A stretch of DNA of 64,000 nucleotides from Desulfovibrio sp. (GCA_050251775.1 JBFWMD010000009.1:6647-70646); one strand, 5' to 3'. Shown: positions 1 through 64,000, counted from the stretch's first letter. Notes: generated from the sequence alone by a model not told the origin. Translations and numbers: made by a program.

Positions 1-75
1 ATAAGCACACTAGCTTTTTCGCTCGAAGTGCAGCACCATCTATTTAGCATCTTAAATTTGACGAAGCGGCATTCT

Positions 76-558
76 ATGTTACATGAATTATCTTTCGATT
101 ATAACATCAACATTTCAGACCTTGTATCTGTGATTGCAGTTTTTTTAACAACCTGGATTGCCTGGCAAACACATTTGCTACAGCGCAGGCAAAACAGCAT
201 GCTTGAAAAGCAAACAAATTACTCTGTTCTTGAAAAGAGAATATTTATATACAAACAAACGATGGCTCTGTGTGCGCACGTCGCAAAGCAATTTGACATT
301 AGACCAGACCCTGCACTTATTGAATCTCTTGAAAACTATATTATGAATAAAAATCTTTTTAACGCTACCACTGCCGATTTAATCAAAAACTTGGTACACC
401 TTTACTATGAGCGAGAAGCTATGGCATCAAGATATAAAAAATTTCCAGACAAAAGCGTATACAATTTATCATCCACAGAACATATATACAGGCTTGAAGA
501 AATGTACACTCGATTTAATATGCATGAAATTATAGAATCATTTGAAGATTTCATATAA
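76..558 (+). CDS. hypothetical membrane-anchored protein in AT-rich DNA (alternative GTG start at 28)
   Basis: ORF 28..558 with an in-frame ATG at 76. One N-terminal hydrophobic helix (VSVIAVFLTTWIAW) is followed by a Lys/Glu/Asn-rich helical region. No family recognised. GC is far below the rest of the window. Confidence 0.5.
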   Translation: MLHELSFDYNINISDLVSVIAVFLTTWIAWQTHLLQRRQNSMLEKQTNYSVLEKRIFIYKQTMALCAHVAKQFDIRPDPALIESLENYIMNKNLFNATTADLIKNLVHLYYEREAMASRYKKFPDKSVYNLSSTEHIYRLEEMYTRFNMHEIIESFEDFI

Positions 559-891
559 TCTTTTTCTCAAAACGTCGCTATTGCGCACTAACAATTTTGC
601 ATGAGCTGTCTGCGAACAACGCGAGCTTGCGGATCGGGAAACGGCGGCAATTTCCTTTGTAAGAGGCAAGAGCACACCGGCGTGGGAGCTCAGGCGGGAC
701 GTACTGACAAGGGAGGAGGAGCGGATCAGGCCTTGTGCCTGTCGTCCAACCTGTCCACAGCAGTCCCACATTCTAGACCCGCCACAGCGTTCCGGACACC
801 AGCCCGAGGGCGGTGAAAGCGTATACACCGCTCGGGAAGCATGCGAGCGAATGCATGAAACTCTTGCTCGATGTTTCGCCTGGAGGTATCC

Positions 892-1071
892 ATGTTCACG
901 CCCGACACGTATCGATACCTTACCGGATCGCCTTCACCCCAACGGATCTTTGCCGTACCGGCGAAACCGGCGGCATCTTCCGCTCCGCGCGGCTTCTGTC
1001 TCGTGGTGGTCCTGGTTCTGCTCATCCTGGGAGCCATCATCGTGGCGCTGGCCCTGAACGCGGAAGGCTGA
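892..1071 (+). CDS. small membrane protein (59 aa), hypothetical
   Basis: Inside ORF 871..1071. GGAGG at 882-886 lies 5 nt before the ATG at 892. C-terminal TM helix FCLVVVLVLLILGAIIVALAL. Confidence 0.35.
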   Translation: MFTPDTYRYLTGSPSPQRIFAVPAKPAASSAPRGFCLVVVLVLLILGAIIVALALNAEG

Positions 1072-1390
1072 CACACCAAGGCCGCTGCGCAAGCCGTCAC
1101 AGGAAGACCGTTTCCCTCATTATTCCAAGGTAAAACACTTGCTCTTTATAATTTTTCCCGCTGCATTGCCTTCGACCCCCCAAATGCGCTACGCAGGAAG
1201 CAACCCGCTTCCGCCAATGGCTTTGTAATACGGCATCGAACCGGCGCTTTCAGGCTCCCGCAGCACGTTTCCTCGAACCCGTCCGCCCATTCCCGCTCTT
1301 GCGAACCCAGCCTTCCTCCCTGCGTGTTGGCGCGCCTTCAGGCGCCCGGCGGGAATCCTCTTCCGTTCTCGCGGAACCAGGGAGGCGCGC

Positions 1391-2245
1391 ATGGGCAACT
1401 GGATCAAGACAGCGTATCCGTTCGTGGCGGCCTGTTCTCTGGCGTCCGGGGGTTCCGCTCCCGCAGACGCCTGCTTCGCCATCTACTACAACCGCGACGG
1501 TCTGAAGATCTGTGAGCTGGTGGGCCGCGCCTCCCAGGGTTGGACCGCTCGTAAGGCCTACGAACACCTGCGTTCCCTGCTGTCCGGCAATGACCAGCAA
1601 TGGATCCGTTCCTTCCTGCCCCATGTGGCCTACCGCATGGTGCAGCGCCGCCCCGATGATCCGGAACCGGACAAACTCGTGGCGGTCTTCTACCGCAAGG
1701 GGGGCATCAACATCTGCCGGAAGCTGGGCTGGGCGTCCGAGGGTTGGACCGAAAAACGCGCTTACGACCAGCTTATGGAACAGGTCCGCATCCGGCGACT
1801 GGCGGGCCTGGGTCCACGGGACGAGTCCGACGGCACGCCCGAGGCGCGGCAGTGGCGCAGGACGCACAGCCTGCTGCAACTGCGCCAGGCCAAGGACACG
1901 GCTTGGTCCTTTTTCTGCGCCCTGACAGCCGGCGGTCTGCTCGGCCCGGAATTGCTGGAACGGGTCTACGGACCGGAGATTTCCCACGGGCTGGCCCGGA
2001 ACGTATTTCCGGCCATGTTCGGCATGGCCTGGGCCAACTTCTTCTTTGCGGCCTCTCTGACCGGGCTGTATTTCTATGGCTATGACCGGGAGCAACGGCG
2101 GGTGGCCAGGATCCTGGCGGATTCAGGTCAGAAGGGGGAGGATGCGGACTACGCAACCCACGCGCCCGGCCTGTTGCGTTCCTTTGCGGGCATGGTCGGC
2201 GCGGAGGCGGCCACGCTCACGGGCCTGACCCTGATGCTGGGCTGA
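1391..2245 (+). CDS. hypothetical lipoprotein/membrane protein with two tandem ~45-aa repeats and C-terminal TM helices
   Basis: Signal/lipobox-like N-terminus (PFVAAC). Internal repeat FAIYYNRDGLKICELVGRASQGWTARKAYEHL / VAVFYRKGGINICRKLGWASEGWTEKRAYDQL. Two to three hydrophobic helices at the C-terminus. Confidence 0.6.
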   Translation: MGNWIKTAYPFVAACSLASGGSAPADACFAIYYNRDGLKICELVGRASQGWTARKAYEHLRSLLSGNDQQWIRSFLPHVAYRMVQRRPDDPEPDKLVAVFYRKGGINICRKLGWASEGWTEKRAYDQLMEQVRIRRLAGLGPRDESDGTPEARQWRRTHSLLQLRQAKDTAWSFFCALTAGGLLGPELLERVYGPEISHGLARNVFPAMFGMAWANFFFAASLTGLYFYGYDREQRRVARILADSGQKGEDADYATHAPGLLRSFAGMVGAEAATLTGLTLMLG

Positions 2246-2248
2246 GGC

Positions 2249-2704
2249 TCAAAAACGCGCCCGGCGCAGCAGTACAAAGCGATCCTCGTCGGCGCGGTAG
2301 AACCCCGGCACAAAGGTCCGCTCGTCAAACCCCCACTTGGCATAGAGCGCCAGCGCGGCCTGATTTTCCGGGTCCACGGTCAGAAAGGCGTCCGCCCCCA
2401 AACCGTCCAGCTCGCAAAGCAGACGCTCGAACAGCCCGCTGCCCACGCCCCGGCCCCGCTGCTCCGGTTCCACAATGACCTTGTGGACGCAAAACCGTCC
2501 GTCCAGGCAGGGAAAGGCCACAATGACGCCAAAGAGCCGCCCTTCCCGCCGGGCCACATAGGTCAGGGCATGCTCGGCCCAAAGCCGCCAGACGTGCTCT
2601 CCGTCCGGGATGAACGCGCTGTTGCGGTTGCTCCTCCAGGTCACCCGGTCCAGAGCGGCGATCTCCAGAAAATCCCCGGGCTCGGCCCGGCGCACCTCGG
2701 TCAT
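2249..2704 (-). CDS. GNAT family N-acetyltransferase
   Basis: ORF 2249..2893, internal Met chosen (MTEVRRAEPGDF). GNAT motif A QRGRGVGSGL and a C-terminal ALYAKWGF segment. Confidence 0.8.
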   Translation of the reverse strand: MTEVRRAEPGDFLEIAALDRVTWRSNRNSAFIPDGEHVWRLWAEHALTYVARREGRLFGVIVAFPCLDGRFCVHKVIVEPEQRGRGVGSGLFERLLCELDGLGADAFLTVDPENQAALALYAKWGFDERTFVPGFYRADEDRFVLLRRARF

Positions 2705-3062
2705 GTGCTCCTCCCAGTGTTGTGTCTGAGCGATGGTATGCCACACGGCCCGCAGGGCGCAACGTCTCCCTGACGCCGAGACGTTCGGCGCGAAGGAGAG
2801 AACACCAAAGAAAAATCCCGTCGCACACGAACCAGATCGGCCACGCGCGGGGTTGCATTCCCGGCCGAGTGCATGGCATGGCAAGCCCAGCACGAAACTG
2901 CGCGTGAACCGCTTTCTTTTCTTGCCGACGGAGCTTCCGACAGCCCTTCAGCAGAACAAGCAACAACCGGCCCTTGTATGCGGCCACGTCAAGGCATGGC
3001 GCGCAACAAGGCCGCTCGTATCAAGGCCGCATGCACCATGACCGGACGCTAAATGGAGATTC

Positions 3063-4106
3063 ATGAAAAAAACGCGAGAAGAATGTCTGGCTGCGCTTCG
3101 CGACACACCGCCCATCCTGGCCGGGCAGAAATTCGTTGTGGACGATTTCCGGCCTGAGGATGCCCTGGGCATTGCCCGGCTCTACTACGCTGTGTACGGA
3201 GAGGGATTTCCCGTGGACAGCGTGTACGATCCGGAAGAGATGATCCGTCTCAACGCGGCAATGGAGTTGCATCAGGTCGTGGGGCGTGCGGAAAACAACG
3301 ACGTGGTCGGACTCTACGCGATGTTCCGCAATGCTCCGGGCCGCAGGATCATGGAAGCGGGTTCCTGGATCGTGCATCCCGACTACCGGACCACTTCGCT
3401 GGCCCTGCGGCTGGCCAAGCGCATCCACCTCAAGCCGCCAGAGCGGCTCGGGCTGCACGTCATCTCGGGGCAAAGCGTCTGCGACCACGTCATCTCTCAG
3501 AAGATGAGCGTACTTTTCAAGGCCATGAATCTAGGCCTGGAGGTCGAAGCCATGCCGCCCAGACCAGAGGGGGAAGCGCAGTGGTGCGACGGCAGGATTT
3601 CACTGCTCGACCAGTTTCTCGTGCCAAAGGATCGGCATCAGGAGGTCTACCTGCCGGAGCGCTATGCAGCCTTCCTTCGGAGCCTGTACGAAAAACACGG
3701 ATTGGGGAGGGATTTCCCTGTGGACCAGCGCCCCGGCATGAAGGAGACGGCGTCATCCCTCCTGCGCGTGGAACAGGCCTCCCTGGTCCGGATGACGGTG
3801 ACGCGGGTCGGGGAAGACTTTCCGCTTTGCCTGAGCGCGGCCCTGGGTGAGCGCCCGGAAGGCCATGTGGACCAGCTGGTGCTTTCCCTTGCGGCTCCAG
3901 GGGGCTCCATGGCTGTGGAGCACGCCAGGAAGGCGGGATTTTTTATCGTCGGACTGCTGCCCGGCTGGTTCGATCACGACGGCTTCATGATGCAGCGGCT
4001 GGCCTGCGCACCGGACTGGGCCGCCATCCATGTGCACACGGATGATGCCAAGGCGCTGCTGGAAGCAGTGCGGGCGGACTACGAAACGTTGGAAAACCGT
4101 GGATAA
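3063..4106 (+). CDS. GNAT-domain protein (347 aa, N-terminal acetyltransferase fold plus uncharacterised C-terminal half)
   Basis: ATG at 3063. The N-terminal ~150 aa look GNAT-like (FRPEDALGIARLYY..., WIVHPDYRTTSLALRL). The C-terminal half is not recognised. Confidence 0.65.
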   Translation: MKKTREECLAALRDTPPILAGQKFVVDDFRPEDALGIARLYYAVYGEGFPVDSVYDPEEMIRLNAAMELHQVVGRAENNDVVGLYAMFRNAPGRRIMEAGSWIVHPDYRTTSLALRLAKRIHLKPPERLGLHVISGQSVCDHVISQKMSVLFKAMNLGLEVEAMPPRPEGEAQWCDGRISLLDQFLVPKDRHQEVYLPERYAAFLRSLYEKHGLGRDFPVDQRPGMKETASSLLRVEQASLVRMTVTRVGEDFPLCLSAALGERPEGHVDQLVLSLAAPGGSMAVEHARKAGFFIVGLLPGWFDHDGFMMQRLACAPDWAAIHVHTDDAKALLEAVRADYETLENRG

Positions 4107-4113
4107 CACGCCG

Positions 4114-4998
4114 TCAGGATGCGGGCTTTGGCTGGACGCGCAGCAGATGCATGTTCGGCAGGACAATGCCCGCCACAACCAGTATCATGCCCGCCACGTT
4201 GAGCAGGCGCAGCGATTCGCCCAGAATCAGCCAGGAGGCCAGCACCGTGGTCACGGGTTCCACTGTGGAGAAGATCGAGGCAAAGGGACTGCCGATGAGT
4301 TCCACGGCCTTGTAGAGAAAGATCACGGCCACGATGGTGCAGACCAGCCCGAACCCGGCGGCCACGAGCAGGCAGTGGGGCGAGAGTTCCAGGATGGTGG
4401 TGGGTCCGCCCGCCAGCACGGAATGCACGCAGCCCGCAAAGGAGATCAGGTAGAAGGTCAGGGTCAGGGGGTTCTCGCCCTTGAGCAAGTGCTGCACCGT
4501 GGTGAGATAGAGGGAAAAAATGATCATGGAGACCACGGAAAGCAACAGCCCGGTGGAGTCCATGCGCGCGCTGAAGGCTTCATAGAACACCAGGCAGCAG
4601 CCCAGGGTCACCAGAGCCAGGGAGGCCACCGTGGCTCTGGTGACGGGCTGGCGGTAGATCACGGCGCAGAGCAGCGTGACCGTCACGGGGTAGAAATAGA
4701 GAATCAGGGTGGGCACGGCCGCCGGCACGGTGCGCACCGCGCTGATGAAGCACCAGGACTGGATCGGATAGAAGAGAAATCCGAGAATGGCGGCCTTGAA
4801 CAGGGTGCGCGGGCCGGGCCGGAGTGCGGAAGGATTGGTGAGCAGCAGCCAGACCAGGAGCATCAGCGCGGCAAAGAAGAAGCGATACTGGAGCATCTCG
4901 AACACGCCCATCTCGCAATCATAGCCGAGCCTGCCGAAAATGGGCAGAAACCCGAAGGCAATAGCGGAAATGACGGAATAGACCAGACCGCGCAGCAT
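4114..4998 (-). CDS. EamA/DMT family transporter
   Basis: 294 aa with ~10 hydrophobic helices and two EamA-like halves (SAIAFGFLPIF...; STVEPVTTVLASWLILGE). Confidence 0.85.
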   Translation of the reverse strand: MLRGLVYSVISAIAFGFLPIFGRLGYDCEMGVFEMLQYRFFFAALMLLVWLLLTNPSALRPGPRTLFKAAILGFLFYPIQSWCFISAVRTVPAAVPTLILYFYPVTVTLLCAVIYRQPVTRATVASLALVTLGCCLVFYEAFSARMDSTGLLLSVVSMIIFSLYLTTVQHLLKGENPLTLTFYLISFAGCVHSVLAGGPTTILELSPHCLLVAAGFGLVCTIVAVIFLYKAVELIGSPFASIFSTVEPVTTVLASWLILGESLRLLNVAGMILVVAGIVLPNMHLLRVQPKPAS

Positions 4999-5148
4999 GT
5001 TTCCTCCTCGCCCGCCGGGTCGGAAGGGAATACGACCGGACTACGCGGAATGCAATAATAAAACGCAAAACCATGCTCGCGGCGTAACAAATTGCCGCTG
5101 GTCCCGTTGCCCAGACGCTTCGAGCTGCAAAGCGGCGGACGGCTGTCG

Positions 5149-6297
5149 TCAGGACTTCCGGCAGAGACCCGAGGCCAGAAGCACGGCCACGCCGAGCACG
5201 CCGAGCAGACAATAGATGAACACGTTCCAGCCGAAGGAATGGTAGATGAATCCGGGCACAAAGGACCCCAGTGCGCCGCCCGCATAGTAGAAGGCGATGT
5301 ACAGCCCGTTGACCACGCCTTTGTGCTCTGTGGAGCGTGCGTTGACAAAGGCCGGACCCACGGTCTGGATCAGGAAGAAGCCCGCGCAGAAGGGAATCAG
5401 CGCCACGAAGACGAGCAGGGTGTTCGGCGTGAGGCAGGCGGCCACGGAAACACTGAAAAAAGCCAGGCCCAGGAGAAAAGCGCGGCCTTCCCCGCCAAGG
5501 AAGGAGACAATGCGCGGCGCGGTCAGGGAAGTGGCCACGCCCACAAGGTAGCTCAGATACATGGTCCCGGCTCTGCCCGGAGAAACGCCCCCGGCCAGTT
5601 CGGCCAGCCGGAAGGGCAAATAGTTCAGCGTGGCCTGAAAGGCGAAAAAGCAGCAGAAGATCATGGAATAGGCCCGCAGGAACGACGGCTTGGCCAGGGC
5701 CGCGCGCACGTGCGCCACACGGGCGCGCTCAAAGCCCGGCGCATCCCCGCCTTGCACCCGCCCCAGCAGGAAGAAGGCCGCGAAAACCAGCACCCCCAAC
5801 ACGGCAAAAGGCACGCGCCAGCCCCAGGCCTCGGCCAGGATGCCGGAAAAAAAACGGCCCGAAAACCCGCCCACAATGGTGGTGGAGATGTACCAGGACA
5901 TGACCCGGCGCATGCGCTCCGGCGCGCACTTGCTGGCCAGCAGGGTCATGACCGAGGTCAGGGCCGCGGGAATGGCCAGCCCCTGGACCAGCCGCGCGGC
6001 CAGCAGCACGTTCCAGGAGGGCGAGAAAAACACGGCCACATGGCCCAGCCCCACCACCAGCACGGCCCAGCGGGCCAGTTTCGCGGCGGGCAGCGATTCC
6101 AGCAGCAGCCCGTAGAGCACCGGGGCAAAGGCCAGCGGCAGCAGGGTCATGGTCACGGCCAGGGACGCGGCGGCCTTGCTCAGGCCGAATTCCAGCGCGA
6201 ACACGGGCAGCAACGGCTGGGGCACGTAGAGGGTGGCGATGGCACAGGCAGTGGCGAAGAGCGTGGTCGCCAGGGTAAGACGTTCGGCGCGGGTCAA
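5149..6297 (-). CDS. MFS transporter (YnfM-like)
   Basis: ORF 5149..6519. N-terminus LYVPQPLLPVFALEFGLS is typical of the YnfM group. Proposed TTG start at 6297 is preceded by GGAG. The upstream part of the ORF is non-MFS read-through. Confidence 0.75.
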   Translation of the reverse strand: MTRAERLTLATTLFATACAIATLYVPQPLLPVFALEFGLSKAAASLAVTMTLLPLAFAPVLYGLLLESLPAAKLARWAVLVVGLGHVAVFFSPSWNVLLAARLVQGLAIPAALTSVMTLLASKCAPERMRRVMSWYISTTIVGGFSGRFFSGILAEAWGWRVPFAVLGVLVFAAFFLLGRVQGGDAPGFERARVAHVRAALAKPSFLRAYSMIFCCFFAFQATLNYLPFRLAELAGGVSPGRAGTMYLSYLVGVATSLTAPRIVSFLGGEGRAFLLGLAFFSVSVAACLTPNTLLVFVALIPFCAGFFLIQTVGPAFVNARSTEHKGVVNGLYIAFYYAGGALGSFVPGFIYHSFGWNVFIYCLLGVLGVAVLLASGLCRKS

Positions 6298-6373
6298 GGC
6301 GAACTCCGATGGCGACGCCTGCCCTTGCCCCGCAGGCCGGAAAGCGGAGCTTGTCCGGTTCGGAGGCTGGGTC

Positions 6374-6538
6374 AAAGGCGGCTGCGTACTGTCCGGGGGT
6401 CGGCCCGCCCAGTGCGCAACAGCGTCGGGTAAGATAACTGTGATCGAAAAATCCCGTCTCCAAGGCCACATACGCCGGAGCCGCACCCTGGGCAAGCCGT
6501 TTCTGGCTGCTCGCGGCATGCCGCGAAATGCTGGACAA
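6374..6538 (-). pseudogene. remnant of an AraC-family regulator (C-terminal HTH only)
   Basis: The frame of ORF 5729..6538 begins KRLAQGAAPAYVALETGFFDHSYLTRRCCALGGPTPGQYAAAF. This aligns at roughly 65% identity with the C-terminus of the intact AraC at 8002..8871 (QRLAQGMAPALVALEAGFFDQSHFIRRFRALVGLTPGEYAAAF). No N-terminal domain lies upstream. Confidence 0.6.
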
Positions 6539-6827
6539 AACCGGTCTCGGGCTTTTATGTTAGTTCAATCATGAACCCCATCCCCTGGAAAAAGGCCATG
6601 CACGCCGCGCTGTTCGCCATTTCCCCTCCGCTCCGCTAAGCGGAGGAACGGCATCGGCCCCAGGGCCGCACAGCCCGCTCCTTTGGGAGCAGGGCAGATC
6701 TTGCGTGTCTCCGGCCTTTCCCCTTCCCTCCTGAATCCCCACTGACTCCTGCGCGGGATTGTTCCCGCACTCCGCGCGTTTCGCGCGGACCAATGCGCTG
6801 TGCAAGCGTTTCCCCAGGAGGGAAAAC

Positions 6828-7994
6828 ATGTCGCGTCATCTTCCCCTGGCGGGGCTCTGCCTCGCCGTGTTTCTGGCCATGACCGGAATGGGCATGGCCG
6901 GGGTGGCCCTGCCCGAGCAGTATCTCCGGGTGGCGGGCAGCCCCCGGGCCGCGGGCTGGCTGGCCTCGGCCTTTGCCTTCTCGTACATGGCCTGCCAATA
7001 TCCCGCCGGTTGCCTGGCCGACCGCTTCGGCTACCGCGCCGTGCTGACCAGCGGTTTTCTGCTCATGTCCGCCTCCGCCGTGCTCTACGCCATGGCCCAG
7101 AGCCCCGAGGCCCTCTATGTGGGCCGTTTTCTGCAAGGCGCGGGCGAGGCGCCCGTGTGGGCCAGCGCCCCGGCCCTGCTCGGCAGCCTCTATCCCCGCA
7201 CGCGTGGGCTGGTCATCGGCGGCTACAATGCGGCGTTCCACGTGGGCATGATGCTCGGCCCGCTGTTGGCCGCCCTGCCTTTTGCCGTTCTGCCCTTTGC
7301 CGCAGCGAACAACGGCGCGTTCGCGGGTTTCGCGGTCCTGAGCGGCGCGGCGGCCCTGCTCTCGTGCCTCTGCATCGGGCGGGCAAGCCAAACCCGGCTC
7401 TGTTCCGGAGGCATCCACGCGCCCCGGCAACAGATGGGAACCCTCTTCCGCCGGATCTGGCCCACGACCTGCGCCCTGCCCTTTTCCGGTGCGGCCTATG
7501 GACTGCTCACAAGCAGTCTCCCCGTGCATCTGGTGGCCGGAGCCGGGTTTGATCGCGGGCAACTGGCGAGGTTCCTCTTCGCCACCTTCCTCGGGCTGAG
7601 CCTGGCCCAGTTCGGAGTCGGGCGGCTTTCGGACCGCTTCGGGCGCGCGCCCTTCCAGGCGGCCGGACTGCTGGCCACAGCCGGGGGATTCCTGGCCCTG
7701 CCCCACAGCGTCGCGATCCCGGCGTTCTGCTCCGCAATGCTGTTCGGTGCGGGCCTGGGCGGCTTCGCGGTCGCGTCCATGGCACTGGTCAATGAGCAGG
7801 CTCCGCAAGGGGGACAGGCCACGGCCTCGGGATACGCCTATCTGATCTGGGGAGGAGGCTACTTCGCGGGACCGCAGTTGGCCAACCTCGCCGGGCTGGA
7901 CGCCTGCGCCGCTGTTCTGACGCTGGGGGCTCTGGGCTTCCCGGTGCTGCTCCGAGTGCGGGCACGACACGCGGCACGCCAGCGCCTGGGCTGA
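6828..7994 (+). CDS. MFS transporter
   Basis: ORF 6759..7994. ATG at 6828 follows AGGAGGGAAAAC. About 12 TM helices, with the MFS loop motif LADRFGYR. Confidence 0.8.
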   Translation: MSRHLPLAGLCLAVFLAMTGMGMAGVALPEQYLRVAGSPRAAGWLASAFAFSYMACQYPAGCLADRFGYRAVLTSGFLLMSASAVLYAMAQSPEALYVGRFLQGAGEAPVWASAPALLGSLYPRTRGLVIGGYNAAFHVGMMLGPLLAALPFAVLPFAAANNGAFAGFAVLSGAAALLSCLCIGRASQTRLCSGGIHAPRQQMGTLFRRIWPTTCALPFSGAAYGLLTSSLPVHLVAGAGFDRGQLARFLFATFLGLSLAQFGVGRLSDRFGRAPFQAAGLLATAGGFLALPHSVAIPAFCSAMLFGAGLGGFAVASMALVNEQAPQGGQATASGYAYLIWGGGYFAGPQLANLAGLDACAAVLTLGALGFPVLLRVRARHAARQRLG

Positions 7995-8001
7995 GATCGG
8001 C

Positions 8002-8871
8002 TTACGGGCTGACCTTTCCGGCGTTGCGCGTCGCGGCGGAACGAAACGCCGCCGCGTATTCGCCGGGGGTCAGCCCCACCAGGGCGCGAAAACGCCGGAT
8101 AAAATGGCTCTGGTCAAAGAAACCCGCTTCCAGCGCCACGAGCGCCGGAGCCATACCCTGGGCCAGTCGCTGCTTGGCCGCCTGCACGCGCAGATGCAGG
8201 GCATAGTCGCGCGGGGGCGCGCCATAGGCCTCGGCAAACCTGCGGCTGAGAGTCCAGGGGCAAAGCCCGGCCTCGCGGGCCAGCTTGGCGCAGCAAGGCC
8301 CGGCTTCCCCGGCCAGGGCCGCCCGCCGCAGCCGTTCCAGCACGTCCGCCATGGCCGAGGCTTTGGGCCGGGCCGAGGGAAACGATCCGGTTGCGGCGCT
8401 TCCGGCGTCCTGCTCCCCCAGCTCCCACAGCCGGCCCAGAACGGCTTTCAGCGCCGGAAGCGGTCGATCCGAAGCAGCGCACGCCCGGATCAAACCATGC
8501 AGACGGGCATCGGCAAGCACCGGGCCAGGAAAGGCTATTTTGAAATTAAAATTCAGCGTTTTCAAGAGGAAAGGCTTGATGCAGAGACAATCGGCGCTGC
8601 TTTCCGCATCCCAGGCGCAGGTATGCACCCGCCCCGGCCAGAGCACGCAGCACTCTCCCGGCCCGGCCGTGCATTCCTGGGGCCGGTCCGCCTTGCCCAG
8701 GCGCAGACGACGCGCACCGGAGCGCACCGCCGTCAGCACCAGGGAGTCATGGGCATGCGGTCCCAGCTGCTCCGACCGGGGGGCATGCTCCAGGCGCAGG
8801 ATCTCCAGGCCGGGCAGATCCGGCGCAAGCTGAAAATGGATGCCGCTCCGGCGTTGGGTGCGTTGCTTCAT
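8002..8871 (-). CDS. AraC family transcriptional regulator (cupin-like N-terminal domain)
   Basis: 289 aa with C-terminal double HTH (AREAGLCPWTLSRRF...EAGFFDQSHFIRRFR). Confidence 0.85.
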   Translation of the reverse strand: MKQRTQRRSGIHFQLAPDLPGLEILRLEHAPRSEQLGPHAHDSLVLTAVRSGARRLRLGKADRPQECTAGPGECCVLWPGRVHTCAWDAESSADCLCIKPFLLKTLNFNFKIAFPGPVLADARLHGLIRACAASDRPLPALKAVLGRLWELGEQDAGSAATGSFPSARPKASAMADVLERLRRAALAGEAGPCCAKLAREAGLCPWTLSRRFAEAYGAPPRDYALHLRVQAAKQRLAQGMAPALVALEAGFFDQSHFIRRFRALVGLTPGEYAAAFRSAATRNAGKVSP

Positions 8872-8892
8872 GCGCGTTCCTGTCTTCCGTTT

Positions 8893-9315
8893 CTAGAGCA
8901 GCGCCGGGGAAAACACGGCCAAAAGCCGCAGGCCGTCCGCACCCGCGTGCACCTCGTGCGGAACACGGGGCGGCAGCACCCGTGTCACGCCCGGGGCATA
9001 GTCCACCGGCGCGCGGTTCATAACCGCGCCCGATACCGGCCCCAGGAGGCAGCGGCCCGCCCCGGAGAGCACCTCATGCACCTCCCACTGCGGATCGTGG
9101 GCATGCGCGCCTATGGCGCAGTCCGGCGCAATGCGCACCAAGTGCAGGCTGGTGCGGCCCCCGGTGTCCGCGCCCGTGACCAGATGCTTGAGCTCCACGC
9201 CCGCGAACACCGGATGCGGGTTCCAGGCCAGGGACTCCACGTCCTCGCAAACCCCGTTCGCCCGCGCCACCTTTCCGGCGGCAAGGCAGTCCGCCAAATC
9301 CCGATACGTCGTCAT
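8893..9315 (-). CDS. cupin domain protein
   Basis: 140 aa with cupin His motifs (GAHAHDPQWEVHEVLSG ... PPRVPHEVH). Confidence 0.75.
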   Translation of the reverse strand: MTTYRDLADCLAAGKVARANGVCEDVESLAWNPHPVFAGVELKHLVTGADTGGRTSLHLVRIAPDCAIGAHAHDPQWEVHEVLSGAGRCLLGPVSGAVMNRAPVDYAPGVTRVLPPRVPHEVHAGADGLRLLAVFSPALL

Positions 9316-9413
9316 GGTCCAGCTCCTTGAAAAAAGGTTCGATCAATGGTTGTTGCCTGATCGAACCCTTTTGCCCTGATCCGGGCCGGACGTATTGCAC
9401 GTTTTTGCAGCGG

Positions 9414-10277
9414 CTATCTCCAGGCAGCGGCGTGCTCCCGGGCAAAGGCCGCGAAGCTCATGGCCGGGCGGCCCAGCATGTGCTCCACCGCCTTGGTGGC
9501 GAAGGAGGTGTAGCCGTTGCGCGCGTAGCGGTGGACGCTGAGGATCATGTGGACGCACCACTCGGACAGGCCCGTTCCTTCCAGGAACATGCCCATCTCC
9601 TCGATGTCCCCTTCGCGATAGGCGATCTCGCGACCGCTCGCGTCCGAAAGAATCTCCGCGACCTGATAGTTGTCCAGGGCCTCTGGCCCGGTGACCATCA
9701 GGATCGTGCCCACGAACTCGTCGGGCCGGAGCAGGGCCTCGGCCGCGCAGGCCCCCACATCGCGGGCGTCCACAAAGCTGCTGCGTCCCTTACCCTCGGG
9801 CACGGGCAGCACCCCGGTCTCCCGGAGCAGCGGCCCCAGGGCCAGATAGTTCTGCATGAAGGTGCAGGGCCGCAAAACCACGTGGGGAATGCCCGAAGCC
9901 TCGATCTCGGCGTCCACGCCACCGTGCAGCTTGCCGAGCTGGTAATGGGCGTTGGCGTCCGCACCCATGCTGGAGGAACGCACGATCAGGGACACGCCCG
10001 CCTCGCGCGCGGCATGCACCAACCCCGAGCCCCAGCGGCGCATCTCCTCGTGCAGCGGCAGGATGAAAAAGAGCCGTTCCACGCCTTCCAGGGCCTGGGC
10101 CATACTCTCCGGGTCGGCCAGGTCCATGTGCCGGACCTCGGCCCCGGCCGCGCGCAGCGCATCGGCCCCGGCCGGGTCATGCACGGCCGCGACCACGTCC
10201 GCGCCCTTGTCCAGCAGCGCCTTCAGCGCGGCGCCGCCCACATTGCCCGTGGCTCCGGTAACCAGAATCCTGCCCAT
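9414..10277 (-). CDS. NmrA-like / NAD(P)-binding SDR family protein
   Basis: N-terminal Rossmann motif ILVTGATGNVGG. Length and layout are typical of the NmrA family. Confidence 0.85.
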   Translation of the reverse strand: MGRILVTGATGNVGGAALKALLDKGADVVAAVHDPAGADALRAAGAEVRHMDLADPESMAQALEGVERLFFILPLHEEMRRWGSGLVHAAREAGVSLIVRSSSMGADANAHYQLGKLHGGVDAEIEASGIPHVVLRPCTFMQNYLALGPLLRETGVLPVPEGKGRSSFVDARDVGACAAEALLRPDEFVGTILMVTGPEALDNYQVAEILSDASGREIAYREGDIEEMGMFLEGTGLSEWCVHMILSVHRYARNGYTSFATKAVEHMLGRPAMSFAAFAREHAAAWR

Positions 10278-10286
10278 CCTTCCTCC

Positions 10287-10799
10287 TCAGCTCATGAATA
10301 TCGACACCAGCACGGCCAGGGCGCAGAGCGTCGCAGCGGCGAAAATCGCCAGACGCAGCCAGACCCGACCCGCGGACTCGCTGATCCAGGCCGTTTCGGA
10401 CGGATCGTCCGGGTTGACCCTGACCATGACCAATTTTTCCAATAGACGCCGGCGCGCCTGGGCAATGGCGTTCTCCAGGACCTGCGGATCGGGTTCTCCG
10501 CCGCCGCCGGGAACGTCCGCCTCCAGCCGCGCGCTGGATCGCAGGACCTGGCCCGCGACCTCGTACTCATATTCGATGATGAAATCCCAGGACGCGGCCT
10601 TGGTGAAATACCAGCCGCGATAATCGTGGCTCTCCACCTCGCTGGAGAGCACCCGGACCTCGGTCACGGGCCAGGAAAGCAGCGCCTTCCGGCGGCGCAG
10701 CCCGGTCCAGGTCACAAAGCACCCGAACCCGGCTCCCAGGAGCACGGGCACGAAGAGCAGCAGCAGGCTGAAGCGGAACAGTCCCTCGTGTATCGGCAC
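10287..10799 (-). CDS. DUF3592-like membrane protein
   Basis: TM helices at both ends flank a beta-rich central domain (WPVTEVRVLSSEVE...YEYEVAG), the pattern typical of DUF3592. Confidence 0.55.
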   Translation of the reverse strand: MPIHEGLFRFSLLLLFVPVLLGAGFGCFVTWTGLRRRKALLSWPVTEVRVLSSEVESHDYRGWYFTKAASWDFIIEYEYEVAGQVLRSSARLEADVPGGGGEPDPQVLENAIAQARRRLLEKLVMVRVNPDDPSETAWISESAGRVWLRLAIFAAATLCALAVLVSIFMS

Positions 10800-10805
10800 G
10801 CGCGC

Positions 10806-11678
10806 TTACCAGGTCTCAATGCCCTGGTGCAGCTTGTAGGCACGCAGGGTGTTCTTCAGCAGCATGGCGATGGTCATCAGCCCGACCCCGCCCGGCACGG
10901 GCGTGATGGCCGAGGCCTTTTCCTTTGCGGCCTCGAAGTCCACGTCGCCGCAGAGCCCGGCCTCGGTGCGGTTCATGCCCACATCCACCACCACCGCGCC
11001 CGGACGGATCATCTCGCCCGTGATCATCCGGGGCACGCCCACGGCCGCGATGAGAATTTCCGCGTCCAGGCACTCCTTTTTCAGGTCCGCAGTGCGCGTG
11101 TGGCAGACCGTGACCGTGGCGTTGCCGCCCTTGCCGCCCTGCATCAGCAGCAGGGCCAGGGGCTTGCCCACGATGTTGGAGCGGCCCACAATGACCGCTT
11201 TTTTTCCGGAGGGGTCGATGCCATAGCGGCCAAGCAGTTCGATGACCCCGGCCGGAGTGCAGGACCGGAACCCAGGCAGGCCCAGGGCCAGCCGCCCCAC
11301 GTTCATGGGATGGAACCCGTCCACGTCCTTGTCCGGGTCGATGCGGTCCAGAAGCTTCTGGGAGTCGAGCCCCTTGGGCAGGGGCAGTTGCAGCAGGATG
11401 CCGTCCACGGTGTCATCCGCGTTCAACGCGTCGATGAGCGCCTCCAACTCCTCCTGGGCCGTGTCCGCCGGAAGCCGGTGCGCCACGGAGGCCACCCCGG
11501 CCTCGGCGCAGGCGCGCTCCTTGTTGCGCACATAGACCTGGGAGCCCGGATCCTCGCCTACGAGGATCACGGTCAGCCCCGGGGCCCGGCCCTGCTGTTT
11601 CGTGAGCTCGGCCACCTCGGCCGCCACTTCCTCGCGGATTGCCGCCGCGGTCTTCTTGCCGTCGAGAATCGTCGTCAT
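10806..11678 (-). CDS. folD: bifunctional methylenetetrahydrofolate dehydrogenase / methenyl-THF cyclohydrolase
   Basis: Internal Met MTTILDGKKTAAAIREE. Conserved VILVGEDPGSQVYV, GRSNIVGKP and TPVPGGVGLMT segments. Confidence 0.95.
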   Translation of the reverse strand: MTTILDGKKTAAAIREEVAAEVAELTKQQGRAPGLTVILVGEDPGSQVYVRNKERACAEAGVASVAHRLPADTAQEELEALIDALNADDTVDGILLQLPLPKGLDSQKLLDRIDPDKDVDGFHPMNVGRLALGLPGFRSCTPAGVIELLGRYGIDPSGKKAVIVGRSNIVGKPLALLLMQGGKGGNATVTVCHTRTADLKKECLDAEILIAAVGVPRMITGEMIRPGAVVVDVGMNRTEAGLCGDVDFEAAKEKASAITPVPGGVGLMTIAMLLKNTLRAYKLHQGIETW

Positions 11679-11754
11679 GCTTTTCCTCTGCAACTGCTCA
11701 GGCTCAAAACAAAACGGGGACGCCGTCCGGCGTCCCCGCAAATGACCGGTTCGC

Positions 11755-13065
<1,311 letters not shown>

Positions 13066-13214
13066 TCAAAAGGTTGAGTGCGTTTGTGTCGCAAGGAGAG
13101 TAACCCATTTCCTTCAGGCCCTCAAACCGCCGCAAGGGGATTGATGCGATTTTTTTCTGACGCGGGAATTTTCCACCTCTTTTCAAACCAGCCCGACTGG
13201 ACTACTACCTGACC

Positions 13215-14033
13215 ATGCGCCCCCCGCACCGCATCTTCGGCATCGCGCTCTGCGCCTTGATACTCCAAACTCTGCTGCTCTGCCCTTCGCCCGCCACGGC
13301 GGAGGATTCCGGCCAAGAGCTCCGCATGATCTTCACCAGCAGCGGGTACATGCCCTTCTATTCCGACACTGCGGGGGCCACGGCCCTGGACTACGACGGC
13401 GCGGGCATGCTTGTGGATCTGCTCCGGATTTTTGAAAACGCGCACCCCGAATACGAATTCCGCCACCTGCGCCTGCCGCGCTCCCGGGCCAATGCCTGGT
13501 TCCGCCAGGGACAGGCCGATATCTATGTGCTCCAGAGCGACTTCTTTGCGGGGATCGCCGCCGAGCATTACGCCTTTTCCATACCGCTCTGGCACACGGC
13601 GGATCTGGTCTACACGCTCCAGGGCAGCACGCTGCGCTACTCGTGCCCCGACGACCTGTGCGGCGTTCCCACGGGGATCATCTGCGGCTACGGATACGGC
13701 CCCCTGGATCCCCTGCTGCGCGCAGGCGACATTCCGAGCACCTGCGTGGGCACGGACCGCCAGCTCTACCGCCTGCTGCTCGACGGTCGCGTCCAGGCCA
13801 TCGTGGCCAACCGGCATGTGCTCTCGTATTCCATGTACCGCTATGGGCTGAACCCCCTGCGGGTGCGGGCCGCCGGGCCGCCGGTCTACGAGTTCGACCT
13901 TTCGGTGATGGTCCGCAAGGACCGCCCGGAAATTCTGGACGCCTTGAACGCCTTTATCCGCGAATCCCGCGAAAGTGGCCTGATGGACGACATCGCCCGG
14001 CGCTGGCTCGGAGCCGATGGTTTTAAGCCCTGA
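13215..14033 (+). CDS. periplasmic solute-binding protein (family 3 / PBPb-like)
   Basis: Signal peptide ending PATAED. About 270 aa with the two-lobed SBP pattern. No adjacent permease or ATPase. Confidence 0.65.
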   Translation: MRPPHRIFGIALCALILQTLLLCPSPATAEDSGQELRMIFTSSGYMPFYSDTAGATALDYDGAGMLVDLLRIFENAHPEYEFRHLRLPRSRANAWFRQGQADIYVLQSDFFAGIAAEHYAFSIPLWHTADLVYTLQGSTLRYSCPDDLCGVPTGIICGYGYGPLDPLLRAGDIPSTCVGTDRQLYRLLLDGRVQAIVANRHVLSYSMYRYGLNPLRVRAAGPPVYEFDLSVMVRKDRPEILDALNAFIRESRESGLMDDIARRWLGADGFKP

Positions 14034-14058
14034 ACGTTTGACCGCAACAGAGCGGGAA

Positions 14059-14829
14059 TCAGGCAAAAGCCGCCAGCCGCAGACCTTCGAGCACCAGATC
14101 GGCCCGGATTTCGTGAATGGCCGGGCAGACTGGCGCGATGATCTCGGCGTAGCCGCCCGTGGCCAGCACCCGGGCCGGGCCGCCCAGGGGCGTTTCCAGC
14201 CGGGCCACCAATCCCTCCACCATGGCCGCGAAGCCGTAGACCACGCCCTGGTTCAGGCTGTCCATGGTGCTCACCCCGATGCGCAGGCCCGTGGGATCCA
14301 CTTCCAGGCTCGGACGCGGCAGCTGGGCCGTGTCCTCGGTGAAGGAACGGATGGAGGAGCGCACGCCCGGACAGATCAGTCCGCCCAGGTAGGCCCCGCC
14401 GCGCACGCAGTCAAAGGTCGTGGCCGTGCCGAAATCGAGCACGATGATCCGCTCCGCGTCGCAGGTCCGGCGCGCGGCAAAGGCCACGGTGAGCCGGTCC
14501 GCGCCCACCTCCTCGGGCCGGGCATAGCGGTTTTCGATGTTGAGGGGCAGTTCACGGGGCACAAGCAGACAGCGCAGGCCCAGGCTCCGGGCCACTTCCC
14601 GCAGATCCTTCTCGCGCCGGGGAACCACCGAGGCCGCCACAAGCCGCCCCGACTCCCCGGCCGCGCATCCGGCATCCGCCAGCGCGCTCTTTGCCGCCGC
14701 CAGCCACGCTTCCGGAGCATGAGAAGCCACCACGTGGGTCCGCGCCCCGAGAAGGCCCCGCAGGCCCGCAACGCGAAACTTTACCGTGGTATTGCCCAGG
14801 TCGGCCAGCAGAACCGTTTCGTTCACCAT
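14059..14829 (-). CDS. coaX: type III pantothenate kinase
   Basis: LLADLGNTTVKF, VGADRL, VLDFGTATTFD and ATGGYA motifs. Confidence 0.9.
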   Translation of the reverse strand: MVNETVLLADLGNTTVKFRVAGLRGLLGARTHVVASHAPEAWLAAAKSALADAGCAAGESGRLVAASVVPRREKDLREVARSLGLRCLLVPRELPLNIENRYARPEEVGADRLTVAFAARRTCDAERIIVLDFGTATTFDCVRGGAYLGGLICPGVRSSIRSFTEDTAQLPRPSLEVDPTGLRIGVSTMDSLNQGVVYGFAAMVEGLVARLETPLGGPARVLATGGYAEIIAPVCPAIHEIRADLVLEGLRLAAFA

Positions 14830-14941
14830 TCTTCTCCCCTGATTCGTGATCCCTTTCGCGCCATTGCCCGGCCAGAGACTACCCTCCCGCTCCGAAAAGG
14901 CAAGCGCGCGTTATTATCCCCTCCTATCAAGCAGAAATTCA

Positions 14942-14974
14942 TCACAATTGTCATCCTCCCCAGTTGCCATGGCA
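14942..14974. promoter_or_regulatory. two short palindromes in the coaX / cydA-like divergent promoter region (candidate operators)
   Basis: TCACAATTGTCA (14942-14953, 10/12 symmetric) and the perfect 10-mer TGCCATGGCA (14965-14974), 60-95 nt upstream of the ATG at 15037. Confidence 0.25.
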
Positions 14975-15036
14975 TGACGGCTGGGATATGCAGCCAGAGA
15001 TAGGGAGTCCCTGCACAACAGAGAGGAGAGAGCCGA

Positions 15037-16089
15037 ATGGACCCGACAACGTTGATCCCCATGGTGGACCCGATCCCGATTCCGGGGCCGTGGTTCGATG
15101 TTCTGCTTGTGGCCACCTTCGTGGCCCACATCCTGTTCATGAACGTGGCCGTGGGCTGTGCGGCCATCAGCCTCACCGGCCATTTCAACACTTCCGGGGA
15201 AGGGCTTTCCCGCACGCTTTCAAAGCGCATGCCCACCATCCTGGCCCTGACCATCAACCTGGGAGTGGCCCCGCTGCTCTTCCTCCAGGTGGTCTACGGC
15301 CAGTTCGACTACACCAGTTCCGTGCTCATGGCCGGCTACTGGCTGGCGGTCGTCGGACTGCTTCTGGCCGCCTACTATGGCCTGTACATCTACGATTTCA
15401 AATTCGAGGCCCTGGGCAAGGGCCGGGTCCTCTTGCTGCTCGCCAGCCTGGGCATGATGCTCTGGATCGGGTTCATGTTCTCCAACAACATGACCCTGAT
15501 GCTCCGGCCCGAAAAGTGGCTGGACTACTTCAAACTTGAGGGCGCGTCCTTCCTGAACCTGGACGACAGGAGCATCTATCCCCGTTACCTGCACTTCATG
15601 GTCGCGTCCCTGGCCGTGGGCGGCCTCTTTGTGGCGCTCTCGGGCCACTTCGCCAAGGACGGCGCGCGCGTCGCCACGGGCATGAAATGGTTCTTCCGCG
15701 CCACCCTGGTCAACCTTCTGGTGGGTGTCTGGTTCCTGATGTCCCTGCCGCAGCCGATCATGCTCAAGTTCATGGGCGCAAGCCCCCTGGCCACGGCTTT
15801 GCTGCTCGCGGGCCTTGCCGGGGCGCTCGGCCTGGTCTGGGCCGGGTTGCGCCAAAAGCCCCTGGCCGCCGCGGTGCTCACCGTGCTCACCGTGGTCTTC
15901 ATGGCCATCACCCGGCACAACCTCCGGGCCTTTTACCTGGATCCCTGGTTCAAGTCCTCGGAACTGCCCATCACCGGAGAGTACTCCACACTGATGCTCT
16001 TCCTGTTCTTCCTGGCCGTGGGCCTGCCCTGCGTGGTCTGGATGATCCGCATCTACATCCGGCCCGAGAACGCTGAAGGAGACGTGTAA
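15037..16089 (+). CDS. polytopic membrane protein, CydA-like (cytochrome bd subunit-I-like) partner subunit
   Basis: 350 aa with ~8-9 TM helices. The TM1 His motif ATFVAHILFMNVAVG resembles CydA LTAMYHFLFVPLTLG. The stop overlaps the next start (TAATG). Confidence 0.6.
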   Translation: MDPTTLIPMVDPIPIPGPWFDVLLVATFVAHILFMNVAVGCAAISLTGHFNTSGEGLSRTLSKRMPTILALTINLGVAPLLFLQVVYGQFDYTSSVLMAGYWLAVVGLLLAAYYGLYIYDFKFEALGKGRVLLLLASLGMMLWIGFMFSNNMTLMLRPEKWLDYFKLEGASFLNLDDRSIYPRYLHFMVASLAVGGLFVALSGHFAKDGARVATGMKWFFRATLVNLLVGVWFLMSLPQPIMLKFMGASPLATALLLAGLAGALGLVWAGLRQKPLAAAVLTVLTVVFMAITRHNLRAFYLDPWFKSSELPITGEYSTLMLFLFFLAVGLPCVVWMIRIYIRPENAEGDV

Positions 16090-18701
16090 TGGAATATCCC
16101 ATCTGGCAACTCACGACCCTGGGTGGCGGTTTCTGGATCGCCCTGATCGCCACCGTACACGTCTATGTGGCCCAGTTCGCCGTGGGCGGCGGTCTGTTCC
16201 TGGTGCTCACCGAGCGCTACGCCTACCGGCAAAATTCTCCGGACATCCTCGAATACGTCCGCAAGCATTCCAAATTCTTCCTGCTGCTGACCATGGTCTT
16301 CGGCGGAGTCACGGGCGTGGGCATCTGGTTCACCATCGCCCTGCTCTCGCCCCAGGCCACCATCACGCTCATCCACCACTTCGTCTTTGGCTGGGCCTCG
16401 GAATGGGTCTGCTTCCTGGGCGAGATCGTGGCCCTTCTGGTCTATTTCTACGGCTGGAAACGCCTTTCCCGCGAACAGCACATGGCCGTGGGCTGGCTCT
16501 ACTTCATCTTTGCCTGGCTCTCGCTCTTCCTGGTCAACGGCATCATCGGCTACATGCTCACGCCGGGCGACTGGACCCAGACCGAGCGCTTCTGGGACGG
16601 GTTCTTCAACCCCTCGTTCTGGCCGTCCCTCGTGTTCCGCAGCTTCCTCTCCTTCATGATCGCGGGCCTGTTCGGCTTTCTCACGGCCACGCGCATCCAG
16701 GACGAGGAGGCCCGCACCCGCATGGTGCGCGTCTGTGCCCTCTGGACCCTGGCCCCGTTCGCCCTCTTCCTGCTCTCGGGCTGGTGGTACGTGGCCGCGC
16801 TGCCCGAACCTCAGCACACCCTGATGGTGGCCAAATCGCACCGCGTTTCCGTATTCTTCCACTACTTCTGGGCCTTCTCGCCCCTGGTGGTCCTGGGCGG
16901 ACTGCTCATGGCCGTGCGCCTGCCACGCTCCATCTCGTTCCCGGCGGCCTTTGTCATCCTGGCCCTGGGTCTGGGCCTGGCCGGTTCCTTCGAGTTCATC
17001 CGCGAGGCGGGCCGCAAGCCCTATCTGATCTGGGACGAAATCTACTCCAACTCCATCCTGCGGGTGGAAGCCCAGAGCATTAACGACACCGGAGCCATTG
17101 CCCGCTCCAAATGGGCACCGCCGGGCCTCGACCCCGTGGCCGCCCCCCTGGAGGCAGGCAAATTCCTCTTCCAGCTGGAATGCGCGAGCTGCCATTCCAT
17201 TGCCGGACCCATGAACGACATCCTGCCGCGCACGGCCAAGTTCTCGCTCACGGGCATGGACGCCATGCTCGACGGCCTGGGCAAGGTCAATCGCTATATG
17301 CCTCCCTTCCTGGGCACACTCGACGAGCGCAAGGCCCTGGCCGCGTATCTCGTCGAGGGGTTGCACGGCAGAATCGGCGAGGAAAACCTGCCCTTCGAGG
17401 AAGTGGACCTGCCCCTGGACATCCCGGTCAAGAACGACGAATACGTGCTCCTGGCCTGGAACAATCTGGGCATGCACTGCATCTCCGACTCGGACCGCAA
17501 CTGGGTGCTGCTGCCCCCGGCCAACGACCTCTTCGCCCAGCTCGTGAAGCGCGGCGACCCGCCGACCCTGGTCACGGAAGGCGTGACCCTGAGCTACCAG
17601 GTCCAGTCGGAATTCGCGGACGCCGCAGCCCATTCGGAATTCTGGGACTACGCCCAGGCCATCTTCGGCCTGCCCGCGCCCCTGGAGAGAAACGTGGGCC
17701 TCGCGGGCAACGGACTCTCCGGCGAGATGAAGCCGGAGCAGGAGGCGGGCTGGTACGAGGCCAAGCTTGTGCCGGTCGTGCCCTACCCCGACGACATGGA
17801 CTACAACCCCTACCCGCTCTTCACCATCCAGGCGCACGACACCTCGGGCAAGCTCCTGGCCGAGACGCGCATCGTGGCCCCCACCTCCACGGAAATGGGC
17901 TGCAAGAACTGCCACGGCGGCCCCTGGAAGGTGGGCGGACTCGCGGGCATCTCCAACGAGACGGGCCGCGACGTGATCAGCGTGCACGACCGCATGAACG
18001 GCACGGATCTGGTCAAGCGCGCCGAATCCGGCAAGCCCGTGCTCTGCCAGAGTTGCCACCCCGACCCGGTGCTCGGGGCCAAGGGCAATCCGGAACTGCT
18101 GAACCTGCCTGCGGCCCTGCATGGCCTGCACGCCCAATACCTCACAAACCGGGGAGCCGAGGCCTGCGCCTATTGCCACCCGAACCGCGACAATGGACCG
18201 ACCCGCTGCCTGCGTGGCCGCCACGCCGACTTCGCCACCTGCACGGACTGCCACGGCGCCATGGAAGACCACGCCATCTCCCTGCTCAAGGCCGAGGAGG
18301 GCAAGAAGGGCCGCGATCTGCTGCTCAGCCAGATCAAGCCCCGCAGCGTCAAGCTCGTGGACGACATCACCGGTCGCACCCCCTGGCTGAACGAACCCGA
18401 CTGCCTGAACTGCCACGTGGGCTTCGCGGATCCCGGCCTGGACGCTTTCAACAAGTGGACCGAGGGAGGCGACAAGCTCTACCGCAACCGCCACGACGAC
18501 ATGGGCGTCATTGCCTGCGCGGGCTGCCACAACAGCCCCCACGCGGTTTACCCCGCGCGCAACAGCTACGGCGCGGACCGCGACAACATCCCGCCGCTCC
18601 AGTTCCAGGGCGAGGCCGGAACCATGGGCACGGGCGGCGGCTGCATCTGCCATACCGTGAAGCCGGACTTTGGCGCGCACCACGAGAACCAACTGCAATA
18701 G
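16089..18701 (+). CDS. CydA-like membrane domain fused to a multihaem c-type cytochrome domain (7 CXXCH)
   Basis: The N-terminal ~330 aa align by eye to E. coli CydA helices 1-5 (ATVHVYV, GGVTGVGIWF, ASEWVCFLGEIV, YFYGWKRLSREQHM). CXXCH motifs start at aa 365, 605, 653, 693, 718, 772 and 810, and a CICH lies at aa 852. Confidence 0.8.
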   Translation: MEYPIWQLTTLGGGFWIALIATVHVYVAQFAVGGGLFLVLTERYAYRQNSPDILEYVRKHSKFFLLLTMVFGGVTGVGIWFTIALLSPQATITLIHHFVFGWASEWVCFLGEIVALLVYFYGWKRLSREQHMAVGWLYFIFAWLSLFLVNGIIGYMLTPGDWTQTERFWDGFFNPSFWPSLVFRSFLSFMIAGLFGFLTATRIQDEEARTRMVRVCALWTLAPFALFLLSGWWYVAALPEPQHTLMVAKSHRVSVFFHYFWAFSPLVVLGGLLMAVRLPRSISFPAAFVILALGLGLAGSFEFIREAGRKPYLIWDEIYSNSILRVEAQSINDTGAIARSKWAPPGLDPVAAPLEAGKFLFQLECASCHSIAGPMNDILPRTAKFSLTGMDAMLDGLGKVNRYMPPFLGTLDERKALAAYLVEGLHGRIGEENLPFEEVDLPLDIPVKNDEYVLLAWNNLGMHCISDSDRNWVLLPPANDLFAQLVKRGDPPTLVTEGVTLSYQVQSEFADAAAHSEFWDYAQAIFGLPAPLERNVGLAGNGLSGEMKPEQEAGWYEAKLVPVVPYPDDMDYNPYPLFTIQAHDTSGKLLAETRIVAPTSTEMGCKNCHGGPWKVGGLAGISNETGRDVISVHDRMNGTDLVKRAESGKPVLCQSCHPDPVLGAKGNPELLNLPAALHGLHAQYLTNRGAEACAYCHPNRDNGPTRCLRGRHADFATCTDCHGAMEDHAISLLKAEEGKKGRDLLLSQIKPRSVKLVDDITGRTPWLNEPDCLNCHVGFADPGLDAFNKWTEGGDKLYRNRHDDMGVIACAGCHNSPHAVYPARNSYGADRDNIPPLQFQGEAGTMGTGGGCICHTVKPDFGAHHENQLQ

Positions 18702-18827
18702 ACCGCAATAAGCCGCGACGGACCACAACGAAACCGCAACGACCATCCGTAACCCACAACGAAACAACGATGAAACCCGAGGGGGGCCGCAAGGCCTCCC
18801 TCTTCGTCTCCCACCCCCGGACGCGAA

Positions 18828-18871
18828 AAGGCCGGTGCGGAAAGAATCCGCACCGGCCTTGCTCGTTTTTT
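18828..18871 (+). terminator. rho-independent terminator (bidirectional position between convergent genes)
   Basis: 14-bp perfect stem AAGGCCGGTGCGGA / TCCGCACCGGCCTT, followed by GCTCGTTTTTT. Confidence 0.75.
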
Positions 18872-18882
18872 CCAAGGGCGCG

Positions 18883-19479
18883 CTACTGGGCGTCCAGTAT
18901 CTCGACCACAGCCGCGCCGAACTTTTTGGCCGCTTTGGGGCCGTTGCCCGTGACCAGCTTGCCGTCCACGACCACACTGCCTTTCTTGTAGTCGCAGCCG
19001 TTTTCCTTGAGAATCGCCGGGCCGGACCAGCTGTCCGCCACAGTGGCCTGCCGCCCCTGCAGCACGCCCGCCTTGGCCAGGGCCACGGGGGAGTAGCAAA
19101 TGGCCCCGAGGACCTTGCCCTGCTCCATGGCCTCGCGGGCGATGCGCTGGGCCTCGGGCCGCTCCACCAACGTGCGCGAGCCCTTGCCCCCGATGAAGAC
19201 CACGGCGTCATAGTCGGCCACGTTCACCTCGGCCAGGGTCAGGTCCACCTCGACTTTTTTGCCGTTCTGGCCTTTGGCCGTGCCCATTTCCGCGGCGGCC
19301 ACGGAAACGATCACGCCCGCATCGTCCAGTTTGGCGCGCGTGTCTTTGTATTCGGTGTCTTCAAAACCGTTGTAGGTGACGACCATCACGGCCTTCTTGC
19401 CCTGGGTTTCCGCCAGGGCCGGCAAGGAGCAGACAAAGCAGAGCAGGAACAGGAACAGACAGGACAGCATTCGCTTCAT
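18883..19479 (-). CDS. DJ-1/PfpI family protein with signal peptide
   Basis: Internal Met MKRMLSCLFLFLLCFVCSLPALA follows GGAGAC. Nucleophile-elbow-like GAICYSP. Confidence 0.85.
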   Translation of the reverse strand: MKRMLSCLFLFLLCFVCSLPALAETQGKKAVMVVTYNGFEDTEYKDTRAKLDDAGVIVSVAAAEMGTAKGQNGKKVEVDLTLAEVNVADYDAVVFIGGKGSRTLVERPEAQRIAREAMEQGKVLGAICYSPVALAKAGVLQGRQATVADSWSGPAILKENGCDYKKGSVVVDGKLVTGNGPKAAKKFGAAVVEILDAQ

Positions 19480-19655
19480 GGTGGGGTCTCCTTGTTGCGT
19501 CCGCATCGGACAATGCAAAAAAAGTTTCCGGCTTCGTTAGCAGCACACAACAGAAAATTCAATCTTTCTTGAGCCTGGGCGCAGCGCTTCCTTCCCGCCG
19601 TTTTTTTGCGTATCCTGCCGAATCACATCACAACCGACAGGAGACGAACAGGCTC

Positions 19656-20846
19656 ATGAGCATCTTGTCAGCGCAGATCAGCGGATATCTGGATCGGGCG
19701 TCCTGGATTCGGAAAATGTTCGAGGCCGGGACCGAACTCAAACGCAAATTCGGCGAAGACGCGGTCTGCGACTTCAGCCTGGGCAACCCGGACCTGGCCC
19801 CGCCCGCGGTCATGGTCCAGGCCGTGCGCGACCTGGCCGAGCAGGCTGATCAGCCCATGATCTTCGGCTACATGCCCAACGCGGGCTATCCCTTTGCCCG
19901 CGAGGCTCTGGCCAGACATCTTTGCGGCGAGCAGGCCGTGGCGCTCACGGCTGATGATCTGATCATCACATGCGGGGCAGCCGGAGCCATCAACGCCTTT
20001 TACCGCGCCGTGCTCGAACCGGGAGACGAGATCATCTGCCTCTCGCCCTATTTCGTGGAATACGGATTCTACGTGGAGAACTACGGCGGTACGCTCAAGC
20101 CCGTGCCCACGCATCCCGAGGACTTCTCCCCGGACCTGGAGGCTCTGGAAGCGGCCATCACGGACAAAACCCGCGTGCTTTTGGTGAACTCGCCCAACAA
20201 CCCCACGGGCGTGGTCTACACCGCCGAACAGATGCGGGCCCTGGCCGACCTCCTGGCCCGCAAGTCCGCAGGCCGGAAGCGGCCCATCTTCCTCGTTCTG
20301 GACGAACCCTACCGCTTCCTGACCTACGACGGCGTGAGCGTGCCTCCGGCCCTGGGTATCTATCCCCACACCGTACTGTGCAGCTCCTTCTCCAAAAACC
20401 TGGCCCTGGCGGGCGAACGCGTGGGCTACGCCGCCGTGAACCCGGAAATGCCCGGCAAGAAGGAACTCATTGCGGGCCTTGTGCTGACCAACCGCATCCT
20501 CGGTTTCGTCAACGCCCCGGCCATCGGCCAGCGGCTCATGGCCGCTTCCCTGGGGTCCCAGGTGGATGTGGGCGTCTACGCCGAACGGCGCGCGGCCATG
20601 GCCAAGGTCCTGGACAACGCGGGCATCAAGTACGCCACGCCCAAGGGCGCGTTCTACTTCTTCCCCCAGGTTCCCGGCGGGGACGACCTGGCCTTCTGCG
20701 CCGCGCTCCAGGAAGAACGCATCCTGGCCGTGCCCGGACGCGGTTTTGGCATGCCCGGCTTCATGCGTCTGGCCTTCTGCTGCGACAAAGCCATCATCGA
20801 ACGCAGCGCCGAGGGCTTTCAGCGCGCCACGGCCCGCTTCCAATAG
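19656..20846 (+). CDS. pyridoxal-phosphate-dependent aminotransferase (class I/II)
   Basis: ATG at 19656 follows AGGAGA. Motifs NPNNPTG-like (NSPNNPTG) and the PLP-Lys motif SFSKNLALAGERVGY. Confidence 0.9.
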   Translation: MSILSAQISGYLDRASWIRKMFEAGTELKRKFGEDAVCDFSLGNPDLAPPAVMVQAVRDLAEQADQPMIFGYMPNAGYPFAREALARHLCGEQAVALTADDLIITCGAAGAINAFYRAVLEPGDEIICLSPYFVEYGFYVENYGGTLKPVPTHPEDFSPDLEALEAAITDKTRVLLVNSPNNPTGVVYTAEQMRALADLLARKSAGRKRPIFLVLDEPYRFLTYDGVSVPPALGIYPHTVLCSSFSKNLALAGERVGYAAVNPEMPGKKELIAGLVLTNRILGFVNAPAIGQRLMAASLGSQVDVGVYAERRAAMAKVLDNAGIKYATPKGAFYFFPQVPGGDDLAFCAALQEERILAVPGRGFGMPGFMRLAFCCDKAIIERSAEGFQRATARFQ

Positions 20847-20850
20847 CCCG

Positions 20851-20888
20851 AAAAAACGACAGCCCCGGAACCTCGCGGTTCCGGGGCT
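20851..20888 (-). terminator. rho-independent terminator serving the minus-strand small ORF (also ends the aminotransferase unit)
   Basis: Stem AGCCCCGGAAC / GTTCCGGGGCT (20861-20888). The A6 run at 20851-20856 gives a U-tract on the minus strand. Confidence 0.7.
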
Positions 20889-20946
20889 GGATTATGGGGA
20901 AAGGACGCGTCGGCCCGTCAGGTGGCCGTGGCGTTCTCTTGCGGGA

Positions 20947-21114
20947 CTATCGAAGCTGGCTCAGTCCGGCGAAAATCGCCACGGACACGGCCACCCAGAA
21001 GACGGTCTTGAGGATTCCCGCTGCACGCGACTGGAACAGCCGATTGGAGAACCGCTCACTCTGCCAGATCGGGCCGGAGCCTTCAGGGCTCACCAGATAG
21101 CGGACCATTTCCAT
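20947..21114 (-). CDS. small single-TM protein (55 aa), paralogue of 22342..22527; below the ORF-track cutoff
   Basis: My own translation is MEMVRYLVSPEGSGPIWQSERFSNRLFQSRAAGILKTVFWVAVSVAIFAGLSQLR. GGAGG lies 7 nt upstream. It has its own terminator and shares SRAA...K(T/A)VFWVA(V/M)S...GxxQL with the second copy. Confidence 0.5.
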   Translation of the reverse strand: MEMVRYLVSPEGSGPIWQSERFSNRLFQSRAAGILKTVFWVAVSVAIFAGLSQLR

Positions 21115-21360
21115 GATTTTGACCTCCGATATTTATCGCGGCGAGATGCCGCGTTGCTCTCTTGATTTCGATCTGCCCCTGCGGCGCGAAAAAATCCAAT
21201 CACTTTTTTGCGCGTTGCGTCTTCTGATTTGCTGATCATGCTGAAAACGCGAATCCGTTCCAAGCGGACACGCGGGGGCAACGGAGAGTCGCCAACCCTT
21301 GGCCGCTAATTGAAATCCCCGATGATTGAACCTCTGGCGGAAACAACGTAAGAGTGAGGC

Positions 21361-22317
21361 ATGGAACTCTACCAGCTTCGCACTTTTGTGGCCGTGGCCG
21401 AGGAAAAACACCTCACCCGCGCTTCGGAACGACTTTTCGTCAGCCAGCCCGCTGTCAGCGCCCACATCAAGGCCCTGGAAAAAGAGCTGGGGGTCAAGCT
21501 TTTCCGGCGCACAGCCAGGGGCATGGAGCTGACGCGCGAGGGCGACGCCCTGAAACCCAAGGCGGACGCGGTTCTGGCCTCGGCCAGAGAGCTGCTCTAT
21601 CTGGCGCGGGCCATGGGCAACGAACTGGTGGGCAACTTCAAGCTGGGGCTGAATACGGATGTGGATTTTTTGCGGCTCAATGCGCTGCTCTCCTGTATGA
21701 TGGAAAAGCACCCGCGCGTGGCCGTGACTCTGCTGCACTCCACGTCCGCGCGCATCGCCGAGCAGGTGGCCGCGGGCAACTGGGACGCGGGTTTTGTGTT
21801 CACGCCCCCGCGCTACCCCGAGCTGGCCGCCATGCCCCTGTTCACCTTCCGGCTCTTTGTGGCCGGGCACGAAAAATTCCAGGCCGATCTCCAAAACGCG
21901 GGCTGGCCCGAGCTGGCCAAACTGCCCTGGATCTGGACCACGGCCAACTGCCCGTACCACCGGCTGGTGCGCAAAATCTTCGACGGACACAACCTCAGCC
22001 CGTCGCAAATCATCGAGGCGGACAGCGAAGCCGTGGTGCGCTCGCTGCTCAGCGCGGGCAAGGGTCTGGCCCTGCTGCGAGAGGATGAGGTGGAGACCCT
22101 TTCCCGGTTGGGAGGGCTGGCGGTCTGGCCCGGCGAATCCCACGAGGTCCAGGCCTATTTCGTCTACCTGCTCTCCAGGGAAAAGGATCCCATGATCCGC
22201 GCGGTGCGCCACTGCGTGGCCGAAATGTGGGAAGGGGCGCGGCTCGCCCCCCTGCGCGAAAAGCAGGATGAAACTCCCGACCCGCAGCCCTCAGAAACGG
22301 AGTCCCCGGGAGACTGA
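21361..22317 (+). CDS. LysR family transcriptional regulator
   Basis: MELYQLRTFVAVAEEKHLTRASERLFVSQPAVSAHIKALEKELG, plus a LysR substrate-binding domain. Confidence 0.9.
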   Translation: MELYQLRTFVAVAEEKHLTRASERLFVSQPAVSAHIKALEKELGVKLFRRTARGMELTREGDALKPKADAVLASARELLYLARAMGNELVGNFKLGLNTDVDFLRLNALLSCMMEKHPRVAVTLLHSTSARIAEQVAAGNWDAGFVFTPPRYPELAAMPLFTFRLFVAGHEKFQADLQNAGWPELAKLPWIWTTANCPYHRLVRKIFDGHNLSPSQIIEADSEAVVRSLLSAGKGLALLREDEVETLSRLGGLAVWPGESHEVQAYFVYLLSREKDPMIRAVRHCVAEMWEGARLAPLREKQDETPDPQPSETESPGD

Positions 22318-22341
22318 CCGTCAGGATCGGCGCGGTCGAGC

Positions 22342-22527
22342 CTAGTGCAGCTGGCCGATGCCAATGGAGCCGAGAATGGACATGGCCACCCAGAACACGG
22401 CCTTGGTCCTTCCGGCGCGCACCTGCGCCGCCCGGCTCCAGCCCCGCAGAAGCAGCCGCGTCAGCCGGTCCGAATCCTCGACGCCCACGATGAACAGTCC
22501 AAGGTCTCTGAATTCCCGTGCGTTCAT
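22342..22527 (-). CDS. small single-TM protein (61 aa), paralogue of 20947..21114
   Basis: Internal Met of ORF 22342..22662 preceded by AGGAGGAG. Sequence is MNAREFRDLGLFIVGVEDSDRLTRLLLRGWSRAAQVRAGRTKAVFWVAMSILGSIGIGQLH. Confidence 0.5.
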   Translation of the reverse strand: MNAREFRDLGLFIVGVEDSDRLTRLLLRGWSRAAQVRAGRTKAVFWVAMSILGSIGIGQLH

Positions 22528-22604
22528 GCGCTCCTCCTTGCTTGCGGTTGCTGCTGGTTTCCCGATTTCAGCCGCACCATAGCCCGTTGTCCGTCTCGGC
22601 ATCC

Positions 22605-22643
22605 AATCGCATTGTCCGAAGCAGGGGTTCGGAATATCCGATT
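22605..22643. promoter_or_regulatory. 39-bp dyad in the small-ORF/LysR divergent region (candidate LysR operator)
   Basis: AATCGCATTGTCCGAA-GCAGGGG-TTCGGAATATCCGATT. 13 of 16 arm positions are symmetric, including the perfect TCCGAA/TTCGGA and AATCG/CGATT pairs. Confidence 0.35.
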
Positions 22644-22676
22644 GTGCATCCGTGCGAATCATCGTATGCAGAGTGC

Positions 22677-23615
22677 GTGGAACTCTATCATCTGCGCACC
22701 TTTGTGACTGTGGCCGAGGAAGGCCATCTGACCCGTGCGTCCGAGCGGCTGTTCATCAGCCAGCCCTCGGTGAGCGCGCACGTCAAGGCCCTGGAGGAGG
22801 AGCTGGGCTTGCCGCTCTTCCGTCGGACACCCAAAGGGATGCTGCTCACTCCGGAGGGCCGGGTGCTCCTGGAGCACGCCCGCCAGGCCCTGGACGCGGC
22901 CGGCGGCCTGCTCTTCAAGGCCAGAAGCCTGCGCCGCGAGGTGCGCGGCACGTTGCGCCTGGGCCTGAACACGGATTCCGTGTTCCTGCGCGTCAGCCGT
23001 CTGGCCGCGCTCCTGGACCAACGCCACCCCCAGGTGGAGTTGAGCCTCAACACCAGCGTCACGGGCCGGATCATGGAGGCGTTGCGGGCCGGCAGTCTGG
23101 ACGCTGGATTCGTCTTCCACGAATCCGATCCCGTGGAATTCTCCTTTTTGCGGCTCTGCTCCTTCCGGCTGCTGATCATGGGTCCGGCCGTCTGGCGCGA
23201 ACGCATTGAACGCGCGGGCTGGGCGGAATTGGCCCGGCTGCCCTGGATCTGGACCCCGCCGCACTGCCCCTGCTACCAGCTCGGCGAGGAAATGTTCAAA
23301 CGCCGCAAGCTGAACCTGACCAAGACCATCGAATCGGATAACGAAAGCGTGGTCAACGACCTGATCATCGCGGGCAAGGGGATCTCCCTGGTGCGCGAGG
23401 ATGACGCCCGGACCGCCGAAGCCGCCGGACTGATGGTCCGCTGGCCGCGCGAGGCCATTCCCCTGCACGCCTATCTCGTTTCCCTGCCCTCCCGGGCCGA
23501 CGACCCCCTGCTGGTGGCTCTGCGTTCAGCCGTGGCCGATGTCTGGAAACCAGAGTCCGAAAACGTCTGCGAGGACGCGCTTGCGGACCCCCTCCGGGGC
23601 GCGACCCCGGCCTGA
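22677..23615 (+). CDS. LysR family transcriptional regulator (paralogue of 21361..22317)
   Basis: GTG start gives VELYHLRTFVTVAEEGHLTRASERLFISQPSVSAHVKALEEELG, collinear with the first LysR, including LPWIWT..CP. Confidence 0.85.
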   Translation: MELYHLRTFVTVAEEGHLTRASERLFISQPSVSAHVKALEEELGLPLFRRTPKGMLLTPEGRVLLEHARQALDAAGGLLFKARSLRREVRGTLRLGLNTDSVFLRVSRLAALLDQRHPQVELSLNTSVTGRIMEALRAGSLDAGFVFHESDPVEFSFLRLCSFRLLIMGPAVWRERIERAGWAELARLPWIWTPPHCPCYQLGEEMFKRRKLNLTKTIESDNESVVNDLIIAGKGISLVREDDARTAEAAGLMVRWPREAIPLHAYLVSLPSRADDPLLVALRSAVADVWKPESENVCEDALADPLRGATPA

Positions 23616-23714
23616 CCTTCTGACCGCTGTGGTGTCGAACCCCACTCAAGCCGCGCACGTCTTGCCTTCCGGGGACGTTTCCCTTACACCTTTGCCAAAA
23701 GATACCGAACGGAG

Positions 23715-25001
23715 ATGCCCATGAAGATACTTGTGGTCGGCTCGGGCGGGCGCGAACACGCGCTCTGCTGGAAGCTGCGTCAGAGTCCCCGGGTCAGCGC
23801 GATCTATTGCGCGCCGGGCAACGGCGGAACCGCCGCCGAGGGCCTGAACGTGCCCATCAAGGACGACGACATCCCCGCCCTGATCGCCTTTGCCAAGGAA
23901 AAGAAAATCGACCTCGTGGTGGCCGGTCCGGAGCTGCCCCTGGTGCTCGGCCTGGCCGACGCTCTGACCCGCGAAAACATCCCTTGCTTCGGCCCCAATG
24001 CCTACGCCGCCAATCTGGAAGGCTCCAAGGCCTTTTCCAAGACCGTGATGCATGAATCCGGCGTGCCCACGGCCCCGTTTCGCATCTTCGACGAATTCGA
24101 ACTGGCCCGCGACTTTGTGCGCGAAAAGGGCGCGCCCATCGTGATCAAGGCCGACGGCCTGGCCGCAGGCAAGGGCGTGGTCGTGGCCCGCAGTGTGGAC
24201 GAGGCCATCGAGGCCCTGGACGAAATGATGAACCGCAAGGTCTTCGGCTCCGCTGGCGACCGCGTGGTGGTCGAGGAAACCCTGCAAGGGGAGGAAGCCT
24301 CGTTCCTGGCTTTCTGCGACGGACTGCACTATGCGGTGCTGCCCTCTTCCCAGGACCACAAGGCCGTGGGCGAAGGGGACACCGGCCCGAACACCGGGGG
24401 CATGGGCGCGTACAGCCCGGCCCCGATCCTGCCGCGCGAAAAGTTCGAGGAAACCGCCGAACTGGCCATCCGGCCCATTCTCCGGCACATGGCGGAAAAG
24501 GGCCAGCCCTACAAGGGCGTGCTCTATGCCGGACTGATGTACACCGAGAACGGCCCGCAGGTCCTCGAATACAACGTGCGCTTCGGCGATCCGGAATGCC
24601 AGCCACTGCTGATGCGCCTGGACAGCGACCTCCTGGAGATCATGCTCGCCTGCATCGAGGGCCGCCTGCCCGAGGTCTCGGTCAAGGCCCGGCCCGAATC
24701 CGCCCTGGGCGTGGTCATGGCCGCGGCGGGCTACCCCAAAAGCTATCCCAAGGGCATGGAAATCACGGGCATTGCCGAGGCCGAGGCCGAGCCGGACGTG
24801 AAGGTCTTCCAGGCCGGAACCCGCGCCGGAGAGAATGGCCGGATCCTGACCTCCGGAGGCCGCGTGCTCTGCGTCACAGCCCTGGGCGAGGACCTGGCCG
24901 AGGCCAAAAAGCGCGCCTACCAGGCCGTGGCCAAGATTCGTTTTGATAACTGCCAGTATCGCCGCGACATCGGCGACAAGGGCCTCAATCGGCTCAAGTA
25001 G
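23715..25001 (+). CDS. purD: phosphoribosylamine--glycine ligase
   Basis: MKILVVGSGGREHALCWKL..., ATP-grasp body, EYNVRFGDPE. Confidence 0.97.
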   Translation: MPMKILVVGSGGREHALCWKLRQSPRVSAIYCAPGNGGTAAEGLNVPIKDDDIPALIAFAKEKKIDLVVAGPELPLVLGLADALTRENIPCFGPNAYAANLEGSKAFSKTVMHESGVPTAPFRIFDEFELARDFVREKGAPIVIKADGLAAGKGVVVARSVDEAIEALDEMMNRKVFGSAGDRVVVEETLQGEEASFLAFCDGLHYAVLPSSQDHKAVGEGDTGPNTGGMGAYSPAPILPREKFEETAELAIRPILRHMAEKGQPYKGVLYAGLMYTENGPQVLEYNVRFGDPECQPLLMRLDSDLLEIMLACIEGRLPEVSVKARPESALGVVMAAAGYPKSYPKGMEITGIAEAEAEPDVKVFQAGTRAGENGRILTSGGRVLCVTALGEDLAEAKKRAYQAVAKIRFDNCQYRRDIGDKGLNRLK

Positions 25002-25045
25002 CTTTTCCCCATTTCGCACCGCAGCGGCGGTCGCAAGGAGAGGAC

Positions 25046-25534
25046 ATGCCCCAAGTCGCCATATTCATGGGCAGCGCATCGGACGAAGAGAAGATGCGCC
25101 CCTGTGCCGAGGTGCTCGACACCCTTGGCGTAAGCTACCGCTTCACCATCACTTCGGCCCACCGCACCCCGGAGCGCACCGCCCGGCTCGTGGCCGAGCT
25201 GGAGCAGGAAGGCTGTCAGGTCTTCATCTGCGGCGCGGGGTTGGCCGCGCATCTGGCCGGAGCCGTGGCCGCCAAGACCACCCGCCCCGTGCTGGGCGTG
25301 CCGCTGACCGCCTCTCCTCTGGGCGGCATGGACGCGCTTCTGGCCACGGTGCAGATGCCGCCGGGCTTCCCCGTGGGCACGCTGGCCCTGGACAAGGTCG
25401 GCGCGCGCAACGCCGCCTGGTTCGCTGCCCAGATCCTGGCCCTGCACGACCAGGACCTGCACGCGCGCATCCACGCCAAGCGTCAGGGCTTCATCGAGGC
25501 CGTGGAGCAGGCCGCCGCCGAGCTGGAAGGCTAG
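25046..25534 (+). CDS. purE: 5-(carboxyamino)imidazole ribonucleotide mutase
   Basis: [30 protein letters not shown]. Confidence 0.95.
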
Positions 25535-25537
25535 CCC

Positions 25538-26530
25538 GTGCTCGCGGACCGGCGAGGACGCCGCATCAGCTATCTGCGCATTTCGGTCACCGACCGTTGC
25601 AACCTGCGCTGCCGCTACTGCACGGGTGGGATCAAGCAATTCATCCGCCACGACGACATCCTGCGCTACGAGGAGCTCCACGGCATCATCGACACCGCCT
25701 TTGACCTGGGCGTGTCCAAGGTCCGGCTCACTGGCGGCGAGCCGTTCATGCGCCTGGGCTTTCCGGATTTCGTGCGCACGATCCTGGAACGCCATCCGGG
25801 CATGGACCTGCGCGTGACCACCAACGCCACCCTGCTGGGTCCCCACCTGGAGAACCTGCGCAAGGCCGGACTCCGGCGGTTGAACATCTCCCTGGACACC
25901 CTGCACCCCAAGCGCTTTGCCGAAATCACGGGCAAGGACGCCTTTGCCGAGGTCTACGGCGCGATCATGCGCGCCCTGGACCTGGGCTACCAGGTCAAGA
26001 TCAACGCCGTGGGTCTCAAGGGCATCAATGACGACGAACTGCCCGCCTTTCTCGCGCTGGCCGGGGAATATCCCATTGACGTTCGCTACATCGAATTCAT
26101 GCCCATGGGCGGCTGCGGTCGCTGGGGACCGGACGCGGTCTGGCCGTCGGAAGTTATCCTGGAGCGTGCCCGGCGGATCGTTGGCCTGGAAGAAGTGCGC
26201 GACGCGGACCCCACGCGCGGCCCGGCCCGTGTCTATGCGATCCAGGGCGGCAAGGGCCGGCTCGGACTGATCTCGCCCCTGTCCGGGCACATCTGCGCTG
26301 TTTGCAACCGGCTGCGCCTGACATCGGACGGACGTTTGCGCACCTGTCTCTTCTCGGACAAAGAGTACCGGCTGCGACCGATCCTGCGCCATCCCCGTCT
26401 GGGCCTGCCCTACGCGGCGGAAGTCATGCGGCTGGCGACGCTGGACAAGCCCCTGGGCGAAGAACTGCTGCGCGCCCGGCGCGAGACGGAACTGGTCTGC
26501 TCCAAGGGCATGCTTTCCATCGGCGGATGA
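25538..26530 (+). CDS. moaA: GTP 3',8-cyclase (molybdenum cofactor biosynthesis protein A)
   Basis: GTG start. Radical-SAM motif CNLRCRYC and a C-terminal CAVCNRLRLTSDGRLRTCL cluster. Confidence 0.95.
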   Translation: MLADRRGRRISYLRISVTDRCNLRCRYCTGGIKQFIRHDDILRYEELHGIIDTAFDLGVSKVRLTGGEPFMRLGFPDFVRTILERHPGMDLRVTTNATLLGPHLENLRKAGLRRLNISLDTLHPKRFAEITGKDAFAEVYGAIMRALDLGYQVKINAVGLKGINDDELPAFLALAGEYPIDVRYIEFMPMGGCGRWGPDAVWPSEVILERARRIVGLEEVRDADPTRGPARVYAIQGGKGRLGLISPLSGHICAVCNRLRLTSDGRLRTCLFSDKEYRLRPILRHPRLGLPYAAEVMRLATLDKPLGEELLRARRETELVCSKGMLSIGG

Positions 26531-26939
26531 TCCCGCCGTGTATCCCTGCGCTACTGACCGAATTTTGTCTCCCTGATTTCACCTGAGTCCCGGGCCACAT
26601 TCCATGAAGGCAGCGGTCCGGGCCTTGAAATACGTCCCTGTTCCGCTTCCGGTTCACCCGTCATATATCTTCACATACAGCGATCATTCAACAACGCGAA
26701 CACTGGTGCAATATTGGCGAATTCCATTTTGCACACCCTTTTCTTTTCCTGTCGTGCCAGCACAGCGCGTACTCATTTTTTGGTCATTCCCTGCTTGTCA
26801 TCCTGTTTGTTTTTGATTTTCCCATGCTCGGCCGGCATTATTTTCCATTATGTAATGTAAGATTTTATTTGACCACACTGAACTCTGTACGTTATTAGCT
26901 CTACAGCATTGTTTTCCTAAATTGCATTAAGGAGGCAAC

Positions 26940-27335
26940 ATGGAAGATCATCTGAAAGAAGCACTGGAGATCGTCCGCGCCCAGGCAAGCGTTCGTACCA
27001 TGACCGAGGAAGAAATCACCTCCATGGTCCAGAATCTTGCCTCCGGCATCCGTTCCATCATGGACGGAGGCGTCATTGCCAGCGCGGAACCGCAGGACGC
27101 CCCGGTGGACCCCAAGAAGGCCATCCGGGAAAAAAGCATCATCTGCCTCGAATCCGGCAAGGCGTTCAAGGTGCTGACCAAGCGTCATCTGGCCAAGTTC
27201 GGGCTGACCCCGGACGAGTATCGCGAGAAGTGGGGCTATCCCAAGAAGACGCCGCTGGTTTGCAAGGGGCTGCAGCGTGAGCGTCGCAAGAAGATGAAGG
27301 AAATGAAGCTCTGGGAACGCCGGACCAAGAAGTAG
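26940..27335 (+). CDS. MucR/Ros family transcriptional regulator
   Basis: AGGAGG RBS. C-terminal LTPDEYREKWGYPKKTPLVCKGLQRERRKKMKEM is typical of ROS/MucR. About 400 bp of AT-rich DNA lies upstream. Confidence 0.85.
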   Translation: MEDHLKEALEIVRAQASVRTMTEEEITSMVQNLASGIRSIMDGGVIASAEPQDAPVDPKKAIREKSIICLESGKAFKVLTKRHLAKFGLTPDEYREKWGYPKKTPLVCKGLQRERRKKMKEMKLWERRTKK

Positions 27336-27386
27336 TGTTCCTTCCTGCCCGTTGGCAGGTGTGGTCCCCCAACGAGCAGGAGTGCG

Positions 27387-27416
27387 GGGCGGAGCGGTTA
27401 CCGCTCCGCCCTTTTT
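27387..27416 (+). terminator. rho-independent terminator after the MucR-like gene
   Basis: Stem GGGCGGAGCGG / CCGCTCCGCCC, loop TTA, then TTTTT. Confidence 0.8.
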
Positions 27417-27422
27417 CTTGTG

Positions 27423-27602
27423 CTAGCGGATGATCTCCACGGCCACCTTGACGTGGTCGCGACGGGCCGCGAGCATGCGCCATTCCCGGCGGCAGCAGTT
27501 GGCGTAGTGGTACAGGGCCTCGAATTCCTCAAAGCGCACCGTGCCCTTGAACTCGTCAAAGAGGATCACCGTACCGGGCCGGATAAACCGGTCCATGTTC
27601 AT
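27423..27602 (-). pseudogene. probable C-terminal remnant of a class I SAM-dependent (TylF-like) methyltransferase
   Basis: The 59-61 aa ORF (..RPGTVILFDEFKG..) resembles only the last strand/helix region of such enzymes. It starts right at the ald terminator, with no N-terminal domain. Confidence 0.3.
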
Positions 27603-27606
27603 GAGC

Positions 27607-27643
27607 AAAAAAAAAGCGGCCCGCTGGCAATTCAGCGGGCCGC
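27607..27643 (-). terminator. rho-independent terminator of ald
   Basis: Stem GCGGCCCGCTG / CAGCGGGCCGC. The A9 run at 27607-27615 gives a U-tract on the minus strand. Confidence 0.8.
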
Positions 27644-27676
27644 AGCCGAGGGGTAGGCTGTACAGGTTTCCGTCCC

Positions 27677-28783
27677 TTAAGCCAATGCCTGTTCCGGCGT
27701 CAAACTGTCCAGGCCGAGGGCTTCGCCAACAGCGGGACAGGTCAACTGCTTCTTGAACGTATTCAGGCCGAGAGCCAGACCGGGGTCGTCGCGCAGGGCG
27801 TCGAGGCCCTTGGCCGCAAGCCGCATGGCGTACGGCAGGGTCTGGTTCACAAGGGCGAAGGTCGAGGTGCGGGGAACCGCGCCCGGCATATTCGCTACGC
27901 CATAGTGGACCACACCGTCAACCACGAAGGTGGGGTTGTTGTGGGTGGTGGGGTGGCTCGTCTCCACGCAGCCACCCTGGTCCACGGCCACATCCACGAT
28001 GACCGAGCCTTCCTTCATGGTCGCGAGCATGTCGCGGGTCACCAGGTGCGGGGTCTTGGCGCCCGGGATGAGCACCGCGCCCACGACCAGATCCGCCTGC
28101 TTCACGGCCTCGCGGATATTGGGCTCGGTGGAGCTCATGGTCACCACGCGGCCCTTGTAGATGTCGTCGATGTACTGCAAGCGGGCATGGCTGACATCCA
28201 TGACCGTGACACGCGCGCCCATGCCCACGGCAATGCGGGCGGCATTGGCCCCGACCACGCCCGCGCCGAGCACGAGGACCATGCCGGGGTTCACGCCGGG
28301 CACGCCGCCGAGCAACACGCCGCGACCGCCCTGGGCCTTTTCCAGGAAATGCGCGCCCACCTGGGTGGCCATGCGGCCGGCCACTTCACTCATGGGGGTC
28401 AGCAGGGGCAGGGAGCCGTCGCGGCCTTTGACCGTCTCATAGGCCACGCCCGTGGTTCCGGAGGAGACCAGCGCCTCGGTCAGTTCCGGGTCGGCGGCGA
28501 GATGCAGATAGGTGAAAAGCAGCAGGCCGTCGCGCAGGTAACCGTATTCGGATTTCACCGGCTCCTTGACCTTGATGACCATTTCCGCGCCCCAGGCTTC
28601 GGCGGCGGAGACCATTTTGGCTCCGGCGGCCACGTATTCCTCGTCGCTGCAACCGCTTCCGAGGCCCGCGCCCGCTTCCACCAGCACGGTATTGCCCTGG
28701 CGGACCAGGGAACCCACCGCGCCGGGGGTCATGGCAACGCGGTCTTCCATCGTTTTGATTTCTTTGGGAATGCCGATAATCAT
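27677..28783 (-). CDS. ald: alanine dehydrogenase
   Basis: Internal Met [35 protein letters not shown] Rossmann motif, about 368 aa. Confidence 0.95.
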
Positions 28784-29304
28784 CCTTCGCTCCTTTCTTC
28801 TTGTGCCGCCGCGGGCCTGCTGTTTCCGGCAAAGAGTTGCCGGAATTTTTTGGGCAGATAGGTCCATTTACGGCGCGCCTTCATGATCACAAACGATTCG
28901 CTTGAGGCGATGCCACCCACGCGGGAGAGGTCTTCATCCAAAAAACGATAGAGGTCGCCGATTTCCTCGGTGAGGATCACCTCCACGATGATATCGTAGC
29001 GCCCTGTAACCACGGCGGTCCAGCTGACACCGTCCAGCGCCGCGATCTGGTCCAGTTTTTCGCCGAGCTGGGAGTGGCTTTGCAGAGTCACCCCCACCAG
29101 GGCCACGGTCATGCCGCCCATGCGGTAGGGGTCCACGACCCCGACCACGCGCATCATGCCCGAGGAGAGCAGCCCGCGCAGGCGGGAGCGCACTGTGGGG
29201 GCGGTGATGCCGAGTCGTTCGGCCGCCTGTCCGGCGGGCATCTGCCCATCGTCGGACAGGGCCGCCACGATCTTCATGTCCAGCTGATCCGGGGCCTTTT
29301 TCAT
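28780..29304 (-). CDS. Lrp/AsnC family transcriptional regulator
   Basis: MKKAPDQLDMKIVAALSDDGQMPAGQAAERLGITAPTVRSRL, plus an RAM/ACT-like domain. A 4-nt ATGA overlap joins it to ald. Confidence 0.9.
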   Translation of the reverse strand: MKKAPDQLDMKIVAALSDDGQMPAGQAAERLGITAPTVRSRLRGLLSSGMMRVVGVVDPYRMGGMTVALVGVTLQSHSQLGEKLDQIAALDGVSWTAVVTGRYDIIVEVILTEEIGDLYRFLDEDLSRVGGIASSESFVIMKARRKWTYLPKKFRQLFAGNSRPAAAQEERSEG

Positions 29305-29443
29305 CCTTGCTCCTGACAAGCTTTGCTAATCGAAAATTGCTGATCTCTTTTCTATCTATTCAGAAAAAGCTGGTCAATATTTTTTTCGTTTAGAGGCTAA
29401 AATCACGTTTACGTAAATCGCTGCCAGTCGGTTGCGGCCAGGC

Positions 29444-29476
29444 AAAAAAAAGGCCCGGACCCCACTGGTCCGGGCC
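29444..29476 (-). terminator. rho-independent terminator of the MauE-rhodanese unit
   Basis: Stem GGCCCGGACC / GGTCCGGGCC. The A8 run at 29444-29451 gives a U-tract on the minus strand. Confidence 0.8.
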
Positions 29477-29504
29477 TTGAAAGGCCAGTAAAGCCGGTTC
29501 GGAG

Positions 29505-30032
29505 CTATTCCGCTCCTTCCGTGGCGTACCCAGCGCCCTTCCAGGCAAAAATGCCACCGGGGTAACGCTTGACGTTTTTGTAACCCATCTTCACGGCCCA
29601 GGCAGCGCCGTTGTGGCTGCGGGTGCATTTCACAAAGCCGCAATAGACCACAATGAGCTTGTCCTTGTCCGGTCCGAGCAGGGCTTCGTAGTCCGCCTGC
29701 GTCTTGCCGCCGGTCTCCTCGGCGTTCCATTCGTTCATGTCCGGAATGGGGAACAGGAACTGCACCGCGCCGGGCACGTGGGATTTCTTGTAGCTGTCCT
29801 CAAAGGGCATGGTATCCACCACGAGCATGTCTTCGCCCTTGTCCATCAAAGCCTTGAGTTCCTCGGTGCTGATCAGGTCGTAGCCGCCGCGTTGGACTTC
29901 GCGCACCAGCTTGACGGCTTCGGTTTCCTTTTCCACTTCCTGTTTGAACTTGTCCGCACCGCCGCAACCGGCCAGCGCCAATCCGAGCAGCACCACGACC
30001 GACAGGGCTGCCGCAAACATGACCTTACGCAT
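29505..30032 (-). CDS. rhodanese-domain lipoprotein
   Basis: Internal Met follows GGAGGGAG. Lipobox LALAGC. Active-site loop VVYCGFVKCTRS. Confidence 0.8.
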   Translation of the reverse strand: MRKVMFAAALSVVVLLGLALAGCGGADKFKQEVEKETEAVKLVREVQRGGYDLISTEELKALMDKGEDMLVVDTMPFEDSYKKSHVPGAVQFLFPIPDMNEWNAEETGGKTQADYEALLGPDKDKLIVVYCGFVKCTRSHNGAAWAVKMGYKNVKRYPGGIFAWKGAGYATEGAE

Positions 30033-30549
30033 CCGTTCTCCCTCCAGGAATCGGTTCCGCCCCTGATCGCAACAGGGGCAACGGGCGCGGGCCTCGACCC
30101 GTCGCCTTCCTCCATACATATATATAGCCGCACACAAGCAAGAGCAGGCAGTCGCGCAGCAGCGCGCTCCAAAGTCCGTGGTAGGCTTCGCCCTCGGGGT
30201 CGCCCGGCCCGTAGCAGCCGCAGTCCACATCCAGGCCGAGCCGGATGCCGTGCCCCAGCACAAGAATGAACAGCAGCAGCAGCCCGACGTAGAGTGACAG
30301 CGCGCCCCGATAGTTCAAAAGCAATCCCAGGGCCGCCAGCACTTCCAGCGCGGGCAGGGCCACGGCCAGCGGCAGCAGCGCCGCTTGCGGAGCCAGGCCG
30401 TAACCGCCGATGACTCTGGCGAACCCTTCGGGATCACCAAGCTTGCCTACCGCAGCGTACAAAAACACACCGGCAAGGCAGACACGCACCCCAATCTCCA
30501 GCCAGGGGTGCAGATGCGCGCCCATGATCAGGCTATTTCTCATCCTCAC
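30025..30549 (-). CDS. MauE/DoxX family membrane redox protein
   Basis: Four TM helices and a CGCYG motif (LDVDCGCYGPG) typical of MauE-like proteins. Its 3' end overlaps the rhodanese start by 8 nt. Confidence 0.7.
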   Translation of the reverse strand: MRMRNSLIMGAHLHPWLEIGVRVCLAGVFLYAAVGKLGDPEGFARVIGGYGLAPQAALLPLAVALPALEVLAALGLLLNYRGALSLYVGLLLLFILVLGHGIRLGLDVDCGCYGPGDPEGEAYHGLWSALLRDCLLLLVCGYIYVWRKATGRGPRPLPLLRSGAEPIPGGRTDA

Positions 30550-30706
30550 TTTCTACGCCGCCGCGCGGCAGCCGACAAATCGCTTGTTCCGATATTCGGC
30601 GGCCTGCCGCATAGCTCATGACTATGTATGAAACCGCTCCCCTTGTATCCAGGTGCGGATTCGGTTACGACGGTTGCAGTATCCCAACGACCCGAGCGGA
30701 GCGCGC

Positions 30707-31384
30707 GTGACCACCAAGAAACTCCTTTCCGTGGCGGAAATTTCCCGGCAGCTCGATGTGCCGGAATCCACCGTGCATTACTGGAAGAACCGCTTCGCCC
30801 AGTACCTGCCGAGCGTGGGCCAGAACCGTCAGAAACGCTTCAAGCCCGAGGCCGTGGAGGTCTTTGCGGTCATCGCCCGAATGCTCAAGGAAGGGCACAC
30901 GGCCAAGGATGTCATGGACCATCTCGCCGCCACCTGCGCCATCACTCCCCAGGCGGCGGAATTTTCCGGTCAGGCGGATCAGATGCCCCTGGCCCAGGTT
31001 CCGGCGCTGAACGCCCTTGGCCCGGACCAGTTCATGCAAATCGCCCAGGCTGTGGGCCTGGAGATCGGCCGCTCTCTGAGCGAAGTGCTGCGCACGCTGC
31101 CCCTGGGACAGGGCTCGGGCCAGGCGGCTGGTGACGACGACCCGGGCAATGGCCGCCACGACCCCAATCAGACCGAGGAAGACATGCTCATGGTCCGCAC
31201 CGAGCTGGACCGCACCTGCGCCCTGGTCGAGGGCCAGCACGAGGAGTTGAGCGAATTGCGCCAGGAGAACGCGGTTCTGCGCCAGAAGCTGGAGGTCATG
31301 GAGGGCGAGCTGGTCCGCCTGCGCAAGGACAGACGCGAGCTGGAGAAGTATCTTCTTGACAAGATACGGAAAGTGACTACCTGA
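30707..31384 (+). CDS. MerR/excisionase-type HTH protein with C-terminal coiled coil
   Basis: ORF 30653..31384, GTG at 30707 preferred (VTTKKLLSVAEISRQLDVPESTVHYWKNRF). C-terminal heptad-rich ELSELRQENAVLRQKLEVMEGELVRLRK. Confidence 0.6.
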   Translation: MTTKKLLSVAEISRQLDVPESTVHYWKNRFAQYLPSVGQNRQKRFKPEAVEVFAVIARMLKEGHTAKDVMDHLAATCAITPQAAEFSGQADQMPLAQVPALNALGPDQFMQIAQAVGLEIGRSLSEVLRTLPLGQGSGQAAGDDDPGNGRHDPNQTEEDMLMVRTELDRTCALVEGQHEELSELRQENAVLRQKLEVMEGELVRLRKDRRELEKYLLDKIRKVTT

Positions 31385-31495
31385 CCCGCAGCCGCGGGTT
31401 TCCCTCTTTTCTCGTCCGCTGGGTCGCCCCGGCCCCCCACCATACCACTTCCGCGCCCGGCCCACCGGAGCGCCGATCAGCAAGGAGGCACGACA

Positions 31496-33421
31496 ATGGC
31501 AACCAAGGACACTTTCGAGTTCAAAGCCGAAATTCGGCAGCTCTTGGACATCCTGGTCCACTCGCTCTACACCAACAAGGAAATCTTCCTGCGCGAGCTG
31601 GTTTCCAACGCATCCGACGCCCTGGACAAATACCGCCATTCCACCGGCCACTCCGCCGAAGCTTCGGAGCAGGGACCAGACCTTGAAATCCGCATCCGCG
31701 CGGACAAGGACGCCAAGAGCCTGGTCATCGAAGACACGGGCGTGGGCATGACCCGCGACGAGATCATCGCCAACATCGGGACCATCGCCCACTCCGGCTC
31801 CGCCACCTTCATGCGTGAGCTGTCCGAGGCCAAGGACAAGAGCGAATCCGCCGTGGCCGATCTCATTGGCCGCTTTGGCGTGGGCTTCTATTCCGTGTAC
31901 ATGGTCGCGGACGAAGTCCGCCTGACCACCCGCTCCCACACGGGCGGCCCGGCCCTGACCTGGATCTCCGACGGCAAAGGCTCCTACGAAATCGAGGAAA
32001 CCGCCCAGCAGGACAACGCCCCCCAGCGCGGCACACGCATTGAAATCCGACTCAAGCCCGAACTGGCCGAGCAGTTCGCGGACCCGGCCACGCTCAAGCG
32101 GATCATCAAAACCCACTCCAACTTCGTGCGCTACCCCATCTTCGTGGACGACGAGCGCGTGAACACCGTGTCCGCACTCTGGCGCGAACCCAAATTCCAG
32201 ATCAAACCCGAGCAGTACAACGAATTCTACACCTTCCTGACCTATGACCAGGCCGAACCCCTGACCGTGGTCCACCAGTCCGTGGACGCGCCCGTGCAAT
32301 TCAACGCCCTGGTCTTCATCCCGGCCACGGGCCACGGCTTCCTGCCCCTGGAGCGCGACAACTGGGGCCTGGACCTCTACGTGCGCCGTGTGCTCATCCA
32401 GCGCCAGAACAAGGAGTTGCTCCCCGAGTACCTCAGTTTCGTCAAAGGCGTGGTGGACACCGAGGACCTGCCCCTGAACATCTCCCGCGAAACGCTCCAG
32501 GACAACCTGCTCCTCGGCAAGATCCGCTCCACCCTGACCAAGCACATCCTAGGAGAGCTCGAACGGCTGGCCAAGAACGACGAGACCAAATACTTCCAGT
32601 TCTGGGACGCCCACAGCGAAATCTTCAAGGCCGGCTACCAGGACTTCGGCAACCGCGACCGCTTCGCGGGCCTGGTGCGCTTCAACTCCTCCATCCACGA
32701 GGACAACCTGGAACTCACCGGTCTGGACAGCTACATTGAGCGGGCCAAGGAAGGCCAGAAGGAAATCTACTACCTCTACGGTCCCAGCCGCGAGGCCTGC
32801 AAACTCTCGCCCCATGCGGAAATCTTCCGCAAAAAAGGCGTCGAGGTCCTCTATCTCTATGAGCCCATTGACGAGTTCATCATGGACGCGGTGCGCGAAT
32901 ACAAGGCGTTCAAGCTCGTTTCCGCGGAACATGCGGACGCAACCAAGCTCGACCAATACGCGGACGTGGAAACCGAAGCCAAGGCCGAACGCCTGACCAC
33001 GGATCAGGAAGCCGCCCTGCCCGGCGTGCTCGGACGCATCAAGGACGCCCTGGGTGACCGCGTCACGGACGTGCGCGCTTCCAAGCGCCTCTCGGACAGC
33101 CCGGTCTGCCTGGTGAACCCGGACGGCCACGTGACCAGCTCCATGGACAAGATCATGCGCGTGATGACCAAGGACACCTCCATCCCGCAAAAGGCTCTGG
33201 AAGTGAACCCGGACCACGCCCTGGTGCGCAACCTGATCGAAATCTACAAGAAGGACCGCAAGGACCCCTTCATTGCCCAGGCCGCCGAGCAGCTCTACGA
33301 ATCCGCCCTGCTGCTCGAAGGCTACCTCAGCGACCCGCACGCCCTGGTGGGCCGCATCCAGACCCTGCTCACGGACGCCAGCGGCTGGTATGAGCAGAGC
33401 AAGGAAAAGGTCGAGGACTAG
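31496..33421 (+). CDS. htpG: molecular chaperone HtpG (Hsp90)
   Basis: FKAEIRQLLDILVHSLYTNKEIFLRELVSNASDALDK, GQFGVGFYS-like RFGVGFYS, 641 aa. Confidence 0.97.
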   Translation: MATKDTFEFKAEIRQLLDILVHSLYTNKEIFLRELVSNASDALDKYRHSTGHSAEASEQGPDLEIRIRADKDAKSLVIEDTGVGMTRDEIIANIGTIAHSGSATFMRELSEAKDKSESAVADLIGRFGVGFYSVYMVADEVRLTTRSHTGGPALTWISDGKGSYEIEETAQQDNAPQRGTRIEIRLKPELAEQFADPATLKRIIKTHSNFVRYPIFVDDERVNTVSALWREPKFQIKPEQYNEFYTFLTYDQAEPLTVVHQSVDAPVQFNALVFIPATGHGFLPLERDNWGLDLYVRRVLIQRQNKELLPEYLSFVKGVVDTEDLPLNISRETLQDNLLLGKIRSTLTKHILGELERLAKNDETKYFQFWDAHSEIFKAGYQDFGNRDRFAGLVRFNSSIHEDNLELTGLDSYIERAKEGQKEIYYLYGPSREACKLSPHAEIFRKKGVEVLYLYEPIDEFIMDAVREYKAFKLVSAEHADATKLDQYADVETEAKAERLTTDQEAALPGVLGRIKDALGDRVTDVRASKRLSDSPVCLVNPDGHVTSSMDKIMRVMTKDTSIPQKALEVNPDHALVRNLIEIYKKDRKDPFIAQAAEQLYESALLLEGYLSDPHALVGRIQTLLTDASGWYEQSKEKVED

Positions 33422-33490
33422 GGAACGCGATCAGGGGAAACCTTTCTGAAGAAAGGTTCTCCCCCCGCCCCCTTCCAAAGACGTTCCCCG

Positions 33491-33519
33491 GCGGCAGGCC
33501 CCAAGCCTGCCGCTTTTTT
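33491..33519 (+). terminator. rho-independent terminator of htpG
   Basis: Stem GCGGCAGGC / GCCTGCCGC, loop CCCAA, then TTTTTT. Confidence 0.85.
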
Positions 33520-33657
33520 GTGCCGTGTGATCAATGCGCTTGTGGAGGATCGCTGCTGTGCGCAGTCGAGAAATATCCGGAGCTGACGCCTGTTTTCCCT
33601 CATGTCTCTTTCAATCAACCGAACCAAAACCCCCTATTCAAAAGCAGTCCGCACGCG

Positions 33658-34473
33658 CTATTCCACCAGAACACTGTACTTCAGCGCATAGCAGTCCCCG
33701 GTTTCCTTAATGACATAGCTCATCATGTCGTAAACATATATATCGCTCTTTATGGTCATGCCGGCGGACACGATTTTTTCCAGCATTCCCGCAAGGGCCT
33801 GCCGATGCGTTTCTTCCGTTCCTTTATGAGCCAGGATGGCGCATCTCCCTTCAGGTTTGACGTGAAACCGGGAACGCGGAGTGGTGCGCCGCGCCCGGTG
33901 GAAGGAATAGCGCTCAAGGTGGTTGCCCCGGCGCACGTCATCCAGGCCGATAATAAAACCGAACGGAGAACGAGGCTTTTGCTCCTGCTTTTTATAGGCA
34001 TCGTTGAACTCGGCAAAACGCTGGACAAGGTCCCACCGTGATTCGGGCGAGGATATCCCGGAGGGCGTCACTTCCAGACGTTCTTCTTCCTGCTGCTCAA
34101 CGATCAATACGTCGTAGTCGAAATTCAGGGCTTCGCGCAGACACTCGGCCATGTCCCCGAGTACAAGCGTCCGCTGTCTCAGCCGGTTCAATTCCCTCTG
34201 GGCGACAGCCTGCTTCTCCTCCAGGAAGGACAAGAAACTCTCGCCATCCATCTGGCGTAAATGCGTTTTAATTTCTTTCAGCGAACTGCCAACATCCTTG
34301 AGCATCGAGAGCAGTTCAAACTCAAAATACTGCTCTATCTCGTAATGCCGATAGCCGTTTTCAGAAACGTGCTTTGGTTTCAGCAGCCCTTCCTTGTCGT
34401 AAAACAGCAGCGTACCTTTTGCTGTTCCGCACAACATTGCGAACTCACCAGTCGTAAGTAAATGTTTTTTCAT
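33658..34473 (-). CDS. MerR family regulator with GyrI-like effector domain (BmrR/Mta type)
   Basis: Internal Met MKKHLLTTGEFAMLCGTAKGTLLFYDKEGLLKP, a coiled-coil linker, and a C-terminal ~150 aa effector-binding-like domain. GC is low. Confidence 0.85.
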   Translation of the reverse strand: MKKHLLTTGEFAMLCGTAKGTLLFYDKEGLLKPKHVSENGYRHYEIEQYFEFELLSMLKDVGSSLKEIKTHLRQMDGESFLSFLEEKQAVAQRELNRLRQRTLVLGDMAECLREALNFDYDVLIVEQQEEERLEVTPSGISSPESRWDLVQRFAEFNDAYKKQEQKPRSPFGFIIGLDDVRRGNHLERYSFHRARRTTPRSRFHVKPEGRCAILAHKGTEETHRQALAGMLEKIVSAGMTIKSDIYVYDMMSYVIKETGDCYALKYSVLVE

Positions 34474-34486
34474 GTTTATTTTTATG

Positions 34487-34517
34487 TTGACTCTAAAGTT
34501 ACTGTATACCTTACCCT
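34487..34517 (+). promoter_or_regulatory. candidate MerR-type promoter of the efflux operon (19-bp spacer)
   Basis: TTGACT (34487-34492), a 19-nt spacer, then TACCCT (34512-34517). The over-long spacer is the hallmark of MerR-activated promoters. It sits between the divergent regulator and the pump genes. Confidence 0.4.
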
Positions 34518-34582
34518 CGCACACAGTGAATAAAACAGCAAGCCGGCATTTGCCTGCGCCGGTCAATACAGAGGTGTCTCAA

Positions 34583-35824
34583 ATGGTTTGGGGTATCGGG
34601 AAGAAAAAAAGATGGCGGGTGCTCATACCGCTTTGTTGTATTTTGCTTGTGACGGGCTGCGACACAGCGGAGCAACCCAAGGACGCGCCTGGCGAGGTGC
34701 TGTATTCAGTGGTCCGCAAAGAAAAGCTTACTTTGACCAGCACGTTGCCCGGGCGGGTTTCCGCGCTTGTAACGGCGGAAGTCAGACCCCAGGTAGACGG
34801 CATCATCCTTGAGCGCCTGTTTGAGGAAGGCGCGGATGTGGAAAAAGGGCAGGTTTTGTACCGCATCGATCCTGGCGTCCACCAGGCCGCCTATGCCACG
34901 GCCAGGGCATCCCTTTTGGAGGCGCAAGCCAATGTGGAGGCTGTCGCCCTGCTGGAGAAACGCCAGAGGCTTTTGAGCTCCCAAAATGCCTTGAGCCGCC
35001 AAGAACTGGACAACACCATTTCCCAGCTCGGCCAGGCCCGTGCCCGTGTCGCCAGGGCTGAAGCCGAATTGAAAGCCGCCGCCATCAATCTTGCCTACAC
35101 GGAAATCAAAGCGCCGGTGTCAGGGCGTATCGGGGCTTCTTCCGTGACTGTCGGCACTCTGGTTACGGCAAATCAGCCCACCGTTCTTGCCGTCATCCAG
35201 CAGACGGATCGCGTCTATGTGGATATAACGCAATCCAGCACGGATACCATTCGATTGCGCCGCGCCATGGCCCAGGGCCGGTTGGCTCCCAACGGCAGCG
35301 CGGCCAAGGTTCGTCTTACCCTTGAAGACGGCTCGCCGTACACAGCGATAACACGGGAACAGACGGATGGAGAACCTGAATGGATATTTGGTGATCTGCT
35401 GTTTTCGGAAATATCCGTCGGGCAAAGCACGGGAAGCCTCATGCTGCGGGCCGTGTTCAACAACCCGGACAGACTGCTTTTGCCTGGAATGTACGTGAAG
35501 GCAATCATCGAGGAGGGCGCGGTAGAAAACGCGGTGCTGATTCCGCAAGGTGTTGCGTTTGCGAACAACACCGGCGGGCACTCTGTCTACGTTTTGCGCG
35601 GCGATGATGCCGGAGACGGACTTTTCCGGGTTGAGCGGAGAGACGTGCGGCTTGAACGCGCGTCCGGCAACCGTTGGTTGGTCGGTTCCGGCCTGAATAG
35701 CGGTGACATTCTGATTGTCGAGGGACTTCAGAAGGCCGCTTCCGGTGAACTTGTCAAAGGCGTTCCCGCGCGGAACGCCCCGGACGAAGCCGTGGCCATG
35801 GCTCCTGAAAGGAAGGAGCGGTAA
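34583..35824 (+). CDS. RND efflux periplasmic adaptor (membrane fusion protein)
   Basis: ATG at 34583 follows GAGGTG. Lipobox LLVTGC. Hallmark YTEIKAPVSGRIG. Confidence 0.9.
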   Translation: MVWGIGKKKRWRVLIPLCCILLVTGCDTAEQPKDAPGEVLYSVVRKEKLTLTSTLPGRVSALVTAEVRPQVDGIILERLFEEGADVEKGQVLYRIDPGVHQAAYATARASLLEAQANVEAVALLEKRQRLLSSQNALSRQELDNTISQLGQARARVARAEAELKAAAINLAYTEIKAPVSGRIGASSVTVGTLVTANQPTVLAVIQQTDRVYVDITQSSTDTIRLRRAMAQGRLAPNGSAAKVRLTLEDGSPYTAITREQTDGEPEWIFGDLLFSEISVGQSTGSLMLRAVFNNPDRLLLPGMYVKAIIEEGAVENAVLIPQGVAFANNTGGHSVYVLRGDDAGDGLFRVERRDVRLERASGNRWLVGSGLNSGDILIVEGLQKAASGELVKGVPARNAPDEAVAMAPERKER

Positions 35825-35827
35825 CTC

Positions 35828-38800
35828 GTGGCAGCGTTCTTCATCAATCGTCCTATTTTTGCCTGGGTTATCGCCATCGTCATCATGCTGGCCGGGGTGC
35901 TTGCCTTGGGCCGGCTTCCGGTGGCCCATTATCCGGACATAGCCCTGCCGCAGATATCTGTTTCCGCGCAGTATCCCGGCGCGTCCGCGCCCATCGTTGA
36001 CCGGAGCGTAACGCAGGTTATCGAGCAGCAACTCAAGGGACTGGACAACCTGCTACACATGGACTCCTCCAGTGGCTCTTCCAGCGGTTCGGAGATTAAT
36101 CTCACTTTCGCGGCCGGAACGGATATAGACACTGCACAGGTTCAGGTACAGAACAAGTTGCAGCAAGCCATGTCCCTGCTGCCTGAGGCGGTACAACGGC
36201 AAGGAGTTCAGGCATTCAAGGCCGTTGAGAACTCCTTCATGACCGTTGCTTTTTATGATGCGCATGACACGATGCGGTCCAGCGATATCAGTGACTTTGT
36301 GGCGAGTGCCCTCGTCGATCCCTTAAGCAGGATTCAGGGAGTGGGGTCCGTCACTCTCTATGGTTCTCAGAATGCAATGCGCATCTGGTGCGATCCTGAC
36401 AAAATGCGGCAGTACGGACTGAATCCCCAGGATGTTCTGACCGCTGTACGCGAACAAAACGCTCAGGTCGCAGGCGGACAGGTGGGTGAATCGCCAGCCG
36501 CACCCGGCCAGGAAATCAACATTGCCATCAACGCCTCATCCAGCCTGGAAACGGTGGAGGAGTTTGAGCAAATACTCCTGCGCGTGGAAGAGAACGGGTC
36601 CGCTCTGTTGCTCAAGGACGTAGCCCGCATCGAACTGAATGAAGAAAGCGCCACTGGCGGCACGTTCTTTAACGGCCACTCGGGAACTGGATTGGCGTTC
36701 AAGCTTTCCTCCGGGGCCAATGTCCTGGAAACCACCCAAGCCATCAAAGCTGAATTGAAAGCCCTTGCCGCCTTCTTCCCGCCGGGGCTCACTTTCGCCT
36801 ATGCCGACGACAAGGCTCCCATTGTGGAAAAATCCATACAAGCAGTGGTGCACACTCTTCTTGAGGCCATAGCCCTGGTCGTGGCGGTAATGTTTTTGTT
36901 TTTGCAAAGCTTCCGCGTCACACTCATTTCCGCCATCGCTGTTCCGGTCGTTCTGCTCGGCGTGTTCGCGGTGCTTGCTGTGGCCGGTTTTTCCATCAAC
37001 ACGCTGACCATGTTCGGGATGGTTCTGGCTATCGGTCTGTTGGTTGATGATGCCATTGTCGTGGTGGAAAACGTGGAGCGCCTGATGCGCGAGGAAAAGC
37101 TCTCCGCCAGGGAAGCCGCGCTTAAATCCATGCGCCAGATAACCGGGGCGCTTGTCGGTGTTGCCGTGGTTATTTCCGCCGTGTTTGTACCCATGGCCTT
37201 CATGCCTGGTTCAACCGGCGCTATTTTCAGACAATTTTCCATTACCATCGTTGCCTCCATGGTGCTTTCCGTTGTTGTCGCCATTGTGCTTACACCGGCC
37301 TTGTGCGCCACCATCCTGGCCGCAAAAGCGAACAGAGCGGATACAGGCTTGCTCGGCAGATTCAACCGGTGGTTCGACACGCTCACTGGACGGTACGCCA
37401 GCCAGGTGGGCGGCATAGTGAAACGGCCCAAAACGTGGGCGACCACCGTCGTATTGTTGGTCGCGATGTGCGCGGTGTTGTTCTTGCGCCTGCCGCATTC
37501 CTTTTTGCCCGACGAAGACCAGGGAATCTTGTATGTCGATGTGCAGCTCCCACCCGGCGCGTCACAGGAGCGCACAGAAAAAATAGTTAAAGAAATCGAC
37601 ACATATTTTCGTACCGAGGAAAAGAATGCCATCCAAAGCGTCATGTCGGTCGTCGGCTGGGGATTCAGCGGTTCCGGCCAGAATTCAGCCATGGTCCTTC
37701 CCTTGCTAAAGGATTGGAGCGAACGGGGCCGGGGGCAAAGCGCTTTTGATGTTATGGCGCGAGCCTCCTCCCGCTTCTCGTCCATCCACGGCGCTGAAAT
37801 CGTTGTTATGACGCCACCGGCGGCCATGGAACTCGGTACGTCCTCAGGCTTTGAAATGGAGCTGATGGATCGCGGCGGAAGCGGCCATGCGGCACTGCTC
37901 AAGGCCAAGGACGCCCTGTTGGAAGACGCCGCGAAACAGCCCTCCGTTTCCTACGCCCGCTATGGCGGAATGGATGACGCTGAGCAGTATGACCTCGTAA
38001 TCAACAATGGCAAGGCAGGCGCATACGGCCTTTCCAGAGGCGACATCAACAGCGCAATCAGTGCATACTGGGCGGGTGAGTATATCAACGACTTCTCGGA
38101 CCGGGGCAGAACGAAGAAGGTGTATTTCCAGGCAGAACCGTCGTTTCGGACCGGCGTGGACGACTTCAACCGGTTTTATCTGCGCAACGCCAAAGGTGAA
38201 ATGGTGCCGTTCACCAGCTTTCTTGCTGTGAAGTCCATTCTCGCCTCGCCCAGCCTGACGCGCTACCAAGGGATTCCATCCATGAAAATCGAAGGGGCCG
38301 CAGCTCAGGGGAAAAGCTCCGGGCAGGCGATGATGGAAATGGAAGAAAGTGCGGCCAAACTTCCTTCCGGCTTTGACTATGCATGGACGGGCCTTTCGTA
38401 CCAGCAGCGGATGGCCTCCAATCAGGCTCCACTCCTGTACGCCATTTCCATCATCGTCGTCTTTCTGAGCCTTGCGGCGTTGTACGAAAGCTGGACGATC
38501 CCGCTGGTGGTGCTCATGGCGGTTCCCACCGGTGTACTTGGGGCGTTGTGCGGTGTGTACATTCGCGGCATGAACAACGACATCTATTTCCAGATAGCTC
38601 TGCTCACCATCATCGGCCTTTCCGCCAAGAACTCCATCCTCATAGTGGAATTCGCGAGAGTTTTACATCATGGAGGAAAAGACCTGCTCACGGCCACCGT
38701 GGAAGCTTCACGTCTCCGCTTGCGGCCCGTGCTCATGACTTCGCTGTGCTTCATTCTCGGCGTTGTGCCTTTGGCTGTCAGCAGCGGAGCCGGTTCCGGT

Positions 38801-38926
38801 GCGCAAAACGCTCTTGGAACGGCGGTAATGGCGGGCATGATCACGGCAACGGGGCTCGGTGTTTACTACACACCGCTGTTTTTCGTTTTGGTGACGCGGT
38901 TTTTTGGTCGAAAAAACGAATCATGA
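35828..38926 (+). CDS. RND multidrug efflux permease (AcrB/HAE1 type)
   Basis: 1032 aa beginning FFINRPIFAWVIAIVIMLAG, with 12 TM helices and two large periplasmic loops. Confidence 0.95.
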   Translation: MAAFFINRPIFAWVIAIVIMLAGVLALGRLPVAHYPDIALPQISVSAQYPGASAPIVDRSVTQVIEQQLKGLDNLLHMDSSSGSSSGSEINLTFAAGTDIDTAQVQVQNKLQQAMSLLPEAVQRQGVQAFKAVENSFMTVAFYDAHDTMRSSDISDFVASALVDPLSRIQGVGSVTLYGSQNAMRIWCDPDKMRQYGLNPQDVLTAVREQNAQVAGGQVGESPAAPGQEINIAINASSSLETVEEFEQILLRVEENGSALLLKDVARIELNEESATGGTFFNGHSGTGLAFKLSSGANVLETTQAIKAELKALAAFFPPGLTFAYADDKAPIVEKSIQAVVHTLLEAIALVVAVMFLFLQSFRVTLISAIAVPVVLLGVFAVLAVAGFSINTLTMFGMVLAIGLLVDDAIVVVENVERLMREEKLSAREAALKSMRQITGALVGVAVVISAVFVPMAFMPGSTGAIFRQFSITIVASMVLSVVVAIVLTPALCATILAAKANRADTGLLGRFNRWFDTLTGRYASQVGGIVKRPKTWATTVVLLVAMCAVLFLRLPHSFLPDEDQGILYVDVQLPPGASQERTEKIVKEIDTYFRTEEKNAIQSVMSVVGWGFSGSGQNSAMVLPLLKDWSERGRGQSAFDVMARASSRFSSIHGAEIVVMTPPAAMELGTSSGFEMELMDRGGSGHAALLKAKDALLEDAAKQPSVSYARYGGMDDAEQYDLVINNGKAGAYGLSRGDINSAISAYWAGEYINDFSDRGRTKKVYFQAEPSFRTGVDDFNRFYLRNAKGEMVPFTSFLAVKSILASPSLTRYQGIPSMKIEGAAAQGKSSGQAMMEMEESAAKLPSGFDYAWTGLSYQQRMASNQAPLLYAISIIVVFLSLAALYESWTIPLVVLMAVPTGVLGALCGVYIRGMNNDIYFQIALLTIIGLSAKNSILIVEFARVLHHGGKDLLTATVEASRLRLRPVLMTSLCFILGVVPLAVSSGAGSGAQNALGTAVMAGMITATGLGVYYTPLFFVLVTRFFGRKNES

Positions 38927-39020
38927 ACAAGCCCCGGCCTCACCGTCGGTTTCCGGCACATATTGCGGAACGCAGCTCGCGGATGCGGAAAATAGATTGC
39001 CGGGATGGAGGATATCCATT

Positions 39021-39551
39021 GTGACAGGATTCGAAACGGAAAGGCTGCTTATACGAAACTTTGAGACCAAAGATGCTGAGGGGCTGTTTGCTTACCTTTC
39101 TCATCCTCGTGTGAATTGTTTCCTTATGGAACAAGTCAGTACGCTGGAGGAGGCCGCTGCCGATGTTGAGTGCAGAAGCAAGGAGGAATTGCGCTTTGCC
39201 GTTTGCTTGAAGGAAACGGACGTCATCATCGGAGAGGTGTTCGCCATTAAAGAAGAGCCAGACACCTATGGCGTGGGATGGATTCTCAACGAGCAGTACG
39301 AGGGAAAGGGATACGCAAGCGAAGCGGCAAGATGGTTCCTCGATTATCTGTTCACAAGCAGGAATGCAAGGCGGATTTATGCCTATGTGGAAGAGGATAA
39401 TGTCCGCTCGCAGAAACTCTGTAAGCGCCTCCATATGCGCCGGGAGGGACTTTTCCTCGAGTTCGTATCTTTTACAAACAATCCCGATGGCACTCCGAAA
39501 TACGAAAACACATTCGTCTATGCCATCTTGAAAAAGGAGTGGGAATTATGA
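39021..39551 (+). CDS. GNAT family N-acetyltransferase (RimJ/RimL-like)
   Basis: GTG at 39021 lies 7 nt after GGAGGA. Segments ETERLLIRNFE..., GVGWILNEQYEGKGYASEA. Confidence 0.8.
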   Translation: MTGFETERLLIRNFETKDAEGLFAYLSHPRVNCFLMEQVSTLEEAAADVECRSKEELRFAVCLKETDVIIGEVFAIKEEPDTYGVGWILNEQYEGKGYASEAARWFLDYLFTSRNARRIYAYVEEDNVRSQKLCKRLHMRREGLFLEFVSFTNNPDGTPKYENTFVYAILKKEWEL

Positions 39552-39566
39552 CCTAAAATCAAATTG

Positions 39567-40574
39567 TTATTTCCTTGTCCGAACGATGACAGCATCCTGA
39601 GGCTGCAAGGCCCCACCCCTTCCCGCTCCAGCATTATCGCGGGTCATTCGGCGCAGGTCACCACTGTTGTCCCGACAAATCACCCCTCCGGCTTCCACTC
39701 GTCCGCCTAAACCCGCAGCGTTGACATCAAATGAAATTATGTCCGCGTCGAGCTCCTCCGGATCCCGCCCATTGACCGGATCATCGAGGCAGTAGCCATA
39801 CCAGTCCGGATCCCCGCCTGCCGCGCCGATGGGGGCCTGGGCGGTGAATCTCCCCGTGTCCGGGTCGTAATCTCGCCAGCCGAAGCGGACGAGTCCCGTG
39901 TCCCAGTCGTGCAGGCCGCCCGCGAAACCGAGCGGCGAGCGCAGATACGGATTGTTGTCCTTCACCACGTTGCCGAAGGCGTCGTACAGGATTTCCTTTA
40001 CCATGCCTTCGGTGGGAAGCTCAACCACCCGCACGCTGCCGATCTGGTCGGTATGCAAAAGAATTTCGCTGCCATGCCCCTGGTCGTGCCCCTGATCCTG
40101 CGTAACCAGTCCCACGGGCCGACCGTCACGGCCATACGCCACTTTCCACCACCCGCCGTCCTTCATTTCCGCATGCGACCAGGCCGCGAGGTGCGCACGA
40201 TCCTGCCAGTGGAACCGTTCCGTGAGCCTGCCGTCCACGTATTTGGCGTTGCGCAGGCCCTGGTCGTCGTGCGCGTACTCCACAACGCGGCCATCGGGCA
40301 GCTCCACGGCCAGCAAGCGATAGTCAGGCGCGTAGTGATAGCGCGTCTCGCCCTGGGGCGTGACCTTGCGGCTGCGGAAGCCTTGCTGGTCATGATCGTA
40401 GCGCGCGTCGCCCGCCTGGAGCAGCCGGTTGTCCGGGCCGTAGCGGAAGACCCGGTCCATTTGCCCGCGCAAAGGCACATAGTCCTCGGCCCGGCGGCCC
40501 TGTAGGATTTGCCTCCGGCGGCCGGGGCCCGCGGCCCCGGACCCCATTCTGCGCCGAAGCGCGATGCTGCGCAT
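39567..40574 (-). CDS. short RHS/YD-repeat protein (RHS repeat-associated core plus ~58-aa C-terminal tip); probably an N-terminally truncated orphan
   Basis: YD repeats (RYDHDQQGF, YHYAPDYRLL, EYAHDDQGLR) and core motif GLVRFGWRDYDPDTGRFTAQAPIG...WYGYCLDDPVNGRDPEEL. Only 335 aa, against more than 1000 aa for typical RHS proteins. Confidence 0.65.
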   Translation of the reverse strand: MRSIALRRRMGSGAAGPGRRRQILQGRRAEDYVPLRGQMDRVFRYGPDNRLLQAGDARYDHDQQGFRSRKVTPQGETRYHYAPDYRLLAVELPDGRVVEYAHDDQGLRNAKYVDGRLTERFHWQDRAHLAAWSHAEMKDGGWWKVAYGRDGRPVGLVTQDQGHDQGHGSEILLHTDQIGSVRVVELPTEGMVKEILYDAFGNVVKDNNPYLRSPLGFAGGLHDWDTGLVRFGWRDYDPDTGRFTAQAPIGAAGGDPDWYGYCLDDPVNGRDPEELDADIISFDVNAAGLGGRVEAGGVICRDNSGDLRRMTRDNAGAGRGGALQPQDAVIVRTRK

Positions 40575-41130
40575 CTGCGCTTCGGCGCGGATGCCGGAAT
40601 ATGTTCCAACGCCACAGTAAGGCCATGTGGCGAGGAGGCATGCCGGTCAGGTGTGTTGGTTCATGCTGTTGATTCCCCGCCGCGCAATTCTCGATGTTCA
40701 TTGCGGCGGAATTTCCGCAAGGCTAACCCTGCTTTTGGGGCCGGGATAAAAATAGAAGGGAAATGGAAAGCAAAAGGACGAATTTTCCCTATTGACAGAG
40801 ATCTGAAATCCAAAATCCAATAAGTCTCATTTCACCTGCCGCCCCCGGAAGTGCCGTTCCAAATCCCAACGAAAGCCCGCTTGTACAGCAACGTTCTGGT
40901 GCTGAAGAGCGGCGAGTCATGGCAAGGTCGTGCGGCATTTTAAACTTGCATCCGGCGGAAGAAGCTGCCAAGCAGGATGCACGGGCCGCTGCGCGCAGAA
41001 CCGGCCATTGCCTCGGCTCCTCCAGCGCAGGCCTGAAACCATACCTTTCCGGCAACTTATCCCCGGACAACCACCCGGATTTCAACCCGTGGGGGCGGCC
41101 CCAACGCCGCTCCGCAACCGACATACAATC

Positions 41131-42528
41131 ATGGATAAAGAACAAAAACACGCGGCCTTCATGGTCCTGCTGACGGTCTGCATCGTCCAGTTCATGGCCC
41201 CGTTCATGCTGACCTCCATCGGCATCGCCCTGCCCGCCCTGGGGCGCGAACTGGGCGGAACCGCCGTGCAGCTCGGACTCATCGAGCAGCTCTACGTGGT
41301 TTCCCTGGCCATGGGCATGCTGCCTTTTGGCCGACTCGGCGACCTCATCGGCCAGCGCCGGGTCTTCCTGCCCGGCCTGATCCTCTTCACGGTCATGACC
41401 AGCTCTCTGGGCTTCACCCAGTCCATCACCATGATCATGGCCCAACGTTTTGTCCAGGGCATCGGCGCCTGCATGATGCTTTCGGGCAGTCTCGCGCTCG
41501 TGGCCGGGGCCTATCCTGTCACGGTGCGCGGCCGGGTCATCGGCATCGTCTCGGCCTTCACCTACGCTGGCCTGTCCATGGGGCCGGTATTTGGCGGATT
41601 TGTCACAGACCATCTGGGCTGGCGTTACGTCTTTATTTCCGCCGTGCCCCTGGGCCTGGCCGCCATCGTGGCCTGCCTCTATGGCATGAGCGCTCCGGCG
41701 CGCGAGCCGTCCGAAGAGAGCATGGACTGGCGGGGCAGTCTGGCCTATGCTGGAGCCGTGGCCCTGTTCATGCTCGGCTCGGCCCATGCCGGATCATCCG
41801 TCTGGGGAACGGTGATGATCGTGGTCGGACTTCTCGGCGGCCTGGGCTTTCTCCGGCTCCAGTCCCGCACGCCCCACCCCCTGCTCGACGTGGGCCTGCT
41901 GCGGTCCAATCGCTATTTCACCTTCAGTTCCCTGGCCGCCCTGGGTAACTACGCCTCCACCTTCGGCATTACCTTCACCATGAGCCTCTACCTGCAATAT
42001 GTGCGGGGCATGCCCCCGCGCGCGGCCGGAGCCGTGCTGCTGATCCAGCCCCTGCTCCAGATCGGGGTTTCCCTGATTTCCGGCAGCCTCACAGACCGCT
42101 TCAATCCGGCAAAACTGGCCACCCTGGGCATGGTCCTCAGCGGTCTCGGCCTGTTGGCCATGGCCCTGACCATCGGCAACGAGACCCCCCTCTGGCTGCT
42201 GGGCGGCGAGCTGGCCCTCATGGGCGTGGGCTTCGGCATCTTTGCCACGCCCAACTCCACGGCCATCATGAGCAGCCTGCCTCCCCGGCAATACGGCCTG
42301 GCCTCGGGCATGACCGCGGCCATGCGCACCCTGGGCATGGCCGTGAGCATGACCAGCGTGACCCTGATCTTTTCGCTTTTCCTGGGTGAGTCCGCCATCA
42401 CGCCGGAAACCATTCCCGCGTTTCTGGTCAGCATGCGGGTGGGGCTGGTGACCTTTGCAATCTTCTCCTGCCTGGGGATTTTACTCTCCCTGGGCCGGGG
42501 CAGCAGACAACAGGACCCAGCGGCCTGA
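41131..42528 (+). CDS. MFS transporter, DHA2 (EmrB/QacA-like, 14-TM) type
   Basis: ATG at 41131 (MDKEQKHAAFMVLLTVCIVQFM). Motif GRLGDLIGQRRV. About 14 hydrophobic helices. Confidence 0.85.
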   Translation: MDKEQKHAAFMVLLTVCIVQFMAPFMLTSIGIALPALGRELGGTAVQLGLIEQLYVVSLAMGMLPFGRLGDLIGQRRVFLPGLILFTVMTSSLGFTQSITMIMAQRFVQGIGACMMLSGSLALVAGAYPVTVRGRVIGIVSAFTYAGLSMGPVFGGFVTDHLGWRYVFISAVPLGLAAIVACLYGMSAPAREPSEESMDWRGSLAYAGAVALFMLGSAHAGSSVWGTVMIVVGLLGGLGFLRLQSRTPHPLLDVGLLRSNRYFTFSSLAALGNYASTFGITFTMSLYLQYVRGMPPRAAGAVLLIQPLLQIGVSLISGSLTDRFNPAKLATLGMVLSGLGLLAMALTIGNETPLWLLGGELALMGVGFGIFATPNSTAIMSSLPPRQYGLASGMTAAMRTLGMAVSMTSVTLIFSLFLGESAITPETIPAFLVSMRVGLVTFAIFSCLGILLSLGRGSRQQDPAA

Positions 42529-42570
42529 GACGCTCCGGCAGGGGAGGCAGTGTCGCCAGCACAACGCGAA

Positions 42571-42609
42571 AGCGCCCTGGGAAGCGTATTCCCAGGGCGC
42601 TGCTTTTTA
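42571..42609 (+). terminator. rho-independent terminator of the DHA2 transporter gene
   Basis: 13-bp perfect stem AGCGCCCTGGGAA / TTCCCAGGGCGCT, followed by GCTTTTTAT. Confidence 0.8.
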
Positions 42610-42755
42610 TCCCGCGCCGCTTTTCCGAAAACCACTCCGGCGCTCCACCATAACGAGGACGCTTATCGGCAATCCTCCGATCATCCGACTCCTGGCTTTA
42701 TCGCGTCCCGTTTCAACCCCTGTTGATCAACAATGATCAACGATACCCAGCGAAA

Positions 42756-43505
42756 TTAATACGCTGAATTCTTGTTCAACTGAATTTCAAGAACCGGGGT
42801 CACATCCAGTTCCACGGTGACTTCGGCGGCGCTGAAGTCCAGCACATGGCCGCCCTTGGTTTCGGTCTGGTCGAGAAAGTGCAGGTGCGGGCCGGCCGCA
42901 CCCACACCGGTCATGTACGCGGGCGTGTGCCAGCCCACCATGTCGCCGACCACGTTGGTCAGGGGAAAGATCGCCTGCTTGGCGATGACATCCGCGAGTT
43001 TGGGAAACGGCTTTTCGCTCTTGGGCACGCTGCGTGCTTTCACAAACGAAAACGCGCCCTTGACATGCACCGCGTAGATCATGTCCGGACCGGGCAGTTC
43101 TTTGAGCAGTTTCTGCTCAAAATCGGCGTAGTCCTTGATGTTCCGCAACGTAAAAATCAGGTCCGGCTCGAAATGGGTCACCTGGGCAAAGGGAACTCCG
43201 GCGGAGTCCGGCATCATTTGCGGCACGCCTGTGACCGGAATCTGCCAGACCCGGCCCTGGTAGAAGAACATTTCGCCGTCCAGGCCCTGGAACGTGCCCA
43301 TGCCGAAGTCGCCGCGTTTCTTGATGTCGGCCACGGTCTGTTCCGAGTCGTAGTAGCCGTCCTTGAGCTTGGACACGGTGGAAATCTGGTAGAGCACGTC
43401 GTGGGTCGGATCCAGGTCGATGGAGTAGCTCACGGCTCCGGCGGCACAGGGCAGGAGCAACGCAACAAGCAACAGGGGAAGGATGTTCAAAAAAAGGCGA
43501 CGCAT
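42756..43505 (-). CDS. alpha-acetolactate decarboxylase family protein with N-terminal signal peptide
   Basis: GMGTFQGLDGEMFF hallmark and zinc-ligand pattern GPHLHFLD...GGHVLDF. N-terminus MRRLFLNILPLLLVALLLPCAAGA. Confidence 0.85.
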   Translation of the reverse strand: MRRLFLNILPLLLVALLLPCAAGAVSYSIDLDPTHDVLYQISTVSKLKDGYYDSEQTVADIKKRGDFGMGTFQGLDGEMFFYQGRVWQIPVTGVPQMMPDSAGVPFAQVTHFEPDLIFTLRNIKDYADFEQKLLKELPGPDMIYAVHVKGAFSFVKARSVPKSEKPFPKLADVIAKQAIFPLTNVVGDMVGWHTPAYMTGVGAAGPHLHFLDQTETKGGHVLDFSAAEVTVELDVTPVLEIQLNKNSAY

Positions 43506-43524
43506 GGCGATTCTCCTTCAATGC

Positions 43525-43538
43525 GGTATACGGATACC
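43525..43538. promoter_or_regulatory. near-palindrome immediately upstream of the ALDC-like gene (candidate operator)
   Basis: GGTATACGGATACC is 12/14 symmetric and lies about 20 nt upstream of the start codon. Confidence 0.2.
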
Positions 43539-43576
43539 CTGAAGTAGCCGGAGAGAGTGTCAAAGACAAGCGTTGA

Positions 43577-43975
43577 TCAGCTTTTCAGGCACTCCCGGCA
43601 GACACCTTCCACGCGCAGCTCCACCCCGTCCACTCGGCCCAGCCCGGCCAGTTCCGGCCCGGCCAGCCGCTCCAGGTCCGCGTCGGCCAGCCCCAGACAG
43701 ATGCAGCGTCCGCAGCGGATACAGTGAAAATGTCCGTGGCCCCGGCCCAGGCAGTAGTGCGCGGTGCGGTCCGGTCCGGTGTGCCGGGCCAGCACCCCGT
43801 TGGCCACGAGTAGATCCAAAATGCGGTAGAGCGTGACCTTGTTCATGCTCTTGCCCAGGGCCGAGAGCAGTTCGGGCGCGCTCACCGCGTCCTTGGCTCC
43901 GGAAACCGCCTCGTAGACCATGACCCGCCGTTCCGTGGGCTCCACTCCGGAGCGGCGCAATGTGTTCCTGGACAT
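43577..43975 (-). CDS. zur: Fur family transcriptional regulator, probable zinc uptake regulator
   Basis: Winged-helix N-terminus (VTLYRILDLLVANGV) and metal motifs HFHCIRCGRC...CRECL. Last gene of the znuACB cluster, with a 1-nt overlap to znuB. Confidence 0.8.
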   Translation of the reverse strand: MSRNTLRRSGVEPTERRVMVYEAVSGAKDAVSAPELLSALGKSMNKVTLYRILDLLVANGVLARHTGPDRTAHYCLGRGHGHFHCIRCGRCICLGLADADLERLAGPELAGLGRVDGVELRVEGVCRECLKS

Positions 43976-44805
43976 CAGCGCCCTCCGCTTTTCCCGGCCC
44001 GCAAGGCGTCCATGGTCGTAAGCGCGAAAAAGCTCAGCGTTGCCACTGCGATGATGCATGCGCCCGATGTAATGTCAAAACGGGCCGAGGCCAGGAGTCC
44101 CGCCGTGCAGAAGAAAAGGCTCCAGCCGCAGGCCCGGACCATCATCCCGCCCAGGGAGCGCGCCCTGCGCTCCGCCAGATACGGCGGAATGGTCACCAGG
44201 GCGATGACCAGGATCAGCCCGACCACGCGCACGATCATGACCACGCAGAGCGCGGTCATCAGCGGCAGGAGATAGTGCAGGAAGGTCACGGGCACGCCTC
44301 GGGCCGCCGCGAATTCCGCATCGAAACTCATGGCCAGCAGATCCTTGTAGAAGAACAGCGTCAGCGCCGTGACCACGATGTCCAGCCCGAGCATGACCCA
44401 GAGGTCCAGGGCCGGGACCGCCAGAATGGACCCGAACAAAAAGCTCATCAAATCAGCTGCGTAGCCCGGCGAAAGGTCAATGAGAATGATGCCCGTGGCC
44501 ATGCCCGCGGCCCAGAGCACGCCCACCACGGTGTCGGTGCGCTCCCCGCTGGTTCGCGTCACCGCGCCCATGAGCAGCGAGGCCCCGGCAGTGAAGCCCA
44601 GGGTGCAGGGCAGCGCGGGCCAGCCCATGAAAAAGGCCAGCCCGACCCCGCCGTACGCCGCGTGGGCAATGCCGCCGGCCAGAAAAACCATGCGGTTGAC
44701 CACCACCAGGGAACCGATCAGCCCGCAGGCCACACTGGCGAGCACGCCCGCCAGAAGCGCATTCTGCATGAAATCGAAGGAGAACAGCGAAATCAGATCA
44801 GTCAT
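43975..44805 (-). CDS. znuB: zinc/manganese ABC transporter permease (ABC-3 family)
   Basis: 276 aa with ~8 TM helices, beginning FMQNALLAGVLASVACGLIGS. Confidence 0.9.
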   Translation of the reverse strand: MTDLISLFSFDFMQNALLAGVLASVACGLIGSLVVVNRMVFLAGGIAHAAYGGVGLAFFMGWPALPCTLGFTAGASLLMGAVTRTSGERTDTVVGVLWAAGMATGIILIDLSPGYAADLMSFLFGSILAVPALDLWVMLGLDIVVTALTLFFYKDLLAMSFDAEFAAARGVPVTFLHYLLPLMTALCVVMIVRVVGLILVIALVTIPPYLAERRARSLGGMMVRACGWSLFFCTAGLLASARFDITSGACIIAVATLSFFALTTMDALRAGKSGGR

Positions 44806-45623
44806 GGCCGCTCTCCCCGTGTGGGATTTTCGCTGCGACCCGGCCCATAGCGCTGGCTGAGCTGGGCGATGTAATCGTCCATGGCGCAGGTGTGCTCGTG
44901 CTGGCCGTAGAGCAGTTCGAGCATCTCCTTGCTCAGCTCCGGGCCGGAGCTGGCAATAACCCCCCGGTTCACGGCGGCCACGCTGGAAATCCGCGTGGTC
45001 AGCAGGCTCATGTCGTGGCTCACGGCCACGGTGGTCAGCTTGCGTGCCTCGCCCATCTTGCAGAGGAAGTCGAAGAAGCAGAACGATCCGTGCGGGTCGA
45101 TGCTTGCCGTGGGTTCGTCCAGGATCAGCAGTTCCGCGTCCGCTGCCAGGGCCCGGGCTATGAGCACGCGCTGCTTTTGCCCGCCGGAAAGCTCGCCAAA
45201 GAGCCGGTCCGACAGCTCCCGCATGTTCACGCGCTCCAGGGCCTCCAGCGCCTTGTCCCTGGCGGCCCGCGAGTGGCCGAAGAGTCCCTGCCGCGCGCGG
45301 TCCACGCCCATGAGCGCCGTGTCCAGCACGGTGATGGGAAACCCGGCCCGGGCATGGGTGTGCTGGGGCACATAGCCGATGCGTCGCGAGGCTCTTGGCG
45401 GGCGCTCCCCCAGGACGCGGACCGTGCCCGCGTCCGGCTGGAGCAGACCGAGCATCAGCTTGACCAGCGTGGTCTTGCCACCGCCGTTGGGGCCGATCAC
45501 GGCCATAAAGGCCCCGCGCTCCACGCGGAGAGTGACTCCGGTGAGCGCGGCACGGCCATTATAGGCAAAAGACGCGTTTTCAATCTGGATCGCAGGTTCG
45601 CTCATGCGCCGCTTATACGTCAT
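44802..45623 (-). CDS. znuC: zinc ABC transporter ATP-binding protein
   Basis: Walker A GPNGGGKTT, signature LSGGQKQR, Walker B LLILDEP. ATGA overlaps occur at both ends. Confidence 0.9.
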   Translation of the reverse strand: MTYKRRMSEPAIQIENASFAYNGRAALTGVTLRVERGAFMAVIGPNGGGKTTLVKLMLGLLQPDAGTVRVLGERPPRASRRIGYVPQHTHARAGFPITVLDTALMGVDRARQGLFGHSRAARDKALEALERVNMRELSDRLFGELSGGQKQRVLIARALAADAELLILDEPTASIDPHGSFCFFDFLCKMGEARKLTTVAVSHDMSLLTTRISSVAAVNRGVIASSGPELSKEMLELLYGQHEHTCAMDDYIAQLSQRYGPGRSENPTRGERP

Positions 45624-46603
45624 TTCATGGCGTTACGGAAGCGCTCGGCCACGGAAACCAGATTCGCCCCCCAGTCCAGGGCCAGCGGATCAGCCTCGAT
45701 TACGCTCGCGTCCACGGCGTCCGCCACGGACTGGGCCGTACGTTGCGACATCTGGGGCTGGATGAACACGGCACGCACCCCGTGCTCGCGTGATTCATCG
45801 ATAATCTTTGCCAGCTCCCTGGGTCCGGGTTCCTTGCCTTCGACCTCAATGGCCAGCTGGGTCAGGCCGTAGGCCTTTGCAAAGTGTCCCCAGGCAGGGT
45901 GGAAAACCAGAAACACGCGCCGCTCCGCGGGTACGTCCGCAAACAGCCTTTGCAGACGAGCGTCCAGGGCGTCAATCTCCGCCACAAATGCGTCGCAATT
46001 GGTCTTGTACGTTTCCGTATTGGCCGGATCAACGCGCTCCAGGGCGGCCAGGGTGTTCAACGCCATTTGCCGCATGCCAGCGGGCGAGGTCCAGATGTGC
46101 GGGTCCATGCCGTGGTGATGATGGTGGTGCTCCGCGTGTTCCGCCTCTTCGGCCAGTTCGCCATGTTCGCCGTGCTCGCCGTGCTCGTGATGTACGTCGC
46201 CGATTTCTTCCACATGACCCGGCTGCTCTCCATGCGCATGCTCTTCCGGGGATTCCAGCCTCGCGTTCATGGGCAGCACGAGCAGGTTCGGATTCACGCC
46301 AGCCAGCCTGCCCAGCCAGGCCTTTTCGAACTCCAGCCCGATGCTCAGATAGAGATCCGCTCCGGCCAGCCGCGACACCTGCGAAGGCTTGGGCTCGTAG
46401 GTGTGCGGGTCCGCGCCCGCAGGCACGAGCACCACGCAATCAACCCCGTTTCCCGCGATTTTCTCCACGGCGTATTTCTGCGGCGCAACGCTGACCGCCA
46501 CGCTCGGCCCGGCTTCGACACTGCGCGCATTGACCGCGCCCACGGCAAAAAACACGATGATCGTGAGCAACAAGCCGTAAAACAGAATGTTCTTGAACAT
46601 CAT
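45620..46603 (-). CDS. znuA: periplasmic zinc-binding protein with His-rich loop
   Basis: MMFKNILFYGLLLTIIVFFAVGAVNA signal peptide. His/Glu loop HAHGEQPGHVEEIGDVHHEHGEHGEHGELAEEAEHAEHHHHHHGMDPH. Cluster 9 SBP layout. Confidence 0.9.
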   Translation of the reverse strand: MMFKNILFYGLLLTIIVFFAVGAVNARSVEAGPSVAVSVAPQKYAVEKIAGNGVDCVVLVPAGADPHTYEPKPSQVSRLAGADLYLSIGLEFEKAWLGRLAGVNPNLLVLPMNARLESPEEHAHGEQPGHVEEIGDVHHEHGEHGEHGELAEEAEHAEHHHHHHGMDPHIWTSPAGMRQMALNTLAALERVDPANTETYKTNCDAFVAEIDALDARLQRLFADVPAERRVFLVFHPAWGHFAKAYGLTQLAIEVEGKEPGPRELAKIIDESREHGVRAVFIQPQMSQRTAQSVADAVDASVIEADPLALDWGANLVSVAERFRNAMK

Positions 46604-46617
46604 CACCTCCAGGGTTA

Positions 46618-46652
46618 ATGCAACCAAGTTGCTTTGTGCAACAGGGTTGCAT
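46618..46652. promoter_or_regulatory. two adjacent Zur-type boxes upstream of znuA
   Basis: ATGCAACCAAGTTGCTT (46618-46634) and GTGCAACAGGGTTGCAT (46636-46652). Both fit the palindrome ATGCAAC-N3-GTTGCAT that I recall being predicted for Zur in Desulfovibrio. Confidence 0.6.
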
Positions 46653-46907
46653 TGATGTCAAGCCGCTCCAGCCAGCGGCTTCCGGCAATTTCACGCCCGC
46701 TTCCGCGCCGGTGCAAACCCACCCCCACCGGACCGCCTTGCCCCGGCTGTGCCTGACAGAAGACACTTTGCACTGCGCGAGGCACAGAGAGGCGTTATAT
46801 TCTAAACCAGTGCACCCCCCCATTTTTTTTGGTAGGATGCAGGCCAAGGGAACCACCGCGCTCCGTGCTCCCTGCGGAACCAGAGCGAAGACCAAAGGAG
46901 AATCACC

Positions 46908-47183
46908 ATGGCCAAGAGTTACCACTGCGTTATCGAAGGCAAGGTCAAGGGCGGGAACTTCCAGTCCTGGATTATGGACACGGCGCAACAAATGAATCTG
47001 ACGGGCTGGGTACGCTATCTTGAGGATGGCAAAGCCGAGATTCTGCTCCAGGGCGAAATGATGCAGTGCTCACGCTTCAAGGACAAGATGCTCGCGGAAG
47101 CGCCCTTGCCCGAATTGCGCGACGTGCATTGCGAGTTCATCGAACACGACAAGACCTTCGACAAGTTTGAAATGCGCGGCTGA
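46908..47183 (+). CDS. acylphosphatase-like protein
   Basis: 91 aa with GWVRYLEDGKAEILLQG and a degenerate N-terminal V.G.VQGV-type motif (IEGKVKGGNFQ). Confidence 0.6.
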   Translation: MAKSYHCVIEGKVKGGNFQSWIMDTAQQMNLTGWVRYLEDGKAEILLQGEMMQCSRFKDKMLAEAPLPELRDVHCEFIEHDKTFDKFEMRG

Positions 47184-47431
47184 ATTCACTGAGCAAGGCC
47201 ACGGTTCCCCCCTGGGCCTGGGGCCATGGCCTTGATCGGACACTGCTCATGCGGGCGTGGCACTGGCTTGCCTTCCCGCTTGCCGCCACCCGTCGGCTGC
47301 GTACCGAAGCCTGTGCGGGCCTTTCGGACGCAAACCGTTTGATTGGGACTCTTTCCCTCACTCCCTGAGAATGAAAACCAGGCGGTGAAAGCCGCCTCGC
47401 AGCGACTGTCAGAGTCTTTCGCCTCCGGCGG

Positions 47432-47462
47432 GCAAGGGTTCGCACCCTTGCATCCCTTTTTT
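47432..47462 (+). terminator. rho-independent-type terminator ~250 nt downstream of the acylphosphatase gene
   Basis: Stem GCAAGGGT / ACCCTTGC, loop TCGC, then ATCCC and TTTTTT. Confidence 0.5.
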
Positions 47463-47700
47463 GCACTGTTGTCGCGAGGTGGGGGCTACAGCTCATTCCG
47501 CCCTGATCCAGCCCCACTTCAAGCCACCCCCCCCCAGAATCCTCCCAAAAAGCGCACTTTGCTCCGCAGCCGTTTCAAACACGGCTTTCCGAGCACCACG
47601 CTTCCATACCCCTGGCGTGCGCCAACGCCCCTCCACACCGGTTCTGTTTCAAACTCCGCCCTGACATCCGACATTTCTGCTTCACACTGACACACTGACC

Positions 47701-47752
47701 TTTGCGCCCCTTTGCGCTTTTCGTTCGCAGGATTTTACACCGTGTTTTGCGC
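47701..47752 (+). promoter_or_regulatory. three TTTGCGC repeats, candidate enhancer-binding-protein sites upstream of the sigma54 promoter
   Basis: TTTGCGC at 47701, 47711 and 47746, i.e. 115-165 nt upstream of the -24/-12 element. Confidence 0.3.
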
Positions 47753-47865
47753 TTTTTACCCAAAGACGTTGCATGGTCCCGCCTCCGCGCGATTCTTCTG
47801 CCTGCCCCTCCTTGCCGGTTCGCCTGTCGGTTCCCACGGCACAGCAGAGACACCGAATTTCCGTT

Positions 47866-47880
47866 TGGCACGCCCCTTGC
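47866..47880 (+). promoter_or_regulatory. sigma54 (-24/-12) promoter for amtB-glnK(-glnD)
   Basis: TGGCACGCCCCTTGC is a perfect fit to TGGCACG-N4-TTGC, in the same orientation as amtB, about 275 nt upstream of its ATG. Confidence 0.65.
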
Positions 47881-48011
47881 GATATTTCCCCGCAATTGTC
47901 GCGACAGGGGCAAATCTTTACAAACTCGGAACATTCCCAGAGGCCCACTCCCAGGCCAGAGACCCTGCCCCGCATGCGGCGGACATATTGTAACCGGCTG
48001 TAAATTCACTA

Positions 48012-48131
48012 TTTTCAAAATTTTGCAAATCTGTTTCAGTCGTGAACATATTTGGCAATGGCGCTTTACAAAATTAGCAATCATACTTTTAAGAAACCCG
48101 ACTTTATTGCGCAAATTTACAAAATTGCAAT
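48012..48131 (+). repeat. three copies of a TTT(A/C)AAAATT-n-GCAA(T) motif in the amtB leader
   Basis: TTTTCAAAATTTTGCAAAT (48012-48030), TTTACAAAATTAGCAAT (48065-48081) and TTTACAAAATTGCAAT (48116-48131). The last ends 6 nt before the RBS. Confidence 0.45.
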
Positions 48132-48152
48132 AACGCAAGGAGGAACTCCCGC

Positions 48153-49373
48153 ATGAACCCGGTGGACAATGCCTTCATTCTGATCTGCGCCGCCCTGGTG
48201 CTCTTCATGACGCCCGGCCTGGCTCTGTTTTACGGCGGCCTCGTGCGCAGCAAAAACGTACTCTCAACCGTGATGCACAGCTTCTTCATGATGGGACTGA
48301 TTTCCGTGCTCTGGGCCGTGGTCGGCTATTCGCTGTCCTTCGGCACGGACATCGGCGGTGTCATCGGCGGACTGGACTATCTCTTCCTCAGCGGCGTGGG
48401 CATCGAACCCGCCCAGGAAGGCGGAAACCTCTCGCATCTGACCTTCATGATCTTCCAGTGCATGTTCGCGGTGATCACCCCGGCCCTGATCTCCGGAGCC
48501 TATGCCGAACGCATCAAGTTCAGCGGATTCGTGCTCTTTTCCTCGCTCTGGCTGCTCGTGGTCTATGCTCCCATGTGCCACATGGTCTGGGGCGGCGGCC
48601 TGCTCGGCCAGATGGGCGCCCTCGACTTCGCGGGCGGCGCCGTGGTCCACATGAGCTCAGGTGCGGCGGCCCTGGCCTGCGCCATTATGCTCGGAAAGCG
48701 GCGAGGCTTTGGCAAGGAGGCCTTCATCCCCCACAACCTGCCCATGACCACTCTCGGCGCAGGCATTCTCTGGTTCGGCTGGTTCGGCTTCAACGCGGGT
48801 TCGGCCCTGGCCGCCGACGGCGTCGCGGTCAACGCCTTTGTGACCACCCACATGGCCACCGCCGCGGCCTGCGTGTCCTGGGTCTTTGTGGAATGGTTGC
48901 ACTCCGGCAGGCCCACCACCCTGGGCGCGGCCTCGGGCGCCCTGGCCGGTCTGGTGGCCATCACTCCGGCCGCCGGTTTCGTGGACCCCTGGGCCTCCCT
49001 GGTCATCGGTGGACTGGCCGGCGTGATCTGCTTCGGCGGAATCATGCTCAAAAACAAGTTCGGCTATGACGACGCCCTGGACGTGGTCGGCATCCACGGC
49101 GTGGGTGGAACCTGGGGAGCGCTGGCCACCGGGCTTTTCGCCTCCGGCATCGTGGAATTCGACGGTGTGCCGCAGGTGGGCCTCTTCTATGGCAATCCGA
49201 ATCAACTTTGGATACAGTTGGTTTCCGTGGTGGTCACCTGGGGCTTCTGCCTCGTCGCCAGCGTGGTGCTCTTCAAGATCGTGGATATGGTCGTGGGCAT
49301 GCGCGCCTCGGACGAAGAGGAAATGAAGGGCCTGGACAACACCCTGCACAGCGAAACCGGCTACCAGCTGTAA
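48153..49373 (+). CDS. amtB: ammonium transporter
   Basis: AAGGAGG RBS. Amt signature regions DFAGGAVVHMSSG and GVHGVGGTWGAL. Confidence 0.95.
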   Translation: MNPVDNAFILICAALVLFMTPGLALFYGGLVRSKNVLSTVMHSFFMMGLISVLWAVVGYSLSFGTDIGGVIGGLDYLFLSGVGIEPAQEGGNLSHLTFMIFQCMFAVITPALISGAYAERIKFSGFVLFSSLWLLVVYAPMCHMVWGGGLLGQMGALDFAGGAVVHMSSGAAALACAIMLGKRRGFGKEAFIPHNLPMTTLGAGILWFGWFGFNAGSALAADGVAVNAFVTTHMATAAACVSWVFVEWLHSGRPTTLGAASGALAGLVAITPAAGFVDPWASLVIGGLAGVICFGGIMLKNKFGYDDALDVVGIHGVGGTWGALATGLFASGIVEFDGVPQVGLFYGNPNQLWIQLVSVVVTWGFCLVASVVLFKIVDMVVGMRASDEEEMKGLDNTLHSETGYQL

Positions 49374-49739
<366 letters not shown>

Positions 49740-49759
49740 CGCAACACGGCAACGCAAAG

Positions 49760-52333
49760 ATGACCGAGCAAGACGGGAGGCCCGGCCCGGCAAAAGCACT
49801 GGGCCTGGAACGGGAACGCCTGACAGAGTTCGCCCGCCAGGGCAATATCGAAGGCTTTCCGGCCAAGGCCGCCCGCCTCATGGATGATTACTTCCGGGAC
49901 CGCCTGGAGGAGACCGTGGACGCCTGTCCCGGCCTCCGGGCGGTCCCGTTCGCGTTGGTGGCGGTGGGCGGCTACGGCCGCAACGAACTCTGCCCCGCCT
50001 CGGACGTGGACGTGCTCCTGCTCTTCAAAGGACGCATCCCGGCCGAAGCCAAACAACTCTCCACCGCGCTGTTCCACCCGCTCTGGGACCTGGGCCTGGA
50101 CCTGGGCCACGGCGTGCGCACGCTCAAGGACTGCCTTTCCCTGGCCCGGGAGGATTTCCAGGTTCTTTCCTCCCTGCTGGACGCGCGGTTCGTGGCGGGC
50201 GATCCCGGCGTCATGCGCCGTTTCAACGATTCCTTTGCCAGCTTTGCCAAAGGACGGGGGCGTTCCTTTGCCGCGGAGCTGACCGAGCGCAATGTGGAGC
50301 GCGAGGCGCGCTACGGCGACTCCAGCGCCTTGCTCGAGCCGGACCTGAAAAACGGCCTGGGCGCGCTGCGCGACGCCCACCAGATCGGCTGGTGTTCCGT
50401 GCTGCTCAGCGCGGACCGCCACTGGGACAACCCCCTGTCCGGGGGCGAGCGCGAACGTCTGGCCGGAGACTTCGCCTTCATCCTCCAGGCGCGCACGGCC
50501 CTGCATCTGGCCACGGGCCGGCGCACCGACACCCTGTTCTTCGACCTCCAGCCCCGCGTGGCCGAGCTGCGCGGCTTCTGCACCCCGGAGCAAAATCCGC
50601 ACGAACGCGCCCTGGGCGTGGAGGAATTCCTCTCCCGGCTGCACCGCTCCATGGCCAGGATCAAGTCCCTGCGCAGCGCTTTTCTGCGCGAAAATTTTCC
50701 GCCCCGCTTCCGGCGCACGCGCCGCTGCGGCGAGGTGCTTGAAGCGCCCGAGGGCCTCAAACTGCGCGACCCGGAATTCGCCTCCACCCGACCGGATACA
50801 GGTCTCCTGCTCTTTCGCCACGCTGCGGAAACCGGGCTGCCCCTGTCCCTGGAAACTTTGCGCATGGTCCGCCGCCGCGCCCGTGCCTGGGCCGAATCCC
50901 TGGCCTCGGCGCACGGCACGCTCTATGAACTGCTCTTCATCCTGGGCCGGCCCCACGGCGCCCACGCCGCGAGCATGATGCTCGAAACCGACTTCCTCGC
51001 GGCCCTGATCCCGGAATTCGGAGCCGTCCAGCACCTCGTGCAGTTCGACGATTACCACGTGCATCCCGTGGGGCCGCACACCCTGGTCACCGTGGCCAAC
51101 CTCGCGGGTTTCCTGCGTGGGGAAGGCGGCTACCTCGCCTCCCTGGCCTCGGAAGTGCGCAAGCCAGAGCTGCTGCTCCTGGCGGGCTTCTTCCACGATC
51201 TGGGCAAGGGCCGCCCCGGCCACAGCGCGGCCGGAGCCGAAATCGTCCGCGAAATCCTGCCCCGCTTCGGCGTGCCGCCCGAGGATGTGGAAGAGGTCGC
51301 TTTTCTGGTCCTGCACCACCTACTCCTGCCCAAAACCGCCATGCGCAAGGACCTTTCCGACGAATCCGTGGTGGCGCAGCTCACAGGCATGGCCGGAACC
51401 CTTGACCGGCTGGTGATGCTCCACCTGCTTTCCATCGCGGACAGCATGGCCACGGGACCGCGCGCCTGGAGTTCCTGGAGCCAGGCGCTCTTCTCGGAGC
51501 TGTTCCTCAAGGCCCGCAATCTCTTCACCCACGGTCCCATGTCCGCACCCTTTGCGGCCCGCCAACTCATGGAAGCCAAGGACACGGTACGCGCCATTGC
51601 TGAGCGCACCCTGCCCCCCAAATTCGTGGCCCGGCATCTGGACAAGATTTCCCTGCGTGCGTTCCAGGCCCTGCCTCCCGAGGACCTGGCCCACCACCTG
51701 GACATGGTCTGGCGCTTCCAGGAATCCGCCGGGCGCAAGGTGCTGCTGGAAGCCCGCCGGTCTTCGGTCCCCGGCGCATTCGAGGTCACCGTGGTCTGCG
51801 AAAACATGCCGGGTCGCTTTGCCCGGCTCACAGGCAGCCTGACCATGCACCATTTCGACATCCTCTCAGCGGATGTCTTCACCTGGGGTGGCGGCCTTGT
51901 GGTGGACGTTTTCCGCGTCAGCCCGCCCCCGGACAAACTCTATCCGGACACGGTCTGGGAGCAGTTGGCCAAGACCATGCACGGCGCGCTCACCGGAGAA
52001 ATCTCCCCGGCGGACAAGCTGGAACAGATGCGTCGTTCCCCTTTGCACCAGACCAAGGCCGCTCCGCCCCTGCCGCCGGACCTCAAGGTGGACAACTCGG
52101 CCAGCGACTTCTACACCATCCTGGAAGTGGCCGCACCGGACCGCATCGGCCTGTTGCACGACATCGCCCGCTGCCTGGAACGCCTGGGCATTGAGGTCCA
52201 TCTGGCCAAGATCACGACAAAGTCCGGTCGCATCGCGGACATCTTCTATGTGCGCGAGGCCAGCGGTTTGCGCCATGTGGGTGAGAAACGCATCGCCGAG
52301 CTGCGCCGCGAACTGCTCCCGGTCCTGTCCTGA
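49760..52333 (+). CDS. glnD: [protein-PII] uridylyltransferase / uridylyl-removing enzyme
   Basis: 857 aa with a nucleotidyltransferase region (VAVGGYGRNELCPASDVDVLLL), HD domain (FFHDLGKG) and two C-terminal ACT-like domains. Confidence 0.9.
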   Translation: MTEQDGRPGPAKALGLERERLTEFARQGNIEGFPAKAARLMDDYFRDRLEETVDACPGLRAVPFALVAVGGYGRNELCPASDVDVLLLFKGRIPAEAKQLSTALFHPLWDLGLDLGHGVRTLKDCLSLAREDFQVLSSLLDARFVAGDPGVMRRFNDSFASFAKGRGRSFAAELTERNVEREARYGDSSALLEPDLKNGLGALRDAHQIGWCSVLLSADRHWDNPLSGGERERLAGDFAFILQARTALHLATGRRTDTLFFDLQPRVAELRGFCTPEQNPHERALGVEEFLSRLHRSMARIKSLRSAFLRENFPPRFRRTRRCGEVLEAPEGLKLRDPEFASTRPDTGLLLFRHAAETGLPLSLETLRMVRRRARAWAESLASAHGTLYELLFILGRPHGAHAASMMLETDFLAALIPEFGAVQHLVQFDDYHVHPVGPHTLVTVANLAGFLRGEGGYLASLASEVRKPELLLLAGFFHDLGKGRPGHSAAGAEIVREILPRFGVPPEDVEEVAFLVLHHLLLPKTAMRKDLSDESVVAQLTGMAGTLDRLVMLHLLSIADSMATGPRAWSSWSQALFSELFLKARNLFTHGPMSAPFAARQLMEAKDTVRAIAERTLPPKFVARHLDKISLRAFQALPPEDLAHHLDMVWRFQESAGRKVLLEARRSSVPGAFEVTVVCENMPGRFARLTGSLTMHHFDILSADVFTWGGGLVVDVFRVSPPPDKLYPDTVWEQLAKTMHGALTGEISPADKLEQMRRSPLHQTKAAPPLPPDLKVDNSASDFYTILEVAAPDRIGLLHDIARCLERLGIEVHLAKITTKSGRIADIFYVREASGLRHVGEKRIAELRRELLPVLS

Positions 52334-52454
52334 TTCCCGCTTCTACCGGGGCTTGAACAAGGGACATTTCCGCTCCCGGCTTGCCACACGTTCCGAAACG
52401 GTGCTACCAGAAAGCGAAGGGTACTGTTCGGCGGCATGTGCAAGAGGGGCGGCC

Positions 52455-53999
52455 ATGCGCGAATATGATCAAAATCCGAAACCCGATGGCAGCGCGGAAC
52501 ACGCGGACGGCGCTCACCGGTTTCGTGTGGCCGCCGCGCATCTGGCGCTGATCGCCGCCGCCATGCTCCTGGCCCGGCCGGGCCTGCCCATCGCCTCCTT
52601 GCCTCCCGGCAATGTCGCTGTGATCTGGCTTCCCGCCGGGGTGGCTCTTGCCGGAATGCTTCTCCTGGGGCCGCGCGCCCTGTTCGCCATCTTCACGGCT
52701 TCGTTCGCAACCAACGCCATATTTCTGCTCCAGGATTCCCTGGGATGTGACCTGTTCTCCGGCCAGCTTTGGAATTGCGGGCTTTGGAACATTGGGCTCT
52801 GGAGTGTCGCCCTGGCTCTGCCGGACACGGTCCAGGCCGCTCTGGCCTACCAGCTCCTGCGCCGCAGCGGTTTTCAGGAGCCCTTTTCCACGGGGCGCGG
52901 GGTCATCCACTTTCTCTGTTGCGTAGCGCTGCTGCCCTGTCTGGCCACCTCCTGGCTGGGACCTGCGATGCTCCACCTTGGCGGACTCACCACTTCCCTG
53001 GGCTTGACCCAACTGGCTCAACACGCGCTGATCGCAGTGCTCGGCAACACTTTGGGCATCTGCCTGGTGGTCCCGTTGTACTTTGCCTTCCGTCACACCG
53101 AGCCGGACGCCCAGGATCTCACCAAACCCCTCTACACGGTGGCGGCACTGCTGCTCATTGCCGGACTCTGCTGGCTGGCCTTCCTGCATCTGCCCCAGGC
53201 CCGCTTCCTGCTGATGCCGCTTTTGCTATTCTTCGCCTTCTGTTCGGGCCTGCGCGGCCTTTCCGTGGCCCTGCTCATCGTGGGGCTTTCCAGCGAGGCG
53301 GCCACAGACATGGGCTACGGTCCCTTCGTGGACAGCTCCCCGGCCATGGCCTACACCTCCCTGGCCACGTTTCTGCTCTGCCTGCTTCCGCCCTTCCACT
53401 ATATCCAGGCGGTCATGCGTGAATTGCGCGCGCACCGCCAGGGTCTGGCCCAAAAAAACCACGCGCGCACGCGCGAGCTGGAAGTCGCCAACAAACGGCT
53501 TCGGGAAATCGCCAACACGGACGAACTCACGGGCGTGCGCACCCGAAGGCGGCTCCTGGAAATCGCGGAACGCGAAGCAACGCGCTCCCGGCGCTATCTT
53601 CGGCCTTTGTCCCTTCTGGCCCTGGACATCGACCACTTCAAGCGCGTCAACGACAGCCACGGACACGCCGTGGGTGACGAGGTGCTGCGGGAACTCACCA
53701 AACGGATCGAATCGCGGTTGCGCTCGGGCGATCGCCTGGGCCGCATGGGCGGGGAGGAATTCGAGGTCTTGCTGCCCGAGACCGGGCTGGCCGAGGCCGT
53801 GCAAACAGCGGAAAAGCTGCGCTCGTGCGTGGCCACGCAGGACCTGCCCACCTCGGTGGGCGGGCTGCGAATCACGGTCAGCTTCGGGGTTGCCACGCTG
53901 CGGCCGGACGAGGGGCTGGATCAGGCCCTGCTGCGCGCGGACAAGGCCCTCTACAAGGCCAAGCAGGCCGGACGCAACCGGGTGGTGGCTCTGGAATGA
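52455..53999 (+). CDS. diguanylate cyclase with MASE1-like membrane sensor domain
   Basis: The in-frame ATG at 52455 of ORF 51873..53999 avoids overlap with glnD. IWLPAGVALAGMLLLG-type MASE1 helices. GGDEF domain with RMGGEEFEVLL. Confidence 0.85.
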   Translation: MREYDQNPKPDGSAEHADGAHRFRVAAAHLALIAAAMLLARPGLPIASLPPGNVAVIWLPAGVALAGMLLLGPRALFAIFTASFATNAIFLLQDSLGCDLFSGQLWNCGLWNIGLWSVALALPDTVQAALAYQLLRRSGFQEPFSTGRGVIHFLCCVALLPCLATSWLGPAMLHLGGLTTSLGLTQLAQHALIAVLGNTLGICLVVPLYFAFRHTEPDAQDLTKPLYTVAALLLIAGLCWLAFLHLPQARFLLMPLLLFFAFCSGLRGLSVALLIVGLSSEAATDMGYGPFVDSSPAMAYTSLATFLLCLLPPFHYIQAVMRELRAHRQGLAQKNHARTRELEVANKRLREIANTDELTGVRTRRRLLEIAEREATRSRRYLRPLSLLALDIDHFKRVNDSHGHAVGDEVLRELTKRIESRLRSGDRLGRMGGEEFEVLLPETGLAEAVQTAEKLRSCVATQDLPTSVGGLRITVSFGVATLRPDEGLDQALLRADKALYKAKQAGRNRVVALE

Positions 54000-54043
54000 T
54001 CCCGGAGCAACGGCCCCGGAGCGAATTCAGAGCGCCTTCACCG

Positions 54044-54463
54044 TCACTGGGGCCGGCTTCCGCTGACCACCGGCCCGCCCGTAAGCCTCCAGCCAACCAT
54101 GCCGCCCATGAGGTCATGGATCTCCACAAGCCCGGTCCGTTGCAGGTTCCAGGCGGTCAGGGTGGAGCGGTGGCCCGTCATGCAGATGATCACCACCGGG
54201 GTCGTGTTTCCGTCCGTCCGGGAATGCAGTTCCAGGGCCGCGTCCAGCTCGGCCGAGCCGAACGGCGCATTGACCGATCCGGAAATGTGAAACCACGCAT
54301 ATTCCCGTGGCGTGCGCACGTCGAGCAACAGCGGCCGCCAGCCGGATTCCAGCCGTTGGCGCAATTCGCGCGGTCCCAGGCGCTTCATGTCCGTAAGGCC
54401 CCAGGCCAGTTCCCAGATCAACGCCAGCAGCATCAGGGTGATCAGCAGCCCGGTCAGGTTCAT
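54044..54463 (-). CDS. membrane-anchored rhodanese-domain protein
   Basis: Internal Met follows AAGGAGAG. N-terminal TM helix. Active-site loop IICMTGHRS. Confidence 0.8.
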   Translation of the reverse strand: MNLTGLLITLMLLALIWELAWGLTDMKRLGPRELRQRLESGWRPLLLDVRTPREYAWFHISGSVNAPFGSAELDAALELHSRTDGNTTPVVIICMTGHRSTLTAWNLQRTGLVEIHDLMGGMVGWRLTGGPVVSGSRPQ

Positions 54464-54494
54464 GCGCGCTCTCCTTGTTCGCGTGGCCGCCCGT

Positions 54495-55709
54495 TCAGGG
54501 CAGCACTTCCGGCGTGCGCCGATCCTGGGCCTGGGTGCGCTGATACACGCGCAGCCCGAACCAGGGCAGGGCCGCCAGCAGATGGTCGAAAATGTCGGAC
54601 TGGATGTCCTCGTACGCGGCCCAGGCCGTGTCATTGGTAAAGACGTACACCTCCAGGGGCAGCCCCTCGGAAGTGGGGTCGAGCTGGCGCACGAGAAAAG
54701 TCATGTCCTGCCGCAGGCGCTTGTTTTCCCGCAGGTAGCGCACCACGTAGGCCCGGAAGCAGCCCAGGTTGGTCAGCCGCCGCCCGTTGAGCGGATGCAC
54801 TCCGTCCACGTGCCGGGCTGCGTTCCACGCGCGCACCTCTTGCTCCCGTTCCTCCAGATAGCCACGCAGCCGCTCCACCTTGCGCAGGGAGGTCAGCAGC
54901 CGTTCGTCCGCAAAGCACACCGAGGACTGGTCCAGGATCAGGGCGCGCTTGATGCGCCGGCCCCCGGCATCGGTCATACCCCGCCAGTTCTTGAAGGCTC
55001 CGTCCACAAGCTTGAAGGTCGGGATGGAAACAATGGTCTTGTCCCAGTTCTGAACCAGCACAGTGTGCAGCGCGATGTCGATGACCTCGCCATCCGCACC
55101 GAAATCCGGAGCCTCCAGCCAGTCTCCCTTGCGCACGAGGTCCCCGCCAATGAGCCGCAGGCCGCCCACGAAAGAGAGAATGGTGTCGCGGAAAACCAGC
55201 ATAAGTACCGCAGTGAACGCGCCCACCCCGGAGAGCAGCCCCCAGGGAGACTCGCCCATGAGCAGGGCCACCATGGCCACCCCGGCCAGGATGAAGACAA
55301 AGAGCCGCACCAATTGCACCCCACCCTTGATGGGGCGGCGGCTGGACATGGGCAGGGTCTGGTAGATGTCGTTCAGGGCCGAAAGCATGGCAGAGAGCGC
55401 CAGCGCGCCCACGAGCAGGGCCAGGGAATGCAGGATCCGGTCCACCCAGAGCGCCTGCCCCGGAAACAAGATCCCGAACTGGGAGAGCACCAGCAGCGGA
55501 GCGAACCAGGCCAAAATGTGGAACACTCGGCGCTGTTCCAAGGCGTTATCCCAGGACACGCGCGTGCGGTGGACCACGGCCTGCAAGGCGCGCACAGCCA
55601 CGCTCCGGGCCAGGACCAGCGCCAGCCACGCTCCGGCGAGCAGGGCCAGGGTGTAAAGCGCGTCCCGCATCCAGGGGGAGTTGTCCAGTAAACTGATGAT
55701 CTGCTGCAT
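54495..55709 (-). CDS. mechanosensitive ion channel (MscS family)
   Basis: 404 aa with a pore-helix region GVGAFTAVLMLVFRDTILSFVGGL followed by a beta domain (GDWLEAPDFGADGEVIDIALHTVLVQNWD). Confidence 0.85.
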   Translation of the reverse strand: MQQIISLLDNSPWMRDALYTLALLAGAWLALVLARSVAVRALQAVVHRTRVSWDNALEQRRVFHILAWFAPLLVLSQFGILFPGQALWVDRILHSLALLVGALALSAMLSALNDIYQTLPMSSRRPIKGGVQLVRLFVFILAGVAMVALLMGESPWGLLSGVGAFTAVLMLVFRDTILSFVGGLRLIGGDLVRKGDWLEAPDFGADGEVIDIALHTVLVQNWDKTIVSIPTFKLVDGAFKNWRGMTDAGGRRIKRALILDQSSVCFADERLLTSLRKVERLRGYLEEREQEVRAWNAARHVDGVHPLNGRRLTNLGCFRAYVVRYLRENKRLRQDMTFLVRQLDPTSEGLPLEVYVFTNDTAWAAYEDIQSDIFDHLLAALPWFGLRVYQRTQAQDRRTPEVLP

Positions 55710-55721
55710 ACGGTCCGCCTG

Positions 55722-57086
55722 TTATTGTCCGGCCTCGCCCGTGCCCGCTTCGTGGTCGCCTTCCGCGCCCGGTGCGGGAGCAGGCGCGGGGGTGAGGGCA
55801 GCGGGCATGGACTTGATGTGCAGATCCCGCTGAGGGAACGGGATTTCGATGCCGTTTTCCTTGAAGGCGTCCCAGATGTTCAGCCGCACGTCGCTCATGA
55901 CGTTGGTCACGCCATTTTCCGGGTCATTGATCCAGATGCGCACGTCCAGGTCCACGCTGTTGTCCCCGAAGCCCAGCAGCCGGGCCACGGGCGCGGGATT
56001 CCGGAGCACTCGGGAAACCTTGTTCGCGGCCTCCTCCATGAGCCGCAGGGCCAGCCGGGGATCCGAGTCGTAGGAGACGCCCGCCAGGACCCGAAGCCGC
56101 ACGTTGGGGTCGCTGTGCGTCCAGATGACCACCTCGTTGGTGATCAGGTTCTCGTTGGGAATCAGGTACTCCTTGCCGTCGCGGGTAAGCACGGAGGTGA
56201 AGCGCGCATTCAGGGAAACCACCGTGCCCTGAATCCCGCCCGCCTCGATCACGTCGCCCGGCTTGACCGACTTCTCAAAGAGCAAAATCACCCCGGACAC
56301 GAGGTTGGCGAAAATCTTCTGGAGTCCGAAGCCAATGCCCACGCCAATGGCTCCGGAAAGCACGGCCAGGCTGGTCAGGTTCACGCCCGCGCTGCTCAGG
56401 GCCAGGACAAAGGCCAGGGCAAAGAGGGAAAACTTGAGTCCTTTGCTGAAAAGCACCCGGGCCGAAGGCGTCAGGTGCGCGTTGCGGTTCAGGCGTTCGT
56501 CGGAAAACCGGCTCAGGGCCGAGGCCAGCTGGTAGAGCAGGATGAAGAGCAGCAAGGCCTTGGCGGCCTGAAGCACAGAGACGCGCACGTCCCCGAAATT
56601 CATGGCCAGTTCGTCCAGGAACGCCAGGAGCGGATCGAGCAGGCCCACCACTTCCAGGGCCACCAGAATCCAGACCGTGACCGAGGCCGCCTTGCCCCAG
56701 ACGCGGTTCAGGATCAACCCCGATGCCAGACGGATGGCGATCCAGGCCAGGACCAGCGCGGTGGCCACGTCGAGCAGGCGTGCCCCGGCCTCGAAGCTCC
56801 GGAAGCCCACCCCGGCCACCGTGAGCAGAATTCCGGCCACGCTGAGCCAGAGCACGCGGTCCACGGCCCGGAAGAGCTTGCCCAGGTACTCCGGCGATGC
56901 CAGTTGCCGTGCAAAACCGCGCTGGAAAGCCCGGCGCGCGGCACGACCCAGCAGCAGCCCCAGACCAGCGCAGAGCAGCACTATCCCGGCCTGGGCCAGC
57001 GTGTTCCAGGTCAGCACCGTGGTGCGAAACCAATGCTCGGCCCCGCTCGCCAGTTGCTCCCATGGGGGCAAGGATATTTCCCGCAC
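55722..57086 (-). CDS. mechanosensitive ion channel (MscS family), second paralogue
   Basis: 454 aa with GAIGVGIGFGLQKIFANLVSGVILLFEKSVKPGDVIE...GTVVSL. Confidence 0.85.
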   Translation of the reverse strand: MREISLPPWEQLASGAEHWFRTTVLTWNTLAQAGIVLLCAGLGLLLGRAARRAFQRGFARQLASPEYLGKLFRAVDRVLWLSVAGILLTVAGVGFRSFEAGARLLDVATALVLAWIAIRLASGLILNRVWGKAASVTVWILVALEVVGLLDPLLAFLDELAMNFGDVRVSVLQAAKALLLFILLYQLASALSRFSDERLNRNAHLTPSARVLFSKGLKFSLFALAFVLALSSAGVNLTSLAVLSGAIGVGIGFGLQKIFANLVSGVILLFEKSVKPGDVIEAGGIQGTVVSLNARFTSVLTRDGKEYLIPNENLITNEVVIWTHSDPNVRLRVLAGVSYDSDPRLALRLMEEAANKVSRVLRNPAPVARLLGFGDNSVDLDVRIWINDPENGVTNVMSDVRLNIWDAFKENGIEIPFPQRDLHIKSMPAALTPAPAPAPGAEGDHEAGTGEAGQ

Positions 57087-57104
57087 GCGCCCTCCGCTCT
57101 CGGG

Positions 57105-57962
57105 TCAGATGTAGATGTCCAGCAGCACCCCGGCGAAAAGAGCCACGGCTATGATTCCGTTGAGCGTGAAAAAGGCCACGTTCACGCGGCTCATGTCCTC
57201 TTCGCTGATGAGCTTGTGTTCCCAGATCAGTATCATGGAAACGGCCCCCGCGACCAGATAGTAGGCGCTGCCCAATCCGGCGGCCCAGCCCCCGAGCAGG
57301 AAAAAGGCCGCGGCCACCACATGGGACAGGGACGAGGCCAGGAGGGCCGCGCCGATGCCGTAGTTGGCGGGCACGGATTTGAGTCCCTGCTCGCGGTCGA
57401 AGTCCGCGTCCTGACAGGCGTAGAGCAGGTCAAAGCCCGCCACCCAGAAGGTCACGCCGAAAAAGAAGAGCACGGCGGGCAGGGCCAGCACGGGCTCGTG
57501 GGCCATCCAGCCCGCCAGCGGCGCCAGTCCCAGCACCGAGCCCAGGGCGAAGTGACACCAGGAGGTGAACCGCTTGGTCAGGCTATAGAACGCGGACCAA
57601 GCCAGAGCCGGAAAGGCCAGCAAAAAGCAGAGCCAGTTCAACAGACCGCAGGCGACCACGAAGACCACCCCGCAGCCCGCGATGAAGCGCAGCGTGAACC
57701 CCCGGCTCAGTTCCCCGGTGACCAGGGGGCGGTCCTGGGTGCGCGGGTTCCTGGCGTCCATGTCCGCGTCCAGCAGCCGGTTCACGGCCATGGCAAAGGA
57801 GCGCACCGCCACCATGGCCACGGTAAGGGCCAGAAATTCTCCGAGTCCCGGCCTGCCGCGCGAGGCCAGAAACAGGCCCATATAGGCGAACGGCAGCGCG
57901 AACACGGAATGCTCGATCTTGACCATTCTGCAAATGACTCTGAAATCCTTTATGAACGCCAT
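57105..57962 (-). CDS. UbiA-family aromatic prenyltransferase (4-hydroxybenzoate polyprenyltransferase-like)
   Basis: Internal Met MAFIKDFRVICRMVKIEHSVF. Motifs NRLLDADMDARNPRTQDRPL and DLLYACQDADFD. Confidence 0.8.
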   Translation of the reverse strand: MAFIKDFRVICRMVKIEHSVFALPFAYMGLFLASRGRPGLGEFLALTVAMVAVRSFAMAVNRLLDADMDARNPRTQDRPLVTGELSRGFTLRFIAGCGVVFVVACGLLNWLCFLLAFPALAWSAFYSLTKRFTSWCHFALGSVLGLAPLAGWMAHEPVLALPAVLFFFGVTFWVAGFDLLYACQDADFDREQGLKSVPANYGIGAALLASSLSHVVAAAFFLLGGWAAGLGSAYYLVAGAVSMILIWEHKLISEEDMSRVNVAFFTLNGIIAVALFAGVLLDIYI

Positions 57963-58249
57963 CTTGGCTACCCTTTCATTGTGTGTTGCATTGCGCCGGG
58001 CGACTGGTTTGCCCGCTGCGACGCTTCCAGGCTTTGCCCGTGAGGCCGGCCCGGAGAGCTGTGAACGCTCGCGAGCGGCCCTGGAAAAATCCAGGGCCAT
58101 CCTTGGGCGAAACTCTGAGCGTCCTCAGAACGCGCCCTGTCGCCCCAAGGGGCCGACGCCGTGCTGCATACACGAAGATGTGGATTTTTTGAAGCGGCTC
58201 CCCACGCCCTTTCCTGGCGGGCGCTCCAGTGCGCAGAGGCAGAACCCGG

Positions 58250-58690
58250 CTAGTAGCGCTGCACGAGCACGGCCCCGGCCACGAGCAGACACGCTCCCAG
58301 CAAGCGCAGCGGGCTGATCTCCCGGACCACGTAGCCGAGCGCTCCGTAATGATCCAGCAGCATTCCGGCCGCGAGCTGGCTGGCGATGATCCAGGCGAGC
58401 ATGGCCCCGGCCCCGACCTTTTCGGCCAGCAGGATGGTGGCGGCCACAAAGAACGCGCCCATGAATCCGCCCAGCCACATCCACCACGGACCGCGCGCGC
58501 CCGAAAGCGCCGCGACCACGGGCCGCGAGGCAAAACACCAGGCCGCCAGGGCCAGCGTGCCCACGGCAAAGGAGATCATGGCCGAAAGCACGGGATCGCC
58601 CACGGCCTGCTTGAGCCGGACGTTGATGCCCGCCTGGAGCGGAACCAGGACGCCCGCCACCACCGCAATGAGTACATACATTCCTTTCAT
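58250..58690 (-). CDS. DMT-superfamily membrane protein (YdcZ/DUF606-like)
   Basis: Internal Met MKGMYVLIAVVAGVLVPLQAGINVRL. About 146 aa with five TM helices. Confidence 0.7.
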   Translation of the reverse strand: MKGMYVLIAVVAGVLVPLQAGINVRLKQAVGDPVLSAMISFAVGTLALAAWCFASRPVVAALSGARGPWWMWLGGFMGAFFVAATILLAEKVGAGAMLAWIIASQLAAGMLLDHYGALGYVVREISPLRLLGACLLVAGAVLVQRY

Positions 58691-58899
58691 GCCTGGGTTG
58701 ATACTCCTGTTTGCCGGGGAGGTCCATGTGGAAGGTCCCGCTGCCCCCCGCTCCGCGCCGGTCCACATGCCCCGGCCTCTTGTCGGGGAAATGTCGAACA
58801 ATCGTTACCGCGCCGCAACACAGTATCCGAAAGCGTCCTGTATATACCCTCCAATTTGTTTCTTCCACACCTGATCCGACCCCTTCCAGGAGGACAGAC

Positions 58900-59247
58900 A
58901 TGACCACGAAGTACAAAGAGGAAATCCGCCGCTTCCTGCAACAGCAACTGGACGATCTCCACATGGACGCGGACGAGAGCCTTGCTCTTGAGAATTGCGC
59001 CGACAACAACGATTTCGCTTCACTCCTGACCCAACACAACCTGGAACTGGCCCTGCGCGCCCGCCGCGCCGTGCAGGCCGCCGCGCTGGAACGTGCCCTT
59101 AAGCGCCTCGACCTGGACGACGGCTACGGCATCTGCCTGGAATGCGGCGAGGACATCGGGCTTGCGCGCATGCAGGCCAATCCCGCCGCAGACCTTTGCG
59201 TGCAATGCCAGGCCGAGGTCGAACGCGCCCTCAAAGCCTGCGCCTAG
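58900..59247 (+). CDS. DksA/TraR family C4-type zinc-finger protein
   Basis: AGGAGGA RBS with ATG at 58900. Coiled-coil N-terminus and CLECGEDI...CVQC finger. Confidence 0.8.
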   Translation: MTTKYKEEIRRFLQQQLDDLHMDADESLALENCADNNDFASLLTQHNLELALRARRAVQAAALERALKRLDLDDGYGICLECGEDIGLARMQANPAADLCVQCQAEVERALKACA

Positions 59248-59267
59248 AACATCAAAAGGTGAACGCC

Positions 59268-61709
59268 ATGGACAACCAAAGCTTCCGCATCGACCTGCAC
59301 GTCCATTCGAAACACTCCACGCGCCCCTCGCAATGGTTGTTGCAGAAGATCGGCTGCCCGGAGAGCTTCACTGAACCGCGCCTGATCTACGAAACCGCCC
59401 AGGCCCAGGGCATGGGCCTGGTCACGGTCACGGACCACAACACCCTGGCCGGCAGCCTGGAAATCGCGCATCTGCCCGGCACGTTCGTCTCCGAGGAGAT
59501 CACCACCTATTTCCCGGAGGACAAATGCAAGCTGCATGTGCTGGCCTTCGACATCACCGAGGCCCAGCACGCCGAGATCACGCGCCTGCGCGCCAATGTC
59601 TTTGAACTGGTCCCCTGGCTGCGCGAGCAGCGCATCGTCCACGTGCTGGCGCACCCGCTTTTCGCGGTCAACGACCGGCTTCTGCCCCGCCATTTCGAGC
59701 AGAGCCTGCTGCTCTTCAACAACTTCGAGCTCAACGGCACGCGCGACGCCCTGCAGAACCAGGTTCTGCGCGAGATCATCGGCTCCCTGACCCGCTTCGA
59801 CATGGAGCGCCTCGCCGAGCGTTACAACCTGGAGCCCTACGGCGAAGAGCCATGGAACAAGGGCCTGACCGGAGGATCGGACGACCATTCCTCCCTGAAC
59901 ATCGGCCGGGTCCACACCGAATTCGACGGCCCAGCCACCCTGGAAAACCTCAAGGCGCAACTGCACCAGCGCGCGGGCCGGCCCATGGGCATGGCAGCCA
60001 CTCCCCAGACCATGGCCCACAACCTCTACGGCATCGCCTACCAGTTCTACAAACAGCGCATGGGTTCCAGCGGCTCGGCCTCCAAGCATCTCTGCTTCCG
60101 CTTCGCGGACAACGCCCTGGACCTGCGCCGCAGGGAGCAGCCCGGCATGTTCTCGGGACTCAAGCGCCTTGTCAGCCGGGGCAAAACCGCCTGCTGGTCC
60201 TACTTCGGGCGCGAACGCTCGGCCCAGGACATGATGCTCCGCCAGGCCACGGAAATCCTGCTCCACGACGAGACCTTCCTGGACCTTGCGGACGGGCGTC
60301 TGGACGACGTGCCCGAAGTGGAAAAACAGTGGTCCCGCTTCGTGAACCAGGCCACGGGCCGGATCATGCACCAGTTCGCCGAACGAACCATGCAGACCGT
60401 GCGCAACGGACACTTCTTCGACATCTTCCACACCCTGGGCTCGGCCGGGGCCTTCTATGCCCTGCTCGCGCCCTATTTCGTGAGCTACGACCTCTTCTCC
60501 CGGGAGCGGCGTTTCTGCGACGACGTGCTCAAAGCCTTTGGCAAAACGCCCCAGCGCCCCCGCGCCCAGGGCCTCAAGGTCGCGCACTTCACGGACACCT
60601 TCGAGGAGGTCAACGGCGTGGCCCGCACCATCCGACAGCAGGTCTCCCTGGTGGGCCGCCACAACAAACAAATGCGTGTGATCACCTGCGGCCAGGGCAA
60701 CAGCGAACCCGGTGTGACCTGCTTCACGCCCGTGGGCAGCATGGAACTGCCTGAATATCCCGGCCTGACCCTGCACTATCCGCCGCTGCTGGACATGCTC
60801 ACCTATTGCTTCGAAGAAGACTTCGACTTCATTCTCGCGGCCACTCCCGGCCCGGTTGGTCTTGCGGCCCTGGCCGTATCCAAGATTCTCAAGATCCCCT
60901 GCCACGGAACCTACCACACCGCGTTTCCGCAGTACGTGGGCGCCTTTACCGAGGACCAGACCCTGGAAGACGCGGCTTGGCGCTTCATGGTCTGGTTCTA
61001 TAACCAGATGAGCGTGATCTACGCGCCGTCCCAGGCCGTGAAACAGGAGCTGGCGGACAAGGGCATCGACGCGGAAAAGATCATCGTCTACCCCCGCGGT
61101 GTGGACACCAACCGCTTCCACCCGTCCAAACGCAACGGCTTCTTCCGCAAGCGGCAAATGGGTTCCGGGACCAAATTCCTTTACGTGGGCCGCGTCTCCC
61201 AGGAAAAGGACCTCCACGTGCTTTGCCTGGCCTTCCGCAAGGTTCAGGCCCAGCGGCCCCAATGCGAACTGGTGGTGGTGGGCGACGGCCCATACCTGGA
61301 GGAGATGCGCCGGGAACTGCGCGGTCTGCCCGCGTACTTTACCGGCGTGCTCGAAGGCGAGGACCTGGCCCAGGCATACGCCAGCGCGGACATCTTTGTT
61401 TTTCCCTCGGCCACGGACACCTTCGGCAACGTGGTTCTGGAAGCCCAGGCCTCGGGCCTGCCCGCCATTGTCTCGGACAAGGGCGGACCCCAGGAAAATA
61501 TCCAGCCCGACCAGACCGGACTGGTGGCCCAGGCGGGCAACCCGGATGCGTTCGCCCGCTGCATGCTCGCCCTGGCCGACTACCCGGAGCGCCGCCAGTA
61601 CATGGCCACGGCCGCACGCCAGGGCATGGAGGGCCGGACCTTCGACGCCACCTTCCTGCGCACCTGGGAGATCTTTGGCGAATCCGTGCGCAGCGGCCGG
61701 TACATGTAG
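59268..61709 (+). CDS. PHP-domain / glycosyltransferase family 4 fusion protein (813 aa)
   Basis: N-terminal PHP motifs IDLHVHSKHS and TVTDHNTL. An uncharacterised ~250-aa middle region. C-terminal GT4/GT-B (LKVAHFTDTFEEVNGVA, GRVSQEKD, FVFPSATDTFGNVVLEAQASGLPAIVSDKGGPQE). Confidence 0.8.
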   Translation: MDNQSFRIDLHVHSKHSTRPSQWLLQKIGCPESFTEPRLIYETAQAQGMGLVTVTDHNTLAGSLEIAHLPGTFVSEEITTYFPEDKCKLHVLAFDITEAQHAEITRLRANVFELVPWLREQRIVHVLAHPLFAVNDRLLPRHFEQSLLLFNNFELNGTRDALQNQVLREIIGSLTRFDMERLAERYNLEPYGEEPWNKGLTGGSDDHSSLNIGRVHTEFDGPATLENLKAQLHQRAGRPMGMAATPQTMAHNLYGIAYQFYKQRMGSSGSASKHLCFRFADNALDLRRREQPGMFSGLKRLVSRGKTACWSYFGRERSAQDMMLRQATEILLHDETFLDLADGRLDDVPEVEKQWSRFVNQATGRIMHQFAERTMQTVRNGHFFDIFHTLGSAGAFYALLAPYFVSYDLFSRERRFCDDVLKAFGKTPQRPRAQGLKVAHFTDTFEEVNGVARTIRQQVSLVGRHNKQMRVITCGQGNSEPGVTCFTPVGSMELPEYPGLTLHYPPLLDMLTYCFEEDFDFILAATPGPVGLAALAVSKILKIPCHGTYHTAFPQYVGAFTEDQTLEDAAWRFMVWFYNQMSVIYAPSQAVKQELADKGIDAEKIIVYPRGVDTNRFHPSKRNGFFRKRQMGSGTKFLYVGRVSQEKDLHVLCLAFRKVQAQRPQCELVVVGDGPYLEEMRRELRGLPAYFTGVLEGEDLAQAYASADIFVFPSATDTFGNVVLEAQASGLPAIVSDKGGPQENIQPDQTGLVAQAGNPDAFARCMLALADYPERRQYMATAARQGMEGRTFDATFLRTWEIFGESVRSGRYM

Positions 61710-61772
61710 CCGCGTAACTTCCTCTATTGCGTTGTCCGCGCACACCCGAACCGTGATCCCCTCGCGCAAAAC

Positions 61773-61798
61773 AGGGCGGCCCCCTGTGGAGCCGCCCT
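61773..61798. terminator. hairpin between convergent PHP-GT and tyrS genes (probable bidirectional terminator)
   Basis: Stem AGGGCGGC / GCCGCCCT with a 10-nt loop. T-rich flanks on both strands are weak. Confidence 0.45.
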
Positions 61799-61917
61799 TG
61801 CAATTTTGCGGTCTATTTCGTCGCTTATCGGCAAGCGTTCGACGTTCCTTGCTGAAGCAAACCCGCCGCCGCTGTGCGGCATTGGACAGGCCGAATCAGG
61901 ACAGAATCAGCACAAGA

Positions 61918-63183
61918 TCAGGACAGGATCACCAGCCCGTAGTTCTTCTTGCCCTTGCGCAGCAGCAGCAGCTCGCCGCCCAAAAAGTCCGCCTCGGACG
62001 GCACATAGTCGCCGTCCACACGGGCCTGATTCACGTACACGCCGCCCGCCTGCATGTCCTTGCGGGCCTGGCCCTTGGACTTGGCCAGATCGAGGTCCAC
62101 GAGCATTTGCGGCAGGTCGGGCAGTTCCCCCCGCGCGCAAACCAGCGTGGGCGCGGCCTCCAGGGCCTGGCGCAGGGTGGCCGGGTCCGCCTTGGCCACG
62201 TCGCCGCCGCCAAAGAGCACTGCCGTGGTCTCCTGGACCTTGTCCAGCTCCTCCTGGCCGTGGATCATGCGCGTGACCTCCTCGGCCAGCCGCTTCTGCC
62301 CGAACCGCAAATGCGGTTCCCTTTCCACGCTGGCCGCGATTTCCGCGATCTGCTCCTGATCCAGGAATGTGAAGTATTTCAAAAAATTGACCACATCCGC
62401 GTCGTCGGTGTTCAGCCAAAACTGGTAGAAGGCATACGGGCTGGTCATCTCCGCGTTCATCCAGACCGCGTTGCCCTCGCTCTTGCCGAACTTCTTGCCC
62501 GAGGCCGTGGTGATCAGCGGAAAGGTCAGGGCATAGCCCGAGGCCTGCTCCTTGCGCCGGATCAGTTCGCAGCCCGCCGTGATGTTGCCCCACTGGTCCC
62601 CGCCGCCGATCTGCAAACGGCAGCCCCGGTCTTTGTAGAGCCGCCAGAAGTCCATGCCCTGGAGCACCATGTAGGAAAACTCGGTATAGGAAATGCCCGT
62701 GTCCTCGCGCACAAGGCGGTTCTTGACCGAATCCTTCTGCATCATCCAGTTGATGGTGAAGTGCTTGCCGATGTCGCGCAGCAGCTCCAGGGCGGACATG
62801 CCCTTGGTCCAATCGTAGTTGTTGACCACGTCCGCTTCGCCGTCCGCATTGCGGGCCACAAAAGCGCGCACCTGCGCCTCGATCTTGGCCGCGCGCATGT
62901 CCAGCACGCTCTCGTCGGCCATGTCCCGTTCCTTGTCCTTGCCCGATGGGTCGCCAATGCGGCCCGTGGCTCCGCCAAGCAGAAAAATGGGCTTGTGCCC
63001 GGCGCGCATCATGCGCACAAGGCAAAGCAGCGGCACGAGGTTGCCGATGTGCAGACTCTCGGCTGTGGGGTCAAAACCGCAATACATGGCGCGGCCCGGC
63101 TCGGAAAGATATTCGCGAACTCCGGCTTCGTCCGAAACCTGATTGACCAGACCGCGCCACTTCAACTCATCGAAAATATTCAT
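61918..63183 (-). CDS. tyrS: tyrosine--tRNA ligase
   Basis: HIGN (HIGH-type) motif in DPTAESLHIGNLV, KFGKS (KMSKS-type) motif, C-terminal S4 domain. Confidence 0.97.
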   Translation of the reverse strand: MNIFDELKWRGLVNQVSDEAGVREYLSEPGRAMYCGFDPTAESLHIGNLVPLLCLVRMMRAGHKPIFLLGGATGRIGDPSGKDKERDMADESVLDMRAAKIEAQVRAFVARNADGEADVVNNYDWTKGMSALELLRDIGKHFTINWMMQKDSVKNRLVREDTGISYTEFSYMVLQGMDFWRLYKDRGCRLQIGGGDQWGNITAGCELIRRKEQASGYALTFPLITTASGKKFGKSEGNAVWMNAEMTSPYAFYQFWLNTDDADVVNFLKYFTFLDQEQIAEIAASVEREPHLRFGQKRLAEEVTRMIHGQEELDKVQETTAVLFGGGDVAKADPATLRQALEAAPTLVCARGELPDLPQMLVDLDLAKSKGQARKDMQAGGVYVNQARVDGDYVPSEADFLGGELLLLRKGKKNYGLVILS

Positions 63184-63187
63184 CTCC

Positions 63188-63781
63188 CTACTCCGTTACG
63201 TCCAGATCGGGCCGCTCGACCCATTTTCCGCCCAAAACGGGCTTCCAGGCCTCCATCTTCTCCAGCAGCGCCTCGGGTTGCTCGTCCACCAGCCAGAGCC
63301 CCCGATGCTGCGGACGGATGAAACCGTGGTCCGCGCCGTGTTCTAAAAATGCCAGCAGATGATCGTAATACCCATTGACGTTCAGCAGTCCGTTGGGCTT
63401 GGGGTGCAACCCGAGCTGCGTCCAGGTCAGGGCCTCGAAAAATTCGTCCATGGTTCCCAGCCCGCCGGGAATGCTGATAAAGCCGTCGGAAAGCTCCAGG
63501 AGCATGCGCTTGCGCTCCATCATGCCCTCGACCACATGCAGTTCGCTCAGGCCCAGGTGCGCAATCTCCTTGTCCCGCAGGATCTTCGGAATCACGCCCA
63601 CCACCCGGCCGCCTTCGGCCAGGGCCGCGTCCGCCAGCTTGCCCATGCAGCCCACGTTGGAGCCGCCATACACCAGGGTCATGCCCTGCCGGGCCACAAC
63701 CCGAGCCAGCTCCTGCGCCCGCGCCACATACGCGGGTTCGCTGCCAGGACAGGATCCCAGAAAAACACATACGCTGCGCAT
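63188..63781 (-). CDS. LOG family (TIGR00730-type) nucleotide phosphoribohydrolase
   Basis: Internal Met MRSVCVFLGS. Motifs LVYGGSNVGCMG and PGGLGTMDEFFE. Confidence 0.85.
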   Translation of the reverse strand: MRSVCVFLGSCPGSEPAYVARAQELARVVARQGMTLVYGGSNVGCMGKLADAALAEGGRVVGVIPKILRDKEIAHLGLSELHVVEGMMERKRMLLELSDGFISIPGGLGTMDEFFEALTWTQLGLHPKPNGLLNVNGYYDHLLAFLEHGADHGFIRPQHRGLWLVDEQPEALLEKMEAWKPVLGGKWVERPDLDVTE

Positions 63782-63809
63782 CGTTGCCACGCTACCGCTC
63801 CGTTCTCGC

Positions 63810-64000
63810 TCATGTTTCATTGATCAGGCGCACGCTCCGCGCGCGGCCCGTGGATTCGTCTATGTCAAAAAGCGCACCTTGTAAAACCGCAACCCCGCCC
63901 GCCACATCGAATTTCGCGGGCAGACCATTGAGGAAACGCTGCACAATGGGGCCGGACTTCATGCCCAGGCAGCCGTCGCGCGGCCCGCACATGCCCAGGT
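63810..64000 (-). CDS. 3' end of a CDS continuing beyond the window; product not recognised
   Basis: The open frame runs to the window edge and ends ...FDIDESTGRARSVRLINET. Confidence 0.4.
   Translation of the reverse strand, partial: LGMCGPRDGCLGMKSGPIVQRFLNGLPAKFDVAGGVAVLQGALFDIDESTGRARSVRLINET

Follow-up and report, generated by a model that had tools for sequence, protein, structure and literature searches.

Two adjacent genes of Desulfovibrio sp., referred to here as A and B, encode a membrane protein pair that almost certainly belongs to the OR-C1 type of the cytochrome bd superfamily. The most likely function of the pair, which we regard as probable, is that of a cytochrome-c-fed, quinone-independent oxygen reductase of this type; that O2 is its physiological substrate has, in our judgement, slightly better than even chances. 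The genes lie in a 64,000-nucleotide stretch of DNA (GCA_050251775.1 JBFWMD010000009.1:6647-70646), which is called the window. OR-C1 is an already named and widespread type, and the A-B pair is not new. Its OR-C1a and OR-C1b components were named in a study that also described up to eight haem c sites in the Desulfovibrionia OR-C1 and tabulated eight-haem members of this class, some with haem-free neighbours (Murali, Gennis and Hemp, 2021; bioRxiv 10.1101/2021.01.16.426971). The first-pass annotation had stated that bd clades fused to c-type haems were catalogued but biochemically uncharacterised, and the literature that we searched bears this out, as it contained the OR-C1a/OR-C1b catalogue of 2021, no later biochemical work on OR-C1 and no papers naming OR-C1 locus tags.

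The two open reading frames and their overlap are located exactly as first claimed, with the following features in and around the pair:

14830-15036, + strand: upstream intergenic region, divergent from coaX (sequence read)
14944-14951, intergenic, upstream of gene A: palindrome ACAATTGT
14965-14974, intergenic, upstream of gene A: palindrome TGCCATGGCA
15037-16089, + strand: gene A, 350-aa integral membrane protein (ORF call)
16087-16091, + strand: TAATG stop/start overlap from A to B (sequence read)
16089-18701, + strand: gene B, 870 aa, CydA-like plus multihaem c (ORF call; the stop codon ends at 18701)
18828-18870, + strand: terminator-like hairpin (14-bp stem, of which 10 pairs are G-C) with a T-run behind it; distance from the B stop, 127 nt

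The TAATG overlap is consistent with translational coupling, and the spacing between the two genes in relatives is mostly -3, 0 or +4 nt. An RBS-like GGAGAG immediately precedes the ATG of gene A in the intergenic region, whereas a sigma-70-like site was sought on the + strand upstream of the gene and not found. The proposal that the palindromes at 14942-14974 are operators was not supported: neither is kept in the syntenic relatives (loci L085/L086, 90 % protein identity), and at background frequencies of 3.05 per kb for 8-mer and 1.17 per kb for 10-mer palindromes, 5.6 % of intervals of the same size contain one of each length. Downstream, the hairpin sits between B and a convergent DJ-1/PfpI gene. 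The annotated flanks of the pair (~11.7-23.6 kb of the window) carry eno, SBP, coaX, DJ-1/PfpI, aminotransferase and LysR regulator genes and neither cydX nor cydDC. This agrees with the earlier reading that cydB, cydX and cydDC are missing nearby, A itself being free of PF02322. In 78 of 79 loci compared, the gene immediately upstream of B is A, and no other neighbour is conserved. This arrangement is compatible with an enzyme that works on its own with soluble donors.

The bd-type character of the pair is clearest in the membrane domain of B, which comprises:

16089-17030, + strand: B aa 1-314, CydA-like membrane domain with 8 TM helices (PF01654, 5doq_A alignment, AF2 model)
16158-16160, + strand: B His24, the TM1 His, at the position of E. 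coli His19
16401-16403, + strand: B Glu105, at the position of E. coli Glu99
16422-16424, + strand: B Glu112, at the position of E. coli Glu107
17004-17006, + strand: B Glu306, at the CydA Glu445 haem-ligand position

The CydA homology, TM1 histidine and acidic pair that had been aligned by eye were all recovered. PF01654 matched B with E = 2.5e-14 and 53.1 bits (cut-off 26.2) over aa 17-244 (profile positions 6-243 of 418), and His24 and Glu105/Glu112 aligned with His21 and Glu101/Glu108 of Geobacillus CydA (5doq_A). Together with Glu306, these residues are the counterparts of E. coli His19, Glu99, Glu107 and Glu445. The two glutamates have the short six-residue spacing (Glu105-x6-Glu112). 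His24, Glu105 and Glu112 are present in 82 of 82 orthologues from many phyla, as are Glu302, Arg305, Glu306 and Arg309 in 83 of 83. The AF2 model of B (pLDDT 88.6) has eight long helices within aa 14-309, and in Foldseek searches its best 10 matches were CydA chains and its best 20 bd oxidase subunits. The comparison shows B to be a CydA homologue that keeps the residues of the predicted di-haem catalytic pocket and proton pathway.

What B has lost is the quinol-site half of CydA: the Q-loop, the b558 ligands His186 and Met393, and helix 9 are all gone. The former His186 position had been read as Arg; it indeed lacks a His, but the residue is Phe183, with Arg184 adjoining, so that the claim was off by one. 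Similarly, the view that the Q-loop/Met393 half had given way to a soluble domain holds for those elements but not for helices 7-8, which B retains. These match PF01654 positions 306-384, with positions ~244-305 unmatched, and isolated helix 7-8 segments match the same positions 306-384 in 17 of 24 orthologues. REAGRKP of B aligns there on AEVGRQP of Geobacillus CydA, while the helix 7-8 profile alone found no match in the PDB. The equivalence of Glu306 to Glu445 is supported by these alignments but not proven.

Both termini of the membrane domain are predicted to be periplasmic. With eight TM helices and positive-inside loops, the haem c domain comes to lie in the periplasm, as a 540-aa extension that continues from the end of the last helix and carries eight c-type haem sites:

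17121-17378, + strand: B aa ~345-430, class-I-like monohaem cytochrome c unit (PF13442, conservation)
17181-17195, + strand: CASCH at B aa 365, the first CXXCH
17421-17888, + strand: B aa ~445-600, conserved beta-rich domain without haem motifs (WNNLGMHCISDSD...LLPPANDL; AF2 strands, conserved columns)
17889-18701, + strand: B aa 601-870, multihaem c block (CXXCH motifs, PF14522)
17901-17915, + strand: CXXCH at B aa 605
18045-18059, + strand: CXXCH at B aa 653
18165-18179, + strand: CXXCH at B aa 693
18240-18254, + strand: CXXCH at B aa 718
18402-18416, + strand: CXXCH at B aa 772
18516-18530, + strand: CXXCH at B aa 810
18642-18653, + strand: shortened CICH at B aa 852

In the class-I-like first unit, Cys365, Cys368 and Met404 are present in 83 of 83 orthologues (His369 in 82 of 83), and Met404, in YMPPF, is the candidate axial ligand of the first c haem; PF13442, however, matched B alone weakly and under its cut-off (E = 2.7e-4, aa 354-421). 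The beta-rich domain has no sequence relative in the PDB, and its beta-sandwich matches in Foldseek were all insignificant. The multihaem block matched PF14522 (E = 3e-8) and, more weakly, MtrC/MtrF, NrfH, c7 and c3-like models. All seven CXXCH motifs and the CICH were confirmed in position; the count of seven plus an odd CICH was not, as the family has eight haem c sites and, of the 120 closest homologues, 112 have a full CXXCH at the eighth. The CICH is a clade-specific, one-residue deletion of the eighth CXXCH. Kept across the clade, CXCH at this site may be a naturally occurring motif for haem c attachment with one residue between its cysteines. Eight near-invariant histidines outside the motifs (His 633, 678, 681, 712, 728, 818, 864 and 865) are candidate distal ligands for the remaining seven sites, so that no haem c is obviously open for catalysis.

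Gene A encodes the membrane partner, in which three residues stand out:

15127-15129, + strand: A His31, at the His19 position
15592-15594, + strand: A His186, at the b558 ligand position
15901-15903, + strand: A Met289, invariant

The product of A contains no CXXCH and matched nothing in Pfam or NCBIfam at E <= 1, PF02322 (CydB) included. PF01654, the profile suggested for both proteins, was significant for B and silent for A. Profile-profile comparison (hhalign) nonetheless related A to the membrane domain of B (probability 92.5 %, E = 4.8e-7), with an alignment that is colinear over about 320 residues (1-323 vs 1-326) and gapped at Glu105 and Glu112. In sequence, A is closer to this domain than to any solved chain. 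Its AF2 model (pLDDT 82, pTM 0.82) has eight helices and a ninth, C-terminal one (aa 317-341) of lower confidence. The best 15 PDB matches in Foldseek were all bd oxidase subunits (TM 0.5-0.67). Invariant residues among 77 orthologues include His31, Arg183, His186, Met289, Arg293 and Arg297; the b558 histidine position that is Phe183 in B is thus kept in A, as His186. By alignment and model, A is an OR-C1b-type protein that has the bd-subunit fold, is paralogous to the CydA-like domain of B and is devoid of the proton-channel glutamates, in line with the original view of A as a CydA-like protein that lacks the acidic pair. With its CydA-like paralogy (hhalign), its bd-subunit fold and no PF02322 match, A is not a canonical CydB. 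Until now, A has been treated as a cofactor-less CydB substitute.

The OR-C1 family spans at least 593 GTDB species. Members include Dde_0291, DGI_4051, Dbac_2631, THEYE_A0176 and the D. senegalensis reference WP_151150981.1, and cultured carriers include D. alaskensis G20, D. gigas and Desulfomicrobium baculatum. The name "cytochrome ubiquinol oxidase subunit I" is routinely but wrongly given to OR-C1 proteins, and some UniRef entries label the A orthologue 'Polysulphide reductase NrfD'. The eight-haem form is concentrated in strict anaerobes; the family also occurs in Desulfuromonadales, D. ferrophilus and a strain named ferrireducens. One-haem members were found in genera such as Hydrogenobacter, Chitinophaga and Lysinibacillus, which are aerobes or microaerophiles. 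One locus adjoins katG (catalase-peroxidase) and a Fur-family gene, but a consistent link to oxidative-stress genes was not seen at the loci compared, where housekeeping genes are the usual flanks. A one-haem relative, SMUL_0150, is upregulated about 8-fold in anoxic pyruvate fermentation (PMC6242987), so that its expression does not require O2.

The OR-C profile is already in use in the field as an O2 reductase marker, an activity extrapolated from conserved residues. As an oxygen reductase, the pair would be supplied by periplasmic carriers, which in Desulfovibrionaceae would be the cytochrome c3 pool that hydrogenases and formate dehydrogenases reduce. The electrons would enter the haem c chain of B and from there reach the membrane haems, with a low-spin haem b bound by A as a possible intermediate. 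Helices 1-4 of B would hold the high-spin haem site at which O2 is converted to water with protons drawn from the cytoplasm along the Glu105/Glu112 path, and the complex would function in O2 defence or micro-oxic respiration. More speculatively, the three-haem set of cytochrome bd may be split between the subunits, with the catalytic di-haem pocket in B (His24, Glu105, Glu112, Glu306) and a low-spin haem b in A, bound via His186 and possibly Met289, that relays electrons from the eight c haems to the active site. Taken together with a direct tie of periplasmic H2/formate oxidation to O2 reduction in 'strict' anaerobes and with CXCH as the attachment motif at site 8, this fuller scheme is a tentative and somewhat doubtful one.

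The same complex and electron path could also serve an oxidant other than O2 (H2O2, NO or nitrite) at the periplasmic face of the membrane, which we consider unlikely. The invariant pocket residues show that a bd-type haem site is kept, not what its substrate is, and for canonical bd oxidases, interaction with NO and side reactions of peroxidase or catalase type are known. The richness of the family in strict anaerobes, the locus beside catalase-peroxidase and Fur-family genes and the anoxic induction of the one-haem homologue also favor such an oxidant. Yet the 84 loci revealed no conserved association with nitrogen-oxide or peroxide genes, and the Glu105/Glu112 path and His/Glu haem ligands define O2 reduction in every characterised bd oxidase. 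It is quite improbable that the pair, instead of being a terminal reductase, is a quinone-linked conduit whose b haems join the menaquinone pool to the periplasmic multihaem chain in either direction and that feeds or drains periplasmic or extracellular partners, as Qrc, CbcL and ImcH do. Although the weak MtrC/MtrF, NrfH and c7 matches of the seven-haem block, the carriers in Desulfuromonadales, D. ferrophilus and the ferrireducens strain, and the two invariant histidines and invariant methionine of A, which could hold a low-spin haem b as in a transmembrane relay, are compatible with this role, the bd-type quinol site (Q-loop and His186/Met393 in the same subunit) is deleted from B, the invariant pocket residues serve O2 chemistry and proton delivery that a plain relay would not need, and one-haem members occur in non-metal-reducing aerobes. 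A spurious Pfam match on NrfD/PsrC-like or other polytopic folds, which the UniRef name and the lack of Pfam matches to A might suggest, has a negligible probability and is refuted for both proteins by a PF01654 score on B of twice the cut-off, by top structural matches that are all bd subunits (20 for B, 15 for A, the best NrfD-like chain for A being 6btm_F, ACIII ActF, at rank 16 with TM 0.40) and by the colinearity of A with B.

Oxic-anoxic interfaces expose sulfate reducers and other "strict" anaerobes to O2, which they survive and even respire. The known O2 routes there are the quinol bd oxidase, the haem-copper oxidase and the cytoplasmic rubredoxin:oxygen oxidoreductase. As an oxygen reductase, OR-C1 would be a third, widespread membrane candidate in these organisms and would give the cytochrome c of the periplasm a direct, quinone-free connection to a bd-type site. 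Identifying its substrate would close a gap in Desulfobacterota bioenergetics and test haem-c-driven bd chemistry. The locus described here is confirmatory beside the many cultured carriers and adds three small residue-level refinements: the retention of helices 7-8 and Glu306 in B, of the b558 histidine position in A, and the CICH as a shortened eighth CXXCH.

Compared to known systems, A and B share the fold of both subunits of CydAB (E. coli 6rko/6rx4, Geobacillus 5doq, M. smegmatis 9r2g) and would likewise form a heterodimer of two related 4+4-helix subunits. B keeps the equivalents of His19, Glu99, Glu107 and Glu445 but lacks the Q-loop, subunit I His186/Met393 and helix 9; electrons enter CydAB from quinol, in contrast to the covalent haem c of B, and the CydB partner (PF02322) of qOR1-3 is replaced by A, which is free of that domain. 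In the archaeal CydAA' enzymes (qOR4a/qOR4b, e.g., Caldivirga maquilingensis), the second subunit is a CydA paralogue, like A. As in A, qOR4b keeps the TM1 His and misses the proton-channel glutamates, but its His186 position is lost (A190); qOR4a differs from B in retaining the quinol site and the b558 ligands and in carrying no haem c. The OR-N or 'bd-like oxidases' of Nitrospirota and others also lack the quinol site, and their 'b'-type partners show the pattern of A, with the His19 and His186 positions kept and the glutamates lost. They differ from B in their 10-14 helices and in the absence of a haem c fusion, and their operons carry alternative electron-donor modules whereas the A-B pair stands alone. 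The closest likeness is to OR-C1, whose reference shares a Desulfovibrionia home with the pair. The eighth site is a CXXCH elsewhere in OR-C1 vs CXCH in the clade of B, the published OR-C1a table has no E445 counterpart vs the Glu306 found here, and OR-C1b was described with eight helices vs the ninth, C-terminal one of lower confidence in the model of A. Like A, OR-C1b is a paralogous membrane subunit that is encoded next to its partner and has no c-type haem. OR-C1a, like B, combines an 8-TM CydA-like domain without a quinol site with a C-terminal periplasmic domain of up to eight CXXCH, and its reference is numbered identically to B for H24, E105, E112, S145, H131, F183, Y119, Y121, V77 and W80.

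The two adjoining genes encode a 350-aa membrane protein (A, OR-C1b type) and an 870-aa protein with a CydA-like domain and a multihaem cytochrome c region (B, OR-C1a type), both of the cytochrome bd superfamily. The first-pass annotation had described, from the sequence alone, a bd-like CydA/CydA' pair fused to a multihaem cytochrome c. Its open reading frames, TAATG overlap and list of haem motifs were all reproduced exactly, and its description and interpretation proved accurate.

15037..16089, + strand: gene A, open reading frame of 350 aa
16089..18701, + strand: gene B, open reading frame of 870 aa
16087-16091, + strand: TAATG overlap of A and B, read from the sequence

B carries CXXCH at residues 365, 605, 653, 693, 718, 772 and 810 and CICH at residue 852; a motif scan of A found no CXXCH. 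The CydA-like identity proposed for B was borne out by a significant match to PF01654 (Cyt_bd_oxida_I; E = 2.5e-14, 53.1 bits, cut-off 26.2) that spans residues 17-244 and profile positions 6-243 of 418. The C-terminal half of B matched cytochrome c7-type and MtrC/MtrF-type families in Pfam, with class-I cytochrome c below threshold. Searches of A against Pfam and NCBIfam returned nothing at E <= 1.

An AlphaFold2 model of B built from a 75-sequence alignment (pLDDT 88.6, pTM 0.85) has four parts: eight long helices (residues 14 to 309), a small helical domain at the first haem motif, a beta-rich domain (~445-600) and a compact multihaem region. The top 10 Foldseek matches were CydA chains (E = 1e-7 to 6e-6, target TM 0.51-0.69), with CydB chains next, a ranking that excludes an NrfD/PsrC-like fold for B. 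Arginine and lysine abound in loops 1-2, 3-4, 5-6 and 7-8 and, by the positive-inside rule, the N-terminus and the haem c domain are predicted to be periplasmic, the location that cytochrome c maturation needs. Alignment to Geobacillus CydA paired His24 of B with His21 and Glu105/Glu112 with Glu101/Glu108, and placed Phe183 at the position of the b558 ligand His186, adjacent to an invariant Arg184. Across 83 orthologues from many phyla, His24, Glu105 and Glu112 were conserved in 82/82 and Glu302, Arg305, Glu306, Arg309 and Met404 in 83/83. The PF01654 match of whole B ends at profile position 243; isolated helix 7-8 segments (residues 240-335) matched the same family in 17 of 24 diverse orthologues (best E = 1.6e-5) and fall on positions 306-384, which indicates that helices 7-8 are kept. 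Any other Pfam family was matched by at most 2 of these segments. Thus, the earlier claim that the Q-loop/Met393 half had been replaced holds for the Q-loop and helix 9 and fails for helices 7-8; the alignments support the loss of these two elements from B rather than of the whole second half of CydA. A weak second alignment stretch sets REAGRKP of B over the AEVGRQP motif of Geobacillus CydA. Glu306 is a supported candidate for the residue equivalent to the Glu378/Glu445 haem ligand, an assignment short of proof because the helix 7-8 profile had no sequence match in the PDB.

A profile-profile comparison of the hhalign type related the A family to the membrane domain of B (probability 92.5 %, E = 4.8e-7) and, at a permissive alignment setting, A 1-323 was colinear with B 1-326. 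The top 15 PDB matches of the AF2 model of A (pLDDT 82, pTM 0.82) were all bd oxidase subunits, CydA and CydB, at TM from about 0.5 up to 0.67. No NrfD-like chain exceeded 0.40, and this ranking excludes an NrfD/PsrC-like fold for A and leaves the "NrfD" names on some of its orthologues unsupported. The structural matches of the two proteins therefore agree with the bd-type membrane fold first proposed. No sequence relatives of A were found in the PDB, by single sequence or by profile. The A/B alignment sets His31 of A opposite His24 of B and His186 opposite Phe183, the position of the b558 histidine ligand; both B glutamates face gaps, and Glu306 faces Ala298. Among A orthologues, His31 was present in 75/75 and His186, Arg183, Met289, Arg293 and Arg297 in 77/77. 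These pairings and their invariance point to complementary haem ligand positions in the two paralogues. Two of the conserved positions hint that the 'hypothetical' subunit A may bind haem b.

15592-15594, + strand: invariant His186 of A, at the CydA haem b558 ligand position that is lost in the catalytic subunit B
15901-15903, + strand: Met289 of A in helix 8, invariant among orthologues

In the haem c domain, 112 of the 120 closest homologues of B have eight CXXCH motifs, the last aligned with CICH of the window. CXCH at this eighth site is found only in the clade of the window (homologues P0001-P0005, P0012, P0013 and L023, 58-90 % identical to B), and is therefore a kept one-residue deletion, not a sequencing error. 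The Ccm system acts poorly on engineered CXCH sites; site 8 may represent a natural haem c motif with a single spacer residue, or may no longer carry its haem. The non-motif histidines 633, 678, 681, 712, 728, 818, 864 and 865 are invariant or nearly so in the 83 orthologues. The predicted ligand supply would be enough to give the first haem His/Met and the other seven bis-His coordination, and candidate ligands of these kinds at all sites suggest that the c haems form an electron wire rather than a catalytic haem c. Comparison of the multihaem block with the PDB gave nothing informative. The beta-rich domain had no Pfam family and no sequence relative in the PDB, and its fold search returned beta-sandwich matches that were insignificant.

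18642-18653, + strand: haem site 8, CXCH (CICH), B aa 852-855, from the motif and the homologue alignment
17421-17888, + strand: beta-rich domain, WNNLGMHCISDSD...LLPPANDL, B aa ~445-600, strongly conserved, after the first haem c unit and ahead of the multihaem block

Relatives of B numbered 3560 at E <= 1e-5 among 8000 candidates scored, and most full-length homologues (~880 aa) bear the name "cytochrome ubiquinol oxidase subunit I". When a single genome of each GTDB species was scanned, relatives of B turned up in at least 593 species, including Desulfovibrionales, Desulfobacterales, Desulfobulbales and Desulfuromonadales, and also in Bacteroidota, Planctomycetota, Calditrichia, KSB1, Krumholzibacteriia and others. 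The A family comprised 2056 clusters at 50 % identity (profile search, E <= 1e-3), with CXXCH absent from all of the best 150; A itself is matched at 100 % identity by a "Desulfovibrio sp." MAG protein and at 85 % by one of Paucidesulfovibrio longus. Of the 79 loci whose upstream sequence was long enough, 78 have an A orthologue immediately upstream of B, mostly at a spacing of -3, 0 or +4 nt. Clustering the flanking ORFs of 84 loci revealed no third conserved gene (donor, maturation factor or regulator) in more than 9 loci, once larger clusters made of shadow ORFs of A and B were set aside; the 9-locus clusters, coaX and eno, reflect local synteny with the same housekeeping neighbours as the window. 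Constant pairing and the lack of a recurring neighbour make A-B a self-contained two-gene module, obligately paired and autonomous. Among the annotated loci, the only oxidative-stress context is that of Pseudodesulfovibrio portus (L001 8738-11551), flanked by a catalase-peroxidase katG (PF00141) and a Fur-family regulator gene. The Desulfobacter locus has a c3-type cytochrome 2.5 kb from the pair and the Malonomonas locus is flanked by ABC transporters.

Upstream of A, the palindromes ACAATTGT (14944-14951) and TGCCATGGCA (14965-14974) are present and had been suggested as operators. Perfect palindromes occur in the window at 3.05 (8-mers) and 1.17 (10-mers) per kb, and one of each length falls in 5.6 % of 207-nt windows. 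The syntenic relatives (90 % protein identity) have them broken, as GAGAATAT and TGCCAGGAAA. Short, at background frequency and disrupted in these relatives, the palindromes were rejected as operators, a role left with no evidence for it. No sigma-70-like promoter was found there on the + strand. B is followed by a terminator-like hairpin (18828-18860; stem of 14 bp), and neither Rfam nor tRNA scanning of the window gave a hit.

The product of the convergent downstream gene (18883-19518, - strand) belongs to the DJ-1/PfpI family and has a hydrophobic, signal-like stretch at its N-terminus; the gene also occurs in the syntenic locus L085, with a DUF1508 gene, absent from the window, between it and B. 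Two consecutive LysR-type regulator-like ORFs (21361-22317 and 22518-23615, + strand) lie some 2.7 kb downstream of A-B; L085 likewise has one LysR gene. A stretch of lower G+C (34472-39551; 0.55-0.56 vs about 0.64) encodes an RND efflux system (HlyD-type adaptor, 1032-aa AcrB-family pump) and a GNAT acetyltransferase and may have been acquired horizontally; after it comes an ORF (39567-40574, - strand) whose product weakly matches a teneurin YD-shell. The composition profile showed an unusually high AT skew (0.36) at 4001-6000, where no tandem repeat was found; a long + strand ORF (4030-5058) with a low-complexity Gly/His/Gln/Glu-rich product is an apparent shadow of a - strand ORF (4114-4998).

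The homology, fold and topology of A-B and its kept and lost ligand positions are established, and the mechanism proposed here is inferred. Periplasmic carriers would reduce the eight-haem c chain of B, and electrons would pass to a high-spin haem pocket made by His24 and Glu306, where O2 could be reduced to water with cytoplasmic protons supplied via Glu105/Glu112. O2 is favoured as the substrate because the invariant residues of B match exactly the set by which oxygen site and proton path are defined in characterised bd oxidases. The occurrence of one-haem family members in genera of aerobes and microaerophiles also counts for O2; against it count the occurrence of the 8-haem form mainly in strict anaerobes and the exceptional nature of oxidative-stress neighbours. 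The only expression datum found for any OR-C protein concerns SMUL_0150, a one-haem OR-C1a homologue of Sulfurospirillum multivorans whose abundance in fermenting cells was ~8-fold that in respiring cells and was 39.5-fold higher following adaptation to pyruvate (PMC6242987, Table 2). This rise in anoxic fermentation is a further point against O2. Reduction of some other small oxidant at the same site is unlikely, if worth keeping in mind, and a quinone-linked relay less probable still. A non-bd fold, contradicted by the Foldseek rankings of A and B, is refuted.

The bd superfamily was split into qOR, OR-C and OR-N by Murali, Gennis and Hemp; OR-C has no quinol site and carries haem c motifs (up to 8 CXXCH in Desulfovibrionia members), and OR-C1a is adjoined by an encoded paralogue, OR-C1b (bioRxiv 10.1101/2021.01.16.426971). 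Their Table S7 holds dozens of 8-haem proteins, including Dde_0291, DGI_4051, Dbac_2631 and THEYE_A0176, and for several (e.g., Dbac_2631 and THEYE_A0176) the haem-free neighbouring "hypothetical protein" is the OR-C1b; in Table S6 the OR-C1a reference, from D. senegalensis, has F183 in place of His186, together with H24, E105, E112, S145, H131, Y119, Y121, V77 and W80 (bioRxiv 10.1101/2021.01.16.426971). Searches of the literature, by family names or by 12 locus tags of cultured carriers, found no later biochemical or genetic study of OR-C. Their sole yield was the proteomic mention of SMUL_0150, and comparative genomics uses the OR-C profile merely as an O2 reductase marker. The question is worthwhile at the level of the family, whose many cultured carriers offer the same testability as this locus. 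The OR-N "b" subunits have a ligand pattern similar to that of A, one that the published table does not give for OR-C1b, and at the Glu445 position, where the table has "-" for OR-C1a, we propose Glu306 for B. Every residue listed for the OR-C1a reference is conserved in B with identical numbering. This agreement and the 8-haem entries of Table S7 make the architecture a named and catalogued kind, and the A-B locus is an ordinary member of the family named in 2021.
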